A stretch of DNA of 64,000 nt, from contig CAWEPZ010000011.1 in NCBI GenBank assembly GCA_963811105.1, forward strand, positions 544,001 to 608,000, read 5' to 3'. Of this stretch, positions 1 through 64,000 are shown one piece after another. How positions within the stretch are numbered: the first letter of the stretch is position 1; the number at the start of each line of letters is the position of its first letter. A program made the translations under genes and the position numbers. This DNA is from Candidatus Bathyarchaeota archaeon (GTDB taxonomy: Archaea > Thermoproteota > Bathyarchaeia > Bathyarchaeales > Bathycorpusculaceae). The notes beneath the pieces are model-generated. The model searched no databases. It had not been told where the DNA came from and worked only from the letters and a program-made list of their open reading frames with translations.

Positions 1-1
1 T

Positions 2-88
2 TTAGGTGGCACAGTAACATTCGAAAGCGAAGAAGGAAAGGGAACAACTTTCTTCGTTCGTTTGCCCTTCAAGAAGGACAAAACATGA
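2..88 (+). CDS. C-terminal end of a sensor histidine kinase (HATPase_c), 5' part outside the window
   Basis: Reads LGGTVTFESEEGKGTTFFVRLPFKKDKT*, the typical HATPase_c terminus; paralogous to the end of 8872..12138. Confidence 0.85.
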   Translation, partial: LGGTVTFESEEGKGTTFFVRLPFKKDKT

Positions 89-124
89 ACGCTAGGTAAA
101 ATCAGCTTATGTAAAATCAACCTT

Positions 125-250
125 TGGGGAACCGAACTCTAAACATCTATTCAGTAATTGTTATGCGATGGGCTTTTGAGTTCAAGTTCGATTCCCTTCC
201 CGTTTAGGGTTCAAAGAAGTAGTTTGAATACAAATTACCGTGGATCCCTC
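125..250. repeat. Dispersed ~125-bp structured repeat, copy A, just 3' of tRNA-Ser(GGA)
   Basis: tggggaaccgaactctaaacatc...cccgtttagggttcaaagaagtagtttgaatac aligns by eye with 17217..17342 and partly with 14295..14340. Confidence 0.85.
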
Positions 251-380
251 TAATTATCGATAAACTTATCGCCCTCCTGCTCTTGCAACATTTCATATAA
301 AGCAAATCACTAATTTGAATGAACATGGACAATGTATATTCTAGACAAAATAAATTCAAAAACAGCTATAACTGGTAAAA

Positions 381-493
381 TGGCGCCGGGAGGGGGATTT
401 GAACCCCCGCGGCCCCGAAAGGCCACAAGCTGCTTGGTGCTGCTTTCGCAAGCATCTCCAGGCTTGCTCCCTGCCTGGCTAGGATACCCCGGC
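381..493 (-). tRNA. tRNA-Ser(GGA) with a 24-nt intron at position 37/38 (432..455) and encoded CCA
   Basis: Reverse complement GCCGGGG...CAAGC-CT-GGA-G[ATGCTTGCGAAAGCAGCACCAAGC]A-GCTTG, long variable arm, GGTTCAAATCC T-arm, CCCGGC-G-CCA; the intron folds as a BHB-like motif. Confidence 0.95.
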
Positions 494-679
494 ACAACCA
501 CAAGTTGATTTGCACTTCAGTTGATGGGTACCTTTTCTCTGGCTTAAGCATAATTTAAATCTTTATTGTATATCGTTCTTATTGCTACACTAAACCGAAA
601 AATTGCCATTCTTTTTGCGCAAATTCCCAAAGTTTTAAAACTTTGAATATGAAGTAATGTAAGTCGACCGTGTTTAAGT

Positions 680-1738
680 TTGACATTAAAATATCATTAC
701 ATGCAGCTTCCTCGTGAGGTCATCGTTGGAAAAGGAACCTTGCAACACATCCCTGAAGTAACGAAAAGGTTGGGTCTAAAGGGCAAAGCATTGGTAATGT
801 CAGACTCAAAATGTTATGACATAGCTGGAAGAGCTGTGTCTGATTTTTTAACAGAGTCAGGTCTATCGGTCAATTTTCTTCTCGTTAAGACCATGACTCT
901 AAAAGATGTGTTGGACATTGAAGATCAAATAAAAGAGCTAAAACCACAAGTACTTTTCGGTGTAGGCGGCGGAACCATAATTGATGCTGCCAAAATAAGT
1001 TCAGGAAGCCAAAATATCCCATTCATCAGCGTGCCTACAACTGTCTCCCATGACGGAATCGCAAGCCCTTTAGCTTCAATTAAAGGTTCAGACAAACCTT
1101 ACTCAGTACTTGCACAAGCACCCCTCGCGATAATTGCTGACACAGATATAATTGCTCAAGCCCCATGGCGTTTTGTAATAAGTGGCTGCGGAGACGTCAT
1201 AGCAAAATTCACATCCGTCAAAGACTGGAAACTAGCACATTTAGAAGTCAACGAGTACTACGGCGAGTATGCAGCAAGCCTAGCTTTAATGAGCGCAAAA
1301 CTAGTCATTGAAAACTCCAAGCTAATCGTTTCTCACAAAGATGAAGGCTTACATGTTCTTCTTGAAGCTCTGATAAGCTGCGGAGTCGCCATGAGCATTG
1401 CCGGAAGCAGCCGACCATGCAGCGGTTCAGAACATCTATTTAGCCATGCATTAGATCTTGTAAGCACTAACCATGCCATGCACGGGGAACAATGCGGGGT
1501 AGGCTCAATAATAACGGCTTACCTTTTCAAATCAGATTGGAAAAAAATAAGGAGTACACTCAAACAGATGGGTGCTCCAACAACCGCCAGCGAATTAGGG
1601 GTCAAAGACTCTGACATCGTTAAAGCATTGGAATTAGCGGCAAAAATAAGACCCGAACGCTATACAATCCTTCACAAGCTAAATCTTAATCCTGATGTTT
1701 GCGAGAAAACCGCGAAGACAACAGGCGTAATCAGTTAG
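680..1738 (+). CDS. egsA: sn-glycerol-1-phosphate dehydrogenase
   Basis: GVGGGTIIDAAK, PTTVSHDGIASP, SSRPCSGSEHLFSHALD and HGEQCG motifs. Confidence 0.95.
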   Translation: MTLKYHYMQLPREVIVGKGTLQHIPEVTKRLGLKGKALVMSDSKCYDIAGRAVSDFLTESGLSVNFLLVKTMTLKDVLDIEDQIKELKPQVLFGVGGGTIIDAAKISSGSQNIPFISVPTTVSHDGIASPLASIKGSDKPYSVLAQAPLAIIADTDIIAQAPWRFVISGCGDVIAKFTSVKDWKLAHLEVNEYYGEYAASLALMSAKLVIENSKLIVSHKDEGLHVLLEALISCGVAMSIAGSSRPCSGSEHLFSHALDLVSTNHAMHGEQCGVGSIITAYLFKSDWKKIRSTLKQMGAPTTASELGVKDSDIVKALELAAKIRPERYTILHKLNLNPDVCEKTAKTTGVIS

Positions 1739-1905
1739 CTAAAAAACTAAACCCAATCAAATTGCAGATATTATCTCATAGTTTTCGGGATCAATCCTAC
1801 AAAATAGAATGCTAAGTTACCAAGCTACGCCGAAAGTACCTTCTAAAATCCTAAAATCCTACAATGTTACAGTCAATACCGGCATGCAATCAATACGACA
1901 ATTAC

Positions 1906-2286
1906 TTAAGTTCTTAAATTTCCAATGGTTGATTTAGGCAACTGGTTTCCCTCAGGGTCTTCCCCGCATCTAACCAACTAACATTGGGTACCTGCTTAGC
2001 AGATATGACTTTACCCCCAGTTTTAGAATTTTATCCAAGTAATCACTAATCGGATTCGACTGCAAAATAGCTAATGGGTTTTACTTCAGATTCCACCTTC
2101 TTAATCAGGCCACCATTCACTCTTAGCCCCAACGGCATGCTGTCGAATCAATAGAAACGGTTAGTACACCCTAATAGTCCAAAGGTACAGGATACTGAAT
2201 CACTTTCCAGTCGAAAACTTCACAGAATTCCTTAATTTATCTACATCTCGTGCTGGGATATCAAATTGGACTAACATATGGTCCAT
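1906..2286 (-). pseudogene. VOC/glyoxalase-family pseudogene
   Basis: Fragments across frames: MDHMLVQFDIPARDVDKL..FDWK..VNGGLIKK..PISYFAVES..KVISAKQVP..EDPEGNQ; several frameshifts and stops. Confidence 0.75.
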
Positions 2287-2442
2287 CCTCTTTCTTACGC
2301 TTCCATTCAATAGTCAAATGAAAAAGAATAGAAACCGTTATCCTTACAATAATAGATACTTGAACGAAATCTATTTCTATTCTCAGCGACAAACAAAATT
2401 GAAAATGGAATTAAAGAGAAACAAAAAATTTGCAAACCCAAT

Positions 2443-3186
2443 CTACGGGGCGTTAGTTTTTGTTTCAGGTGCTGGCGTTATTACTGCAGGTGTTGGTTTG
2501 GGTTCAGCTTTGAAGGTCTCGACGAATCTAGTCTCTGCTATGTTAGGGATGAATTTCTGGATGTCCATTGCAATGCCGCGTTTTGCGATTTGGATGCCTT
2601 CAACATAGAATGTGTCTTCGGGCATGTCAATTGTTAGGTTACAGTCCTGTATAGTTAGTTTGAACTTGTTTTCTTCTACTACTGGTACTCTTCGGTGAAC
2701 AAGAGAGCCAATTTTTTCTTCGTTCTTTTCAAGTTTTCTTGTTACAGTGACATCGTAAACCAAGGTTCTTCCGGCTAATGGAGGGTTAAAGTCCAAAAGT
2801 ACCCTTCCTGCACCGACTGATCGCACAACTGCCATTTTGCCTTGATATTCAATTCGTGCGCCAATAGCGGGATTAATTTCTTTTGCAAGTAATTGTTTGA
2901 GAGGTACACGCTTTATTTTCTCTGGGTCTCTTTGGCCAAAACCTTTTTCAGGAGAAATTTCAACTGTTGCGAGCGTATTTATTTCCATTGTTATTAAACT
3001 GTCATCTAAGGCTTTGAGAACCCAGCCTTCTCCTATAACAACTAGTTTAGGTTCATATAGCTCTCCTTCTTTGTGGAGATGCTCTTTTTTTGATACATCT
3101 TCGTATGTTGTATCGAAAACTTCGTTTGTTTCTTTAACTTTTGATGTATAATTGATTAATATGAAATCTCCTTTTTGTAGGGTCAT
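2443..3186 (-). CDS. Long-type archaeal FKBP peptidyl-prolyl isomerase
   Basis: GDFILINYT..VFDTT, ISPEKGFGQRDP, LDFNPPLAGRTLVY. Confidence 0.93.
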   Translation of the reverse strand: MTLQKGDFILINYTSKVKETNEVFDTTYEDVSKKEHLHKEGELYEPKLVVIGEGWVLKALDDSLITMEINTLATVEISPEKGFGQRDPEKIKRVPLKQLLAKEINPAIGARIEYQGKMAVVRSVGAGRVLLDFNPPLAGRTLVYDVTVTRKLEKNEEKIGSLVHRRVPVVEENKFKLTIQDCNLTIDMPEDTFYVEGIQIAKRGIAMDIQKFIPNIAETRFVETFKAEPKPTPAVITPAPETKTNAP

Positions 3187-3349
3187 CTCGAATCAACCTT
3201 TGCCTTAACGGCGATGTTTAAAATTCAAACGCGAATAAAAACTTTTTCTACTAGAAAACAGTAAGTGCAAAATGGTCAACTAAAAAGTCATAAACTGAAT
3301 AATTGACCAAGCTGAGAAGAAAATGAATTGGAGTGTTTTGGAATAATTT

Positions 3350-3875
3350 CTAAAGGTTAAGTTTTTGATAGTATTTCTCCAAAAACGCTACTTCGGTGAG
3401 TGGCTTCCTGTCTTCTTAGCCAATTACTTTCTTATCTGGACAGCCGAATCCGACTACAGTCGTGATGCTTAGGTTTGCTCGGTAGAGCGTAGTCTTTTTC
3501 ATCGCCGATGTATCAACATCTATGTATATGCCTGAGGGGGTACGCCAAAGCTCCAAGCGTCAAAAAGCATACTTTGAACGGCTCTTACAGATCTATCATG
3601 TGGAAGAAGTACTTAGGATTAGTCAGGATTATAACTGCAAAATTTGACTTTGCAACCCAATTGGCCTGGTACACTGTCAGATGAAAGTTTTTTTGATATT
3701 TTCTTTATCTTGAACCGATACGAACCGCCAATGCTGAATATTATTGAGGCTTCCGGTTAGGCGGGCGGCCTCAAAAATTTTCTTTTTAATTTCAACTGAA
3801 ACAGATTTTGAACTGAAGGAGCGAGACTCAGTTTTTGTCACAATCAACTTATGGGCATTATTACAAGGTATCCAG
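3350..3875 (-). pseudogene. Nitroreductase-family pseudogene
   Basis: Fragments RSFSSKSVSVEIKKKIFEAARLTGSLNNIQHWRFV..AVQSML..AWSFGV..VVGFGCP..RKPLTEVAF, with frameshifts and stops; 5' end approximate. Confidence 0.75.
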
Positions 3876-3957
3876 ACACACTCTTTTGATGAAGGCTCAA
3901 AACAATTCTGGCTACCACTATTTTGTTTTTGAATTAAATAAATTTAACCGTGATGGC

Positions 3958-4305
3958 TTACCGGTATCTATTTTTGAAAATGCTGATAAACATGTAAACA
4001 ACAGCTACAGCATTTGCTACTGCACTTATTCCATTGAGCAAACGTGCTTCAGGGAAATAAATAACATTGAACGCATTAAAAGAGAAAGCGTAGATAAGTG
4101 AGAAAGTGGCAATTGCAGCGCCAAATTTTTTCATGAGCAGCAAACCAACAGTTGAAATAATCCAAAGTGCGAGTAGGATTGAATTATTGAGATCGGCCGA
4201 ATCGTTGAAAACAGTGACTTCCAGTGCCATAAAAACAGTGTTTATGACCATCCATGCAACAATCGCAAATATTGCTAATGTCTTTTTTGGTTTAGTTTCA
4301 GACAT
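3958..4305 (-). CDS. Small membrane protein, about 4 TM
   Basis: 115-aa ORF with four hydrophobic segments. Confidence 0.7.
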   Translation of the reverse strand: MSETKPKKTLAIFAIVAWMVINTVFMALEVTVFNDSADLNNSILLALWIISTVGLLLMKKFGAAIATFSLIYAFSFNAFNVIYFPEARLLNGISAVANAVAVVYMFISIFKNRYR

Positions 4306-4416
4306 AGCTAATTTTTGTATACTGTTTTAGGATTTAACTTTTTAGTAAAATCTCTTGGAAAATCTTTCGGGATAAAATTAAACAATAAATAAAAGTCTAA
4401 CAAATAGGTATTCCAA

Positions 4417-4923
4417 GTGAATGCTATGCGGTTTGAGTGTTGTGGCTGCAAGAAATCTTTTTCCGGTTCAGGATTAATTGTGAATATAAATAGTAATGAG
4501 CAGATGTATTGTGCGAATTGTTTCTGGAAGGTTCGGGCTGAATACGATAAGAAGAAGACCTGTGAAGACTGTGGCTACTTTGAAAAGGAATCCTGCGAGA
4601 AAACTGGAAAAAATTTGACTCCCGCAAAGGTTGGATTTAACGAGTATTTTGTCGAAGCAGAAACTTGCAAAGACTTCACCATCGAGAAAAAAGGCAGTCC
4701 GAAAAAGAAAGACAAAGAAGTAACTCAGACGCAAAAAGAAGCAGCCGCTCTCGCCAAGAACCTCTCGGAAAAAGGACAAACTCTAACATATTACTGTTGC
4801 CACTGTGGAGCACCTCTAAAAATCGGTGGAAAAACATCAGAAATCCAGAAAACCTGCCCCAGATGCCGCGGTGACCTCGAAATTATCAATCTAGCAAAAT
4901 TAATCAAACAACACCATTCTTAA
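4417..4923 (+). CDS. Multi-zinc-ribbon Cys-rich protein
   Basis: CxxC pairs CCGC, CANC, CEDC, CCHC, CPRC. Confidence 0.75.
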   Translation: MNAMRFECCGCKKSFSGSGLIVNINSNEQMYCANCFWKVRAEYDKKKTCEDCGYFEKESCEKTGKNLTPAKVGFNEYFVEAETCKDFTIEKKGSPKKKDKEVTQTQKEAAALAKNLSEKGQTLTYYCCHCGAPLKIGGKTSEIQKTCPRCRGDLEIINLAKLIKQHHS

Positions 4924-4970
4924 AGCCTCGAAGTTGCAAACGGAATTGGCGATCTCTCTGGGCTTGAAAC

Positions 4971-5888
4971 TTATAGCATTATATCCTTATGATCAATTAA
5001 TTCTTTAGCTGTAATTAGTTTAATGTCAATTCTGTTCATCCGTGCCCTACTAACTGCAGCGTACGCTTCACTGTTGAAGCCAAAAGCAACCATAACGCCA
5101 CTTCGAGTCTTTGCCTGTGTAAGCGCATTCATAAAACCATCAACCTGCAATCTATCCACACTATCCGACTGCTTAATTGCAACCGGAACATTATCACCAG
5201 TGAATCCGTCAATTCCCTTTCTTGAATCTAAGACTGAACCTGCATGACCTCTAATCCTCTGAAACACCCAATCTTGATATTCATAAGAAGAGAAAAGCCG
5301 AACCTTTTGCTCTGAAATCCTCGTCTTCTTAAGCATCATGAATCCACCTATGGAGCCAAGCGCAACCACAACTATACCGACTACAGGAAATGCAACAGAA
5401 CCATAATCAAACCCTTTGCCGGAATTATTGCCGCTTGTATGTCCAGCTCCGCCTGAACTGGGGATAGTAGGTTGGGTTCCAGTTCCTGTGCCGGTTGAAC
5501 CTGTGATAGGCTCTGCAGCGAATGTAATCATGCAAGCATAGTAAGGCTCAAAAGGTAAGTCAAAGCTAAGTGTTATCCACACGGTTTGACCCGGACCTAT
5601 AAGTGTTCTATCTGAAGATTTTGTCTGGGAATCACCTGCTTTAGCGCTAAGAGTAAGAACAGCTGTTGCGACACCATAAACATCGACAGCCTCATTATTT
5701 TTGAATTCTCCAGTCACGTTTGTTGTGTGTGCATCTCCGCCTGCGTTGATTTGGACTCTAGTAACATTTGGCTGAACTGATTCCGCATTTACGAAGCATG
5801 ACTGACTTGCTATTGCAACTACGCTTAAAATTGAAAGAACAAGAAAAAGTATCAACAAACTGTTTACAATCTTACCTTTTTTCGCCAT
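4971..5888 (-). CDS. Membrane-anchored protein with a C-terminal Mrr-like restriction-endonuclease domain
   Basis: Signal peptide, beta-rich extracellular domain, G/T/S linker, TM helix, then YQDWV..KGIDG..PVAIKQSDSVDR..VDGF..GVMVAFGF..IKLITAKELI. Confidence 0.75.
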   Translation of the reverse strand: MAKKGKIVNSLLILFLVLSILSVVAIASQSCFVNAESVQPNVTRVQINAGGDAHTTNVTGEFKNNEAVDVYGVATAVLTLSAKAGDSQTKSSDRTLIGPGQTVWITLSFDLPFEPYYACMITFAAEPITGSTGTGTGTQPTIPSSGGAGHTSGNNSGKGFDYGSVAFPVVGIVVVALGSIGGFMMLKKTRISEQKVRLFSSYEYQDWVFQRIRGHAGSVLDSRKGIDGFTGDNVPVAIKQSDSVDRLQVDGFMNALTQAKTRSGVMVAFGFNSEAYAAVSRARMNRIDIKLITAKELIDHKDIML

Positions 5889-6100
5889 TTCGTCCAACCT
5901 CAAGTTTCAGCGACAACTCTAATGCACCTCTGATGTCATGGTTCGGTATCTATAACCTCAGGGGCTTAGTTAGTCAAACGCTGTCTATGGTACACTTAAT
6001 TATTAAAAACTTTGCATAAACTCAGAAAGATAATTATTTAAGTTAAGCTGAGCGGAAAATCTTTTTTGCTTAATCGCATTAGAACTTTGTAGCGGAATTT

Positions 6101-6586
6101 TTGGTAAACGTGATTGAAAAAACCAGAGGCGTTTTAGTCAGCAAGACCGCTTTTGGTGGTTTGTTTTTTGTTGTTTTCTTGACAACTTGGGATCTGCCAT
6201 TGTTGTGCCTTACTTTTTTTTATGTGCTTACCGTGGGTGGCTCAGCGTTCCTATACGGAGTGCTTCTAGCATCTTACAGCCTCATGTCTTTTGTTTTCAC
6301 ACCTTTTGTTGCCAGGTTGAGCGACCGTTATGGAAGAAGAAAAATCCTACTCGCCGGGTTAGAAATATCCAGCTTAAGCTACTTCATATTCGGCTCAGCG
6401 CACGTTATTTGGCTGCTATTTGCAGGTATAATGCTTTCTGGAACCACACCTGCTAACATCAATGTTGCTCAAGCTTATGTTGCGGATGTCACTACCCAAC
6501 GCAGATTACGTTACCTCGGGGTCTTGGCGCGGCGTTGTTTCAGCTGCAATTTCAGTCGCCCCTGTGCCTTTGGTTTTAAGTTCTAA
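6101..6586 (+). pseudogene. Truncated TetA-like MFS transporter (N-terminal half only)
   Basis: Motif A RLSDRYGRRKIL and VAQAYVADVT; ends just before the att-like site at 6632. Confidence 0.75.
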
Positions 6587-6631
6587 AAAGTTCATAGCAT
6601 TAATTAGCAGAAAAAGGATTGTAGCTTGACG

Positions 6632-6655
6632 TTTACGCATACGCTTAAATTCCAC
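6632..6655. repeat. Degenerate copy of the tRNA-Ser(GCT)-linked att junction
   Basis: tttacgcatacgcttaaattccac matches 14416..14439 tttacacccacgtttaaattccac at 20/24. Confidence 0.6.
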
Positions 6656-6706
6656 CTGAAAAACCCGAGAAACTCAATTCTAATTCGATTTTTGACCAGC
6701 AAGTTT

Positions 6707-6744
6707 ATATGAATACTATTTCATATGAATTATAATTCATATGA
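6707..6744. promoter_or_regulatory. ArsR/SmtB-type operator: two overlapping ATATGAA-N6-TTCATAT boxes
   Basis: Perfect 24-bp palindrome tcatatgaattataattcatatga (6721..6744) plus atatgaatactatttcatat, overlapping the TATA box upstream of the ArsR gene. Confidence 0.75.
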
Positions 6745-6768
6745 TTCGCAATACCAAGATGGAAAGAA

Positions 6769-7089
6769 GTGAAAAAAAGCCTAACAAAAATCTGTTATCG
6801 ATTCTTCATCAACCTAGCAAATCCCACAAGACTCGCAGCACTCGAACAGCTTATGCAGAAACCCATGAGCGTAAACGAACTCGCAACAGCCCTCGGACAA
6901 GAACAAAGCATGATCTCACACAACCTCAAACCATTACTCCAATGTAACCTCATCGCTATCAAAAGGCAAGGCAAAAAACACATTTACACAGTCAACGAAG
7001 AAACTATGCGCCCCATCTTTGGAGCCATCGAAAATCACGCGCAAAAATTCTGCCCAACAGGAGGAAAATGCCTGAAAGGAGAGAATTAA
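6769..7089 (+). CDS. ArsR/SmtB transcriptional regulator
   Basis: LANPTRLAALEQL..MSVNELA..QEQSMISHNLKPL winged HTH. Confidence 0.9.
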   Translation: MKKSLTKICYRFFINLANPTRLAALEQLMQKPMSVNELATALGQEQSMISHNLKPLLQCNLIAIKRQGKKHIYTVNEETMRPIFGAIENHAQKFCPTGGKCLKGEN

Positions 7090-7090
7090 C

Positions 7091-7744
7091 ATGATAAAAA
7101 GAAAAATCGTGAACATAAATGAAAATCTCTGTAATGGATGCGGCAACTGCATCCCTAAATGCGCAGAAGGCGCCCTCCAAATAGTAAACGACAAGGCAAA
7201 AATCATCAAAGAAACCTATTGCGATGGCTTAGGCGCTTGCTTGGGGCAATGCCCTCAAGGAGCAATAACTATAACAGAACGTGAAGCAGAATCCTTCGAC
7301 GAAAACGAAGTGCACGAACATTTCAAGAGAAAACCAAACCCCACGTCGCCAACAGACATTAAAGCTAACTTGACACAACAAAAGCCCCAGTGGCCCGTAA
7401 AACTAAACCTTGTCCCAACCAAGGCTCCATTTTTCGAAAATGCCAACCTACTACTCGCTGCTGACTGCGCACCTATTGCACTCAAAAACTTCCACGACAC
7501 ATTGATGTCTGGAAAGCGAGTCATTATAGGCTGCCCAAAATTCGACGATGCGAAAGCATACGCCCAGAAACTGACCGAGATCCTAAAACAAAACAACATC
7601 GCATCCGTGGCCGTTGTTCATATGGAAGTGCCCTGTTGTACTGGCTTAAAATGGGCTATAAAAAAGGCGCTTGAATTATCAGGTAAACAAATTCCACTTA
7701 GAGAATATGAAATAAAAATAGGAGGCGAAATAGTTGAGCTCTAA
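7091..7744 (+). CDS. 4Fe-4S ferredoxin-domain iron-sulfur protein
   Basis: CNGCGNCIPKCAEGA, CDGLGACLGQCPQGA, QWPVKL, AADC, GCPKFD, MEVPCC. Confidence 0.9.
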   Translation: MIKRKIVNINENLCNGCGNCIPKCAEGALQIVNDKAKIIKETYCDGLGACLGQCPQGAITITEREAESFDENEVHEHFKRKPNPTSPTDIKANLTQQKPQWPVKLNLVPTKAPFFENANLLLAADCAPIALKNFHDTLMSGKRVIIGCPKFDDAKAYAQKLTEILKQNNIASVAVVHMEVPCCTGLKWAIKKALELSGKQIPLREYEIKIGGEIVEL

Positions 7745-7988
7745 AGATAAGCCCATGGAAAAGAATCCTCAAACATGTCCAGGACTACGAGACCTGCTTC
7801 AGCCTAAACCGGCTTATATTAAATGTCATGTTTGCGGCGGCGATCTAGAAATTTGGAGTGATGAAGACAAAACATTATGTCCAGAATGCGGAGCCGAATG
7901 GAAACGCCCCGACAAGACAGCCGCATGCTTAGAATATTGTCAGTACGCCGACAAATGCCGAGGTATAATCGAATCGAAAAAAACCTAA
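7734..7988 (+). CDS. Small Cys-rich metal-binding protein
   Basis: CPG, CHVCG..EIWSDE..CPECG, CLEYCQYADKC. Confidence 0.8.
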   Translation: MSSKDKPMEKNPQTCPGLRDLLQPKPAYIKCHVCGGDLEIWSDEDKTLCPECGAEWKRPDKTAACLEYCQYADKCRGIIESKKT

Positions 7989-7991
7989 AAG

Positions 7992-8486
7992 TTGGAGATG
8001 AATCTTTTGATAAGAGTTTTTGTTATCTATGACACGAAATACGGCAACACAAAACTTGTCGCGGAGACCATTGTCGAGGGAATGAAAGAAATTGAGGACA
8101 TTGAAGCCTCCATTGGCTACATCAAGGAAATTGACATTGGAAAAGTGGCTGATTATGACGCAATAGTGTTAGGCGCGCCAAATCACATGAGTAGACCATC
8201 TCACACTATGAAGAAGTTTGTTAATACGTTGGCTAAGCTTGATCTGAAAGCAAATTTTGCGTCTGTTTTCGGTACTTACTCAGGAAGAATAAGAACTCCA
8301 GACAGAGCGGTGAAAAATCTGGAAAAAACGGTAGAAGAGAAGTTGCCTCACCTAAAACTGATTTCACCAAGTCTATCAATAAGAGTGAATGGAATTCCAG
8401 GTCCTTTGGCAGAAGGAGAACTACCTAAGTGCAAAGACTTCGGCAGAAGAATTGCAAATAACCTGAAGGTTTCTTTGAAAATATAA
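7992..8486 (+). CDS. Flavodoxin-domain protein
   Basis: YDTKYGNTKLVAE FMN loop, YDAIVLGAP, VFGTY. Confidence 0.9.
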   Translation: MEMNLLIRVFVIYDTKYGNTKLVAETIVEGMKEIEDIEASIGYIKEIDIGKVADYDAIVLGAPNHMSRPSHTMKKFVNTLAKLDLKANFASVFGTYSGRIRTPDRAVKNLEKTVEEKLPHLKLISPSLSIRVNGIPGPLAEGELPKCKDFGRRIANNLKVSLKI

Positions 8487-8647
8487 AAACTTGTTTTAGG
8501 TCAACTGGCGAATCGGATTACTTAATGATGGTTGCTCCATCTGGAAGCTTTCCTAATATTGCTATGTACCCTTCAGATTCGTTGACCCAGCAAGACTTTG
8601 TCATTCGGTTTGATCAAAAGTTTTTGTGGTATCGTTCTCGTTGACAT
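8487..8647 (-). pseudogene. N-terminal fragment of a DUF3052-like protein
   Basis: MSTRTIPQKLLIKPNDKVLL(fs)VNESEGYIAILGKLPDGA..PVDL; frameshifted and truncated. Confidence 0.5.
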
Positions 8648-8754
8648 GAAGATCTCAATTGATATTACTTAACTTGGCGAAGTCATAAATGTTAGGACCA
8701 TGCTATTCCTGTTTTAGGTTGCAATTAAGTCGTGATGGATTCATACACTAGACC

Positions 8755-8793
8755 TTAGCGGCAAACCATTATTTCAGACCATAATTTGGGCAT
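8755..8793. repeat. Relic of the cassette end repeat
   Basis: cttagcggcaaaccattatttcagaccataatttgggcat resembles 15358..15398 cttgggcggtaagccataatttcaaataacaatttgagcat. Confidence 0.55.
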
Positions 8794-8871
8794 ACGGCAA
8801 ACGGGCTTACAAAAATTAGTCGATGAAAAGTCATTCAGCATGTTAAATATAAGGATAAACTGTATAGCAGT

Positions 8872-11800
8872 GTGATGTCTTTGGCAAACAAAACGAATGT
8901 TAAGAATGATAAGGGTCAGATTGATTTTGCAGTAGTTGGTATCGGTGCTTCAGCCGGTGGGTTAGAAGCCTTTAGGGTTTTGCTCGAAGGTTTGCCAGTG
9001 GATACAGGTTTGTCTTTTGTTGTTATCCAGCATCTGGCAGCTGGTCAGGAAAGCATGCTGACCGATATTCTTTCAAGATTTACCAAAATTCCTGTCCAAT
9101 TAGTCAAAGATGGGCTGCAAGTTGAACCAGATCATGTTTACGTTATTCCGCCAGGAGCAACTATGACCATTGAAAAGAAGGTTCTCAAGCTTACCACGAA
9201 GGGTAAGTCTATGAAACCTATTGACACTTTTTTTGTTTCCTTAGCTGAAGACTTGAAAAGCCAAAGCATAGGAATCGTACTTTCAGGCACAGGCTCTGAC
9301 GGAACTGAAGGCCTAAAAGCAATCAAAGCACATGGAGGAATAACTTTCGCGCAAACTCCGGATTCAGCACAGTATGGTGACATGCCCCAAAATGCAATCT
9401 CAGCAGAAGCCACAGATTTTGTTCTCTCTCCAGACAAGATTGCAATAGAACTACAAAAAATCGCTAAGAACCCTCACCTATCACGAAGTGAAATAGCAGC
9501 AAAAGACGAAACAAGACCAAAGGAAGAAAAATCAAAGAAAGAAACAGGCCTAAACGCAATATTTACCATGCTAAAATCCTACTGCAATGTTGATTTTTCA
9601 CACTACAAAGAAACGGTCGTAAACCGACGTGTCACACGCCGAATGGTAATTAACCACATAGAGAAAATGGACCATTACACAAAGTTCCTGTCGGCGCATC
9701 CCAATGAGTTGGAAGCATTACATGGTGACATGCTAATAGGAGTAACAAGTTTCTTTAGAGAAACTGAAACATTTGTTGCACTCAAAGAAACAGTGTTTCC
9801 CTGTTTAGTGAAAAACCGCCAACAAAAAGAGCCTATCCGAGTTTGGATTCCAGCCTGCTCAACTGGAGAAGAAGCATATTCATTCGCCATTGCAATCCAG
9901 GAATACCTTGAAGAAAACGCCGTGACTGATTTTCAAGTTCAAATTTTCGGCACTGATGTAAACGAAAAAAACATTGAAAAAGCAAGACAAGGAATCTACC
10001 CAACAACAATAGAAACAAACGTCAATGAAAAACGACTAAAACATTTCTTCAAAAGCTCTAACGGCAACTATCAAATCTCCAAAACCATTCGAGATAAGTG
10101 CATATTTGCAAAGCAGGACATAACGGCTGACCCGCCATTTTCAAATATGGATCTTATCATTTGCCGCAACATGCTCATCTACTTTGATGAATACCTCCAA
10201 GAAAAAGTAGTGCCTACGCTACATTATGCCTTAAAAATGGGTGGTTTTCTTGTCATAGGACAATCTGAAAGCATTGGGAAATTCACTCAGTTATTTGAAC
10301 ATGTAAACAAAGGGGGCGCTATCTACATGAAAAAGAGAGCTCAGCCCAGTGCTACTTTTGGTCTGCAAGCATCAACTCCCAATTTGAAGCGCAATGAAGG
10401 CAAAGAAAGCAATAAGAAAGACGCCCTTTCGATTCTGAAAGATGAGGTCGACCGTTTGCTGGTCACTGAGTATGTCCCTGCAGCATTACTGGTTAATTCC
10501 GATTTAGATGTTCTTATTTTTCGAGGAAATATTGCACCATATGTTTTACCTGAATCAGGATTGGCAAGTTTGAATCTGGCAAAGATTATTCGCAAAGAGT
10601 TACGGTCTGAAGTACAAACAATAATCTACAGAGCAAGAAAAGAGGACAAACTTGTCAAAGAAAATGCTGTTCGGTTTGAATATGCTGGAGAAGAGAAAAC
10701 AATCAACGTCCAGGTTCTGCCGATGCATGTTGAACAATATGAGGCGCCATTTTTCCTTCTATTGTTCGAAGATGTCAGCTCAGCCGCAGCGCTCTTGCGC
10801 CAAAGGATGGAGTTAAATATCACTCCTGAAGGTCGGGAAAATCTTAAGGACCGACAAAATAGAGAACTCGGGGAGGAACTTGACTCAACTAAACAAACTT
10901 TGCAGCGAATTATTGAAACTCAAGAGGCAACAAATGAGGAACTGAGAACCACCATGGAGGAAGCGCAATCGAGCAATGAGGAACTGCAAAGCACAAACGA
11001 AGAGTTGGAAACAGCAAAGGAAGAACTTCAGTCGAGCAACGAAGAGTTAAAGACGTTAAATGATGAAGTAAAGAACAGAAATCAAGCACTTGCCCAGTTG
11101 AACGATGACTTAGCCAATTTGAACAGGAACGTAGATACAGCCATCGTTATAATCGATAAGAGTCTAAAAATTAGGCTGTTTTCGCCTTCAGCTCAGAAAA
11201 TCCTGAATCTTTCGCCATCGACAATTGGACTACCAATAACGAGTATCAAATTGAGCGTGGTAGTTGAGGATTTGAGAGAAACAATTTCGGAAGTTATTTC
11301 TAAACTAAGCGGCGTTACGAAAGAAGTGCAGGATACTCAAGGCCATTATTTTGATTTGCTAATTCGGCCTTACATAACGCAAGATGATAGGATAGATGGT
11401 GCGGTCTTAGCCTTTGTCGATATTGATGACAGGAAAAAACTTGAAAAGGCTCTACATCTAGCAGCTATAGGCGAGACTGCTGGCATGGTTGGCCATGATA
11501 TACGTAATCCATTACAGGCCATTACCGGTGACATCTACTTGGCTAAAACTGAGTTGGCTTCAACACCCGAGAGCGATGAAAAAAGGAATGCGCTAGAAAG
11601 TCTGACTGAGATTGAGAAGAACATTGATTACATTAACAAGATTGTGGCTGACCTTCAAGACTACGCGAAGACAATGGATCCTACTGCTCAAGAAACAAAC
11701 TTGGAAAATCTATGCAAGGAGTTATTGTTCGGGAAGAAGATACCTAAGAATATCAAAGTTTCGTGCAACGTCGAGAAGACTGCTAAAACAATCATGGTTG

Positions 11801-12138
11801 ACAATTCTTTATTGAAGCGCATTCTTGGCAATCTGGTTACTAATGCAGTTCAAGCTATGCCTAACGGCGGAGAACTAACCATAAGAGCGCGCCAAGAAGC
11901 AGGCGACAATGTCATTACAGTTCAAGATACGGGCATCGGCATACCTGACAAAGTCAAGCCAAAACTTTTCACTCCATTCTTCACGACTAAGTCGAAAGGT
12001 CAAGGATTAGGATTAGCGGTGGTCAAGCGTATGACTGAAGCGTTAAGCGGAACGGTAACATTTGAAAGCGTAGAAGGGAATGGGACAACTTTTATTGTAC
12101 GTTTTCCACCTCAAAAAGGTAAATGGACATTCAAATAA
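8872..12138 (+). CDS. CheB/CheR/PAS/histidine-kinase fusion protein
   Basis: CheB GASAGG..QH..GSDGTEG; CheR RVWIPACSTGEEAYS, CRNMLIYF; coiled coil NEELQSTNEELET; HisKA GHDIRNPL; HATPase NLVTNA..DTGIGI..GQGLGL. Confidence 0.93.
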   Translation: MMSLANKTNVKNDKGQIDFAVVGIGASAGGLEAFRVLLEGLPVDTGLSFVVIQHLAAGQESMLTDILSRFTKIPVQLVKDGLQVEPDHVYVIPPGATMTIEKKVLKLTTKGKSMKPIDTFFVSLAEDLKSQSIGIVLSGTGSDGTEGLKAIKAHGGITFAQTPDSAQYGDMPQNAISAEATDFVLSPDKIAIELQKIAKNPHLSRSEIAAKDETRPKEEKSKKETGLNAIFTMLKSYCNVDFSHYKETVVNRRVTRRMVINHIEKMDHYTKFLSAHPNELEALHGDMLIGVTSFFRETETFVALKETVFPCLVKNRQQKEPIRVWIPACSTGEEAYSFAIAIQEYLEENAVTDFQVQIFGTDVNEKNIEKARQGIYPTTIETNVNEKRLKHFFKSSNGNYQISKTIRDKCIFAKQDITADPPFSNMDLIICRNMLIYFDEYLQEKVVPTLHYALKMGGFLVIGQSESIGKFTQLFEHVNKGGAIYMKKRAQPSATFGLQASTPNLKRNEGKESNKKDALSILKDEVDRLLVTEYVPAALLVNSDLDVLIFRGNIAPYVLPESGLASLNLAKIIRKELRSEVQTIIYRARKEDKLVKENAVRFEYAGEEKTINVQVLPMHVEQYEAPFFLLLFEDVSSAAALLRQRMELNITPEGRENLKDRQNRELGEELDSTKQTLQRIIETQEATNEELRTTMEEAQSSNEELQSTNEELETAKEELQSSNEELKTLNDEVKNRNQALAQLNDDLANLNRNVDTAIVIIDKSLKIRLFSPSAQKILNLSPSTIGLPITSIKLSVVVEDLRETISEVISKLSGVTKEVQDTQGHYFDLLIRPYITQDDRIDGAVLAFVDIDDRKKLEKALHLAAIGETAGMVGHDIRNPLQAITGDIYLAKTELASTPESDEKRNALESLTEIEKNIDYINKIVADLQDYAKTMDPTAQETNLENLCKELLFGKKIPKNIKVSCNVEKTAKTIMVDNSLLKRILGNLVTNAVQAMPNGGELTIRARQEAGDNVITVQDTGIGIPDKVKPKLFTPFFTTKSKGQGLGLAVVKRMTEALSGTVTFESVEGNGTTFIVRFPPQKGKWTFK

Positions 12139-12204
12139 AGACTTTTTTTTCTTTTTGAGCAGAGAATAGAGTTTCAAAATGCAGTTCAACAAATTCGCTT
12201 CTTT

Positions 12205-12554
12205 ACCTTTTCTGTTTTAAGGCTTCTTTGTCGATTTTCTCTAGAACACGATTTGAAAGGGCGATGCATGCTGGGTGTTTGCGTGCCTAAAGCCCGAGCC
12301 CCTACCGGACTCAGCCACAAATCGGCACTTGAGACCTTAAGTCCATTTCGTTTAGAACCCTTAAGATGCCGTTTCATCTTAATTTTATTGCTCAACTAGT
12401 TCGCATGTAATTTAAACACAATATATTAGGCGGTAAGCCATAATTTCGGGGAATAATATGGGCATATTTATTAAAATAAGTGCAATAATAGACTGAATTT
12501 GGAAATGGCACGGGATGTCAGATTTAAGTTCACGTTTAAATTTCACCCGAGAAA
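12205..12554. repeat. Cassette junction: element end, degenerate tRNA-Ser(GCT) 3' copy (12506..12534) and right arm
   Basis: Homologous to 15175..15468, with identical ggcggtaagccataatttc and ctgaatttggaaatggc; 22/29 match to the tRNA 3' end, then tttaaatttcacccgagaaa. Confidence 0.9.
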
Positions 12555-12673
12555 GCCTATGAATAACGGAACAAAACAAGGGAGCTTATTCAATTAGAAG
12601 GGCGTTTGAAAACTCCGCTAAGACGCGTGTCAGATTACTAACTTTGGAGATGTATGTAGCCCGATCTCTGCAA

Positions 12674-13978
12674 TTAGCAATGTGTTTGTTTGGTCTGAAA
12701 TGGTGTAGAGGTAGATGTAAATGTTGAAACAAGCCACGCTGAAACCGCCAAGCAAGACGCGGCTGCTATGAACGTTGTATAGAATCCGAGATAAAACGAG
12801 AAGAATCCCGAAACCAAGGATCCAACCATCGTAGCGACAGCAACCAGGGCACTATAGACTCCCAGAGAAGAACCCTGATTTGTCTGTCCGAGCGCGTTAA
12901 ATACCATGGTGTTCGATGAAGTGAAATATATCGAATAGGCAACTCCGGCGGCAAGAGGATAAAGAATTAGCACAGGAGCGAGGAACCATACTCCGGCTAT
13001 AAGATATACGGAAACACCCAACAGCCCGTAGCAAGTTGATCTTAAGATAAGACTTGTGACGGTTGCCTTAGCAGGCGATTTCTTCTCGGAGTAGGGACCC
13101 GCGTACTTAAACGAAACCATCTGAACTACCATGCCGATTGTCGTGGCTAAAAAAATTAGCAGGTTTGAAGCATGTTTTGCATGCAAAGAGGGAACGATTG
13201 AAGTGTTGAAGATTCCCGAACCCAGATAGAACGCAAAGATGGAGAGATAGAGAAGCGGCACATGTTTGGTAAGTTCACATTTTAAGGATGTGAACACTCT
13301 CCTGAAATCGTTTAGCCTTGGAATCTTTAAGAAGAGATAAGGTATGACTTTAAGTCGATGAAAGAAGCTGGATCTGGTCAAAGTTATCATTTTGCGCTCA
13401 AAAATAACTTTTGGCTCTCTTATCATTAGAACAGAAAGACCAGCAGAAATCAGCGATAGAATTGCTAAAGCCACTACGATGTAGGTTAACGGAAAAAACA
13501 GAGTCCAAACCAAGCAGGTAATCAGCCCAATAGCGTTGCCGATGCTCGAAATCATGGATAGTCTTGCAAAAGCGGTTGCCCACTTTTGTTTACGCTCCGT
13601 CTCCATTATGAGAAGATTCAAAGGCGTTGTAGACGCAGTCGTTGCAAAAGAGAATAAGGCATATAATAAAGAGATAGAGTAAAATGTTCTTGCCACCAAA
13701 AATAATCCGAAAACTCCTGCCGTTGCCAAGTAACTTATAATAATAATCGGTCTTCTTTTGTGTTCTCGATCAACAGCAAAACCCCAAAATATTGCAGCAG
13801 GAATGCTGACCATATTATATAGCGTAATCGCGAGGCCCACTTCAATAACTGTTCCATGCATGTTTAATATAAGAAGCTGAATAATGGTCGGAACAGGTCC
13901 CAAGGCAATGCTGATTGGCAATACCGAATTTATCCAAGCGACACGATTTGTCCTCTTTGCGACAACCAGATTGTTCAT
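12674..13978 (-). CDS. MFS transporter
   Basis: 434 aa, about 12 TM, WGFAVDREHKRRP motif-A variant. Confidence 0.9.
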   Translation of the reverse strand: MNNLVVAKRTNRVAWINSVLPISIALGPVPTIIQLLILNMHGTVIEVGLAITLYNMVSIPAAIFWGFAVDREHKRRPIIIISYLATAGVFGLFLVARTFYSISLLYALFSFATTASTTPLNLLIMETERKQKWATAFARLSMISSIGNAIGLITCLVWTLFFPLTYIVVALAILSLISAGLSVLMIREPKVIFERKMITLTRSSFFHRLKVIPYLFLKIPRLNDFRRVFTSLKCELTKHVPLLYLSIFAFYLGSGIFNTSIVPSLHAKHASNLLIFLATTIGMVVQMVSFKYAGPYSEKKSPAKATVTSLILRSTCYGLLGVSVYLIAGVWFLAPVLILYPLAAGVAYSIYFTSSNTMVFNALGQTNQGSSLGVYSALVAVATMVGSLVSGFFSFYLGFYTTFIAAASCLAVSAWLVSTFTSTSTPFQTKQTHC

Positions 13979-14294
13979 GGCACGAGAATCAACCTCAGGG
14001 GTTCCGGTTGGTTCTTGGAAAGTTAAACCTCCTTTTTGAGTTCAAAATGTGTCTCTTCTTTTCCGGCGGCAGTCAATCAGCTCTCCTTTTTAACGACTAT
14101 CGTATGGCATATTTTAAAATTAACTGAACTCCGAATGACGTTTAACATAGAAGATGAGCGCCGCAATCTTTTCAAGACCCAAAGCCCCACAAGTTGAGTT
14201 AAAATCTTACTAAAACTAATTACATTCATGACCTTAATCAATACGAACCTCCACCGACTCCGCTCTCACCGGAATAAATCTTTCACACGCTCAC

Positions 14295-14447
14295 AAGTAG
14301 TTTGAATACTAGACTTTATGTGGAGACCTGTAATTTCTGACAGCAATTTGAGCAGAATGTTTTAAAACAGCTTCAATAAAAACTTAAAATGGAAATAATG
14401 GCGCGGGATGTTAGATTTACACCCACGTTTAAATTCCACGCGAGAAA
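14295..14447. repeat. Cassette junction: element end, tRNA-Ser(GCT) 3' copy (14399..14427) and right arm
   Basis: tggcgcgggatgttagatttacacccacg matches the tRNA 3' end at 25/29, followed by tttaaattccacgcgagaaa; the upstream part matches 217..260. Confidence 0.9.
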
Positions 14448-14634
14448 TGTTTGAAATTATGAACAAGTCAATGCTTTTTTCAAGCCCAAAAGAGTGCGAG
14501 TCCCCGAGCTAAAGTTGACTGATTAAGGCGTTTTTTACAAACTCTGACATGGGTTTGAGCTGCCGTCCTAGAAAAACTGATTAACAGTATCTTCAAAAAA
14601 CTCTAAAACACAACGCTTCTTGGAAGGAAAATGT

Positions 14635-15003
14635 TCAAGGTTTTTCGTATTTAGATTCTTCAATTCTCTTCTTTTCCAGTTCTTCGGTTGTTAATTGTTG
14701 TTCTTTTTGCCGTTCTTGTTGTTTCTCTTTTGGCGGCCAAGTGATCGGGTCCTTCACATAAGTTTTCATGAGACTTATTTTGCCGCAGGCCGGACATTTC
14801 AATTGTTTGAGTGGTCCTATATGAAAGCCAGATAAACTATGTGAAGCGTCAAAGACATTGCCGCATTTTGAGCATTTAGCTCGCATGGAGCCGGGAGTTC
14901 TCATCATGTAAAGACGAACAGCCACAGCCACAACAACTACTATTATTACTACAATGATTCCCACGTACGGTCCGCCGATTGATACACCGATTAATTGTCC
15001 CAT
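14635..15003 (-). CDS. Single-TM zinc-ribbon protein
   Basis: N-terminal TM helix, CSKCG..CPACG, charged tail. Confidence 0.75.
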   Translation of the reverse strand: MGQLIGVSIGGPYVGIIVVIIVVVVAVAVRLYMMRTPGSMRAKCSKCGNVFDASHSLSGFHIGPLKQLKCPACGKISLMKTYVKDPITWPPKEKQQERQKEQQLTTEELEKKRIEESKYEKP

Positions 15004-15174
15004 TCAAATACGCCATTTCTCTATTTTGAGAATTTATGTTTCGATAAATACATTTGCTTCAGAAACAAGTATTTTAGCTTCTCAGATCGGACTATAGGCA
15101 AATTTGGTTTCTCAATTTTGCTGATCAAAAAATAGTGTTTCAAAGATAAGCTCGACCTATTTACCTGATAACTT

Positions 15175-15439
15175 TTTCTCTTGGAGGCTTCTTTTCCATT
15201 TTGCAGTTTGAAGTGGGCTTAATTCTGAATGAGGTTTGGTCTCTCTACCGGGTTCAGCCCCAAATCGGCTTAAGCCGTAGTACATTTCGCTGAGAACCTA
15301 AACATCATTCCATTCTAATTTGGAAAAACTAATTGGCGTGGAATTTAAGCACTATACCTTGGGCGGTAAGCCATAATTTCAAATAACAATTTGAGCATAA
15401 TTATTGAAAATAGGTTCATAAATAGGCTGAATTTGGAAA
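15175..15439. repeat. Element end adjoining the tRNA-Ser(GCT) 3' end
   Basis: Homologous to 12205..12505; contains gcgtggaatttaagc (15336..15350), the inverse of the att right arm. Confidence 0.85.
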
Positions 15440-15526
15440 TGGCGCGGGATGTGGGATTTGAACCCACGCGGCCTTTCGACCACAGACTTAGCAGGCCTGC
15501 CCCCTACCAGGCTAGGGCAATCCCGC
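15440..15526 (-). tRNA. tRNA-Ser(GCT), no intron, encoded CCA
   Basis: Reverse complement GCGGGATTGCCCTAGCCTGGTAGGGGG-CAGGC-CT-GCT-AA-GTCTG-long variable arm-GTGGGTTCAAATCCCAC-ATCCCGC-G-CCA. Confidence 0.97.
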
Positions 15527-15913
15527 AATGGTGTCCCTGTCTACTTTATTCCTTTGACAAGCAGCTTTTCTTATTTGCCATGTGGTCAACTTATGCTGCG
15601 TTCAGTAGAAGAGTGATGATTGGCTATTTTTGTCTTTTGTTATGATTTTATCTCTGTGGGAACACTGGGAAATGCTACTCTAATAGAACGAGATATTGTA
15701 AAAAAAAGAGAAACAGCGGTATAAATACGAATTAGCCAGTGGAGGGTCCGCTGGGACTCGCCTAATTATTTAAGCGAATCCTTATTTTCTAAACTACAAG
15801 ACAATGGTGAGTCTATATTTGCCAGGTTGAGGATTTGAACCCTATGGCAAGTGGAGAAATCTCCCGCACATCCTTTTTTCTTTCCTAAAAATGGTTGGTT
15901 AGATTAAACTACG

Positions 15914-16612
15914 CTAACTACTGCCTACTAACTCTAGCTTTTCTAGCCATATCTCAAACCCTACCTCTTCATCGATAATTTTACACCCTTTAAATTTGGA
16001 TTTTTTGATGATGTCTTGGATTTCGGTTCGAGTGTAAGCCGATTTCGCTAACCCTTTGAAAGTTTGCTTGGTAAAGTATGAGTCGAACAAGTTCAATTTC
16101 ATGCGATCAACAAATTCGTTCAGTTTGTCTTCGGGAACATCCTTATTCATATCGATAATCAGCGCCTTACCGCTTGCCTTTAAAACCCTAAATATTTCGT
16201 CTAAGACCTTAATTGGGTCTGGAAAGTTTTTGAAAGCAGAAGTACAGACTGCAAAATTAAATGTTCCATCCAGAAAAGGCATTTCAGCAGCATCACCCTG
16301 ACGGAAATCGACCTTTACTCTTGCTTCCGTAGCTTTGTTTTGCGCGATTTCCACAAAGGTTTTGCTTATGTCTAATCCAGTTATGTTATAGTTACCAAGC
16401 TTTGCAAGTTCAACCGACAAGTATCCTGGACCTGGAGCTACTTCAAGCACATTACTGCTCGGTGAAGTGTTGTCGCTCACAAGTTTAGCCCATGATTTGT
16501 ATTCTCCAATCATGTGCTTTTGAATCCTGTTATACTGTTTGGCTATAACGCCCTCCATTGCTATGCCCTTGTAGGCTTTTCTTTTTTTAGACGAAGGAGA
16601 ATTTGTTTTCAT
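15914..16612 (-). CDS. Class I SAM-dependent methyltransferase
   Basis: VLEVAPGPGYL, GLDIS, GDAAEMPF, EIFRVLK; start placed at MKTNS. Confidence 0.9.
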   Translation of the reverse strand: MKTNSPSSKKRKAYKGIAMEGVIAKQYNRIQKHMIGEYKSWAKLVSDNTSPSSNVLEVAPGPGYLSVELAKLGNYNITGLDISKTFVEIAQNKATEARVKVDFRQGDAAEMPFLDGTFNFAVCTSAFKNFPDPIKVLDEIFRVLKASGKALIIDMNKDVPEDKLNEFVDRMKLNLFDSYFTKQTFKGLAKSAYTRTEIQDIIKKSKFKGCKIIDEEVGFEIWLEKLELVGSS

Positions 16613-16613
16613 G

Positions 16614-17015
16614 CTATTTCTCACTCTTTGTCTGCTGTAATTCAAGCGTCGCTTCGTAGTTCTTCAATGAAACAAGAGCACCGAGAACTATGTATAGGGC
16701 AGTGACGCCTACTGGCAGTCCACCACCCACCTCAAGACTCGGTTGAGTGCTCACTGCTACCCGAAGAATGACACCTAATGCTCCCAAAATTGAAGCTCCT
16801 GCGTAACTCCAAACCTTTTTTCTTCGACAATTGTAGATAAAAACTATACTCAGGATAGTAATTGGAGTAATGAAGGCTACTGATAGAAGTCTCATTTCAG
16901 TTGTGCCCGTTGCGAAAGTAGCTAAGAAGGCAAGAATGATTGCTACAAGAAATAACTCTAGTAAACCAACTGCAGTTTTCATGTTGATGCTTAGCGATTC
17001 ATTAACAATCTTCAA
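16614..17015 (-). CDS. Small membrane protein, about 4 TM
   Basis: Hydrophobic 133-aa ORF abutting the methyltransferase. Confidence 0.7.
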   Translation of the reverse strand: MKIVNESLSINMKTAVGLLELFLVAIILAFLATFATGTTEMRLLSVAFITPITILSIVFIYNCRRKKVWSYAGASILGALGVILRVAVSTQPSLEVGGGLPVGVTALYIVLGALVSLKNYEATLELQQTKSEK

Positions 17016-17216
17016 AGTTATTCACCGCCTGCATCAACTAGTTGTTGAATACATACTCATTAAAGTTCAGTATAACTGATATTCAAAAAAACCTGAAGTG
17101 GAACTTCAACCCCTGATAATTTGGACAGGACATGAGTTTTGAACCCCTTCATTCTGCCTTGAGTCTGAATAGTATGACTATTTGAACCTGCGACAGAGTA
17201 GAGTAAAGCGCCATAG

Positions 17217-17342
17217 TGGGGAACCGAACCCTAAACATCCATATTAGTAATTGTACTGGGGATGGGCTCTTAAGTTGAGGGCCGATTCCATTCCCCGTTT
17301 AGGCTTCAAGGAAGTGGTTTGCATACATATTACCGATCCTCC
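17217..17342. repeat. Dispersed ~125-bp structured repeat, copy B
   Basis: Roughly three-quarters identical by eye to 125..250. Confidence 0.85.
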
Positions 17343-17389
17343 AGTTGCCAAACGAGCTTATAAAATTGAGGGGCAGCACACACGTTTAA

Positions 17390-17821
17390 TCATTTCATTC
17401 TTTCCCATATCAAGTATCCGCTTTGTTGTTTACCGCCAAGAATCATGGGCGGTGTGCTTAGTACCAGTTTATCTCCTTCAAACTTGAAGAACCGTACCTG
17501 ATCTTTTCCTATCCAATTCGGATAGAAGCTAACCTCTACGTGATGTATGACCCTAACTTCAGCGACCTCGTACTTGCCACAATAAGAGATGTAGGAACCA
17601 TATGCGGCAACTATTTCTTCTGTAGTGCCGCCCATTATATCCATTGACGAAAAACTCCTTCTATTCGAAGCCATTAATGCTACTGCCATGTATCCCCCAT
17701 CGTTATACATGATATAGCCGACGGGATTTTTTCCCAAAGGGTAGGTCACTTGGTCTCCTGACCGATTTTCGTAGGACACGAGCTTCCAAGTTCCTATGAA
17801 TCTTTCAGACATAAATTCCAC
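17390..17821 (-). CDS. Lipocalin-like (Lipocalin_5) protein
   Basis: FIGTWKLVSYE..PVGYIMY..GYMAV..SYCGKY..PNWIG..LIWER. Confidence 0.85.
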   Translation of the reverse strand: MEFMSERFIGTWKLVSYENRSGDQVTYPLGKNPVGYIMYNDGGYMAVALMASNRRSFSSMDIMGGTTEEIVAAYGSYISYCGKYEVAEVRVIHHVEVSFYPNWIGKDQVRFFKFEGDKLVLSTPPMILGGKQQSGYLIWERMK

Positions 17822-17871
17822 TTTGGCTAGAATAAGCCTTTTCTATGTAAAAATCTTTTGTTGATAGCGCG

Positions 17872-18971
17872 CTGGTTTGTCCCGAAATTCCTAACGTTTA
17901 TGTTTGAGTTGGGGTCTCGTATTTTTTGAGAAACGTCCAAGCTTAGGAGGTGAGTCCTAGCGGGACAAGATGAACACGAGACCCTAGAAGTCTTTTTTCG
18001 AAACGTGGACTTAAGCTTTGCCAAGACTATGGTTTGCAGTAGCTTTCACAGTAATGGTCCGGGAAGACCTCCAAGAAATCCTTTGGGCATTCTCAAGACA
18101 TTCCTTGTCATGCGTATGAAAGGCGTTCGCAGTCTCAGGGAAATGACAAGGCTCTTAGATGTTGACAAGAGGTTGAGAAAAATATGCCTGCTTAAATCAG
18201 GCGAAGCAGCCTATTCCAGAAGTGTTCTAAGCAGGTTTACGCGAAAAGTTGGAGAAGACAACATCAATAAGATAATCGACGAGAAAGTGGTCGAGCTCTT
18301 AAAGTGCAACGGTACCCATGAGGTTGACGTTGTCTTGGATGCATCCTTCATCAAAGCCTGGAGCACTAGGGATCCAATGGATAATCAAACAGGATATTCT
18401 GACAAAGAAGCAAGGGTTGGGAGAACAGGCCGAAGCTATGCCTTAGGCTATAAGATTCATTTATCGATTGATTCAGAGACTATGCTTCCGTTGTCTTGTT
18501 TGTTTGCTTCAGCTAATCAGAATGAGAGGAGGCATTCCTTAACTATTCTTGAGAGGGCAAAGCTGGTTCTGAAGAATTCAGGAGTCAAGCTGAGAAATCT
18601 AATTGCCGACAGTCAATACAGTGATGGCAAAATTAGATCTGCAGTTGACAAAGCGGTGATTCCTTATCCATCGAACCAGAAGCCGGGTGATAAAGACCTT
18701 TTGCGTGTGGATAAGAAGTTTAGGACTTTTGGCCCTGAGGATCAGAAGAGGGAGTATCATAAGCGACCGCCAATTGAAGCAGTGAATAGCTTCTTAAAGA
18801 CTCAGTTTGGAATGGCGACGAATAAGGTTAGAGGTTTAAAACAAGTTACAGTCTACGCGTTGCTTAGCATATTTTGCTTGGTTCTTAACAGGGAAGCTGC
18901 TCAAAACATTGGAAGATTCGATAAAGCGGTTTCACCAACTTACTTCAACACTTAATATTGGGACAAGGCAG
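17872..18971 (+). mobile_element. IS element, IS5/IS1182-like DDE, ~1.1 kb
   Basis: IRL ctggtttgtcccgaaatt versus IRR reverse complement ctgccttgtcccaatatt; flanked by cgcg on both sides (probable TSD, register ambiguous within the GC run). Confidence 0.85.
18005..18955 (+). CDS. DDE transposase with DUF772-like N-terminus
   Basis: GRPP..SLREM..SVLSRF; VLDASFI, IADSQYS, YHKRPPIEAVNSFLK. Confidence 0.9.
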   Translation: MDLSFAKTMVCSSFHSNGPGRPPRNPLGILKTFLVMRMKGVRSLREMTRLLDVDKRLRKICLLKSGEAAYSRSVLSRFTRKVGEDNINKIIDEKVVELLKCNGTHEVDVVLDASFIKAWSTRDPMDNQTGYSDKEARVGRTGRSYALGYKIHLSIDSETMLPLSCLFASANQNERRHSLTILERAKLVLKNSGVKLRNLIADSQYSDGKIRSAVDKAVIPYPSNQKPGDKDLLRVDKKFRTFGPEDQKREYHKRPPIEAVNSFLKTQFGMATNKVRGLKQVTVYALLSIFCLVLNREAAQNIGRFDKAVSPTYFNT

Positions 18972-19135
18972 CGCGCGACTGTTTGGCGCTTGTCTTGCTC
19001 AAGATCGATTTGTATCCTCATCGAGTCAGAAGACACGTGATGATTTGTTTTTTTTTAATCAATCCTAATATCTGGATCGAGCCGTGCTTGAACCCAAACA
19101 TTAGCTCAATTTACTCGTTTTATAGGGGCGCGCGC

Positions 19136-19420
19136 TTATTCTTTGAAAGTTTCTATTTGTTCTAAGAAATAAACTTCTGGCTTTCCTATTACTCCTGCTT
19201 TCTCCATAATTTCGCGCAAATCTGCTGATTCCGTAAACTTTCTGGCGTTGTCGAGTGTATCCCACTCAAGGATGACCACGATCTCGTATGGGTTCTGCGA
19301 ATTGCGATAGAGGCTACCGCCTTTCGACCCGCTCTTTTTCCGCGTCGACCCATGTTTGTCGAACAGAGGTTTCCACTTCGCGTAGTCCTTGACAGTCTGC
19401 TTGACTAAAATAAAGGGCAT
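19136..19420 (-). CDS. ABM/cyclase-like dimeric alpha+beta barrel protein
   Basis: VKDYAKWKPLFD..RN..NPYEIVVILEWD..AGVIGKPEVYFL. Confidence 0.85.
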   Translation of the reverse strand: MPFILVKQTVKDYAKWKPLFDKHGSTRKKSGSKGGSLYRNSQNPYEIVVILEWDTLDNARKFTESADLREIMEKAGVIGKPEVYFLEQIETFKE

Positions 19421-19536
19421 ATAGATCTCCTATAATCAATGTCTTAGAGCGCGGATATAATGTTTTGTGACTCATGATAGCGATAACGTGGGGTAAAAGA
19501 TTTGAACGCCCGCTCTAACCTCAATCCATTGAGCGC

Positions 19537-19932
19537 TTATTTCATTGCGTATACTTTAAAGCTGGTTACGTTAGTCATCAGATTGGCTGTTCCTTCAGCC
19601 CAGCCTTTTGCAGAGTTTAACCAGGCAAGTTTTTTTGATCCTGTCATGTAACTAATCTGTGCTTGAAAGCCTCCCTGTTTTCCTGTACCCTTGCCCTGGA
19701 ACATAACAACGTCACCTTCCTTAGTAAATTCCATTGCGTGCCAATCAAATTCATTCGAACCATCTTGCTTTAAAAGTATATCGACCGTTTCTATGTGCTT
19801 TCCTGAATACTTGCCTTTAACTTCTCCTTCGGCATTAAATTGGAATTTTGCCCCGTTTTCCGAGAATTCTTTAATGATCCTAGACGTTGCTTTCTCAGTT
19901 ATTTCAAATAACAATTCACCTTTTTCCATCAA
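19537..19932 (-). CDS. Hypothetical beta-rich protein
   Basis: 131-aa ORF with protein-like composition, ..KLAWLN.. Confidence 0.7.
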   Translation of the reverse strand: MMEKGELLFEITEKATSRIIKEFSENGAKFQFNAEGEVKGKYSGKHIETVDILLKQDGSNEFDWHAMEFTKEGDVVMFQGKGTGKQGGFQAQISYMTGSKKLAWLNSAKGWAEGTANLMTNVTSFKVYAMK

Positions 19933-20182
19933 AATACCTCGAAGACGTTTACCAATTCAAATTATTATCTTTATGTGATTAAAAGATGAACAAACAAATT
20001 TTGCGGAAGTCATCTTGTATAAGACATTACGTCACAATTTGAGTTCAACGTGCATTATGGTCCTACGGGATCTATTGCAAGCCTTCAACCGCTTTTGTTG
20101 CAGGTGAACTTGAAAGGGGTCGTTTAAGACATTAAGCGAATCCGATGGCGGGCCCGCTGCGCGCGCTGCCAATCGATCGCCT

Positions 20183-20914
20183 TCATTTCCATTTTGTAAG
20201 TATCTCTTCCCTGCTGAAAGTGGCTTTGCTCAAAAAATAAAGCGTCACATCGATAGTCAGCACAACCGCCGAGAAAATCAGAAGGTTACCGATGCTAAAC
20301 GAAAAGATTCCCTGCGCTCCCAAAAAGAAGATGACAACAAACGGGATAAACATGAGTCCCGCAATCTGGTTTGCGCCTCGAACGTCACTTACCCGCGATG
20401 ATGCAATCACTGCCACTTCAATGCTGAGGACTGCCGCAAGGGGAGCGAGAAGCAACAGCATAATGCCTGCGTTCCAATTTGGAAAATAATAGTAGCCCAA
20501 TCCTGCATTGAGCAAGATGTAGTCTGTTGCCGCCATAAAAATTGATGCTGCTACCCAAATGGAAGCAATGGGCAGTACGAAGGATGCGATACCTTTTCCG
20601 AGAAGAATCTCACCGTCAGTTGTTGGCGTCGCAAGCAACGGCTCCAGCGTCTTCTCTATTTTCTCGCCCACTATGCTGTACGCTGCAATCGTGCTGGGAA
20701 GTACAGTGGCTAAAATAATGAAGAGGTAAATAATCGATTCTGTGCCAAGCGAAATTGACCCTGGGATTCCATGGGCTGTTAGATTCTTGACCTCAAGCGA
20801 GAAAGCAACCGCAATGAGTAGAGGAAGCCCGATATTATAGAAGATGATGCTTCTTTTTCTGCTGATTACCTTCAACTCTTTACGAGCTATCTTCCACGGT
20901 ATCCAGCTCGTCAT
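20183..20914 (-). CDS. ABC-2 type permease
   Basis: IARKELK, AAYSIVGEKIEKTLEPLLATP..ILLGK. Confidence 0.9.
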   Translation of the reverse strand: MTSWIPWKIARKELKVISRKRSIIFYNIGLPLLIAVAFSLEVKNLTAHGIPGSISLGTESIIYLFIILATVLPSTIAAYSIVGEKIEKTLEPLLATPTTDGEILLGKGIASFVLPIASIWVAASIFMAATDYILLNAGLGYYYFPNWNAGIMLLLLAPLAAVLSIEVAVIASSRVSDVRGANQIAGLMFIPFVVIFFLGAQGIFSFSIGNLLIFSAVVLTIDVTLYFLSKATFSREEILTKWK

Positions 20915-21837
20915 TGTGCGTTCTCCCTCACAAGTTTCATGTAAGCTTCTTCCAGTGAACTGCTGGTCACAGTGACTGTTTCAATGCGTCCTCCAGCTGA
21001 GACAACTGCGTCGACAATGTCAGGATTCTCCTCCCCAGGATCCAAAACATCAAAAGTCAACTTGTTATCCTTTCTAACTAGATTCTTCACCTTTAATTTC
21101 TTGAGGGAATCCAAAACCGCTTCGCTCACCTGTCTCATCTCAATCACTGTTTTCCTTCCATGAACAGATTGTTCGAGTTCTTCGGGCGTACCCAAAGCCA
21201 TCAGCTTTGTGTTCAAGATAGCAATCCTATCACAGATTCTTTGCGCTTCCTCGAGGTTGTGTGTGTTGAGGAAAATAGTCTTCTTCTCCTTCTTCAGTTG
21301 GAGAATGAATTCCCTGACGGATTTTGAAGCTTCGGGATCGAGATTTGCAGTCGGTTCATCCATGAAAACTATTTTTGGGTCATGGATCATAGAGCGTGCT
21401 ATGGCAAGCTTCTGCTTCATTCCCTTGGAAAAAGTTCCCACCAGGACGTTTCTCTTCTCCCAGAGGTCAAGCAACTTGAGGAAGTACTCGTTGCTCTCTT
21501 TTCGCTGGGAATCAGTCCGCTTGTAGAGTGTTCCGTAGTAATCCAAGTTCTCATAGGCAGTGAGGGACTCGTAGAGTCCCACGTTGTCCGGAACGAGACC
21601 TATTATCTTCCTGATTTTCAGAGCGGTTTCTTCGTTGCCGATCTCGTAACCACCAATTTTGGCTTTGCCGCTTGTCTTGGATATCAGGCAGCATAGCATT
21701 CTGATAGTGGTTGTCTTTCCTGCGCCATTAGGTCCAAGAAGTCCAAAGACTTCGCCCTCGTCTACTCTTAGGGTTAAATTGTCAACGGCAGTCAGGTCCC
21801 CGAACTTTCTTGTAAGATTCTCAGTTTCAATCATCAT
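20911..21837 (-). CDS. ABC transporter ATP-binding protein
   Basis: GPNGAGKTT, FSKGMKQK, FMDEPT, TH. Confidence 0.95.
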   Translation of the reverse strand: MMIETENLTRKFGDLTAVDNLTLRVDEGEVFGLLGPNGAGKTTTIRMLCCLISKTSGKAKIGGYEIGNEETALKIRKIIGLVPDNVGLYESLTAYENLDYYGTLYKRTDSQRKESNEYFLKLLDLWEKRNVLVGTFSKGMKQKLAIARSMIHDPKIVFMDEPTANLDPEASKSVREFILQLKKEKKTIFLNTHNLEEAQRICDRIAILNTKLMALGTPEELEQSVHGRKTVIEMRQVSEAVLDSLKKLKVKNLVRKDNKLTFDVLDPGEENPDIVDAVVSAGGRIETVTVTSSSLEEAYMKLVRENAQ

Positions 21838-22421
21838 CGATCAGCCTTATTGAGCCTCATTCTCCTTTTTTACTAGAAAAACTCCATCAGCATTTGAAAT
21901 ATCATGTGTCACAGCCTGCTCCACATAAACAATCTTCAAAAATCACCAAAAAAACAAACGTTAACCAACTAATAAAGTTGTTTTGGTTAATGCCTCATAG
22001 AAACTTGGTGCTTTTGTTTGCTAATCGAGATGTTTCCTCAAAACGCACGCTTATACAGTTTTAGTTTAAATTAAGAATATTTGGAATTAGCTCGCGCGCT
22101 CCTTAACTGCTTGCCTTATTTGTTCTAAAACAGTTTGAACGCTCTTCTGAGGCTTGCCTTCCAAGTATTATCTCATTACCCTCCTTGCAGAGCGCATATA
22201 ATGTTGTAATTTATGGCCAATATAGCAAAATAACCTCAAATTTAGGTTATTTGGTGCCGAGGGCTAGATTGACACCGTCGTTTGAGCCGTCGTTATAACA
22301 TTATCTAAAAACACGAGTAGGTCGTACCGGGCTTAACCCGTAATCAGACTGTGTGAAAACTATGTTAGGTTTTCGATAGAATGATAGTTTTATATGTATA
22401 ATTGAGTGATATTAGCTATAT

Positions 22422-22607
22422 ATGCCTAAGAAAATAGTTTTTGAGCCAGCAACAGAAATCAAAGTCACCGGAATAATAGGCTTCCTAAAAAGAAAAGTAA
22501 CAGCCTACGGAACAGGCGCCAAAGTCACCTGCCCAAAAGAATACCTCGGCAAAACAGTCTACATAGTCATAGTAGATGAACCTGCCGAAGGAGACGAACA
22601 GCAATGA
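22422..22607 (+). CDS. DUF2080-like transposon-associated small protein
   Basis: KRKVTAYGTGAKVTCPKEYLGKTVYIVI; ATGA overlap with the transposase. Confidence 0.85.
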   Translation: MPKKIVFEPATEIKVTGIIGFLKRKVTAYGTGAKVTCPKEYLGKTVYIVIVDEPAEGDEQQ

Positions 22608-24067
22608 GCGAACACGTTGACGGAACACACCGAGACCAAACCATACTCTTCCCAGACACCCTCGACAAATACGTTGATGCAGAAAACCCAGTCAGGTTCA
22701 TTGACGCCTTCATAGACAGCCTCAATCTAGAGAAGCTCGGCTTCAAACACTCAATTCTTGCTGACACAGGAAGACCATCTTACAATCCTTCAGACCTTCT
22801 AAAACTCTACACATATGGCTATCTGAACCAGATCCGGTCCAGCAGAAAATTTGAAAGAGAATGCTACCGCAACGTCGAGGTAATGTGGTTAATGAAGAAG
22901 CTCGCTCCAGACCACAAAACCATTGCCGACTTCAGAAAAGACAACGTCGACTGTATAAAGCCTGTATTCAAAGAATTCGTCTACCTATGCCGATCACTCG
23001 ACCTCTATGGTGCTCAGCTCATTGCCATAGATGGCAGCAAATTCAAGGCTGTAAACTCGAAGAGCAACAATTTCAACGAGAACACAGTTGCGTTGAGACT
23101 TAAACGGACCGAGGAGAAGATAGCAGAATACCTCAGGCTGATGGATGAGAATGACAAAGCCGACTCAGGCAAAAATGATAGCCTCAAAGTCAATGACCTT
23201 AAAGAAAGGATAGGCCGGCTTGAAGAGAAAAAGCAGCAGTACGAGCATGCTCAGAACCAGATGAAGGCGACAGGGCAGAAGGAGGTTTCGCTTGTGGATC
23301 CAGATAGCCGTTTGATGCGAGTCGACAGCCAAAGGCTGGATGTTTGCTATAATGTCCAAACGTCTGTGGATGCCAAGAAGCATCTCATTGTGGATTATGA
23401 CGTGATAAACAATTCAACTGATCACCATCAATTAGTCAACGATGCTAAAGCAGCAAAGCAGACTCTTGGAGTTGAAAGATTGGAGGTAACGACCGACAAA
23501 GGGTTCTATGTTATGAAGGATTTGAAAGATTGTGAGGCTGAAGGCATAACTGTGTTTATGCCCATTCCTGCAGTTGTGAATCCGCATAAGCGTTTTGGGG
23601 TGCCGGAGCCTGGATTCTATACTGACAGGTTCGTGTATGACTCGGTTAGGGACGTTTATGTTTGTCCTGCTGGTGAGGATCTGGGGTTTTGGAAGTGCCT
23701 TCATAAGGGTAAACCGGAGCGAGGCAGAGTTTACAAGACGCTTTGTTGCGAGGTGTGTGGTTTTAGGAGCAAGTGCACTAGGAATAAGCGTGGCAGGATT
23801 ATTTTTAGGGGGGAATTCGAGGACGCTGTTGAACGGCTCAGATCACGGTTGGGAACTTCTGAGGGAAAAGAGAAGTTGCACCGTAGAAGGGAGATAGTGG
23901 AGCATCCTTTTGGATCCATGAAGCGGGCTTTCAATCAGGGTTATTTGCTCTTGAAGGGGCTTAGGAAGGTTAAAGGAGAGGTTGGGTTTACGATGTTGGC
24001 TTACAACATGCGAAGGGCTATCAACATTCTTGGGGTTGGCGTGTTAATGGCTTTAGTAAAAGCATGA
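22604..24067 (+). CDS. IS1182-family transposase
   Basis: GRPSYNP..SSRKFEREC..PDHKTIADFRK; IDGSKF; DPDSR; DKGFY; YVCPAG; RREIVEHPFGSMK; AYNMRR. Confidence 0.95.
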   Translation: MSEHVDGTHRDQTILFPDTLDKYVDAENPVRFIDAFIDSLNLEKLGFKHSILADTGRPSYNPSDLLKLYTYGYLNQIRSSRKFERECYRNVEVMWLMKKLAPDHKTIADFRKDNVDCIKPVFKEFVYLCRSLDLYGAQLIAIDGSKFKAVNSKSNNFNENTVALRLKRTEEKIAEYLRLMDENDKADSGKNDSLKVNDLKERIGRLEEKKQQYEHAQNQMKATGQKEVSLVDPDSRLMRVDSQRLDVCYNVQTSVDAKKHLIVDYDVINNSTDHHQLVNDAKAAKQTLGVERLEVTTDKGFYVMKDLKDCEAEGITVFMPIPAVVNPHKRFGVPEPGFYTDRFVYDSVRDVYVCPAGEDLGFWKCLHKGKPERGRVYKTLCCEVCGFRSKCTRNKRGRIIFRGEFEDAVERLRSRLGTSEGKEKLHRRREIVEHPFGSMKRAFNQGYLLLKGLRKVKGEVGFTMLAYNMRRAINILGVGVLMALVKA

Positions 24068-24383
24068 AAAAAGGCAAGACGAAAGCAACTATCAATTACA
24101 GACGAGTTTGAAGGTCAAGTATAATTCTTTCTAATCCTAAGTTTTTACACAGTCTGTAATCGGTATGAGTCCCTAAATTGAACTTTGAATAAGACTAATC
24201 TTTTCGATTTTTGACCAAATGTAGGTGCCCCTCCCCATACCCAAAAGTGTTTAAAACATTTTATTAACACTTGACTTCTGATTTTTCTTCAGGAGCTGAG
24301 TGAGGATCCTATCCCCATTTTACCACTAAAAAGACGCTCACATGAATTATTTTGGGCTCTACGGTGCGTCGCTTGTACTGTTT

Positions 24384-24569
24384 TTAAGTCTTTTTCTTGC
24401 TTGGCTTATAAAGAATTCTGGCAATAGGCAATACCACTCCAAAGACGGGTAATACGAGCGCATCTTGGATGCCTTTTGCAAAAAAAAAGACGATGCCCAA
24501 AACTATTAGTACGGTTCCAAACGCAAGGAGTCTCCCCTTATTTGTCTGATAATATTTACTCGGATCCAA
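24384..24569 (-). CDS. Small 2-TM protein
   Basis: 61 aa, preceded by GGAGGTGG RBS. Confidence 0.6.
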   Translation of the reverse strand: MDPSKYYQTNKGRLLAFGTVLIVLGIVFFFAKGIQDALVLPVFGVVLPIARILYKPSKKKT

Positions 24570-25034
24570 TGTTCCACCTCCACCCTCTTCGCTTCCAACT
24601 TTGCTACTTCCACTTTGGCCCGTGCTGCCTTGTTCCGATATTTACGGCTGAAAGATTACGGGTTAGTTAGCTAAACTTTTAATCTTTTGCGCTGGCGATG
24701 CAGTTTCAGGTTTTTGAGCACCTTTGCCACCTACAGTGACTTTGGTAGACGAGAAGACTCAGTATTTTTTTCTCATTTCTTTCTATTCCATCTGCGGTTA
24801 CCAGGGGGTCCTATAAGAAAATAACCTATCAACATGATAACAATAGTTACAACGACAATTATCACAACTGCTACTTCAGACGTTACGCTCACCTCCATTT
24901 TTAGTATCTAAGTCTAAATATTTCTGCAATGACGAAAAGTGTGATACATTAATGATTTTTTTGCCATTCATTTCTTTCATTTACAGCGACCTCTCATGAA
25001 TTGTGCTTTTCACTTCTCCACAGATAAAGAGTCT

Positions 25035-25778
25035 TTACTTCCATTTTGTTAGTATTTCATCCCTTCGGAAAGTTGCTGTACTAACATAGAACAGCGCCAC
25101 ATCAACCGCTAAGAGAATGCCCGAAATTATGAGCAAGCCGTTTACGTCAAGAGTTATTACGCTTGTCTCGCTGAGAAGGTATATACCCAGTAGGGGGAAG
25201 AGAATAAAAATTCCAAAACTGTTAGCGCTGCGCACATCATTAACTCGCGATGAAACAATGACGCTGAACAGAACACTCAAAACAATGGCGACTGGCATCA
25301 GAACCAGGAGCAAAGTGGCAATGTTCCAGTTTGGAAAATAATAGTAGCCAAGCGTACTGAAAGTAACCACATCAATACCCACCATGAAAACAGCTGCAGC
25401 CGCATACATTGCTATTAAAGTCGGAATAACTGCGGAAATGGCTTTTCCAAGCAAAATTTCTCCATCATTAAGGGGCGTAGATAGAAGCGGTTCCAAACTC
25501 TTCTCCACTTTCTCCCCCACAATACTGTAGGAGGCAATCCCTAAGGGAACGTACGCTGCTCCAATAACTAAAAAGAAGGAAAAAGAGTTAAGCAAATTTG
25601 GAAGCACACTAGGCGCTGCGAGTCCAGGGCTCCCCCTTAATGCTAAATACTCCAGTATCACCGGAAACAGGACCGAGATGACAACGGGAAAGATGATGAT
25701 TGAAGTCCAGACGTTTTTTACCCGCCTAAATATCTTGAAGTCCCTAGCTGCTACAATCCACGCCTTTGAAAGTCGCAT
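25035..25778 (-). CDS. ABC-2 type permease, paralog of 20183..20914
   Basis: SYSIVGEKVEKSLEPLLSTP; both end in ..EILTKWK. Confidence 0.9.
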   Translation of the reverse strand: MRLSKAWIVAARDFKIFRRVKNVWTSIIIFPVVISVLFPVILEYLALRGSPGLAAPSVLPNLLNSFSFFLVIGAAYVPLGIASYSIVGEKVEKSLEPLLSTPLNDGEILLGKAISAVIPTLIAMYAAAAVFMVGIDVVTFSTLGYYYFPNWNIATLLLVLMPVAIVLSVLFSVIVSSRVNDVRSANSFGIFILFPLLGIYLLSETSVITLDVNGLLIISGILLAVDVALFYVSTATFRRDEILTKWK

Positions 25779-25780
25779 AT

Positions 25781-26699
25781 TTATTTCCTCACAAGTTTTA
25801 GGTAGGTATCTTCCAAAGTTGAGCCCACTACATTGATTGATTTGACATGACCGCCTGCCAGCACTACAGCCCCTACGGCAGGCGAATTTTCCTTGTCTGG
25901 GTCTTCCACACTAAATGTTACTTTGTCACCGTCGATGGACAGGTTTTTGAGCGGAAGTTTTTTCAGTGCTCCCAAAACGGCATCGTTTATTTGTTGTTCC
26001 AATCCGATAACTGTCTTCTTGCCGCTAACGGACCTTTCAAGTTCCTGCGGAGTGCCTATTGCCCTAAGGCTCGTATTCATTATTGCTACCCTGTCGCAGA
26101 TTTTCTGCGCCTCGTCGAGGTTGTGGGTGTTTAGAAAGATTGTCTTTTTCTCTTTTTTTAGTTGAAGAATGAAATCTCGCACTGTTTTTGCAGCCTCAGG
26201 ATCTAGATTTGCTGTAGGCTCGTCCATGAAAAGTACTTGCGGGTCATGAATTAGGGCCCGGGCTATGGCGAGTTTTTGTTTCATCCCCTTCGAGAAAGTT
26301 CCTGCTAAAACGTTTCTCTTATCCCAAAGCCCTAACATCTCAAGGAAACGCTGGACGTTCTCTTTCCTATGAGCCGCGGTGCAATCACATATTTTTCCGT
26401 AAAAGTCTAGGTTATCGTATGCTGTTAGATGTTCAGATAACCCAACGTTATCTGGAACTAGCCCAATGATTTTTTCTAATTTTTAAATCGTCTGCCTTGT
26501 TGCCTATTTCATATCCGCTTATTGTTGCTGTTCCGCTTGTTTTAGAAATTAGACAGCAAAGCATCCTTACAGTTGTTGTTTTTCCTGCGCCATTGGGTCC
26601 GAGGAAGCCAAAAACTTCGCCATCGTCAACATGAAGGGTAAGGTTGTCTACGGCTGTTAGATCTCCGAATTTTTTTGTGAGGTTTTCTGTGTCAATCAA
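25781..26699 (-). pseudogene. ABC ATPase with a single frameshift near 26470, paralog of 20911..21837
   Basis: The Walker A part (26448..26699) joins the signature/Walker B part if one base is removed from the T6 run at 26470..26475. Confidence 0.85.
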
Positions 26700-26871
26700 T
26701 TAGAAATCACCTTTGGCAGATTATTCGGATGTCTTATTATGTCTGGGGTGAATGCTTGTATTTAAGGCTAAATGTTATAAATAGGTTCAAGGCAAATTTG
26801 GACCCCAAAATTTTTAATGTTGCTGAGGAGTCAATGAAATTAAGCACTTATTTGTTGGCGAGGCAAAATTT

Positions 26872-27135
26872 TTGACAACTTCTATTGTTGAATGTCCGCA
26901 TTGCCATTATAGGTTCAATTACGAGTTTATTCCCGGAGCGTCTTTTGCCGCTATACGTCTTGGTCCGAAAAGAATATTCAAATGTCCTAACTGCAAGGAG
27001 CTTCATAACGTTAGAATTTCTCATTTCGGAACAGACCCATCGCTTCCGACTCATGGCGATAACTCTGAAACGTCAATAGGCGGTAAAATATGGGCATTGC
27101 TACTTGGTTCATTAAATTCTTCCTTTTTATTTTAG
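26872..27135 (+). CDS. Zinc-ribbon protein, possibly truncated
   Basis: CPHC..AIRLG..FKCPNC. Confidence 0.6.
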   Translation: MTTSIVECPHCHYRFNYEFIPGASFAAIRLGPKRIFKCPNCKELHNVRISHFGTDPSLPTHGDNSETSIGGKIWALLLGSLNSSFLF

Positions 27136-27189
27136 CGAGCTTTGAAGCCAAAACAACTTTAAGTTTCTTGTCTTGATAATTATCTATTA

Positions 27190-27546
27190 GTGGTCATCTT
27201 GGTTAACGCTCAAAATAGTTGCAATGCTGAAGCGGCTCAGAAAATTCTCCGTCAAATTCCCTATGCTCAGGGCTTCCACTTCTTTATGCCAGACGGCCAT
27301 TATTCAGGTGAAACAGCAATGTCCCTTGGTTCATTCTTAAGAGATTTGGGAAGCATTGATGAACAATCGATAAAATTCCACTTTGATCGCGGTGACTATC
27401 AGAAGTGGTTAAGAACGACAGTCGGCGATGAGGAACTCGCCCTAACAATTGACAAATTGGACAAAAATATTCCAGAAGAAAATCTCCGAGAAAAGTTGGC
27501 GGACATAGTGCAAAAAAGAATTTCAGAATTGCAGTCAACGCATTAA
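27190..27546 (+). CDS. DUF5752-like protein
   Basis: GFHFF..TAMSL..SIKFHFDRGDYQKWL..GDEELA. Confidence 0.8.
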   Translation: MVILVNAQNSCNAEAAQKILRQIPYAQGFHFFMPDGHYSGETAMSLGSFLRDLGSIDEQSIKFHFDRGDYQKWLRTTVGDEELALTIDKLDKNIPEENLREKLADIVQKRISELQSTH

Positions 27547-27548
27547 AT

Positions 27549-28913
27549 TATCTTGGTTGCTTTGCTGGTTTACCTACTGCGGGTCTTCGCCATATTCTTG
27601 CACCCGACAATTCCAGCATTAGTTTTGCTTCGAATACTGATTTGGCTCGGCATTGGATTGTTGCTTTACGCGTTACTGTTAATCGTGATTGGACCTGGGA
27701 TGGTTTAGCATCAACTGGCGTTTCTGTGGTTCGTCAGGGAGTCGGTGAGGTAGGACGAATTGAGCCTCGTTTCACAATTAATTCTGATGCTCTCATTCAT
27801 CCAGATCGAAATGGAACCGATCTAATCTTTTTTGATATTGTTGATCCTAAGCCAGCGCCTGGTGGTTTTCCAGCGGAATTGACCTTGAATTACACTTTGA
27901 CTGCAAAGTTTGTTTCTCCGCCTGCGCAGTCTGATCCTCCGCTTACCGTGAGTGTCTTGCTGCCTGTGACTACACCGCCCGCTCAAGTCCCGCGTTTAGT
28001 ATCGGCGGGAATAGCCTTATCACCTTATGTGCGTTCTGCCGATTATTCTAGTACCAATGAGCGTCGCCGTGTGCTTTGGCTTGAATTTGACCGCCCCTTA
28101 GATAATCCTAGAGATCTTTACTTCTGTCGTGTTCTTGCTTATGCTCCGGATCCTCTGCTTATGAGTGGGCTGAACGATCAGAATGAGACTGCTGAACCTC
28201 CATTGCCAGTTGACCCTGAGCCCATTCGCAGTGTCGTGCCTGGTCAGTCTGACGATCGTGCAGGTTTCACCGCTATGCAGCCGTTGATATCTTCGGATTC
28301 TCCTGTACACTATATGGTGCCGCTTCCGCCGGGTTTGCCTGAGGATGCACCTGAAATGTTTGGCTTCTTTACGTATGAGTTTCGTGTGGGTCATAATCAG
28401 GGTTGGAGTACTGCACAAGGTCGTTTTGGATCTGCATTACGTGTCACGGGCGTGCAGCATCCTGCGCCGCTGCTAACTTGTATGATTGTGCAAAGTAAGG
28501 CTGGTATTGTGGCTAGTGCTCCGTATGCCAATCCAGTTAAGGATGGTCGTAGTGTGCGTCGTTTTCCGCCAGCAACAGAAATTTATGTGATGCTCTACGC
28601 TCAGGTTCGTCAAAGCGACAATTTAGACTTTCGAAATGTGCTTTTGAGTAATAAGCGTGCGCAGTTTCGTGGAAAACCGCTTGAAGATCGTTTTGCGCCT
28701 GATGCGTTTTATGCTGATGCCACTTGGTCTGCGGCTGAGATTAAGATGATGCTCATTGCCTTAACGTTGGATCCTGATACTCCTCTTAGCTGTTTGGCTG
28801 TGGAGACATTGCCTAATGGATTGCCGATTTCTGATCCGCTTGGTGCTGGTCTAGGTCAGGAACGTTTTCTGCGTACGTCGGCGTTGGTTCCTGTTCCAGC
28901 AATTTGCACTTAA
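27549..28913 (+). pseudogene. 3' fragment of a large Pro-rich foreign hypothetical gene
   Basis: Frame is open upstream of the TTG at 27642 with no promoter or RBS; distinct T-ending codon style. Confidence 0.6.
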
Positions 28914-29607
28914 CCAGACGATGTCCTTCTGAAGAGTTAGATAGTGACATTGCAGTTTTCATTGGTCGCGTTGTTCTTAGGTTATTTAAACTGTAGTGGC
29001 CAGTGGATACTGTTAAGTTAAGTTACCTTACAGGCTTATGATTATAATCAGGGCTGCGGTTTTGGTGTTTCCTGGTGCTGGAAAATTATTAATAGTATGA
29101 AAGTCTACTATAAAATAGCAAAATATCCATGCGTTTTACGCATCTTCATATCCTTTTTAGATACTAAAAAAAACCGACACGTGTCGGAAACACACTCCTG
29201 CCTGATTGTGAAAATCTGACAGGGACTCTATGGCATTCTCTCTTTTCAAGGTCAAATTGAATAGATAATAGAAAAATAAGCAAAATTCATTGAGATTGAA
29301 AATCCAACAATAATTAATTAGCTTCAATTATTAAACATAATCGCAAGTGTAAAAAAAGTGAGATTTAATTTTGTATCTCAAAACCTAATTCCAGAGCTAT
29401 ATGTCTTGGAAGATAAGTGGTCTTCAGACATTTTCACCAGTAAGAATATTTTACTTTCATACCATTATTGTTTTTTGCAAAAACTGTTCTTTTGTCCAAA
29501 GACACTTGTGAGAACGCTTAACAAGGATACAAATCAATCTCACTTATCAAGCCCCCCCTTATTGTATAAATCGTGCGCACAACAGGCGCATATTTAACAA
29601 CTTTAAT

Positions 29608-29897
29608 TCATTTTGATTTACTCAAGCAATATTGCCAAGTTTGACAATTTCTACCAAAATAAGTAGACCTTCGTCTACCGGATTCAAATGACAAAACTAA
29701 CTTATCAAAGGTAGATGATGATGGCGTGTTTTTTTCACCCTCATCATCAACTACTAATCCTAAGCGAGATGTTTTCATCCGTACATAAGTGAAGGTTTTG
29801 CCCAGAATCTTTGCAATAGAACGCATAGACTTTTTTCTGTTAACAGTGGTCGAAGTAGCTTTTCATCTTCAAATGTCTAAGGTTTACCCTTCGCCAT
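29608..29897 (-). pseudogene. Decayed HTH-like, MGE-associated protein
   Basis: MAKGKP*TFEDEKLLR..(fs)SMRSIAKILGKT..VRMKTSRLGL. Confidence 0.55.
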
Positions 29898-30138
29898 TAA
29901 GTTTATGCAAACTCCAGGTGTCTTAACTAAAAAATAACTTTGCGATTACAGCAGAACTTATTCACAAACCCCAAAATAAATAGGACATTTAGATCTGACG
30001 ACTCAGCTGCTCAGCTCTCTCGGTCCGGCTGCAGACTTCTCGAGCGGTTGCTTTTCCGCTGATGAGTCTGTTCCACCTGTTAAGAATCAAGCTTTTTTTC
30101 CCACAAATAGCCCGATAATAATTCCGGTTAAGCCTGTT

Positions 30139-30330
30139 TTGCTGCTTATTTCTATTCCTAGGATTGGTTTTTTGTCTGCTTTGATGTTGTATGCGGAGAT
30201 TTGTGATATTAAGCGGTTTAGTAATCCTTAGAAGTTGGCGCGTTGTGCTGGGTTGGTTCCTAGGTTTAGTCAGTCTGGTGAGCGTTCTTTTGCTGGACGG
30301 GAGGATAGGGGTGATACTTGGCTTGCGTAG
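30139..30330 (+). pseudogene. IS110-family transposase fragment
   Basis: LLLISIPRIGFLSALMLYAEICDIKRFSNP*KLARCAGLVPRFSQSG. Confidence 0.8.
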
Positions 30331-30591
30331 GGAGACCCTTCGAAGGGAACTATAATCGGGCAGGGCAATCCCGCACAAAGATATTCTGTTTTTCTAAGTC
30401 TGATTGAAACTTCTCCATTTGTTTCAATCTCTCTTTGGACACCTTGAATAGTTTCAGCAAATCCATTATGCTGTATTTCAATTAAACATTTCTGGGAATT
30501 AAAATTAGTGGGTTTGCCAATTGCCATGCTTCAGTCAGGAGAAACTTTAGGCTGCAAAAACAAAGGGAAATGCCTAGAGTCATGAAGACAG

Positions 30592-30762
30592 TTAAGAAAT
30601 GATGTGGGGCTCAGGTTCCAAATAGTATATTGAATGATTTATTGTAACTTTGAAATTATGGTGACATTTCTTGCAATCGTAGGCTTGAATAGTAAAACTA
30701 TAGTTTTTCAGTTCTCTTGAAGGTTTGTCAACTTCTCTGCCACAATTAGGACAATGTGTCAT
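30592..30762 (-). CDS. 56-aa zinc-ribbon microprotein, not in the ORF track
   Basis: MTHCPNCGREVDKPSRELKNYSFTIQAYDCKKCHHNFKVT... Confidence 0.7.
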   Translation of the reverse strand: MTHCPNCGREVDKPSRELKNYSFTIQAYDCKKCHHNFKVTINHSIYYLEPEPHIIS

Positions 30763-31139
30763 TTATCTATCAATTTAATTCCTTACCTAAATTGGGAATA
30801 TGAATATTATGAACACAGAATATGTATTAATAATACTATAATCCTCAACGTTATAGCTTAAAGCAGATTCTAAAATAGTTGATAGAACCAATGTTACAAT
30901 GCTAATCCATGACTTATTATTTCTTAAAGGCTTTTTTTCTTATAAGGCAATAATTCCTTCCTAACCAGAGCCTAAAAACCTTCACCCTTACTCATGCCTC
31001 AAGTGGAAAACCCGGCCCCGGTCAATCATTAGTGATTACTAAGAAGTCTATACCTTCTAACCACAACATTTGGGGAAGACGCAACAATCTGAAAGGGAAA
31101 TAGAGAAATATCTCCAATTCCAACACTTATTATAGGTAT

Positions 31140-31589
31140 TTGTTGGGGAAGTCAAAAATGGTTCAGAAGTTATCTAAGTCTGATATTGCGTTTATTCAGC
31201 TGCTACCCGTATGCCGATTAGCAACAGTAACTGAAGAGTGTGAACCAGTGGTGAGGCCTGTTTGGCCCGTATTTGACAAGTTAAACATTTACATTGCAAC
31301 TGATCCTGACACTCCCAAGTTGGAACATATCGAGGCAAATCCGCAGGTTTCTTTAGTTTTTGATGATTACGACCGAGACAATTGGTCAAACATCAAAGGC
31401 GTCCGCATCCAAGGCGAAGCTGAAGTTCTATGGGAGGGCGAAGAATATCGTTATGCACACACGCTTCTGAAAGAAAAATATCCTGAATACGCAAGTCCCG
31501 AGGGCAGTTGGAAGGAAGGAGACGTGCCCATAATCAAAATTACGTTAACCTCTTTCACTAAGTGGTCACAAGGCAAATTACCCAAATAA
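31140..31589 (+). CDS. Pyridoxamine 5'-phosphate oxidase-like (PPOX) protein
   Basis: RLATV..PVVRPVW..KLEHIEANPQVSLVFDDY..KYPEY. Confidence 0.9.
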   Translation: MLGKSKMVQKLSKSDIAFIQLLPVCRLATVTEECEPVVRPVWPVFDKLNIYIATDPDTPKLEHIEANPQVSLVFDDYDRDNWSNIKGVRIQGEAEVLWEGEEYRYAHTLLKEKYPEYASPEGSWKEGDVPIIKITLTSFTKWSQGKLPK

Positions 31590-32071
31590 AGATTTCAAAA
31601 AATTGTCTTTTAGCTAAGAAACGTCTTGTGAATGATACATTAAACCTTAGCCATCTTTGGCTTTTTTCAGAAGCAATTATTAGTCGATGAAAGTATTCAT
31701 AATTTCAGAAGAGTAATGCATTTAGCTCTGAATTTCTTGGCTCATACTTCCGCTCTTAACATAATATCTGTCTAAAAAACATAGACAAACCTTAAAGACA
31801 AAATTGACTTTCGTTAACTTATATTGACTCATTTTAACTTTTTTTGATTTTTTTCGATTCAATCTGGAATAAAACACACCCTACTCTGGAACAGTAAACA
31901 ATATAGACGCTACTTACTGCAAGAACTGCGGCAAGCAACTTCAATAAAGCAAGATGCAATCAGACAAACTATCATTGCACTTTAAGGCCAAAAAAAGCTC
32001 CCTGAATCTGTTTAACATAATAAATTTTATATCTAAGAGATTGCTCCTCAGTGGGTAGAGTTGTGATATTT

Positions 32072-33052
32072 ATGGCAGTTAAAATAACCCCAGATTACGT
32101 GGACTTGCTCAACAAGGCTGTTGAACGGGAAATTGGTGTTTCACTTCAATACATACTTCAACATGCAAAAATGGAAAAACTTGTACGAAGAACCATCCCT
32201 GAAAACATCCTTCTTGACAAAACTGTTTACGATACCGTTGGAAAGTTCCTAAAAGAAATCGCCATCCAAGAAATGAAACATGCCGCCAGCATAATGGAGC
32301 GCATCTACTATCTTGGCGGACAAGCAACAACTAAATCAAGTAAAATTAACGTTGGCGACAACATAAGCGAATTTGCCAAACTTGGCGTAAAAGCTGAGGA
32401 AGAAGCAGTAACACTTTATCGCCAGATTATCGACACCGCTGGAAAAATGGGCGATTGGGAAACGCGAGAACTTTTCGAAAAAATCTATGGCGAAGAAGAA
32501 GGCCATCTCTTCAAATTCCAAGAATACACAATGTTCCTAGATGAAAAGGAAGAGCCAAGCAAAGTGCCCTTACCGGAATGGAGAAAAATCTACACCAACG
32601 ATTATTTTACACTCTTAAACAAGGCAGTCTCAGCAGAAATCACCGGAATCATTCAGTACACAAGTCAACATGAGAAAGCAGCCTTTCTTGACCTCCGAAT
32701 GAAAAACACCCCCTTAGAAGCCATAACCGAAACTAACAAAGCAGGCGTAGTAAGCAAGATACTCAAAGAAGTCTTCATGCAAGAAATGGATCATCTAGAA
32801 AAAATCAGTGAACGCATATATCTACTTGAAGGCGAAGCAACGTACAAGCCAGATCCACTTCCAGTTGTCGGAGAAACGGCCCAAGATTTCCTGTGCTTAG
32901 ACCATGCACTTGAAAGCTCTGCAATATTGCTTTATCGCCAGATTATCGCTGAAGCACTCAAACGCGCTGACACAACAACTAGACGCATGTTCGAAGACAT
33001 CATTGTTCAGGAAGAAAATCATTTCTGGACATTCGACGACTTTGTAAGATAA
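32072..33052 (+). CDS. Tandem two-domain bacterioferritin-like protein
   Basis: Two repeats, each LNKAV..E..QY..H..EM.H...ERI..E..A..LY..EE.H. Confidence 0.88.
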   Translation: MAVKITPDYVDLLNKAVEREIGVSLQYILQHAKMEKLVRRTIPENILLDKTVYDTVGKFLKEIAIQEMKHAASIMERIYYLGGQATTKSSKINVGDNISEFAKLGVKAEEEAVTLYRQIIDTAGKMGDWETRELFEKIYGEEEGHLFKFQEYTMFLDEKEEPSKVPLPEWRKIYTNDYFTLLNKAVSAEITGIIQYTSQHEKAAFLDLRMKNTPLEAITETNKAGVVSKILKEVFMQEMDHLEKISERIYLLEGEATYKPDPLPVVGETAQDFLCLDHALESSAILLYRQIIAEALKRADTTTRRMFEDIIVQEENHFWTFDDFVR

Positions 33053-33167
33053 ACATCCTTTTCTATTTCTTTTTTCGAATTTTTCTTATTAAATTGCACA
33101 GACAATTAACTTCCGAAAACTTAATTCCTAAGAGGATGCAACAATAGTATTGGCAGAGTCGAAGTGA

Positions 33168-33305
33168 GTGAAAGAAGAGAATCTGCCTCGTTGCATAAAC
33201 TGCGGAAATTTTATCAACGATTGTAAATGCGTATGCCCGTACTGCGGAGCAAACGCGAAATGCACTTGCTGAATAGGCATTGAAAAAGCAACAGGCGGCG
33301 GATAA
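33168..33305 (+). CDS. Cys-rich microprotein with in-frame TGA at 33270..33272
   Basis: MKEENLPRCINCGNFINDCKCVCPYCGANAKCTC*IGIEKATGGG*. Confidence 0.65.
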
Positions 33306-33344
33306 GCGCCCTCACCATAAATGAATTATTCAATGTGAAGCAAA

Positions 33345-35260
33345 ATGGTAATTGAAAGCATAAATTGGATGGCAGGCGGACCCCAAGGAAGCGGCGTTGA
33401 CACAGCATCCACCATATTTGGCAGAGCTTGCGGTTACGGCGGCCTATGGGTTTTCGGCAGAAGAGAATACCACTCGAACATTAAGACAATGCATAGCTAT
33501 TTCCTTCAGCGGATTTCGAAACAGCCAACCCTAGCCAATATTAGTGATGTGGATTTGCTTGCAGCTTTTGACGCTGAAACCGTTGTAAGGCATGTCAGCG
33601 AAGTCGTGAGTGAGGGCGGCATAATAGTTGATTCACGCGATTTAAGCGTCAATGTCTTAAATGGAATTCCAACATTTTCTGAGGAATATAAAAAACATAT
33701 CCAAGCTTACATGAAAGAAAACAATATTGGCGAAACTATCACTGATTTCCTCAATTACGCTAAAACAAAAAATATTCAGGTATATCCTGTTCCATATATG
33801 GACTTGCTTACGCAAATTGGCAAAGCAGTCAAAATAGAAAAAGTCAGTATGCTCTCAAAAATGCTAAACGTTCTAACAATAGGAATATCATTTGCTCTTC
33901 TAAAATATGACAAAAAACTTGTTGAAGACGCAATCAAAGCTACCTTCCACGAAAAAATCGCCGCCATGAACGTCACAGCAATAGACTACGCTTACGATTA
34001 CGCAGAAAAAAACCTCAACATAAACAGTTTCAAACACAAACTAGAAAAAGTACCCGTTAATGAGCCGCGAATTTTCCTGACAGGAAACCAAGCAGTCGCT
34101 ATGGGCAAAGTTTTAGGCGGCTGCAGAATACAAACATACTATCCAATCACTCCAGCGGCTGATGAAAGCGAATATATAGAAGCGCACGAACTGCTAAAGA
34201 CAAAAAAAGGTCAAGAAGCAATCGTTGTGCTTCAAACGGAAGACGAAATTGCTGCGGTAAATTCGGCTTCAGGCGCATGCTTGACTGGAGCAAGAGCAGC
34301 GACAAGCACGTCAGGACCAGGTTTTTCATTGATGGCTGAGGGCTTAGGATGGGCAGGAAACAACGAAGTACCTTTAGTAATAACATATTATCAGCGAGGT
34401 GGACCTTCAACCGGCCAGCCTACAAGGCACAGTCAACAAGACTTACGATTCGCCATGCATGCAGCTCACGGAGAATTCGCACGAATAATTCTTGCTTCAG
34501 GAGACATTAAGGAATGCTTCTACGACGCAGCTGAAGTGTTCAATTTAGCTGAAAAATATCAGATGCCAGTTATTCATTTACTTGACAAAGGCATGGCTAA
34601 TTGCTCACAAACATACCCAATCTTCGACTACACAAACGTCAAGATCGACCGAGGACAAATTGTCACAGAAAAAGAGTTGGAAGACAAAGAGTACAAGCGC
34701 TTCCGCTTCACTGAAACCGGAGTTTCTCCAAGGGCTTTTTTGGGCACGAAAAACGCAGTACAATGGTGCACCGGCGATGAGCATAATGAGTCGGGTAACA
34801 TAAACGAAGAGCCATTTACCCGCAGGGCGATGATGGAGAAAAGAATGAAAAAGCTGGACTTGGTGGATAAAGAGGTGCCGTTGGAAATGAAGATTAACTT
34901 TTTTGGCGACAAAGACTCAGAAAACATAGTGGTAAGTTGGGGCTCCCCTAAAGGCGCTATTATTGAATCGCTCAACCAGCTTAAAGATGAAGGCTTTAGT
35001 TTATGCTACATTCAAGTGCGAATGATACATCCGCTTCCCTCTGCCTACCTAAAACAACTACTTCAAAACAAAAAACGCATAATTGACATAGAAGACAACA
35101 TCACTGCTCAATTAGGCGGCATAATCACAGAACACACTTCAACCAAACCCAACTATTACATCCTCAAATATACTGGCAGACCAATGATGACAACTGAAGT
35201 TTATCAAGCCATCAAGAATGTCTTAACAGATAAAGCGCCCGAAAGGCAGGTGCTCATGCT

Positions 35261-35279
<19 letters not shown>
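33345..35279 (+). CDS. korA: 2-oxoacid:ferredoxin oxidoreductase alpha(gamma) subunit, C-terminus altered by an insertion
   Basis: GGPQGSGV, YYPITPA, EDEIAA, TSGPGFSLM, QRGGPSTGQPT, GDEH. Confidence 0.93.
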
Positions 35280-37299
<2,020 letters not shown>

Positions 37300-37410
37300 A
37301 CCGTTTTAAAAGCGGTAAGAAGCTCTCCTTTCTTCTCAATCAGAAAGAGTGTTGTTCAATAGATATGAATCGCTATTTCCAATATTGACATGTTTCAATA
37401 AGAATGGATT

Positions 37411-37794
37411 TCAGAGCGGCTTTATTTCTGCCTCTTCATCGCAATAACAGTTGGCAGTGAATTTGGGAGTGCAGATGCAATAAAACACCAAATCAACATT
37501 TCCTATGTTAGTTATTTTTTGGGAAGCTTCCGGTGGAATAACAACGACATCGCCCTCGGCCACTTCTGTTGGTTCTAATTCTCCAACTTTTACTATCCCT
37601 CTTCCGCTTGTTATTAAGTAAATTTCTTTTACGCCGCTTAGATGATGGGCAACTGTTGTCACTCCAACTTTTACTGTGGCGCGGGCAATTGATATCTCTT
37701 GGGAGCTGTAGTTTTCAGCAACGGAGCATCGCTCATATGTTGCCGTTTCGCTTAAAGTGTTGTTTCTTATAAATTTGGGCTTCATGCTTTGCAC
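37411..37794 (-). CDS. Cupin-domain protein
   Basis: HHL..EIYLITSGRG..GDVVVIPP..ITNIG. Confidence 0.88.
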   Translation of the reverse strand: MQSMKPKFIRNNTLSETATYERCSVAENYSSQEISIARATVKVGVTTVAHHLSGVKEIYLITSGRGIVKVGELEPTEVAEGDVVVIPPEASQKITNIGNVDLVFYCICTPKFTANCYCDEEAEIKPL

Positions 37795-38015
37795 TTTATC
37801 TCTTGTTTATGAATATAACAGGTAACTGTCATTGTATACCTCAATTTGACTATATGCTTTGCGCAAGCCTTAACCAAACGATTATTTACGCGAAAACAGG
37901 TTTTTTTGCGAAACAACGGCTTATTCTAATTTTATTATTTTTTGTTTTATGTTTATTTGTCATGGTCTTTGCTTTTAGGCAATGGCTTGTATTTCGAGAT
38001 TAATGTGAAAAGAAC

Positions 38016-38071
38016 TTATATATGCGCTAAATGTAGTGGTAGAATAAGCTCGCTAACACTATGAATATGAT
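38016..38071 (+). promoter_or_regulatory. TATA box followed by NrdR box(es)
   Basis: ttatatat (38016), then gcgctaaatgtagtgg (38024..38039) resembling acaCwAtATaTwGtgt, and half-site acactat 32 bp later. Confidence 0.6.
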
Positions 38072-38092
38072 GTAGTATGAGTATGTATCTAT

Positions 38093-38539
38093 ATGAGATG
38101 TCCCTACTGCAACTCTGAAAATTCAAAAACTTTGGAAACGCGCGATTCCCCAGAGAACACCACACGCAGACGCAGAGAATGCATAAGCTGCGACAAACGC
38201 TTCACGACTTACGAGTACGTAGAGACTGTAGAGCTAATGGTCCGTAAAAAAGACGGCAAACTTGAACGTTTTGACGTTAACAAGATAATACGGGGTTTGC
38301 AGAAAGCTTGCGAGAAAAGACCTGTAACCATGAACCAAATCAACGAATTAGCAAGCAAAGTAAGGCAAGACTTCATGCTTAAAGGCACCGAAGAAGTCGC
38401 TTCCAGAGAAATCGGCGATCTAATCATTAAATACCTAAAAAATGTCGATCGCATAGCGTACATTCGGTTTGCTTCAGTTTACAAGCAGTTTGAAGAGCCT
38501 GAAGATTTCAGGCGGTTACTCCTTGAGGTGAAAAAATGA
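38093..38539 (+). CDS. nrdR: Transcriptional repressor NrdR
   Basis: MRCPYC..RRRREC..C.KRFTTYE, ATP cone, AYIRFASVY. Confidence 0.95.
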   Translation: MRCPYCNSENSKTLETRDSPENTTRRRRECISCDKRFTTYEYVETVELMVRKKDGKLERFDVNKIIRGLQKACEKRPVTMNQINELASKVRQDFMLKGTEEVASREIGDLIIKYLKNVDRIAYIRFASVYKQFEEPEDFRRLLLEVKK

Positions 38540-40662
38540 GATTCGTATTAAAACGTGATAGTAAATTAGAACCCTTCGATCAAGAACGCATAACTACTGC
38601 AATTTGGAAAGCCGCTAAAGCAGTAGGCGGAACAGACAAAACTCAAGCAAAACGATTAAGCGATGAAGTAGTGGCTGAACTTCAAAAAACTTACGGTGAT
38701 GACGGAGTCCCAACAGTTGAAGAAGTCCAAGATATGGTTGAAAAACGCCTAATCGAAAACGGACACGCTCAGACAGCTAAAGCCTACATATTATACAGAA
38801 AACAACACACTGACATGCGTGAATTAGCCGCACTTTTAAGCTCCTCAGACATGGTAGACCAATACCTTGAAGTGGAAGATTGGCGGGTCAAAGAAAACAG
38901 CAACATGAGCTACTCCCTGCAGGGACTAAATAATTACCTGTCATCAACGGTCATAGCTAAGTACTGGATATCAAGAATTTACCCAGAAAAGATTGCTGAC
39001 GCACACTTTTCAGGCGACATACATATTCACGACTTGGGCGTTTTAGGCGCTTATTGCGTCGGCTGGGACGTAAGCGAATTATTGCTCTCAGGATTCGGTG
39101 GAGTACATGGAAAAATTGAAAGCAAACCCGCAAAACATTTTCGCACTGCGTTAGGTCAAGTTGTAAACTTCTTCTATACATTGCAAGGTGAAGCAGCAGG
39201 CGCACAAGCGTTTAGCAACTTTGACACATATCTTGCACCATTCATACGATATGATAATCTTACTCAAAGAGACGTAGAGCAGGCGCTTCAGGAATTCTTC
39301 TTTAACATGAATGTGCCGACCCGTGTAGGCTTCCAAACACCGTTTACCAATCTAACCTTGGATTTGACTGTGCCAGATTTCATGAAAAACGAGGCAGTCC
39401 TCTTCAACGGAAAGGTTACCCAAGACACTTATGGTGATATGACTAAGGAAATGGAAATGTTCAATTTAGCCTTCGCTGAAGGCATGCGGCAAGGCGACTC
39501 CAAGGGCAGAGTATTCACTTTCCCGATTCCCACCTATAATATAACCAAAGATTTCAATTGGGATTCACCTGTAGCTCAAGCCATCTTTGAAGTAACAGCC
39601 AAGTATGGTGTGCCATACTTCTCCAATTTTGTCAATAGCGACATGAAACCTGAAGATGTGCGCAGTATGTGCTGCCGACTAAGAATAGACAACCGCGAGT
39701 TACGCAAGCGAGGCGGCGGATTCTTTGGCGCTAATCCATTAACAGGCAGCATAGGCGTTGTTACCCTCAACATTCCCAGAATCGGTTACTTATCCAAAGA
39801 TGAGGATGAGTTCTTTGAGCGTTTAGAGACGATGATGGAAACTGCAAAAGCAAGTTTAGAAATTAAACGTAAAGTTCTTGAAGCATTCACAGACAACGGT
39901 CTATACCCATATTCCAGACGTTACCTACGCCACATAAAAGAAGGATATGGCAAGTACTGGAAAAACCACTTCTCAACAATAGGAATAGTAGGCGTAAACG
40001 AAGCAATCATAAACCTGCTGGGACAAAACATTGCATCACGAGATGGACAGGCCTTCGCTGTTAAAATGCTAACTTTCATGCGCAACCGCCTGGCAGATTA
40101 TCAAGAGGAAACAGACAGCATCTACAATCTTGAAGCAACCCCAGCTGAAGGCACATCTTATAGACTTGCCCGCATAGATAAAAAACGCTACAGAGACATA
40201 ATATTCGCTAACCAAAAACAAGTAATCGCTGACCATGCCGAACCCTTCTACACTAACTCTTCACAGTTGCCAGTTGACTTTTCCGGCGACCTCTTCGAAG
40301 CGATGGAACACCAGGAAACTTTGCAGACGCTCTACACTGGAGGCACAGTATTCCACATTTTCCTGGGCGAGCGGCTACATTCATGGAAGTCAGCTGCTGA
40401 ACTAATCAAGAAAGTAGCATGCAACTCACATTTACCCTACTTCACGCTGACGCCGACATTCAGCATTTGCCCAACGCATGGTTACACGAGTGGCGAACAC
40501 AAATTATGCCCTGTCTGCGGAGCAAACTGCGAAATTTACTCACGAGTAGTCGGGTACCTACGACCTGTAGACCAGTGGAACGATGGAAAACAAGCTGAAT
40601 TCAAAATACGCAAAACCTTCGATCGTTCAACGGTTTTGGCTTCAGCACCCCTGACATCTTAA
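38536..40662 (+). CDS. nrdD: Anaerobic (class III) ribonucleoside-triphosphate reductase
   Basis: ATP cone, IHIHDL, YC, SMCCRL, EATPAEG, CPTHG..CPVCG, YSRVVGY glycyl-radical motif. Confidence 0.95.
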   Translation: MRFVLKRDSKLEPFDQERITTAIWKAAKAVGGTDKTQAKRLSDEVVAELQKTYGDDGVPTVEEVQDMVEKRLIENGHAQTAKAYILYRKQHTDMRELAALLSSSDMVDQYLEVEDWRVKENSNMSYSLQGLNNYLSSTVIAKYWISRIYPEKIADAHFSGDIHIHDLGVLGAYCVGWDVSELLLSGFGGVHGKIESKPAKHFRTALGQVVNFFYTLQGEAAGAQAFSNFDTYLAPFIRYDNLTQRDVEQALQEFFFNMNVPTRVGFQTPFTNLTLDLTVPDFMKNEAVLFNGKVTQDTYGDMTKEMEMFNLAFAEGMRQGDSKGRVFTFPIPTYNITKDFNWDSPVAQAIFEVTAKYGVPYFSNFVNSDMKPEDVRSMCCRLRIDNRELRKRGGGFFGANPLTGSIGVVTLNIPRIGYLSKDEDEFFERLETMMETAKASLEIKRKVLEAFTDNGLYPYSRRYLRHIKEGYGKYWKNHFSTIGIVGVNEAIINLLGQNIASRDGQAFAVKMLTFMRNRLADYQEETDSIYNLEATPAEGTSYRLARIDKKRYRDIIFANQKQVIADHAEPFYTNSSQLPVDFSGDLFEAMEHQETLQTLYTGGTVFHIFLGERLHSWKSAAELIKKVACNSHLPYFTLTPTFSICPTHGYTSGEHKLCPVCGANCEIYSRVVGYLRPVDQWNDGKQAEFKIRKTFDRSTVLASAPLTS

Positions 40663-40673
40663 GAGGAACCAAA

Positions 40674-41351
40674 ATGAAGTTTAGTGGAATACAAAAAATA
40701 AGCCTCATTGATTATCCCGATAAGGTAGCCAGCGTACTGTTCACGCCTGGCTGCAACCTACGCTGCCCCTTCTGCCACAATTGGCGCATAGCCGTAAATC
40801 CACAACCCCCGTTTCTGCAGGAAGCCACCGCCTTGGAAATCTTGGAGAGCCGAAAGAAGTATGTTGATGCTGTAGTTGTCACCGGTGGAGAACCGTGCAT
40901 GCATAAAGAACTGCCTAAATTCCTCGCTAAACTAAAGGAACGAGGTTTTTCAGTTAAGTTGGACACGAATGGTTTCTTCCCAGATGTGCTTGAGCAATGC
41001 CTAGGAAGTGTGGATTTTGTTGCTATGGATGTTAAGACTTGCAGAGAAAAATATAAGCTACTTGGCGCTAAGGACACGACTGAGCTTATGCGAACTATGG
41101 AAATCCTGAAAACAGGTAAGGTGCCCTATGAATTTAGGACAACGATTGTTCCAGAACTTGTTACGGCTCAAGATGCAACATATATTGGGGAAATGGTAAA
41201 GGGTTCTAAAACCCATTCACTTCAACAATTCATTCCTGAAGATACCTTGGACAAAAAATGTCAAAGCCTCAAGCCTTATGCACCGGAAACCATCGATGAA
41301 TTCGCAAAAATAATACGTCAGTACACTGAAAACGTTACTTTGCGTATTTAA
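40674..41351 (+). CDS. nrdG: Anaerobic RNR activase (radical SAM)
   Basis: GCNLRCPFCHN, TGGEP, KLDTNG, YEFRTT. Confidence 0.93.
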   Translation: MKFSGIQKISLIDYPDKVASVLFTPGCNLRCPFCHNWRIAVNPQPPFLQEATALEILESRKKYVDAVVVTGGEPCMHKELPKFLAKLKERGFSVKLDTNGFFPDVLEQCLGSVDFVAMDVKTCREKYKLLGAKDTTELMRTMEILKTGKVPYEFRTTIVPELVTAQDATYIGEMVKGSKTHSLQQFIPEDTLDKKCQSLKPYAPETIDEFAKIIRQYTENVTLRI

Positions 41352-41392
41352 CGTTTCTTCCTTTTCTCAATGGCTTATAGCTTTCTCAATTA

Positions 41393-41560
41393 TTAGAGTT
41401 CTTGTTTAAAATAATGTTCTAGCAACCTTCTTGTTCCCCGACGAATACTCTCTGAAAGTGTTGCCGGACTTTGTTCTATGTTTCTATCTATTATTTCAAT
41501 TAGAAATTCAGGTATTTTGACGTTTACAAAGCAAATTGAAATTAGCTCGCCTTGCTTCAT
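41393..41560 (-). CDS. 55-aa ribbon-helix-helix (CopG-like) microprotein, not in the ORF track
   Basis: VNVKIPEFLIEIID..TLSESIRRGTRRLLE. Confidence 0.5.
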   Translation of the reverse strand: MKQGELISICFVNVKIPEFLIEIIDRNIEQSPATLSESIRRGTRRLLEHYFKQEL

Positions 41561-41821
41561 GTTAGTTAATTGTTTCGGATAGTTTGTTAATTCTTTGGAA
41601 ATCGATTCTTCTCACTAACTTGAGCAATTAGCCGTTTCACGCGTTATTAACGCAAAAAAATATCCATAGACATCTCTCACAAATGGTTCAGTAGCGCTTA
41701 ACAAAAAAACGTTAGCAAAGTCTTATAAAAAAATCAATATTAAAGGATGTGGTTGGGCAAGCGGTGTACATATTATTTACTCTTCTTGTCCAATAAAAAT
41801 ATAGGAAAAGGAAAAGAAAAT

Positions 41822-44518
41822 ATGCGAATAAATAAGTTGAAAATATTTGCTACAATTGTTATTGCTCTTATGATGACTTCTGTAATGATGATAGAAAATA
41901 ATCTCGTTAGAGCACAAACTGTCAGCCAACCACAACCAGGACCATTACCAACCGGTGCAACTCCCGACACAACACTTTCAGTAGTCGGCGCTTTCCTTAG
42001 CGTCACACCAAGCCCCTTAGGGATAGGTCAACAGCTGCTAGTCAACATGTGGATAATACCCCCAACGGCACGCAATCGACAATTCAATAAAGCATACGAG
42101 CTAACAATCACCAAGCCAGATGGTAGCCAAGCCGTTATAGGCCCAATGGACTCATTTGCCGGCGACGCAACAGCATGGACTAACTACGTCCCCGACCAAA
42201 TAGGCACATTTAAATTCAAATTTGATTTTCTCGGCCAATATTTCCCAGCAGGCTACTACTACAACGGCATTAACTACCCAAACATCGCAGCAATGCCCGC
42301 AGCAGACTTAGCCAAAATGGCCCAGACAACCTATGGCTCTATGAGCGCACCTCAAAACCTAGGCTCAGCCTACTACAAACCCACATCAAGTCAAGAGGTA
42401 GACGTTGTAGTTCAGCAAAATCCAATCGCCTCATGGACACCAACACCACTTCCAACCGACTACTGGACCAGACCTGCATATTCTGAGAATCGAGAATGGT
42501 GGCCGATATTAGGAAACTCGCCGCCAACTGGAATCATAGGCGGAGGACCTAATTGGCCAGCAAATACAAACATCTACATGAACAACTACGGCTTTGTTCC
42601 ATACGTGCAAGCTCCTAACACTGCACACGTTGTATGGAAACGACAGGGTGCATTTGGAGGACTTGTCGGAGGATCAAAAGGACAAATCACTTATGACTTA
42701 TTTGCAGGAACTGGCGAGATCGGCTTTCCAGCTATAATCTATAATGGAAGATGTTACCAAACTGTCACAAAAGTCAACCAGACGGCACCAACATCACAAG
42801 ATTACTGGCAATGTTATGATCTGCGAACCGGACAAGTGTACTGGGAAAGACCAATATATCCAGGAGAAACTATGCCTACCTTTATCGAATATGCGTCTGA
42901 GTCAGAGGAAGTTCCAGGCGCTGAAGCCAGAGTGGGAACAACGATATATCTAGACGCCTTAACTGGCTCATCAGGAACCAATTCGGGTAGAATACTGAAG
43001 TATAATCCCTGGAATGGAGCCTTGCTAGTTAACATAACAGGGCTTCCACCAGGCGTATCGGGAACAACATTATACGGATACCCCTACGTTCTAAGCGTCC
43101 AAACTATTGGCAGCGGTGCGAGCGCCACTTACCGATTGATTAACTGGACAATTGAAAACAGTGCAGGACCAGGAACTGCATACACAGCGTACGGACTAAC
43201 ACCAGTAACTGACAATTTCACTTCCAGAATTGTAAGCAACACAACTTGGCCATTCAGTAGCCTAGGCACTGCCGACTTCCAAGCTGGCTTAACTGTCAAT
43301 ACAGGTGCAATAATTGCAGCAGGAACAGGCGTACAAGCAGGTACTTTCATAATGGGTGCCAGCTTAACAACAGGACAACTGCTATACAACATTACGTTGA
43401 ACGCTGACAACGGTTACAACCAGTTCACTGGAATTAACCCACGAGCTGACCATGGAAAATTCGCCACACGCAACCGAGATGGATCCTACTATTGGTTTGA
43501 CATGGCAACAGGCAAATTCCTATGGAAGAGCCCACTTTCAAGCTATCCATGGGGTGTCTGGGAAGCATACAACGTTGAATCAGCTTACGGGTACATTTAC
43601 ATGACAGACTACGCAGGCGTTAGCGCTATTGACTGGAACACGGGCAACATTGTTTGGCAATTCATAGCGCCAACTCCATTTCCGTTCGAAACACCATATG
43701 ATGTCAACGGGACAGGAACATATTCCTTCCACAGCGCAGGTCTAGTAGCCGACGGAAAACTTTACGTTGTTAACACCGAACACTCACCATCACAGCCTCT
43801 CACAAGAGGATGGCGACTATTCTGCCTCAACGCTACTACAGGTAATGATATATGGAACATATCCAACGGACAAGGTGCACCTGGCTCTAGAATATTCCAA
43901 GGTGCTATCGCCGACGGTTATCTCGCAATGACCAACGAATATAACGGGTACATGTACGTTTACGGAAAGGGTATAAGCGACACTACAGTCTCAGCTCCAC
44001 AAACTGCCATAACACAAGGAACCTCCATAGTGATTGAGGGTACAGTATTAGACCAGTCTCCAGCTCAAACAGGCAAGCCATGCGTCTCAGCAGACTCAAT
44101 GTCCACAGAAATGGAATACTTGCACATGCAATATCCAATCGACGGCATCCACCATAACGTAACGATGACAGGTGTACCGGTTACTCTAACAGCATTAGAT
44201 TCAAATGGCAACTCGATAAACATAGGAACTGCAATAACAGATGCTTACTACGGAACCTTCAGCAAGACGTGGACTCCACAAACAGCAGGTGATTACAAAA
44301 TCATAGCTTCATTTGCTGGAGATGACTCTTACGGCAGTTCAGGAGCAGCAACCGCCCTAACTGTAGCCCAAGCGCCATCTGCATCAACAACATCAACAAC
44401 TTCATTGCAATCTGCACCAGATAACACGATGGTCATTATAGCTTCTGCCTTAGCGGTAATAATAGCCGTAGCAATAGTGGGCGCTTTGATGATGATGACA
44501 TTCAAAAGACGACCCTAA
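41822..44518 (+). CDS. Large surface protein with PQQ-like beta-propeller and C-terminal TM anchor
   Basis: Signal peptide, PLPTDYWTRP..NREW, YDLRTG, ADGKLY..EHS, IADGYL, GTVLDQSP, ASFAGDDSY, TM helix. Confidence 0.88.
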   Translation: MRINKLKIFATIVIALMMTSVMMIENNLVRAQTVSQPQPGPLPTGATPDTTLSVVGAFLSVTPSPLGIGQQLLVNMWIIPPTARNRQFNKAYELTITKPDGSQAVIGPMDSFAGDATAWTNYVPDQIGTFKFKFDFLGQYFPAGYYYNGINYPNIAAMPAADLAKMAQTTYGSMSAPQNLGSAYYKPTSSQEVDVVVQQNPIASWTPTPLPTDYWTRPAYSENREWWPILGNSPPTGIIGGGPNWPANTNIYMNNYGFVPYVQAPNTAHVVWKRQGAFGGLVGGSKGQITYDLFAGTGEIGFPAIIYNGRCYQTVTKVNQTAPTSQDYWQCYDLRTGQVYWERPIYPGETMPTFIEYASESEEVPGAEARVGTTIYLDALTGSSGTNSGRILKYNPWNGALLVNITGLPPGVSGTTLYGYPYVLSVQTIGSGASATYRLINWTIENSAGPGTAYTAYGLTPVTDNFTSRIVSNTTWPFSSLGTADFQAGLTVNTGAIIAAGTGVQAGTFIMGASLTTGQLLYNITLNADNGYNQFTGINPRADHGKFATRNRDGSYYWFDMATGKFLWKSPLSSYPWGVWEAYNVESAYGYIYMTDYAGVSAIDWNTGNIVWQFIAPTPFPFETPYDVNGTGTYSFHSAGLVADGKLYVVNTEHSPSQPLTRGWRLFCLNATTGNDIWNISNGQGAPGSRIFQGAIADGYLAMTNEYNGYMYVYGKGISDTTVSAPQTAITQGTSIVIEGTVLDQSPAQTGKPCVSADSMSTEMEYLHMQYPIDGIHHNVTMTGVPVTLTALDSNGNSINIGTAITDAYYGTFSKTWTPQTAGDYKIIASFAGDDSYGSSGAATALTVAQAPSASTTSTTSLQSAPDNTMVIIASALAVIIAVAIVGALMMMTFKRRP

Positions 44519-44626
44519 TCTTCCCATTTTATTTTTCTGAAAACTACGAATAAAATTTTTTTTCAAACTTGGTTGTGAAGATTGTTGTTGAAAGGTGAGC
44601 GGAAGCTTTAAAATCGTGTATGCGAG

Positions 44627-44740
44627 CTTCCAAGCGACTTGGCATCAGCTTACTTGGCTGACTTGTAGGCAACAAGCGCTTAAGCGTGCCTATTCAATTA
44701 AAGTCAATAAAAGTCAAAGAGTTGGAAGAGTAGTTTTTTC
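44627..44740 (+). ncRNA. Candidate structured small RNA
   Basis: BRE/TATA gcggaagctttaaaa upstream; stems cttccaa/ttggaag, gactt/aagtc, tcagct/ggctga, taggca/tgccta; T6 tract at the end. Confidence 0.4.
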
Positions 44741-45138
44741 CCGCTAACTAAGAATTAATTTCAAAACATCACTTGAGAAAAGCAGAGAGTGTAGATTCCA
44801 AAGTCAATCTGATAGGGTTTAAAATGTAACTTAGCGCTTTAAAATCGACGTTTACACTCAGACTTAGAAGAGTTGGTATTTTTTGCGCAAAAAATCGTAA
44901 AAAAAAGGTCGTCGCAATCTCTATTAGCCTTAGCTTCCCATTGTAGAGTTGTAGCAATTGTACTTAGATTTTGCCCACCCAACGTTGTTTTTCTAACGAA
45001 TTAGTTTTGGACATGTATTCACTTATTTAATATAAATAGTCATTTTCTTCGAAAAATTCTTTTCAATAGTGTTAAATACTGAACAAACGCATAGTGTTTC
45101 TAACCTTAAATATGAAGTATAACTTGGAGATATAAAAA

Positions 45139-46749
45139 ATGAGTGAAAGAGTACATAAGAATAGTTCATATCTAAACGGAAAATCTACAGTAGGTACTAA
45201 CACGCGTGTAAAAGACACTAGCACTATAAGCGGCATGTGCCCGATTTGCATTCGCGACTGCCCAGTGGTATGTGAAATCAGCCTTTCAGCCTTTCGAGGA
45301 AGAGAAGCACTCTACCCAGAACCAGCACAATTTGGAACCAGCACTGCAGGAGCTCTCAAAAACTTCGGTTTAGACTGGTCACACTTCAGCATCCAAGCTG
45401 GACTTTTTGATGCCCAAGGCATACCGGAAACTTCAGAAGAAGCCATTTTCCCAAACGCGAACACAGAAGCAGTTGTAGGAGGAATGCCACTAAAACTTCC
45501 AATACTTACAGGCGCTTTTGGCTCAACAGAAGTTGCGCGCGTAAACTGGGATGCACTTGCAATCGGTGCTGCGCTCTCAGGTGTGTCTGTGACAATAGGC
45601 GAAAATATTGCCGGCATGGACGTGCAAGCTGAGTTTTCAAATGGAAAAATAACTCATTCACCGGAGCTAAAACGTCGAGTTGATTCTTTCAGGAAGTTCT
45701 GGGACAAAAAATATGGCGACGTAATTATTCAAACAAACGTTGAAGACCAAAGACTAGGAATAGACGCATATGCATTGTCCAAGTTGGAAGTAAACATAAT
45801 CGAGCGCAAGTGGGGGCAAGGAGCCAAAGCCATAGGCGGCGAAGTACGTCTCAAGAATATCGAGAAAGCCATCTTACTGAAGAAGCGCGGGTACATTGTG
45901 ATTCCAGACCCTGAAGACATAGTGGTCCAACACGCATTCAAAGATGGCGTTTTCAATACTTTCGAAAGACATAGCAGAGTCGGTATACCTAAAGAAAAAT
46001 CATTTATCGAGGACATTGAGTGGCTGCGCAAGCAAGGTGCAAAAAGAGTATTCTTAAAAACAGGAGCGTACAGACCATCAGCAGTCGCTTATACAATGAA
46101 ATTCGCTTCTGAAGCAAAAATTGACGCCTTAAGTTTCGATGGTGCAGGTGGAGGGACAGGAATGAGTCCAGTATCAATGATGGATGAAATGAGCATTCCA
46201 ACTTTGTACCTGCAGGCGCTAGTACTAAAATGTGCAATGATATTAAAGAAGAAAGGAAAACATGTTCCTGACTTGGTGATGGCAGGCGGATTTATCGAAG
46301 AAACGTCAATATTCAAAACAATTGCGCTTAGCAACTTTGGACAGGGGCCATTGATTAAAGCAGTTCTCATGGGACGCTCTCCAATAACGGCAGCGATGAA
46401 AGCCAGTTACTTCAATCAATTGTCCAAAGAGGGAAGATTACCTAGAAGCTTTGCTGAAAAGTTCGGTGAAACGCCAGACAAATTTTTCATAGCAACACCA
46501 GAGCTCAAAGCAAAATATGGCAAACGATTCGGCGAAATCCCGGTAGAGAGCATAGGTGTTTATACATACTTAACTGATAGGGTCGGCGTTGGCTTAAAGC
46601 AATTAATGGCTGGCAATAGGAAATGGAAACTAGATTTGATTACAAGAGGCGATTTAATGAGTCTTAGCGAAATAGCGACAAAAGTTACAGGCATTCCCTT
46701 AGCACATGAAGTAGAAAATGAGGCAGTAGATAAAATCTTGGACTACTAA
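45139..46749 (+). CDS. FMN-binding glutamate synthase family protein (GltB2/GlxD-like)
   Basis: SGMCPIC..C..VCE, GAFGST, KWGQGAKAIGGEV, LKTGAY, DGAGGGTGMSP. Confidence 0.9.
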   Translation: MSERVHKNSSYLNGKSTVGTNTRVKDTSTISGMCPICIRDCPVVCEISLSAFRGREALYPEPAQFGTSTAGALKNFGLDWSHFSIQAGLFDAQGIPETSEEAIFPNANTEAVVGGMPLKLPILTGAFGSTEVARVNWDALAIGAALSGVSVTIGENIAGMDVQAEFSNGKITHSPELKRRVDSFRKFWDKKYGDVIIQTNVEDQRLGIDAYALSKLEVNIIERKWGQGAKAIGGEVRLKNIEKAILLKKRGYIVIPDPEDIVVQHAFKDGVFNTFERHSRVGIPKEKSFIEDIEWLRKQGAKRVFLKTGAYRPSAVAYTMKFASEAKIDALSFDGAGGGTGMSPVSMMDEMSIPTLYLQALVLKCAMILKKKGKHVPDLVMAGGFIEETSIFKTIALSNFGQGPLIKAVLMGRSPITAAMKASYFNQLSKEGRLPRSFAEKFGETPDKFFIATPELKAKYGKRFGEIPVESIGVYTYLTDRVGVGLKQLMAGNRKWKLDLITRGDLMSLSEIATKVTGIPLAHEVENEAVDKILDY

Positions 46750-46862
46750 ATCATTCTTCTCCTTCCCTTTTTCAAAATTTTAGTCCTTCCCAAATATTAA
46801 ACTTGAAAACATCAATTTCAAAAAAAATAAGAAAGAAGAAAGGGAGTGAAAGTAGGATAAGC

Positions 46863-47528
46863 ATGACGGAAAGTATTGACGCAGAAATAACTATTAAACA
46901 AAAAGAATTAGATGTACGCAAATTGGAAATGGAAGATATTCGAGCGCAGTTCATAGAAGCTTCCGCAGTTTTTATTGCTCAATGGTACAATGAGACTGCG
47001 AAACATCATGTTTACACAAATTCACGCAATACTCTAAGCTTAGGCAGGGATAAATTATCGTCAATGAAAGGCAAACTAAAAGATCTCACGCAAGAAGCCG
47101 GAAAAATCGCTAATGAGCTTCTTTCTGACCCTTCTTTATGGTGGCATTTAATGCCAAAAAACGAAAATGAAAATCCTTCCCTTTATGTGCAGTATGGTAA
47201 TAGGTGCCCAGAAACCATTGATACCCCAATCCGCAAAGCATTGGGAAAATTAGGAGTAATTTTAGAAGAATACGGTTATAATGTGGCTACTAAAGGAGGA
47301 GGGTCAGGAGACGATGTTTCAGTCTGGAATAACAAAAATGTTAGTCCATATCCAATCAATTCCGTGCCTTATTATCCGAATAGCTACGATTGGTCTAAGG
47401 AAATGAAAGATATAATGAAAAGATACAATGAAAGTTACAAACAAGCATATGATTATTGCTCAAATATTAAACGCCTTCAACAGTTGAAAATGGAAAAGCT
47501 AGCTATTGAACTATGGGATTCGTCCTAA
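46863..47528 (+). CDS. Hypothetical helical protein
   Basis: Long ORF with coiled-coil ends and a WWH motif. Confidence 0.7.
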   Translation: MTESIDAEITIKQKELDVRKLEMEDIRAQFIEASAVFIAQWYNETAKHHVYTNSRNTLSLGRDKLSSMKGKLKDLTQEAGKIANELLSDPSLWWHLMPKNENENPSLYVQYGNRCPETIDTPIRKALGKLGVILEEYGYNVATKGGGSGDDVSVWNNKNVSPYPINSVPYYPNSYDWSKEMKDIMKRYNESYKQAYDYCSNIKRLQQLKMEKLAIELWDSS

Positions 47529-48592
47529 GCCTATCCCCTTATTTTTACATTTTGGTTTCATAAATGCGCTACTGATAATCATAGACAGTCAAAAACAAAC
47601 AGGGATTCAATCTTAGATACATAACAAAACGACCTCACGAGAAAAATCTAAATCAACATCGAACAAACGTTATTTGATAAATACGACAACTTCCTCACAC
47701 ATAAAGTGTCGATCAGCCAGAAGAAATCAAATAGCTCATAAAACAGGAATCGAATGAATTCGCCAAAAAGACAACTTAATAACTATGAGAAAGCGAAAAT
47801 GAGCATGAATCAAACAAAAACGACGCTCAAAAAAAGTTGAAATCAATAGTACCAATCTGAAACGTGGCCGGAGTGAGGTACTTGCAGCTCGGTGGCGACA
47901 TAATCGGAATCTCCAGTGGCGATGTAACAGCCAATTATTTTTTTTCGCAGCTTTCTTCCCTTTTTCCTTTTTTATTTTAGCAGCCAGGAGACTTTCTAGT
48001 TGAATCATAAGGAAATTGGAGCTGCAGCTTTGGCTATCCGGATTTTTCTTTTTGGTTTGTCTTTCACTTTTGATGCTGATTTTCATGAGCTTGAGGAGAT
48101 TACGAAGAGGGCTTTGGGTGCTGTCGAATCTTCGGGTGACGTAAAAGGACGGTTTGCATTGGGTCATGAATTAAAGCCGATGCTGTTCTATTTTGTACTT
48201 ACAGGTTTATCGTTGTTTTGTATATTAGTTATAATCCATGTGAGCTTTTCGGGTGAAATAGGTTGTAGTAATTGATTCTCTTGTTTTTTCGGAATCAGTC
48301 AGAGTCATTGAACGTAATAAGGATGGTAATATAATCGGTGATAGAACGAATCTTGCCGATGAAGCGCAAAGAAAAGATACATTACCATCTAACCTCTAGA
48401 TTACGGAGTTAACACCCGCACCACCCTGTTTTTTCCTAAACCATCAAACATAAAGTTAAGTTTGTCAAGATTTTCGTTCTAATTTTAGTTTAATCCTACT
48501 TATTCAATGAAGCTGACTTTCGATGACTTCCATAAAGCACTTAGAGAGATAACCATTATAATCTTAAATATTCAAAAAGGTTTACGATAACA

Positions 48593-49450
48593 ATGCAAAG
48601 AAGCACTCTGTTGATAATATCAGGAATTCTAATTGCAGTAGGTTCTTGTTTAGTTTTAGTGGCTACTCTATTTGTGGCTTTTTTTACATGGGCAGAATAT
48701 TTCGTTCCTTCCCATTATGGTAGTGTAAGAGGAATTACTGAGCCTTTTTATGTTGAGATAGCTATAATTATTTTTGAGCTATCTGCATTCGCTTTAGGTC
48801 TGTTTTCGGCTTTAAACACATTGAAAGGAAGGAAATTCAGTTTATCCATTTTGGGAGCAACTTTTCTACTGATTGCAGGGTTACTGTTTTTTACAGATTT
48901 AGTTCTTAATGTTTTACCCCATGTGGAAACATTTGGTTATTATACAGGGTGGTCAATTCTTCAACAGTACTTGGGTCTTCCCATAATTGTACTTGCTTCC
49001 ATAACTATAATCCTTTTAGTTTCAAGAAAGGAAGAATTCAACAGCAAAGAAAATAATCCATTGGTAACGTTGAAAGTTATTCTAATTTTGTGTTCAATAA
49101 TTTCCGCTTCTTTCGCATTTTTTTCCATTGTTCCTTTAGAACAGGGTGCGGGTCTATTTGGTGGTAATTATCCATTATCTACTCTGATAGTTAGTATTTG
49201 CACTTTAGTTTTTGCTTCATCAGCTGGAGTACTTTTAATAAAGAAAAAATACTTCCTTGTATCAATTCTGTTAATGGTTCTTTCACTATTGTCAGCACTA
49301 TCGCTGTCTTTCATTTTTATGTATATTTTTCCTTGGATAGGGTCATTTGTTAAGGGTCTCGTAACTGAGTCACCAATCATTATACTTTCAGCAGTAGCTT
49401 TGGTTTTAGCTGCGTACTCAAGAGCAAGAACCAAGAATACCTTTCGGTAA
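48593..49450 (+). CDS. Multi-pass membrane protein
   Basis: About 8 TM, AT-rich. Confidence 0.75.
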   Translation: MQRSTLLIISGILIAVGSCLVLVATLFVAFFTWAEYFVPSHYGSVRGITEPFYVEIAIIIFELSAFALGLFSALNTLKGRKFSLSILGATFLLIAGLLFFTDLVLNVLPHVETFGYYTGWSILQQYLGLPIIVLASITIILLVSRKEEFNSKENNPLVTLKVILILCSIISASFAFFSIVPLEQGAGLFGGNYPLSTLIVSICTLVFASSAGVLLIKKKYFLVSILLMVLSLLSALSLSFIFMYIFPWIGSFVKGLVTESPIIILSAVALVLAAYSRARTKNTFR

Positions 49451-49785
49451 AATTTAGTATCATATGTGCTTGTTGTTGGATTAAATGCTAAATTTAATCT
49501 TAAATTCTACTCAGCTATGCAAGTCCTTATTTTTTTTTAATTAAATTTTAATCCCAAGCCCAAACCCAAATAACACTTGCACAATCAAAACACTCTTACG
49601 TGAAACCAAGCTTAGTCAACCTCCACTTACTAACTGTGCAAACAATTAGAGTAAATTTTTTTCTTTGTGCACAAAGGGATTTTACAGCAAGAGGAATATT
49701 AATTTTTTAGCAAAAGAATTTAATTGTATAGGCTGAAAGAGAGAAGGCGGGTGTGTAGGTAACCAACATTAAAATTTCCTATGCA

Positions 49786-50929
49786 TTGAAGCTTGCTATT
49801 TTGACTGCATTGATATCTAAATTTGCAGTTTTTGCAATAGCTTACGTTTCTACATATTTTACGAATGGCGGTCCAACGGACCCAGGATATATTTTGTTAC
49901 ATGAACTAGTACGATGGGACAGCCAGCAATATTTACGCATAGCACAATTTGGTTACGTAAATCAGGGTGATGCAGCAAACGGTATCGTCTTCTTTCCATT
50001 TTACCCTTTTCTAATTAGAATAATTACTTTCAATTTCAACTATGTTGCCCTTTCAGGACTTATAATATCCAATACTTGTTCAATTCTCACAGTTGCTTAC
50101 TTGTTTAAACTTGTAAAACTTGACTACAATGACAGTGTTGCAAAAAAGACAATATTATTCCTAAGTATTTTTCCAACAGCTTGCTTTTTGTCAGCGGCTT
50201 ATACTGAAAGTGTTTTTCTTGTGCTAACCATTGCCAGCCTTTATTATGCTAGAAACTCAAATTGGTCTTTAGCTGGTTTACTAGGTATTCTTTCGACTCT
50301 AACTCGAATTAGCGGGGTTAGTTCTTGTTCCTGCACTTGCCGTTGAATACTTGTATCAGAAAAAATGGACAATAAAATTAAACAAGATACTATCTCTTGA
50401 CGGTTTTTGCACTTGCACATTAAAGTTCAAAGTTCTTGATAGGAAATTTTTATGGTCTATCGTTCCAGCTGCTGGCTTTTTAATATATTTGTTTATTAAC
50501 GTTATAGTTACAGGAAACCCCTTCGCCTTTGTATCAGTTGAGAGCAAGCATTTCTTTCAGGACTTCAATCCGCTTGCGGGCTGGAAGAGTGCAATCGGTC
50601 ATTGGACGACTGCCAGTTACCCAGACAATTTAATGATCGGAGTCTATCAAGTGATTTTCGCCACCTTTGGTTACCTGATGATAGTAGCAGCTTACAAACT
50701 AAAGTTACGTCCGTCTTATCAGGTCTGTATGTTCTTTACATGGTTCTTTGCTGTTTCAACTGGTTTCTGGCTCAGCGTTCCTAGATACATATTAGTCGTA
50801 TTTCCGCAGTTTATCGTGCTCGGCCTTCTTTCCACTAGAAAATCCGTAACTGTAATTATTACGGTTCTTTCGCTTGCTGGTTTAGCATATTATACGTGGT
50901 GGTTCGCTACAGGTCAATGGACAGCTTAG
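49786..50929 (+). pseudogene. PIG-V-like GT-C mannosyltransferase with one frameshift
   Basis: RWDSQQYLRIAQFGY, FFPFYP, YTES, SVPRY; removing one G from the G4 run at 50314..50317 joins the two ORFs. Confidence 0.85.
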
Positions 50930-51176
50930 AAGCCGATTCAACGACGTAACATAAACTCAGGGGAAAAAGATACTTCGCAGTGTATCTAATGACGCTTTCA
51001 AATCGCTGTTTGTTTAGTTAGTGTGGTTTAGTACACTGTAAAATCATGGTAGAATTCAAATTAAGGGATTCAACTTACGTCTAAAACCGTTTGAATTTCA
51101 GATAGACAGCCACAACCCGAAAAATACCAGAAAATATAAATAAAGTTAAGAGTTAAGGCTTTGTTTTGGAGCCTCT

Positions 51177-51509
51177 TTATTCTTGGTCATCCTTCACTAG
51201 CAGCTTTGCTGCCAATTTCAATTGCTCAAATGCTTCTTTAACTTTAATATTATGCTCTAAAGCCGGGTTCTGCTCTAAAGCCTTATCCAAAGTAGAAAGA
51301 TCCTTTTGCACTTCAATCAGAAATACTTCCCGATACAACTTCAAAACCCGTACAGCCGGCAAAGCATAAATCTGATCATCAGTGAACCCTTCTCGACGCA
51401 ACTTTGCCAATATTTCAATTTCAATGTTGATGATAGTTGGATTATTGGTTACCTTTTCCTCTTTAATGTACTCATCAAAAGTCATATCGTCCATTTTCTT
51501 ATCTGACAT
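51177..51509 (-). CDS. Hypothetical protein, MGE-like
   Basis: 110-aa helical ORF with an aaggtg RBS. Confidence 0.65.
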   Translation of the reverse strand: MSDKKMDDMTFDEYIKEEKVTNNPTIINIEIEILAKLRREGFTDDQIYALPAVRVLKLYREVFLIEVQKDLSTLDKALEQNPALEHNIKVKEAFEQLKLAAKLLVKDDQE

Positions 51510-51580
51510 TATAAAGCACCTTCAACCCTAGCAAACAAACTAAACATAACATATTTTTTAGCCAAAAGAACGTCTATTCC

Positions 51581-51757
51581 TTACTTGTCAAGTTCTTCTC
51601 TTAGAACAAGAATAGTGGGATACTCCATCGAATGACCTGATTTATCACTCACTTTAGGATGACCTTTCTTACATCTCATCCCATATCTTGTTTTGGCTGC
51701 ATTTTCCCAAACCTTTTCCGTTGGTCCACCACATACTGTGCACTTAAAATCTTTCAT
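51581..51757 (-). CDS. 58-aa Zn-finger microprotein
   Basis: MKDFKCTVCGG..RCKKGH; ggtga RBS. Confidence 0.6.
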   Translation of the reverse strand: MKDFKCTVCGGPTEKVWENAAKTRYGMRCKKGHPKVSDKSGHSMEYPTILVLREELDK

Positions 51758-51894
51758 ATTTTTTCACCCAAACCAAAAAAAATTACTCCGATAAAGTCAA
51801 AGGTAAATAATTCGTAACTGTGTTTTTCCAATTCTTTTCTCTCCTTCAGCGTTATATTGACTTGTTTTGACTCTTCCTACTACAAAGAAAAGAG

Positions 51895-52074
51895 TTAAGG
51901 CTTCTTTTCTTCTACTTTAGCAAGGAATTTCTTGATTAATTCCAGATCAGCGTTAACCGTTTCTATGCTTCCACAACGATTTAAGAGCATAGAGAAGCCT
52001 TCTAAACGCTCCCCATCTTCTATATACCTTCTAATAATTTCTCTTTCGTTTGCTGTAAGTACGTATTCTCTCAT
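51895..52074 (-). CDS. 59-aa hypothetical protein, MGE-like
   Basis: MREYVLTANEREIIRRYIEDGERLEGF..; aggtg RBS and upstream TATA. Confidence 0.6.
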   Translation of the reverse strand: MREYVLTANEREIIRRYIEDGERLEGFSMLLNRCGSIETVNADLELIKKFLAKVEEKKP

Positions 52075-52423
52075 TAATTACACCTGCTCTATCTTTGTGG
52101 TTGTTTAACTATATAACTTTAACTACAATAGATAATTATAACTAGCCCATTAATTCCAGTAGTTGTCGAGCTTGAAAATATGATAACTCAACAAGTCAAC
52201 CAAAAACTTCCAAGGTGCGAAAACCTCAGACGACTAGATAAAGATCGCGTTTTTGCGCTCGTGCTAACGCTTGGATCAGCCCAAAATGCTGCGGCAAGTG
52301 CTGTCTAGGAAGCAAAACAAAGAGCCACTTATGCATGGTAAAGTTTTCGAATTAAGAAAAACTTAATTATTGAAAAAGAACATATTTCAGTCGAAACCAT
52401 TAGCGTTGGAGAAGTGTTTGTAG

Positions 52424-52738
52424 TTGAGCTCGACGCCAAGTGAGTCTGAAAAGAAAGAGCGAGAGCCAAGCCCTGTTGACATATCTTTTTTGGATATTTA
52501 CCAGCTTGTAGAGTTGTTTATCATGCTATTGAGCGAACAAGCCGGGCGCTATATAGGATTAAGGGTTGATCCGCGTACAAGTAAAATAGACAAGGATCTT
52601 GCAAGAGGGCGCGTCGCCATAGATTGCATAATCTCACTTGTTGACAAGATAGAATCCAACTTGGATAACGCAGAGATAGAACGTTTGCGAAGACTAATAA
52701 CAGACCTGCAAATGAACTATGTTGAACAGATGAAATAA
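52424..52738 (+). CDS. DUF1844-like protein
   Basis: YIGLRVDP..KDLARGRVAIDC..LITDLQMNYV. Confidence 0.8.
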   Translation: MSSTPSESEKKEREPSPVDISFLDIYQLVELFIMLLSEQAGRYIGLRVDPRTSKIDKDLARGRVAIDCIISLVDKIESNLDNAEIERLRRLITDLQMNYVEQMK

Positions 52739-53539
52739 TGTGCGCGCTGAGGACTTGACAAAGAAAATAGCAGTGAGCGCAAAATTACTGCACCAGAAAT
52801 TAGAAAATTGAGGACATACTTCTTTTCTTTTTTTTCTAATATTGAAAAACCAAGTTTCCGCTACAAATGGGACAATCTAAAGGCAATTTTCCCTGAACCG
52901 ACATTAATTGATATGAGCATAGGAAGCAGAAGTAAATTTGGCAGTTTGAGCAGAACTTAGTGACTCCCCTATTATTTTTCCGCAAGAGTCACAAAGCTAG
53001 ACAAATCAACCATAACAAAACTTCAAACAAACTCTTAGATAAACCACGAATCGAAACTACCTTTTACGTTAGTGAGGTTGACTTAAACTGAAAGTCGGAA
53101 AGTTTTGATTTTAGAAGTTTGGTAGTTAGTTCATTTTTTACTCTATTTATTTATTTTAACTAAATGCGACAATAGCCAGCGACTAACAAATTCTTCGAGC
53201 TCTTACCAGCCATTTGGTTTTATTCTTGAAAGTATCTGAGCTTTAGTTTTATAGTCAAAGTCTGGGCTGTCCAATATTTCATTAAATATTTCTTCCAACA
53301 TAGTTCTTTCCTCATTAAGTGTTTTCTTTTTCTTTTTGAAGTTATTCTTTATCCTTAATTATTAATGTAGTCGGAAGACTTAATAATGATATTTCAAAAA
53401 GCAGAATATATCAAAAAAAGAAATTCCCTTAAAGCCATGCATTTTAGGATAAGTGGGAAAGGAAAGGTTACTCGCAGATTCGCTCAGCCAACATTTGGGC
53501 TAGACTGGCGTTGGTTTTTTTCGGAATTTGGCCAGATCA

Positions 53540-54202
53540 CTAAGGGGTAGCATTAGGGGTAACTATGACGTTTCCCCACATTCCAGCCGCGAAGTGACCA
53601 GGCACTTGGCAGAGGTAGTAATAGTTGCCGGACTGAGTAGGTGTGAAAGTTACTGAAGCTGTCCCACCCCCAGATATCATGTTGACTTGAGCTCCAAAGA
53701 CGACGTTCGCTGTCGCTGATTGAGCATCAACCATTGCCCAGTTGTGTGAAGTGGAGGAGGCAGCGTTGATTAGTGTTAGGGTGACGTTGTCGCCGACTTT
53801 GAACGTGAGAGTCGGTCCCGGGCTTTGTATGGTGGTGCTGCTGTTTCCGAATCCAAGACCTCCGCCGCTGCGGCTGCCCGCATAGATCGTCACACTAACT
53901 TGTGAGACGACAGGCGTAGGAATAGGCGTAGGAGAAGTAGAAGGATATGGTGTAAACGTAGGTAAGATGATTTGCGTTGGTATTGGCGTCGGGGTCGATG
54001 TAAGTGTTTGGGTTGGAGAGGGTGTCAGTGTTTCTGTAGGGGTAGGTGTAGGTGACGTTGTGGGTGAAGGGGAAGGACTTGGGGTAGGTGTTTGGGCAAG
54101 TTTTGTGTATGCGAACACTCCAGCCGCTGCTATGAGAATAATTGCGATGGCGACTGCAAAGTATACTCCGATTCTTTTATTCGGATTAGTTTCTGAAGTC
54201 AC
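53540..54202 (-). CDS. Membrane-anchored blue-copper cupredoxin with a Pro/Thr linker
   Basis: TM helix, PT repeats, [16 protein letters not shown] type-1 Cu ligands. Confidence 0.88.
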
Positions 54203-54504
54203 AATCTTTCAACTCCTGGCGCGACAACTAAACAACACTTAATCTCAATGAGCTAATAATTATTTGTGACTACGTCGACACAACAACAGTTAATTCTTCT
54301 TAGTCAAGGTATAATAGCTGTTTACTATAACCACCAATTAGACAAAAACAATTATCTTACTGTTTAACCTGAAAGCTTCACATTTTTTAGAAGGCGGGTT
54401 ACAGCCAACACTTCAGCCCAAGTCACTGATTCCACGCATTTTTTGTCGCCTAGATCAAGTTTCTTCTTCTTGCAGTTGCCTGTACACATCACTGAAGCCA
54501 AGAA

Positions 54505-54680
54505 GCCGGCGATGGCAAACCTCGTATTTTTGTTTCTTCTAAATGCCTAAATTGGATTCATGAAGTCACGGTTTATAACTCCGAAATCAAAGAGAACGAC
54601 CATTTATGGATGCGACTATGCATACGCTTATGGCTTCGCTTCATAAATCAGCACCGTTGGGAACATTCAGATTTGGATGA
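54505..54680 (+). pseudogene. Relic of a viral terminase large subunit C-terminus
   Basis: AGDGKPRIFVSSKCLNWIHEVTVYNSEIKENDH(fs)MDAT..GTFRFG*. Confidence 0.6.
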
Positions 54681-54787
54681 CCAAACCGAAATGTTTTTCC
54701 AACTACCGTTTGATTTCAGTTTAAATATTTAAGAAATCAACCCAAAAAAGCTGAGTGTTGATTTGAACCCATGCCAGAGTGGAGATG

Positions 54788-55912
54788 TTACCCGCGATTC
54801 CCCTTTTTCTTGAACTTAGCATGCGGGAACTGCTCTTTAATGTGTGATGGGGTTTGTCTATTTCTTATAAAGAACCAAACGATTACAACAACCACAACGA
54901 CAACTGCGATTGCGATAACAAGGTAATCAGCAACGAAGCCAGCAGCTTTTTCCTGCCAACGATATATTCCGTCTGCTCCCACTATCCACCCATCAGTTGA
55001 GCTAACCATATTCACGCATGATAACCAGGCACCAGTTGGACTTGTAACGTTGCTCCAGCTTGCTCCATCCCAATGTATTATACACCCGTCTGAGCCCACC
55101 GCCCAACCATTAGTTGAGTTAACCATATTCACCGAAAACAAGGTTTTCGTAACCGGAACCGGGCTCGTTACATTGTTCCAGCTTGTCCCATCCCACCTAA
55201 TTATTATCCCACCGTCGCCCACCGCCCATACGTCATTCGAATTCACCATATCGACTGACCATAACGTTCCAGTTCCAACGATTTTTGGGCTTTCTACTAG
55301 ATTCCAGCTCGTTCCATCCAAATGCATCAAACTGTTAATGCCTGTATTCTGCGCTCTTCTCCCGACTGCCCATCCATCAGTTGTGTTGACTATATTCACC
55401 GATTCCCAAGGATTATTGATTGGACCCGTCACATTGTTCCAGCTCGTTCCATCCCATCTGATTATTATCCCAGCAAACCCTACCGCCCAACCATCAGTTG
55501 AGTTAACCATATCCAAGGACGTTAGCATGCCTGCAGTTGGGCTTGTTACGTTGTTCCAGCTTGTTCCATCCCATCTGATTATTGACTGATTAGTCTGATA
55601 CCCATCTGTTCGTTGGGCAATTGCCCATCCTTCAGTTGAGCTAACCATATCCACTGAAACTAACGCATATTTAGTTGGGCTTGTTACATTGTTCCATTTT
55701 GTTCCATCCCATCTAATTATAGCTCCCCCAAACCCTACCGCCCAACCATCAGTCGAGCTAACCATGGTCACTGATTGCAAGTATGCCTTGGTTGGGCTTG
55801 CGACTTTATTCCACTTCCAGCTTTCAGCTTGCACAGTCACCATAAACGGAGTCATGCAAAGCATGACAACCAAAATGAACGGCAGAGGTTTTAGAAAAGC
55901 ATCTTTTCTCAT
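54788..55912 (-). CDS. Surface beta-propeller repeat protein with C-terminal TM
   Basis: About 7 repeats of L.SV.MVSSTDGWAVG..G.IIRWDGTSWNNVTSPT. Confidence 0.85.
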   Translation of the reverse strand: MRKDAFLKPLPFILVVMLCMTPFMVTVQAESWKWNKVASPTKAYLQSVTMVSSTDGWAVGFGGAIIRWDGTKWNNVTSPTKYALVSVDMVSSTEGWAIAQRTDGYQTNQSIIRWDGTSWNNVTSPTAGMLTSLDMVNSTDGWAVGFAGIIIRWDGTSWNNVTGPINNPWESVNIVNTTDGWAVGRRAQNTGINSLMHLDGTSWNLVESPKIVGTGTLWSVDMVNSNDVWAVGDGGIIIRWDGTSWNNVTSPVPVTKTLFSVNMVNSTNGWAVGSDGCIIHWDGASWSNVTSPTGAWLSCVNMVSSTDGWIVGADGIYRWQEKAAGFVADYLVIAIAVVVVVVVIVWFFIRNRQTPSHIKEQFPHAKFKKKGNRG

Positions 55913-56392
55913 ACGGGCTTCATGTCTACCACGTCTTTAACAAATGATGGATAAGAAAGCTTTGGTCAAGATTTCTTGATCAAATCAATTTAAGAAAACA
56001 AAAGCAAACTGGCAGTTTACCTCCACAACATCCCCAAGGTTTTCTCTAAAGTATGGAAAGGAATTTGAACACTAAATTTTTGTTTTGTCTTGTTGCATAA
56101 ACCTTATTGCCGAACTTTTGGAGCACAAAGTCGACGTTAAAAAACTGTGACTAGGTAGACTCACCAAGTTATACGTTGAAATTGCAGGTTGCCGCTCTTC
56201 TTCGGGCTTTCAAATTCGGGTGACTCTAATGAAATGTTCCATAGGGTTAAATCTTAATCTTTCACTCTTTATTCTGATAAGACAAATAGAGTCGGCAGTA
56301 TCCCCTGCAGCAAAAAGATAACAATAACCAATCGTCATTATATCTAAATCAGAGCTAAAATAAAAAAAAACAAAATGTTGATTTAAAGATTC

Positions 56393-56740
56393 TTAGACGT
56401 ATTTTTTGTCGTTATAGCAGTACCATCTTTCGTATTGCGGAATCCATGTCAGAGGCTTACCACATGTTGGACAGAAATGCTGACTAGACTGCTGTTGCGG
56501 TTGATTGGTGATTTGCGCTTGTGCTTGGGGTTTTAGAATGACGAAGTCTGAGGCTGCTTGAACATCTTCCCATGAAATGTTCTGTATTTCTCCATTCTCT
56601 CCCTCGACTGACAGCGAGATGCCTATTTTTCCAACGGCGAAAGCAACGTCCTTAACTTTTCCTATTAGTCGTCCTTTTGAATTGATCACTTGCATTGAGA
56701 CTAAGGCGTCTCTGGTTAAAGGTTTATCAGTTTTTTCCAT
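56393..56740 (-). CDS. PRC-barrel plus C-terminal zinc-ribbon protein
   Basis: MQVINSKGRLIGKVKDV..ISWEDVQAASDFVIL; CPTCG..WYC. Confidence 0.85.
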   Translation of the reverse strand: MEKTDKPLTRDALVSMQVINSKGRLIGKVKDVAFAVGKIGISLSVEGENGEIQNISWEDVQAASDFVILKPQAQAQITNQPQQQSSQHFCPTCGKPLTWIPQYERWYCYNDKKYV

Positions 56741-57711
56741 CTTTGGTTCACTACTATTCTGATTAGTCTTTTCACGTTTTAAGTTTTTTCGTCTCCTTCA
56801 CAAAGTCGCTATCACTTACTGCAGTGGAATCTCCCAGTAACTGATTACGTCGCCTTTCACCCATTTACCAACCAAGCTCCGCACAACATCATTAATATCG
56901 TCCCATAAAGAGGTATTATTACCGAGTGTTCTAACAATTGGGTTTCTCAGTGTACAAGAAAGTCAAACATAAAGTCAAAGAACCTATGGTTTGAAAATTA
57001 TTAAATGGAACAAAAAAAAGAAAAATTAGGATTTTTTCCCTTTAGTGTCTGCTTCTCAAAATTCAAATGGATTAAGCGAACGCCAAAATAATTCCAATAA
57101 CTGAGCGTTGTTGGTTCAGTTTGAGACAACATTGTTTTATATTCTCTTAAGTCTTAATCGACTAATGTAAAGGAGAAAGCTAGAAGCTACAGCTGTTAAG
57201 CGGGTTTGGCTGCTAATATAAAATAAGGTTCTCTCTCCTCGGGCCTTTTTCCTTATCTATATTAGCGCAAGGCTAAATCCGCTTAACACTATTTTTTAGT
57301 GCATTTAAATAACGAGAGATGTTCAGGTATGGAAGTGTACGCTTCTTGAAGAATCCTGACAATAAGTTCTAATCAATTGGTCGGATACTTGAGGTAGATT
57401 TTGACGAGAAAACCTTCACCTTAATTTATGAAAACAATAATAAACTCATCTTGACCGAAGTGAAAGGTCCAAAAGTTGGAAAAATCCAAAATCTATCTGT
57501 AAAATATCGTTGACCTATGAGAACAGAAGCATCTTCGATTTTCTTAGCATCGAATAACATTGAACAATAGTTTTCAGAGGTTCGGGAAACTGAAAGACTT
57601 TTTTAAGCTCTTAAATTAGTGTGATTGTGAAAAGCCAACAACAAAACGCTATATTAAGAGTAATATTCCTGAGAATCAGCACAAATACGGTTTTAGGAGG
57701 TGTAACAAATT

Positions 57712-57909
57712 ATGACAGAGCAACATATAGACGTTAAGGAGCAGATAGAGAAAATGGGCGAGAAGTGGGATGAATTCCAGAAATCTTGGGTTAGCCACTT
57801 CAAAGACCTTGATTTTGAAGTGTTAGAGTGGAATTTTGGTGTTGGAAAAAACGAAAAGGAATACATCATTGATATGAAAGCCAAGGTCGCAGTAAGACAA
57901 AAGATATAA
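57712..57909 (+). CDS. Small hypothetical protein
   Basis: 65 aa with an aggaggtg RBS. Confidence 0.7.
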   Translation: MTEQHIDVKEQIEKMGEKWDEFQKSWVSHFKDLDFEVLEWNFGVGKNEKEYIIDMKAKVAVRQKI

Positions 57910-58496
57910 AAAATCCTTAACGCGTGAGGGTGTAAGCGAGACATCCTTTTTCGCTAAGCCCTTTGCCGCTTGATAATCCTTTTTTCCTTTTTGATTTGTA
58001 CTATATAACAATTTTCCTAAAGCGCTTTGTTACAGTAAGTAAACAGGCACATATCGATCGTTAAGTATCGTGACAAATAACTTATCCATTTTAGGGTTGT
58101 TGGTAAAAAGATAAGTTGAATTCATTAAGAGAAATAATCGAAGTAATGTTCAATGAGATGAAAGCTGTTCTAATAGAATACGTTCATGGCTGCAGCGAAG
58201 GGGCAACTTCTGGATAAGTGTGATTATGTTAACTATTCTTCTTGCTTTGCCTATAGACAAGGCTTACGAATTCACCTCTAAATTGTTAGGCCTTCAAACA
58301 AATCTGAAGATGTTAGATGAAAGCAACCTTGAAGAAACATCTAAACTAAGTTGGAACTGCTTAAAATGACCCTCGCCTAAATCATTTGCAACTAGTTAAA
58401 ACCAGATTTAGCAAAGCTTATAAGAATCTTGAACACATATCTTGGTTTTGCGAAGTTTTTTTTAGATTCGCGATAAAATGAAAGGAAAGAAGAAAA

Positions 58497-61079
58497 TTGT
58501 TCATATCAAGAGAAAAGGCTAAGACAACAATTGCAATTGTTTTAATTCTATTGATGGCTTCTGTTTCATTATTATCAATGCCAACCCTGGCTCAAGAAGA
58601 ACATGGGGGAACATCTGGTACTTTAACAGGTGGACCTTTACCCGCCGGCGTTACTGCTAATGTGACAGTTCCTGACGTAGCCCGAATGAGCATCGGACCA
58701 AATCCGGTGGGACTTGGTCAGCCCATCACTGTTAATATTTGGACTTCACCAGCTCCAGGAGCTAGCCGAGCTCGCATAGGATACACGGTTACAATCACAA
58801 AACCAGATAAAACCAAAGAAGTCATCGGCCCAATAAATTCTTATGTTGCAGATGGAACGAGCTGGTTTACGTACGTTGTCGGCCAAGTTGGCACTTGGTC
58901 GCTCAAGTTTGACGCACCAGGAGATTATTACCCAGCAGGCCGGTACCTTAATGGAGTGCTTACGACGAACGGATCAGGTACACTCTATGACTCAGCCTAC
59001 TACATACCTTGTTCAACGCCAGAACAAACGCTTATCGTACAGCAGGATATGGTGGCTTCTTGGCCTACATCACCGCTTCCAACCGACTACTGGACAAGAC
59101 CCGTAATTGCCAACTTCAGAGAATGGAGCTCAATTATGGGAGATTACCCGTGGTATGGTCCTGGAGGAGGCGCTAACTGGCCAGCTGACACTAACCCATA
59201 CTCCAGCAGCCGATATAGCTTCATTCCCTACGTCCAAGGGCCAACCAGTGCCCACATAGTATGGCGCCGATTAGGCATCATTTCAGGCATCATCGGAGGA
59301 GACGTTGGGCGAGAATCCATCGGTGGCACGGGAGGTGGCATTCAAACCCTTCCGAATCCCGGAACTCCAACAATTGTCTATAATGGAAGATGCTACCAGA
59401 CCATAACGAAACAGCTACCTGTACTAGTCAATGGTACTTACTACAATCAGCCAACAAGCGTATGGGAGTGCTACGACCTGCGCACAGGACAAGTATTCTG
59501 GGACATTCAAGGTGTTACGGCCCCTTCAGTCATTGAAACAACTGAGGGTAATAAAGCAGTTCTCGGCGGCGAAGCTCAAGCAACGACAACTGTAGCTCTA
59601 TTGTCGTTAAGTGGCAATAGGATGATAAAGTATAATCCATTTACCGGAGCTGTGACCACGAACGTTACAATTGATCCATTGACATCAGCCACTTATTATA
59701 AGAACGGATACGCCTTAAGCGTGCAAACAATTAACGCTACAACTGGCCAATATCGTTTGATCGACTGGAGTACAACAGGAACCTCAACCAATTTCACTAC
59801 AAGAATAGCGAGCAACATAACTTGGCCGTGGAATAGCATACCTACTACTATCGATTTCAATGTGGGCATAGCTGCATTAGTAACTGGCATCACTCAATCG
59901 AATGCACGTGTTTCAATAAATGTGCAGGGTGCCAGCCTGACAACAGGACAGCTGCTTTGGAATAGTACAGTTAAGGACGAGTGGCAATACAGCGGATCAT
60001 GTCAAGTTGCTGACCATGGAAAAGTCGCCGTCTTGTCATCAACCGGTCATTGGTTGGCCTGGGATCTATATACTGGGAATTTAGCGTGGACGGGTCAGGA
60101 GATGGATTATCCTTGGGGAGCATCCGCCTTCGGAGCTTACGCAGTGCAGTCAGCCTATGGCATGTTCTATTGGGAAGCCTATGACGGCATTTACGCCTAC
60201 AATTGGACAAACGGAAAAATAGTTTGGCACTTTGAGTCCCCAACTGCTTACCCTTATGACAGTAACTACTACGATAACGGTACCGCGCAGAATCCCTTCG
60301 ATGAAGGCGCCATGGTTGCTGGTGGAATGATCTATTCATACAATAATGAGCACTCTGCCATTAGCCCAATCGCAAGAGGGTGGAAGATATTCTGCGTCAA
60401 CGCTACTACAGGCGTGGGCATATGGAACGTGACAACACCTGGAAATTGTGGTCCTATCTCTGATGGCTATATGGTTGCCGATAGTTTCTACGACGGATAT
60501 ATGTACGTTTTCGGCAAGGGAAGAAGCGAAACAAGCATAGCGGCACCGCTGACAGCTATAACGAAAGGGCAGAGCTGCGTGATAACAGGTACCGTCACCG
60601 ATCACTCTCCAGGCGACCTAGGCAGCTTCGCGAACCCAACCGCCCGAACGGACAGGCCAAGTATGATCCCGTGCGTGTCTCACGAGTCAATGCAAACATA
60701 CATGGACTACTTGTACATGCAGATACCGATCCCCTCAGGGTACACGGTAACCGGAGTCCCAGTGTCGATTGATGCTATTGACCCTAACGGCAACTTTGTG
60801 CACGTCGCAGATGTTACGAGTGATGTTAGCGGCACTTTCAGTTACTTGTGGAAGCCCGACATGGTAGGCAAGTACTCGGTTACTGCCACTTTCGCAGGAG
60901 ACGGCTCCTACAGCAGCTCATTCGCGGAAACAGCAGTTGGCGTAACCGACCTTCCAGCATCACTTCCACCAGTTGAGATACCTGCACAAGTAGACAATAC
61001 GATGCTGCTCTACGGCTTGATGGTGCTGGTAGTCATTGCCATCCTCATCGGAATAGTTGCTCTATTACGAAAAAGATGA
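58497..61079 (+). CDS. PQQ-like beta-propeller surface protein, paralog of 41822..44518
   Basis: Same motif series: PLPTDYWTRP, YDLRTG, EHS, SDGY, FAGD.SY, TM helix. Confidence 0.88.
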   Translation: MFISREKAKTTIAIVLILLMASVSLLSMPTLAQEEHGGTSGTLTGGPLPAGVTANVTVPDVARMSIGPNPVGLGQPITVNIWTSPAPGASRARIGYTVTITKPDKTKEVIGPINSYVADGTSWFTYVVGQVGTWSLKFDAPGDYYPAGRYLNGVLTTNGSGTLYDSAYYIPCSTPEQTLIVQQDMVASWPTSPLPTDYWTRPVIANFREWSSIMGDYPWYGPGGGANWPADTNPYSSSRYSFIPYVQGPTSAHIVWRRLGIISGIIGGDVGRESIGGTGGGIQTLPNPGTPTIVYNGRCYQTITKQLPVLVNGTYYNQPTSVWECYDLRTGQVFWDIQGVTAPSVIETTEGNKAVLGGEAQATTTVALLSLSGNRMIKYNPFTGAVTTNVTIDPLTSATYYKNGYALSVQTINATTGQYRLIDWSTTGTSTNFTTRIASNITWPWNSIPTTIDFNVGIAALVTGITQSNARVSINVQGASLTTGQLLWNSTVKDEWQYSGSCQVADHGKVAVLSSTGHWLAWDLYTGNLAWTGQEMDYPWGASAFGAYAVQSAYGMFYWEAYDGIYAYNWTNGKIVWHFESPTAYPYDSNYYDNGTAQNPFDEGAMVAGGMIYSYNNEHSAISPIARGWKIFCVNATTGVGIWNVTTPGNCGPISDGYMVADSFYDGYMYVFGKGRSETSIAAPLTAITKGQSCVITGTVTDHSPGDLGSFANPTARTDRPSMIPCVSHESMQTYMDYLYMQIPIPSGYTVTGVPVSIDAIDPNGNFVHVADVTSDVSGTFSYLWKPDMVGKYSVTATFAGDGSYSSSFAETAVGVTDLPASLPPVEIPAQVDNTMLLYGLMVLVVIAILIGIVALLRKR

Positions 61080-61268
61080 TCGGCGCAAAACACAGCTATT
61101 ACCAATCTCCACTTTTTTGGGAACCCCCTTTTCAGCTTTCTCTCAGTATTTTTGTGGGGCTAGACTTTTTGGGAATGATTGATTTTTACGTATCTGAGTA
61201 GATTAGCATTATGGCAATAACGAAAATTCTTATTGCTCCGCGTTATATCCTGACGCGCGTTAGACTGC

Positions 61269-61568
61269 TTAACTCTTCTTTGTTTTTCTTGATTCTTTGT
61301 GTTTTTCGAGGATTTCGTTTATTTGACTGTTAATGAAGTGCTCTGCGCTGCGGAAGGGCGTGTCCATTTTCTTCATGACTTGCTCGAGTTCTTCTTACTA
61401 TTCGCGGGGATTTATAGGCATTTGTTGTCGATTTTGAGTCAGGTTGGTTTGAGCCGTATGGCGTAGTGTACGAATTCTTCTTTGGTGGGTATAGCCCATT
61501 TGTTTGTTTCTTCGATAAAATTCTGAGTTTGAGCCAGCTGTTCAGGCGTAGCAATTCTTTACTTTCAT
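61269..61568 (-). pseudogene. Decayed RHH/CopG-like gene
   Basis: Fragments FIEETNK..TKEEFVHYAIR..MDTPFRSAEHFINSQINEILEK, with stops and frameshifts. Confidence 0.45.
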
Positions 61569-61858
61569 CTACCTCTCCACTGCTCAAATGAGTAGTTTGT
61601 TCGCTTTCTTTTTATGCAGTCTGAACCATAAGCGGGAGTTTACGTGAATGTCTATGTTTGATGACACACGAATTCCGTGGAGACTTAGCTGAGTTAGGTA
61701 AGACTGTTCCTTCTTGCCGTATGGCTTTGGAGTCAGAGATTCACAGGTGAAGGGGTTTTGGAAATTCTTTGCCAAACGAGGGCGGCAGAAACCTGTTGTA
61801 CCTGATATTGTTTTTGTCGTGGTCGCAAAGAGTGATCTTGAATGGAAAGGATAGTGAG

Positions 61859-64000
<2,142 letters not shown>

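Follow-up and report, generated by a model that had tools for sequence, protein, structure and literature searches.

We examined a 64-kb stretch of DNA (the window) from a soil or peat Bathyarchaeota archaeon. An array in it extends from a truncated MFS flank gene to a tRNA-Ser(GCT) gene and has three or four units: one of 1041 bp, one of 1893 bp, and a stretch of ~5.9 kb that probably holds two. In each unit a ~50-nt site, made up of a tRNA-like part and a "B arm," comes first, and a conserved "A module" comes last. The features are as follows, with strand given for genes:

6101..6586, plus strand: conserved flank gene (MFS), 161 aa, truncated right at the relic site
6613..8829: probable cassette 3a, relic site and four-gene operon
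6613-6663: cassette 3a relic site, B arm retained, tRNA-like part degenerate (site HMM, E 0.007 genome-wide)
6769-7089, 7091-7744, 7734-7988, and 7992-8486, all plus strand: cassette 3a operon (ArsR, 4Fe-4S protein, zinc ribbon, and flavodoxin, respectively)
8745..8795: relic of a type-a A module (local score 43; shuffles 18.3 +/- 2.3, maximum 26)
8830..12505: probable cassette 3b, one gene and the A3 module; the left boundary is approximate because its own site has been lost
8872-12138, plus strand: CheB-CheR-PAS-histidine kinase gene of cassette 3b
12205..12505: A3 module, type a, with an inverted B-arm motif at 12402-12417
12506..14398: cassette 2, 1893 bp, site (12506-12554), MFS gene, and A2 module
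12674-13978, minus strand: MFS transporter gene of cassette 2
14284-14398: A2 module of cassette 2, weak
14399..15439: cassette 1, 1041 bp, site, one gene, and A1 module
14399-14427 and 14428-14447: core-like part and B arm, respectively, of the cassette 1 site
14635-15003, minus strand: cassette 1 gene, 122 aa, a TM segment and weak zinc-ribbon matches
15175..15439: A1 module, type a, forming the end of cassette 1 next to the tRNA (76% identity to 12302-12525)
15440..15526, minus strand: intact tRNA-Ser(GCT) gene, the docking site (Rfam tRNA, 54.9 bits)

The A-module relic at 8745..8795 marks where cassette 3a formerly ended. The flank MFS gene is full length in relatives (about 403-417 aa) and borders the variable region there. 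Within positions 1-20000, the only Rfam matches at an E value of ≤1 were two tRNAs and one sub-threshold snoRNA match. A partial tRNA match at 381-414 was considered as a further att copy and rejected; it belongs to an intron-bearing tRNA-Ser(GGA) gene.

A 51-nt direct-repeat family, far above chance, has members at 6613, 12504, 14397, and 15438. Their spacings of 5891, 1893, and 1041 bp reproduce the unit sizes given in a first-pass annotation of this DNA. Across the 51 nt, the copies at 14397 and 12504 match with 84% identity (blastn, E 1e-9). The same annotation had reported that the 3' 29 nt of the tRNA recur at 14399 and 12506, that each copy is followed by a right arm not derived from the tRNA, and that a relic copy lies near 6632. 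The two matches were recovered (25/29 and 22/29, respectively), the non-tRNA right arm starts at 14428, 12535, and 6644, and the relic is the repeat at 6613-6663.

The A module beside the tRNA (15175-15439, described earlier as a repeat of ~300 bp) is found again at 12205-12505 (76% over 225 nt, E 2e-34), as a weak repeat at 14284-14398 (61-75%), and as the relic previously placed at ~8755. The B arm contains a 16-nt motif in the forward orientation, and A1 carries the same motif inverted at 15335-15350, at a distance of 105 nt from the core on its left side; A modules often have this inverted motif. Across genomes, A modules are 80-300 nt long, those of unrelated cassettes are 75-95% alike, and their ends form conserved types (34 of 65 cluster). 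The inverted motif lies 99-128 nt from the core in 15/65 A-ends, compared with 0/65 and 1/65 in reversed controls. The distal ~95 nt of A3 (12190-12285) is part of a noncoding repeat that occurs 6 more times in the genome. We rejected the idea that the A module is an integrase remnant or a small gene, since the repeat copies show no coding conservation, the window units gave no integrase match by tblastn, and the Rfam search above brought up no family there.

Identity between the tRNA and the cassette sites is confined to the last 13 nt of the tRNA (15440-15452, plus strand). Because no other stretch is identical in both, we infer that crossover occurs in these 13 nt, the core. The rest of the site, the B arm, is an element-specific, conserved T-arm-like stretch of ~37 nt that is kept across species. 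It includes a TTTAAA box. The 44 site instances, from many species, yield a single consensus in which the element-specific part is conserved as well as the tRNA-like part. We take the site to be a conserved element sequence and not a decayed tRNA copy. The first-pass annotation had described an inverted repeat around an 8-bp spacer, which we did not confirm. The tRNA's own left arm is complementary to the right arm at 9/11 positions, yet the two never adjoin; the left arm in the actual copies is the element version, only about 7 of 11 positions of which are complementary. A second, tandem half-site resembling a T arm is the better reading of the right arm. Single-stranded folding of the site was no better than that of shuffled sequences (z, -1.27 to +0.48 for both strands of two sites and a 150-nt span), and we rejected an attC-like hairpin on this test. 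A mini-ORF running through the site, with its ATG at the core, was also rejected, as the variation has no third-position pattern.

We compared the end modules and the locus with those of related genomes, as the first-pass annotation had advised. Of the 101 genomes of the genus, 40 contain a 24-nt B-arm pattern when as many as 3 mismatches are allowed; the reversed control gave 0 matches. The exact pattern was found in 43 genome contig stretches, 39 of them labelled Bathyarchaeota or Bathyarchaeia, in 92 metagenome contigs, and in no viral contig of IMG/VR. We concluded that B-arm sites are almost confined to Bathyarchaeia MAGs. Intervals from one site to the next (n = 36) range from 748 to 6310 bp, with a median of ~1.9 kb, and 30 are <3 kb, with full sites. 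All sites point the same way in 35/35 multi-site loci (pattern scans L047-L181), many of which are from the same genomes as the G-numbered set. Cargo genes lie on both strands, although the sites are co-oriented, and include transporters, redox proteins, toxin-antitoxin pairs, sensor kinases, a protease with its inhibitor, and small proteins with no known function. The distance from the MFS gene to the tRNA ranges from ~1.5 kb (G014) to ~14.6 kb (G010), with unrelated cargo. The tRNA-Ser locus is hypervariable among relatives.

Individual cassettes recur in different surroundings. Between G001 and G111, an ADH cassette that is present in only 3/101 genomes shows 94.6% identity across the 2035 bp from one site to the next. 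Its neighbors there are unrelated, and the sole other stretch that the two loci have in common is the core flank, which is 85% identical. A DUF2807 cassette is internal in one genome (G019:C26) and tRNA proximal in another (G062; 90.9%). A tRNA-proximal cassette is common to G019, G106, and G003, and the second cassette differs. The MFS cargo of cassette 2 is present at 81-86% identity in 6 other genomes of the genus and at ~65% in 2 more. A stretch encoding a CheBR kinase, 68% identical to the cassette 3b gene, lies in a tRNA-Leu array (G104). Cassette 1 and the ~1-kb tRNA-proximal cassette of G012 have only their two ends in common. At the two left boundaries examined, the homology of shared cassettes begins within 2 to 6 nt of the core's left edge. 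As weak evidence, contigs from other samples that match the MFS cassette continue into unlike sequence at 14439 and 14451, immediately past the site. These comparisons indicate that the cassettes are discrete and probably mobile between contexts.

Neither Pfam searches of 15 ORFs nor tblastn with related integrases detected an integrase in the units of the window, and the nearest PF00589 match in a genome-wide search lies ~13 kb left of the window and is full of stops. The units thus lack a recognizable integrase, as had been noted at first pass. Cas1 and transposases were not found in the units either (Pfam, window and array ORFs). A PF00589 scan of 10 genomes gave no match within 5 kb of motif arrays and first suggested a total absence of integrases; this was overturned by tblastn, which found a rare clade of XerA-like tyrosine integrases. 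In the 101 genomes, the clade is represented by 2 intact genes and 1 pseudogene, in contrast to the 40 genomes with sites. Its members (PF00589-positive proteins of 295-305 aa in G117, G016, and L137 and the pseudogene in G002) each lie within 0-25 nt of a tRNA-type core, and most arrays have no integrase adjoining the docking site. Two Pfam screens, which covered 126 and 150 array ORFs, overlooked the frameshifted G002 integrase, later found by tblastn, so other degraded integrases may have escaped them too.

The first-pass annotation had advised looking elsewhere for integrases with the same ends. The rare clade abuts the same tRNA end, and the integrase-bearing elements of G002 and G016 have at their distal end a B-arm site whose core type matches; these two elements suggest that integrase and B arm are linked. 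The integrase of G117 and L137 stands in place of the B arm, next to a tRNA-type core of 24-25 nt in which its open frame starts, and may therefore belong to a separate element type merely sharing the target. In the host genome, however, no intact close relative of the candidate integrase was found: the best intact match is 37% identical, and closer matches (49-58%) are fragments or pseudogenes. The genome is littered with integrase fragments. Since the host has no cognate integrase, the array is probably static now. Two viral contigs encode 42-43% identical integrases, one of them beside a tRNA-Ser(GCT) gene, and neither contig has a site. We rejected a viral origin of the sites on these grounds together with the lack of exact matches in IMG/VR.

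We looked for excised forms. Terminal repeats expected of a circular form were present in 0/92 metagenome contigs. There were no informative excision or deletion joints in 4 sequencing runs, the contigs of which were short, 90-99% alike, from related populations, and left 14448-15215 uncovered; the best run contained only 0.21 of the sampled words, and neither the gap nor the lack of joints weighs for or against mobility.

On balance, we lean toward the explanation that the arrays consist of nonautonomous, att-bearing cassettes that accumulated by site-specific recombination and were mobilized in trans. The first-pass proposal that small cassettes, bounded by att sites and free of integrase genes, have been stacked at one tRNA agrees with the hypervariable locus, the many copies of the end modules, and the presence of the same cassette elsewhere. 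Each cassette has a composite attachment region, no recombinase, and in most cases between one and a few cargo genes. The attachment region consists of an A module (often with the inverted 16-nt motif ~105 nt from the core), the 13-nt core, and the B arm. A circular cassette would recombine with the tRNA end, presumably inside the shared 13 nt or at their left edge, thereby restoring the tRNA beside the A module and leaving an element-type core and B arm at the distal junction. Repeated insertion would stack the units as co-oriented direct repeats, and later deletions would erode the older ones; the truncated MFS gene and the relics of a site and of an A module would be products of this erosion. 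A XerA-like tyrosine integrase of ~300 aa, which rare autonomous elements would supply in trans, is the most likely enzyme. Several observations count against this scheme. No circular form was seen, the host genome has no intact close relative of the candidate integrase, and the clade is rare beside the number of genomes with sites. The MFS cargo has no site within ~4 kb in four genomes. In G009, the same cargo sits between a site and tRNA-Leu(GAG), with a Ser-type core at one end, tRNA-Leu at the other, and an A-end-like stretch adjoining the tRNA; these mixed ends are a poor fit to simple core-matched recombination.

Bathyarchaeia are abundant and uncultured. To our knowledge, no plasmids or genetic tools have been established for them, so that little is known of how they acquire accessory genes. 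Our data suggest that these archaea collect and exchange genes by a route that is little known. The conserved, easily recognized 50-nt site flags small exchangeable cassettes in ~40% of the sampled genomes of the genus and offers a testable route of gene flux; the site and integrase form a simple pair that could become a genetic tool. A broader proposal, which seems to us possible but which we hold only tentatively, is that this soil and peat genus of Bathyarchaeia has evolved a gene-capture platform of its own, independent of integrons. Hundreds of integrase-less, mostly single-gene cassettes, each with a complete attachment region in which a 13-nt core lies between inverted 16-nt motifs at fixed distances, would be inserted, excised, and moved among tRNA-Ser, tRNA-Leu, and tRNA-Arg genes by small XerA-like integrases that rare autonomous elements provide in trans. 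The arrays would then be a shared, exchangeable pool of accessory genes.

Integrase-bearing islands in relatives, named at first pass as grounds for doubt, were found in part: units with an integrase occur within the same arrays in G117 (~7-9 kb), G002 (3.1 kb, integrase frameshifted), and G016 (~10.7 kb). They make an origin by deletion plausible. The units might all be deletion remnants of larger, self-integrating elements that never moved without their own integrase, with sharing due to transfer before decay or to transfer of composite islands. We consider this a live rival, if an unlikely one. The integrase fragments throughout the host genome and the erosion visible in the window are in keeping with it, and the available text of a review of archaeal tyrosine recombinases mentions both tandem integration and integrase loss after integration (PMC8371274). 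However, both complete ends are kept far more regularly than random deletion predicts, given full sites and mostly short intervals. The conserved A-module families have no counterpart at the tRNA-proximal end of the integrase-bearing elements, and identical integrase-less cassettes occur in differing contexts, one of them more conserved than its core flank.

Shuffling by homologous recombination after DNA uptake, with the 50-nt sites and 80-300-nt A modules as homology arms and site-specific recombination reserved for the first insertions, would account for the likeness of A modules between unrelated cassettes, for the joining of a Ser-type core to tRNA-Leu in G009, and for the constant first and variable second cassette of G019, G106, and G003. 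We nevertheless regard it as improbable. Homologous recombination works poorly on 50-nt arms with ~85% identity, the homology of shared cassettes starts within 2-6 nt of the core's left edge at two boundaries, and the B arm is conserved well beyond the need of a homology arm, with its motif repeated inverted at a fixed distance. The exchange of modules between tandem elements through homologous recombination is, on the other hand, described in the accessible part of the same review (PMC8371274). A true integron, with an IntI integrase, attI, and attC-bounded cassettes, deserves almost no credence and is already contradicted. The co-oriented array of single-gene cassettes, the toxin-antitoxin pairs and small unknown proteins among the cargo, and a heptamer at the point where tRNA and site diverge, which we take to be GTTRRRY-like, are reminiscent of one. 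Against this, there is no integrase beside the docking site in the window or in most arrays, the site lacks a hairpin, the cargo genes have both orientations, and the docking site is a tRNA gene. Thus, the description "integron-like" from the first-pass annotation stands as an analogy only; the cassettes would more closely resemble CIMEs or MITE-like derivatives.

Integrons have been reported in Archaea, according to the portion of that report available (10.1101/2022.02.06.479319), and, as far as such partial accounts go, they look like our arrays in function, with small cassettes, mostly of a single gene, captured one after another at the same docking site; they differ in having IntI, attC hairpins, and cassettes that face one way behind a single promoter, and the cassette ends here span 130-350 nt. 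CIMEs are described, in the part of the source available, as att-flanked units without integration genes that derive by decay from ICEs and IMEs in bacteria and are moved by a conjugative partner (PMC5704250). The units here likewise keep both att sites and lack integration and transfer genes. From the same partial source, CIMEs of Streptococcus ICEs and IMEs are also found in tandem at the 3' end of a target gene, with further integration into a retained att site. The differences are the archaeal host, the lack of a transfer apparatus in view, and units that are numerous, mostly single gene, and provided with conserved end modules of their own. As to descent by decay, B-arm sites border the integrase units of G002 and G016, and the cassette A modules have no counterpart there.

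Krupovic et al. (2019; PMC6563490) reportedly provide a further account of archaeal elements integrated at tRNA genes. For elements with class I and II tyrosine recombinases, tandem integration and loss of the integrase are described in the available sections of PMC8371274. As with those elements, integration at the tRNA 3' end yields direct repeats of partial tRNA: the units in the window are flanked by such repeats, with an intact tRNA at one end. The units have no integrase of their own; the known elements, in contrast, are proviruses, plasmids, and cryptic elements of at least several kilobases with an integrase or its remnant. Our search of literature outside subscription journals turned up no account of integrase-less cassettes of ~1-3 kb that occur throughout a genus and bear a conserved arm not derived from the tRNA. 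The tycheposons of Prochlorococcus, as presented in the accessible text of one preprint (bioRxiv 10.1101/2020.12.28.424599), use tyrosine recombinases that target tRNA genes, and older elements are pushed inward, leaving partial tRNAs and fragments. They resemble our arrays, to the extent of that text, in being cargo-bearing elements integrated successively at tRNA genes; they differ in being bacterial, 10-20 kb long, and equipped with an integrase and often replication genes, and their fragments have no clear boundaries, unlike the sharp, conserved ones here. Our findings would extend the idea of nonautonomous integrative elements (CIMEs, integron cassettes, and tycheposon islands) to archaea.

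Casposons and transposons differ from the cassettes, which have no Cas1 or transposase and carry inverted 16-nt motifs 16 nt and ~105 nt inside the ends rather than at them. SSV-type "suicidal" integrases, the genes of which are split in two by integration (PMC7253208, as far as its available text goes), are also archaeal and tRNA targeting, and their att core coincides with the start of the integrase gene or lies inside it, as in L137 and G117. The integrase ORFs found here (295-305 aa, PF00589), however, are whole in the integrated state.

The first-pass annotation had proposed that integrase-less cassettes accumulate at tRNA-Ser(GCT), and the feature proved real: the array consists of non-autonomous integrative cassettes at a tRNA gene, archaeal and genus-wide, marked by a composite site that is distinctive and conserved. 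The window belongs to contig CAWEPZ010000011.1 (C11) of a 3.49-Mb archaeal genome with 41% G+C and intron-bearing tRNAs. Members of a 51-nt direct-repeat family lie at 6613, 12504, 14397, and 15438, spaced by 5891, 1893, and 1041 bp. The features of the array in the window are as follows.

15440-15526, minus strand: tRNA-Ser(GCT)
15175-15439: A1, the conserved cassette end (A module) left of the tRNA
15335-15350 and 12402-12417: inverted copies of the B-arm motif
12205-12505: A3, a repeat of A1, left of the site copy at 12506
8745-8795: relic of the A1 module
6101-6586: truncated MFS gene, a conserved flank gene that is full length in relatives

As first described, the last 29 nt of the tRNA recur at 14399 (25 of 29 positions) and 12506 (22 of 29), and each copy runs directly into the same non-tRNA stretch, the B arm; the two full site copies share 84% identity across 51 nt (E, 1e-9). 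The repetition of A1 as A3 was confirmed (76% over 225 nt; E, 2e-34), as was the relic, which scored 43 against 18.3 ± 2.3 for shuffled sequences, and A1 sequence recurs weakly left of the 14399 copy. The unit genes likewise agreed with the earlier reading (a transmembrane/zinc-ribbon protein, an MFS transporter, a CheB-CheR-PAS-kinase fusion, and an ArsR/4Fe-4S/zinc-ribbon/flavodoxin operon), and no recombinase was found in the window units. The inverted repeat around an 8-bp spacer did not hold up: the left half in the real copies is the element version, complementary at only ~7 of 11 positions. Sites folded no better than shuffled sequences. Outside the array, an IS element transposase (DDE_Tnp_1 plus DUF772; 18005-18955, plus strand) lies 2.5 kb past the tRNA. 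An intron-bearing tRNA-Ser(GGA) (381-493, minus strand), missed by default ARAGORN and found by Rfam and intron-aware ARAGORN, lies 15 kb from tRNA-Ser(GCT); the same pairing occurs in one relative (G016).

To define the site, we assembled 46 examples found in related genomes, 44 of which went into a profile. Identity to the tRNA 3′ end is limited to the first 13 nt. In the 44-instance profile, the following ~37 nt, which include a 16-nt motif with TTTAAA at its center, carry fixed differences from the tRNA and are conserved across species as well as the tRNA-like part. Because this part differs in a fixed way and is equally conserved, the copies are not tRNA fragments in decay; the site is a conserved sequence of the element. 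Crossover inside the shared 13 nt, or at their left edge, would be the only position that fits all junctions while leaving the tRNA intact on one side. Variants with another first part occur at tRNA-Leu(GAG) in two genomes (G104 and G009), and a variant matching a tRNA that ends in CCCGCCCGCCA occurs in G016 and as an orphan at C3:121200-121248 (minus strand) in the own genome. The first part of this orphan matches the 3′ end of an intron-bearing tRNA at C11:530150-530281 (minus strand), called Gly(ccc) by ARAGORN, with an anticodon loop closer to CCT; next to that tRNA is a degraded integrase interrupted by 5 stops. At tRNA-Leu(GAG), arrays that share the B arm mix Leu-type and Ser-type first parts (L029, G104:C1, 625-15668; L187, G009:C299, 3648-5506), and a weak site (E, 0.014) in the own genome is 2.4 kb away from tRNA-Leu(GAG), in region C11:1423456-1425952.

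A 24-nt B-arm pattern (≤3 mismatches) was present in 40 of 101 sampled genus genomes, counting the own genome; the reversed control gave 0 matches. In a collection of 185,579 species, an exact 24-nt pattern hit 43 stretches, 39 of them with Bathyarchaeota or Bathyarchaeia in the title, one "uncultured archaeon," and three under other labels (two on contigs of <7 kb). It also occurred in 92 metagenome contigs and in no viral contigs. The sites form arrays: among the loci retrieved, 36 intervals (site to site or site to tRNA) spanned 748 to 6310 bp (median, ~1.9 kb), 30 of them below 3 kb. All sites were co-oriented in 35 of 35 multi-site loci (two pattern scans, L047 to L181, several repeating genomes already counted). 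The G010 locus has one inverted site.

Comparison of the locus across relatives, which the first-pass annotation had advised, showed variation in both length and content. The distance from the flank MFS gene to tRNA-Ser(GCT) ranged from ~1.5 kb (G014) to ~14.6 kb (G010), and each genome had unrelated content (ABC transporters, Fic, PIN, ADH, helicase, CorA, DapB, PPK2, kinases, and many unknowns). Further arrays carried ArsB, metallophosphoesterase, flavodoxin, DUF4331, DUF2807, ParE/RHH, HicA, PIN, and a papain-like protease with a chagasin-type inhibitor, with cargo genes on both strands. One cassette holds the latter pair:

L043 (G095:C134), 2424-3611: papain-family protease and chagasin-type inhibitor

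An ADH cassette found in only 3 of 101 genomes is 94.6% identical between G001 and G111 over 2035 bp, from site to next site; the only other alignable stretch is the core flank past the tRNA (85%), and the adjacent cassettes are unrelated. A DUF2807 cassette occupies an internal position on G019:C26 and is the tRNA-proximal unit in G062; the two copies are 90.9% identical, and the loci share nothing else. Three genomes (G019, G106, and G003) have a tRNA-proximal ABC cassette and the flank past the tRNA in common, with a different second cassette in each. Homology between the 1041-bp window cassette and the tRNA-proximal cassette of ~1 kb in G012 is confined to their ends (89 nt and 84 nt), and their cargo is unrelated. 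We concluded that the cassettes are discrete units that have moved. The motif CGCGCGCG presumably joins cassettes in another Bathyarchaeia genome.

Six other genomes carry the MFS cargo of the window at 81 to 86% identity. In G009, it has a site on one side and tRNA-Leu(GAG) on the other; in four others, no site was found within ~4 kb. These siteless copies (L184, L185, L186, and L188, from G115, G046, G106, and G098, respectively) form a sharply bounded ~1.46-kb module in otherwise unrelated contexts, with G+C-rich CGCG-type stretches at some borders.

The 320 nt left of each core fell into few conserved types, 34 of 65 being linked by matches of at least 60 nt. An inverted copy of the 16-nt B-arm motif lay 99 to 128 nt from the core in 15 of 65 A-ends (controls: reversed motif, 0/65 and 1/65; forward motif, 3/65). 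The same motif thus stands in opposite orientations ~16 nt inside one cassette end and ~105 nt inside the other, and in a circular cassette both copies would flank the core; the pair may be putative protein-binding sites. The distal part of A3 belongs to a ~95-nt non-coding repeat family (7 copies, 75 to 79% identity) that matches no Rfam family and lacks a conserved reading frame:

Window, 12190-12285
Own genome, C11:153577, C11:654333, C11:1463185, C15:14894, C8:87749, and C2:542888

A Pfam search for PF00589 found no integrase in or beside arrays (126 ORFs of 11 loci at E ≤ 1e-4; 150 ORFs of further loci at E ≤ 1e-3) and none within 5 kb of motif arrays in 10 genomes. A tblastn search with own-genome integrases revised this picture, identifying rare integrases in arrays. 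In G117, an intact integrase of 295 aa lies in the interval bounded by a B-arm site and tRNA-Ser(GCT); this protein, the one that was compared with solved structures, is nearest to archaeal XerA (4a8e and 5hxy). On a metagenome contig (L137), a site and an integrase of 70% identity are 600 nt apart, a frameshifted copy (59 to 60%) missed by the Pfam screen abuts tRNA-Ser(GCT) in G002, and an intact copy (62%) abuts another tRNA in G016. The three intact proteins (G117, L137, and G016) pass the Pfam cutoff. Copies of at least 59% identity occurred in only three of 101 genomes (G117, G002, and G016), all other matches being ≤53%; the own genome has nothing beyond fragments at 49 to 58% and intact paralogues of at most 37%. 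In G002 and G016, the integrase begins immediately past the sense end of the tRNA and is read in the direction away from the tRNA, and the unit is closed distally by a B-arm site with a matching first part. In G117 and L137, the integrase sits in the B arm's place, after a 24- to 25-nt tRNA-type core that is itself preceded by the A-end of an older B-arm cassette. Because of the geometry in G002 and G016, two cases and so a thin basis, the G117/G016 clade is likely the cognate enzyme. Many integrases of 380 to 480 aa in the lineage are arranged differently, upstream of and co-oriented with a tRNA (integrase 3′ end, then tRNA):

L190 (IMG/VR contig), 367-1351
Own genome, C14:13625-14400
Own genome, C6:38015-38838

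Anatomy and comparative data fit a history in which att-bearing units would have integrated serially and site specifically at the tRNA end and then eroded. Since most units have no integrase but retain both conserved ends, and identical integrase-less units occur in different contexts, we somewhat favor mobilization in trans. Pure decay of integrase-bearing elements ranks second and seems rather unlikely, and shuffling by homologous recombination, ranked third, is improbable. Even with mobilization in trans, the simple model is incomplete, because G009 joins a Ser-type core to tRNA-Leu and cargo copies without sites exist. Sequencing reads gave one hint of movement. The best public run contained 0.21 of the sampled words of 12000-16000; four runs yielded short contigs of related populations with no joints at sites. 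Directly past the site, at 14439 and 14451, contigs matching the MFS cassette diverge and continue as different sequence. Terminal repeats were absent from all 92 metagenome contigs.

The closest known concept is the CIME of streptococcal ICE/IME families, which retains att sites, has lost integration genes, and accretes in tandem (PMC5704250). Tandem integration and integrase loss are already described in archaea (PMC8371274). Prochlorococcus tycheposon islands stack at tRNAs as here, whereas they comprise integrase-bearing 10- to 20-kb elements and ill-bounded debris (10.1101/2020.12.28.424599). The cargo mix here (ParE/RHH, HicA, PIN, and protease/inhibitor) resembles that of integron cassettes. 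The array had been called integron-like; three defining features of integrons were tested and none was found, and integrons, including those reported in archaea, are a functional analogy. No paper on these Bathyarchaeia cassettes was found in the main texts of the openly accessible full-text literature.

Another type of att scar was also seen at this tRNA: partial tRNA-Ser copies of 46 to 57 nt, 91 to 100% identical to the tRNA and lacking the B arm.

L013 (G019), 13541-13597
L014 (G003), 9693-9748
L017 (G015), 16412-16466
G013:C44, 3346-3391

These scars suggest a further element family, one with a longer core, at this docking site. A Fic-family gene lies next to the scar in G019 and G003.
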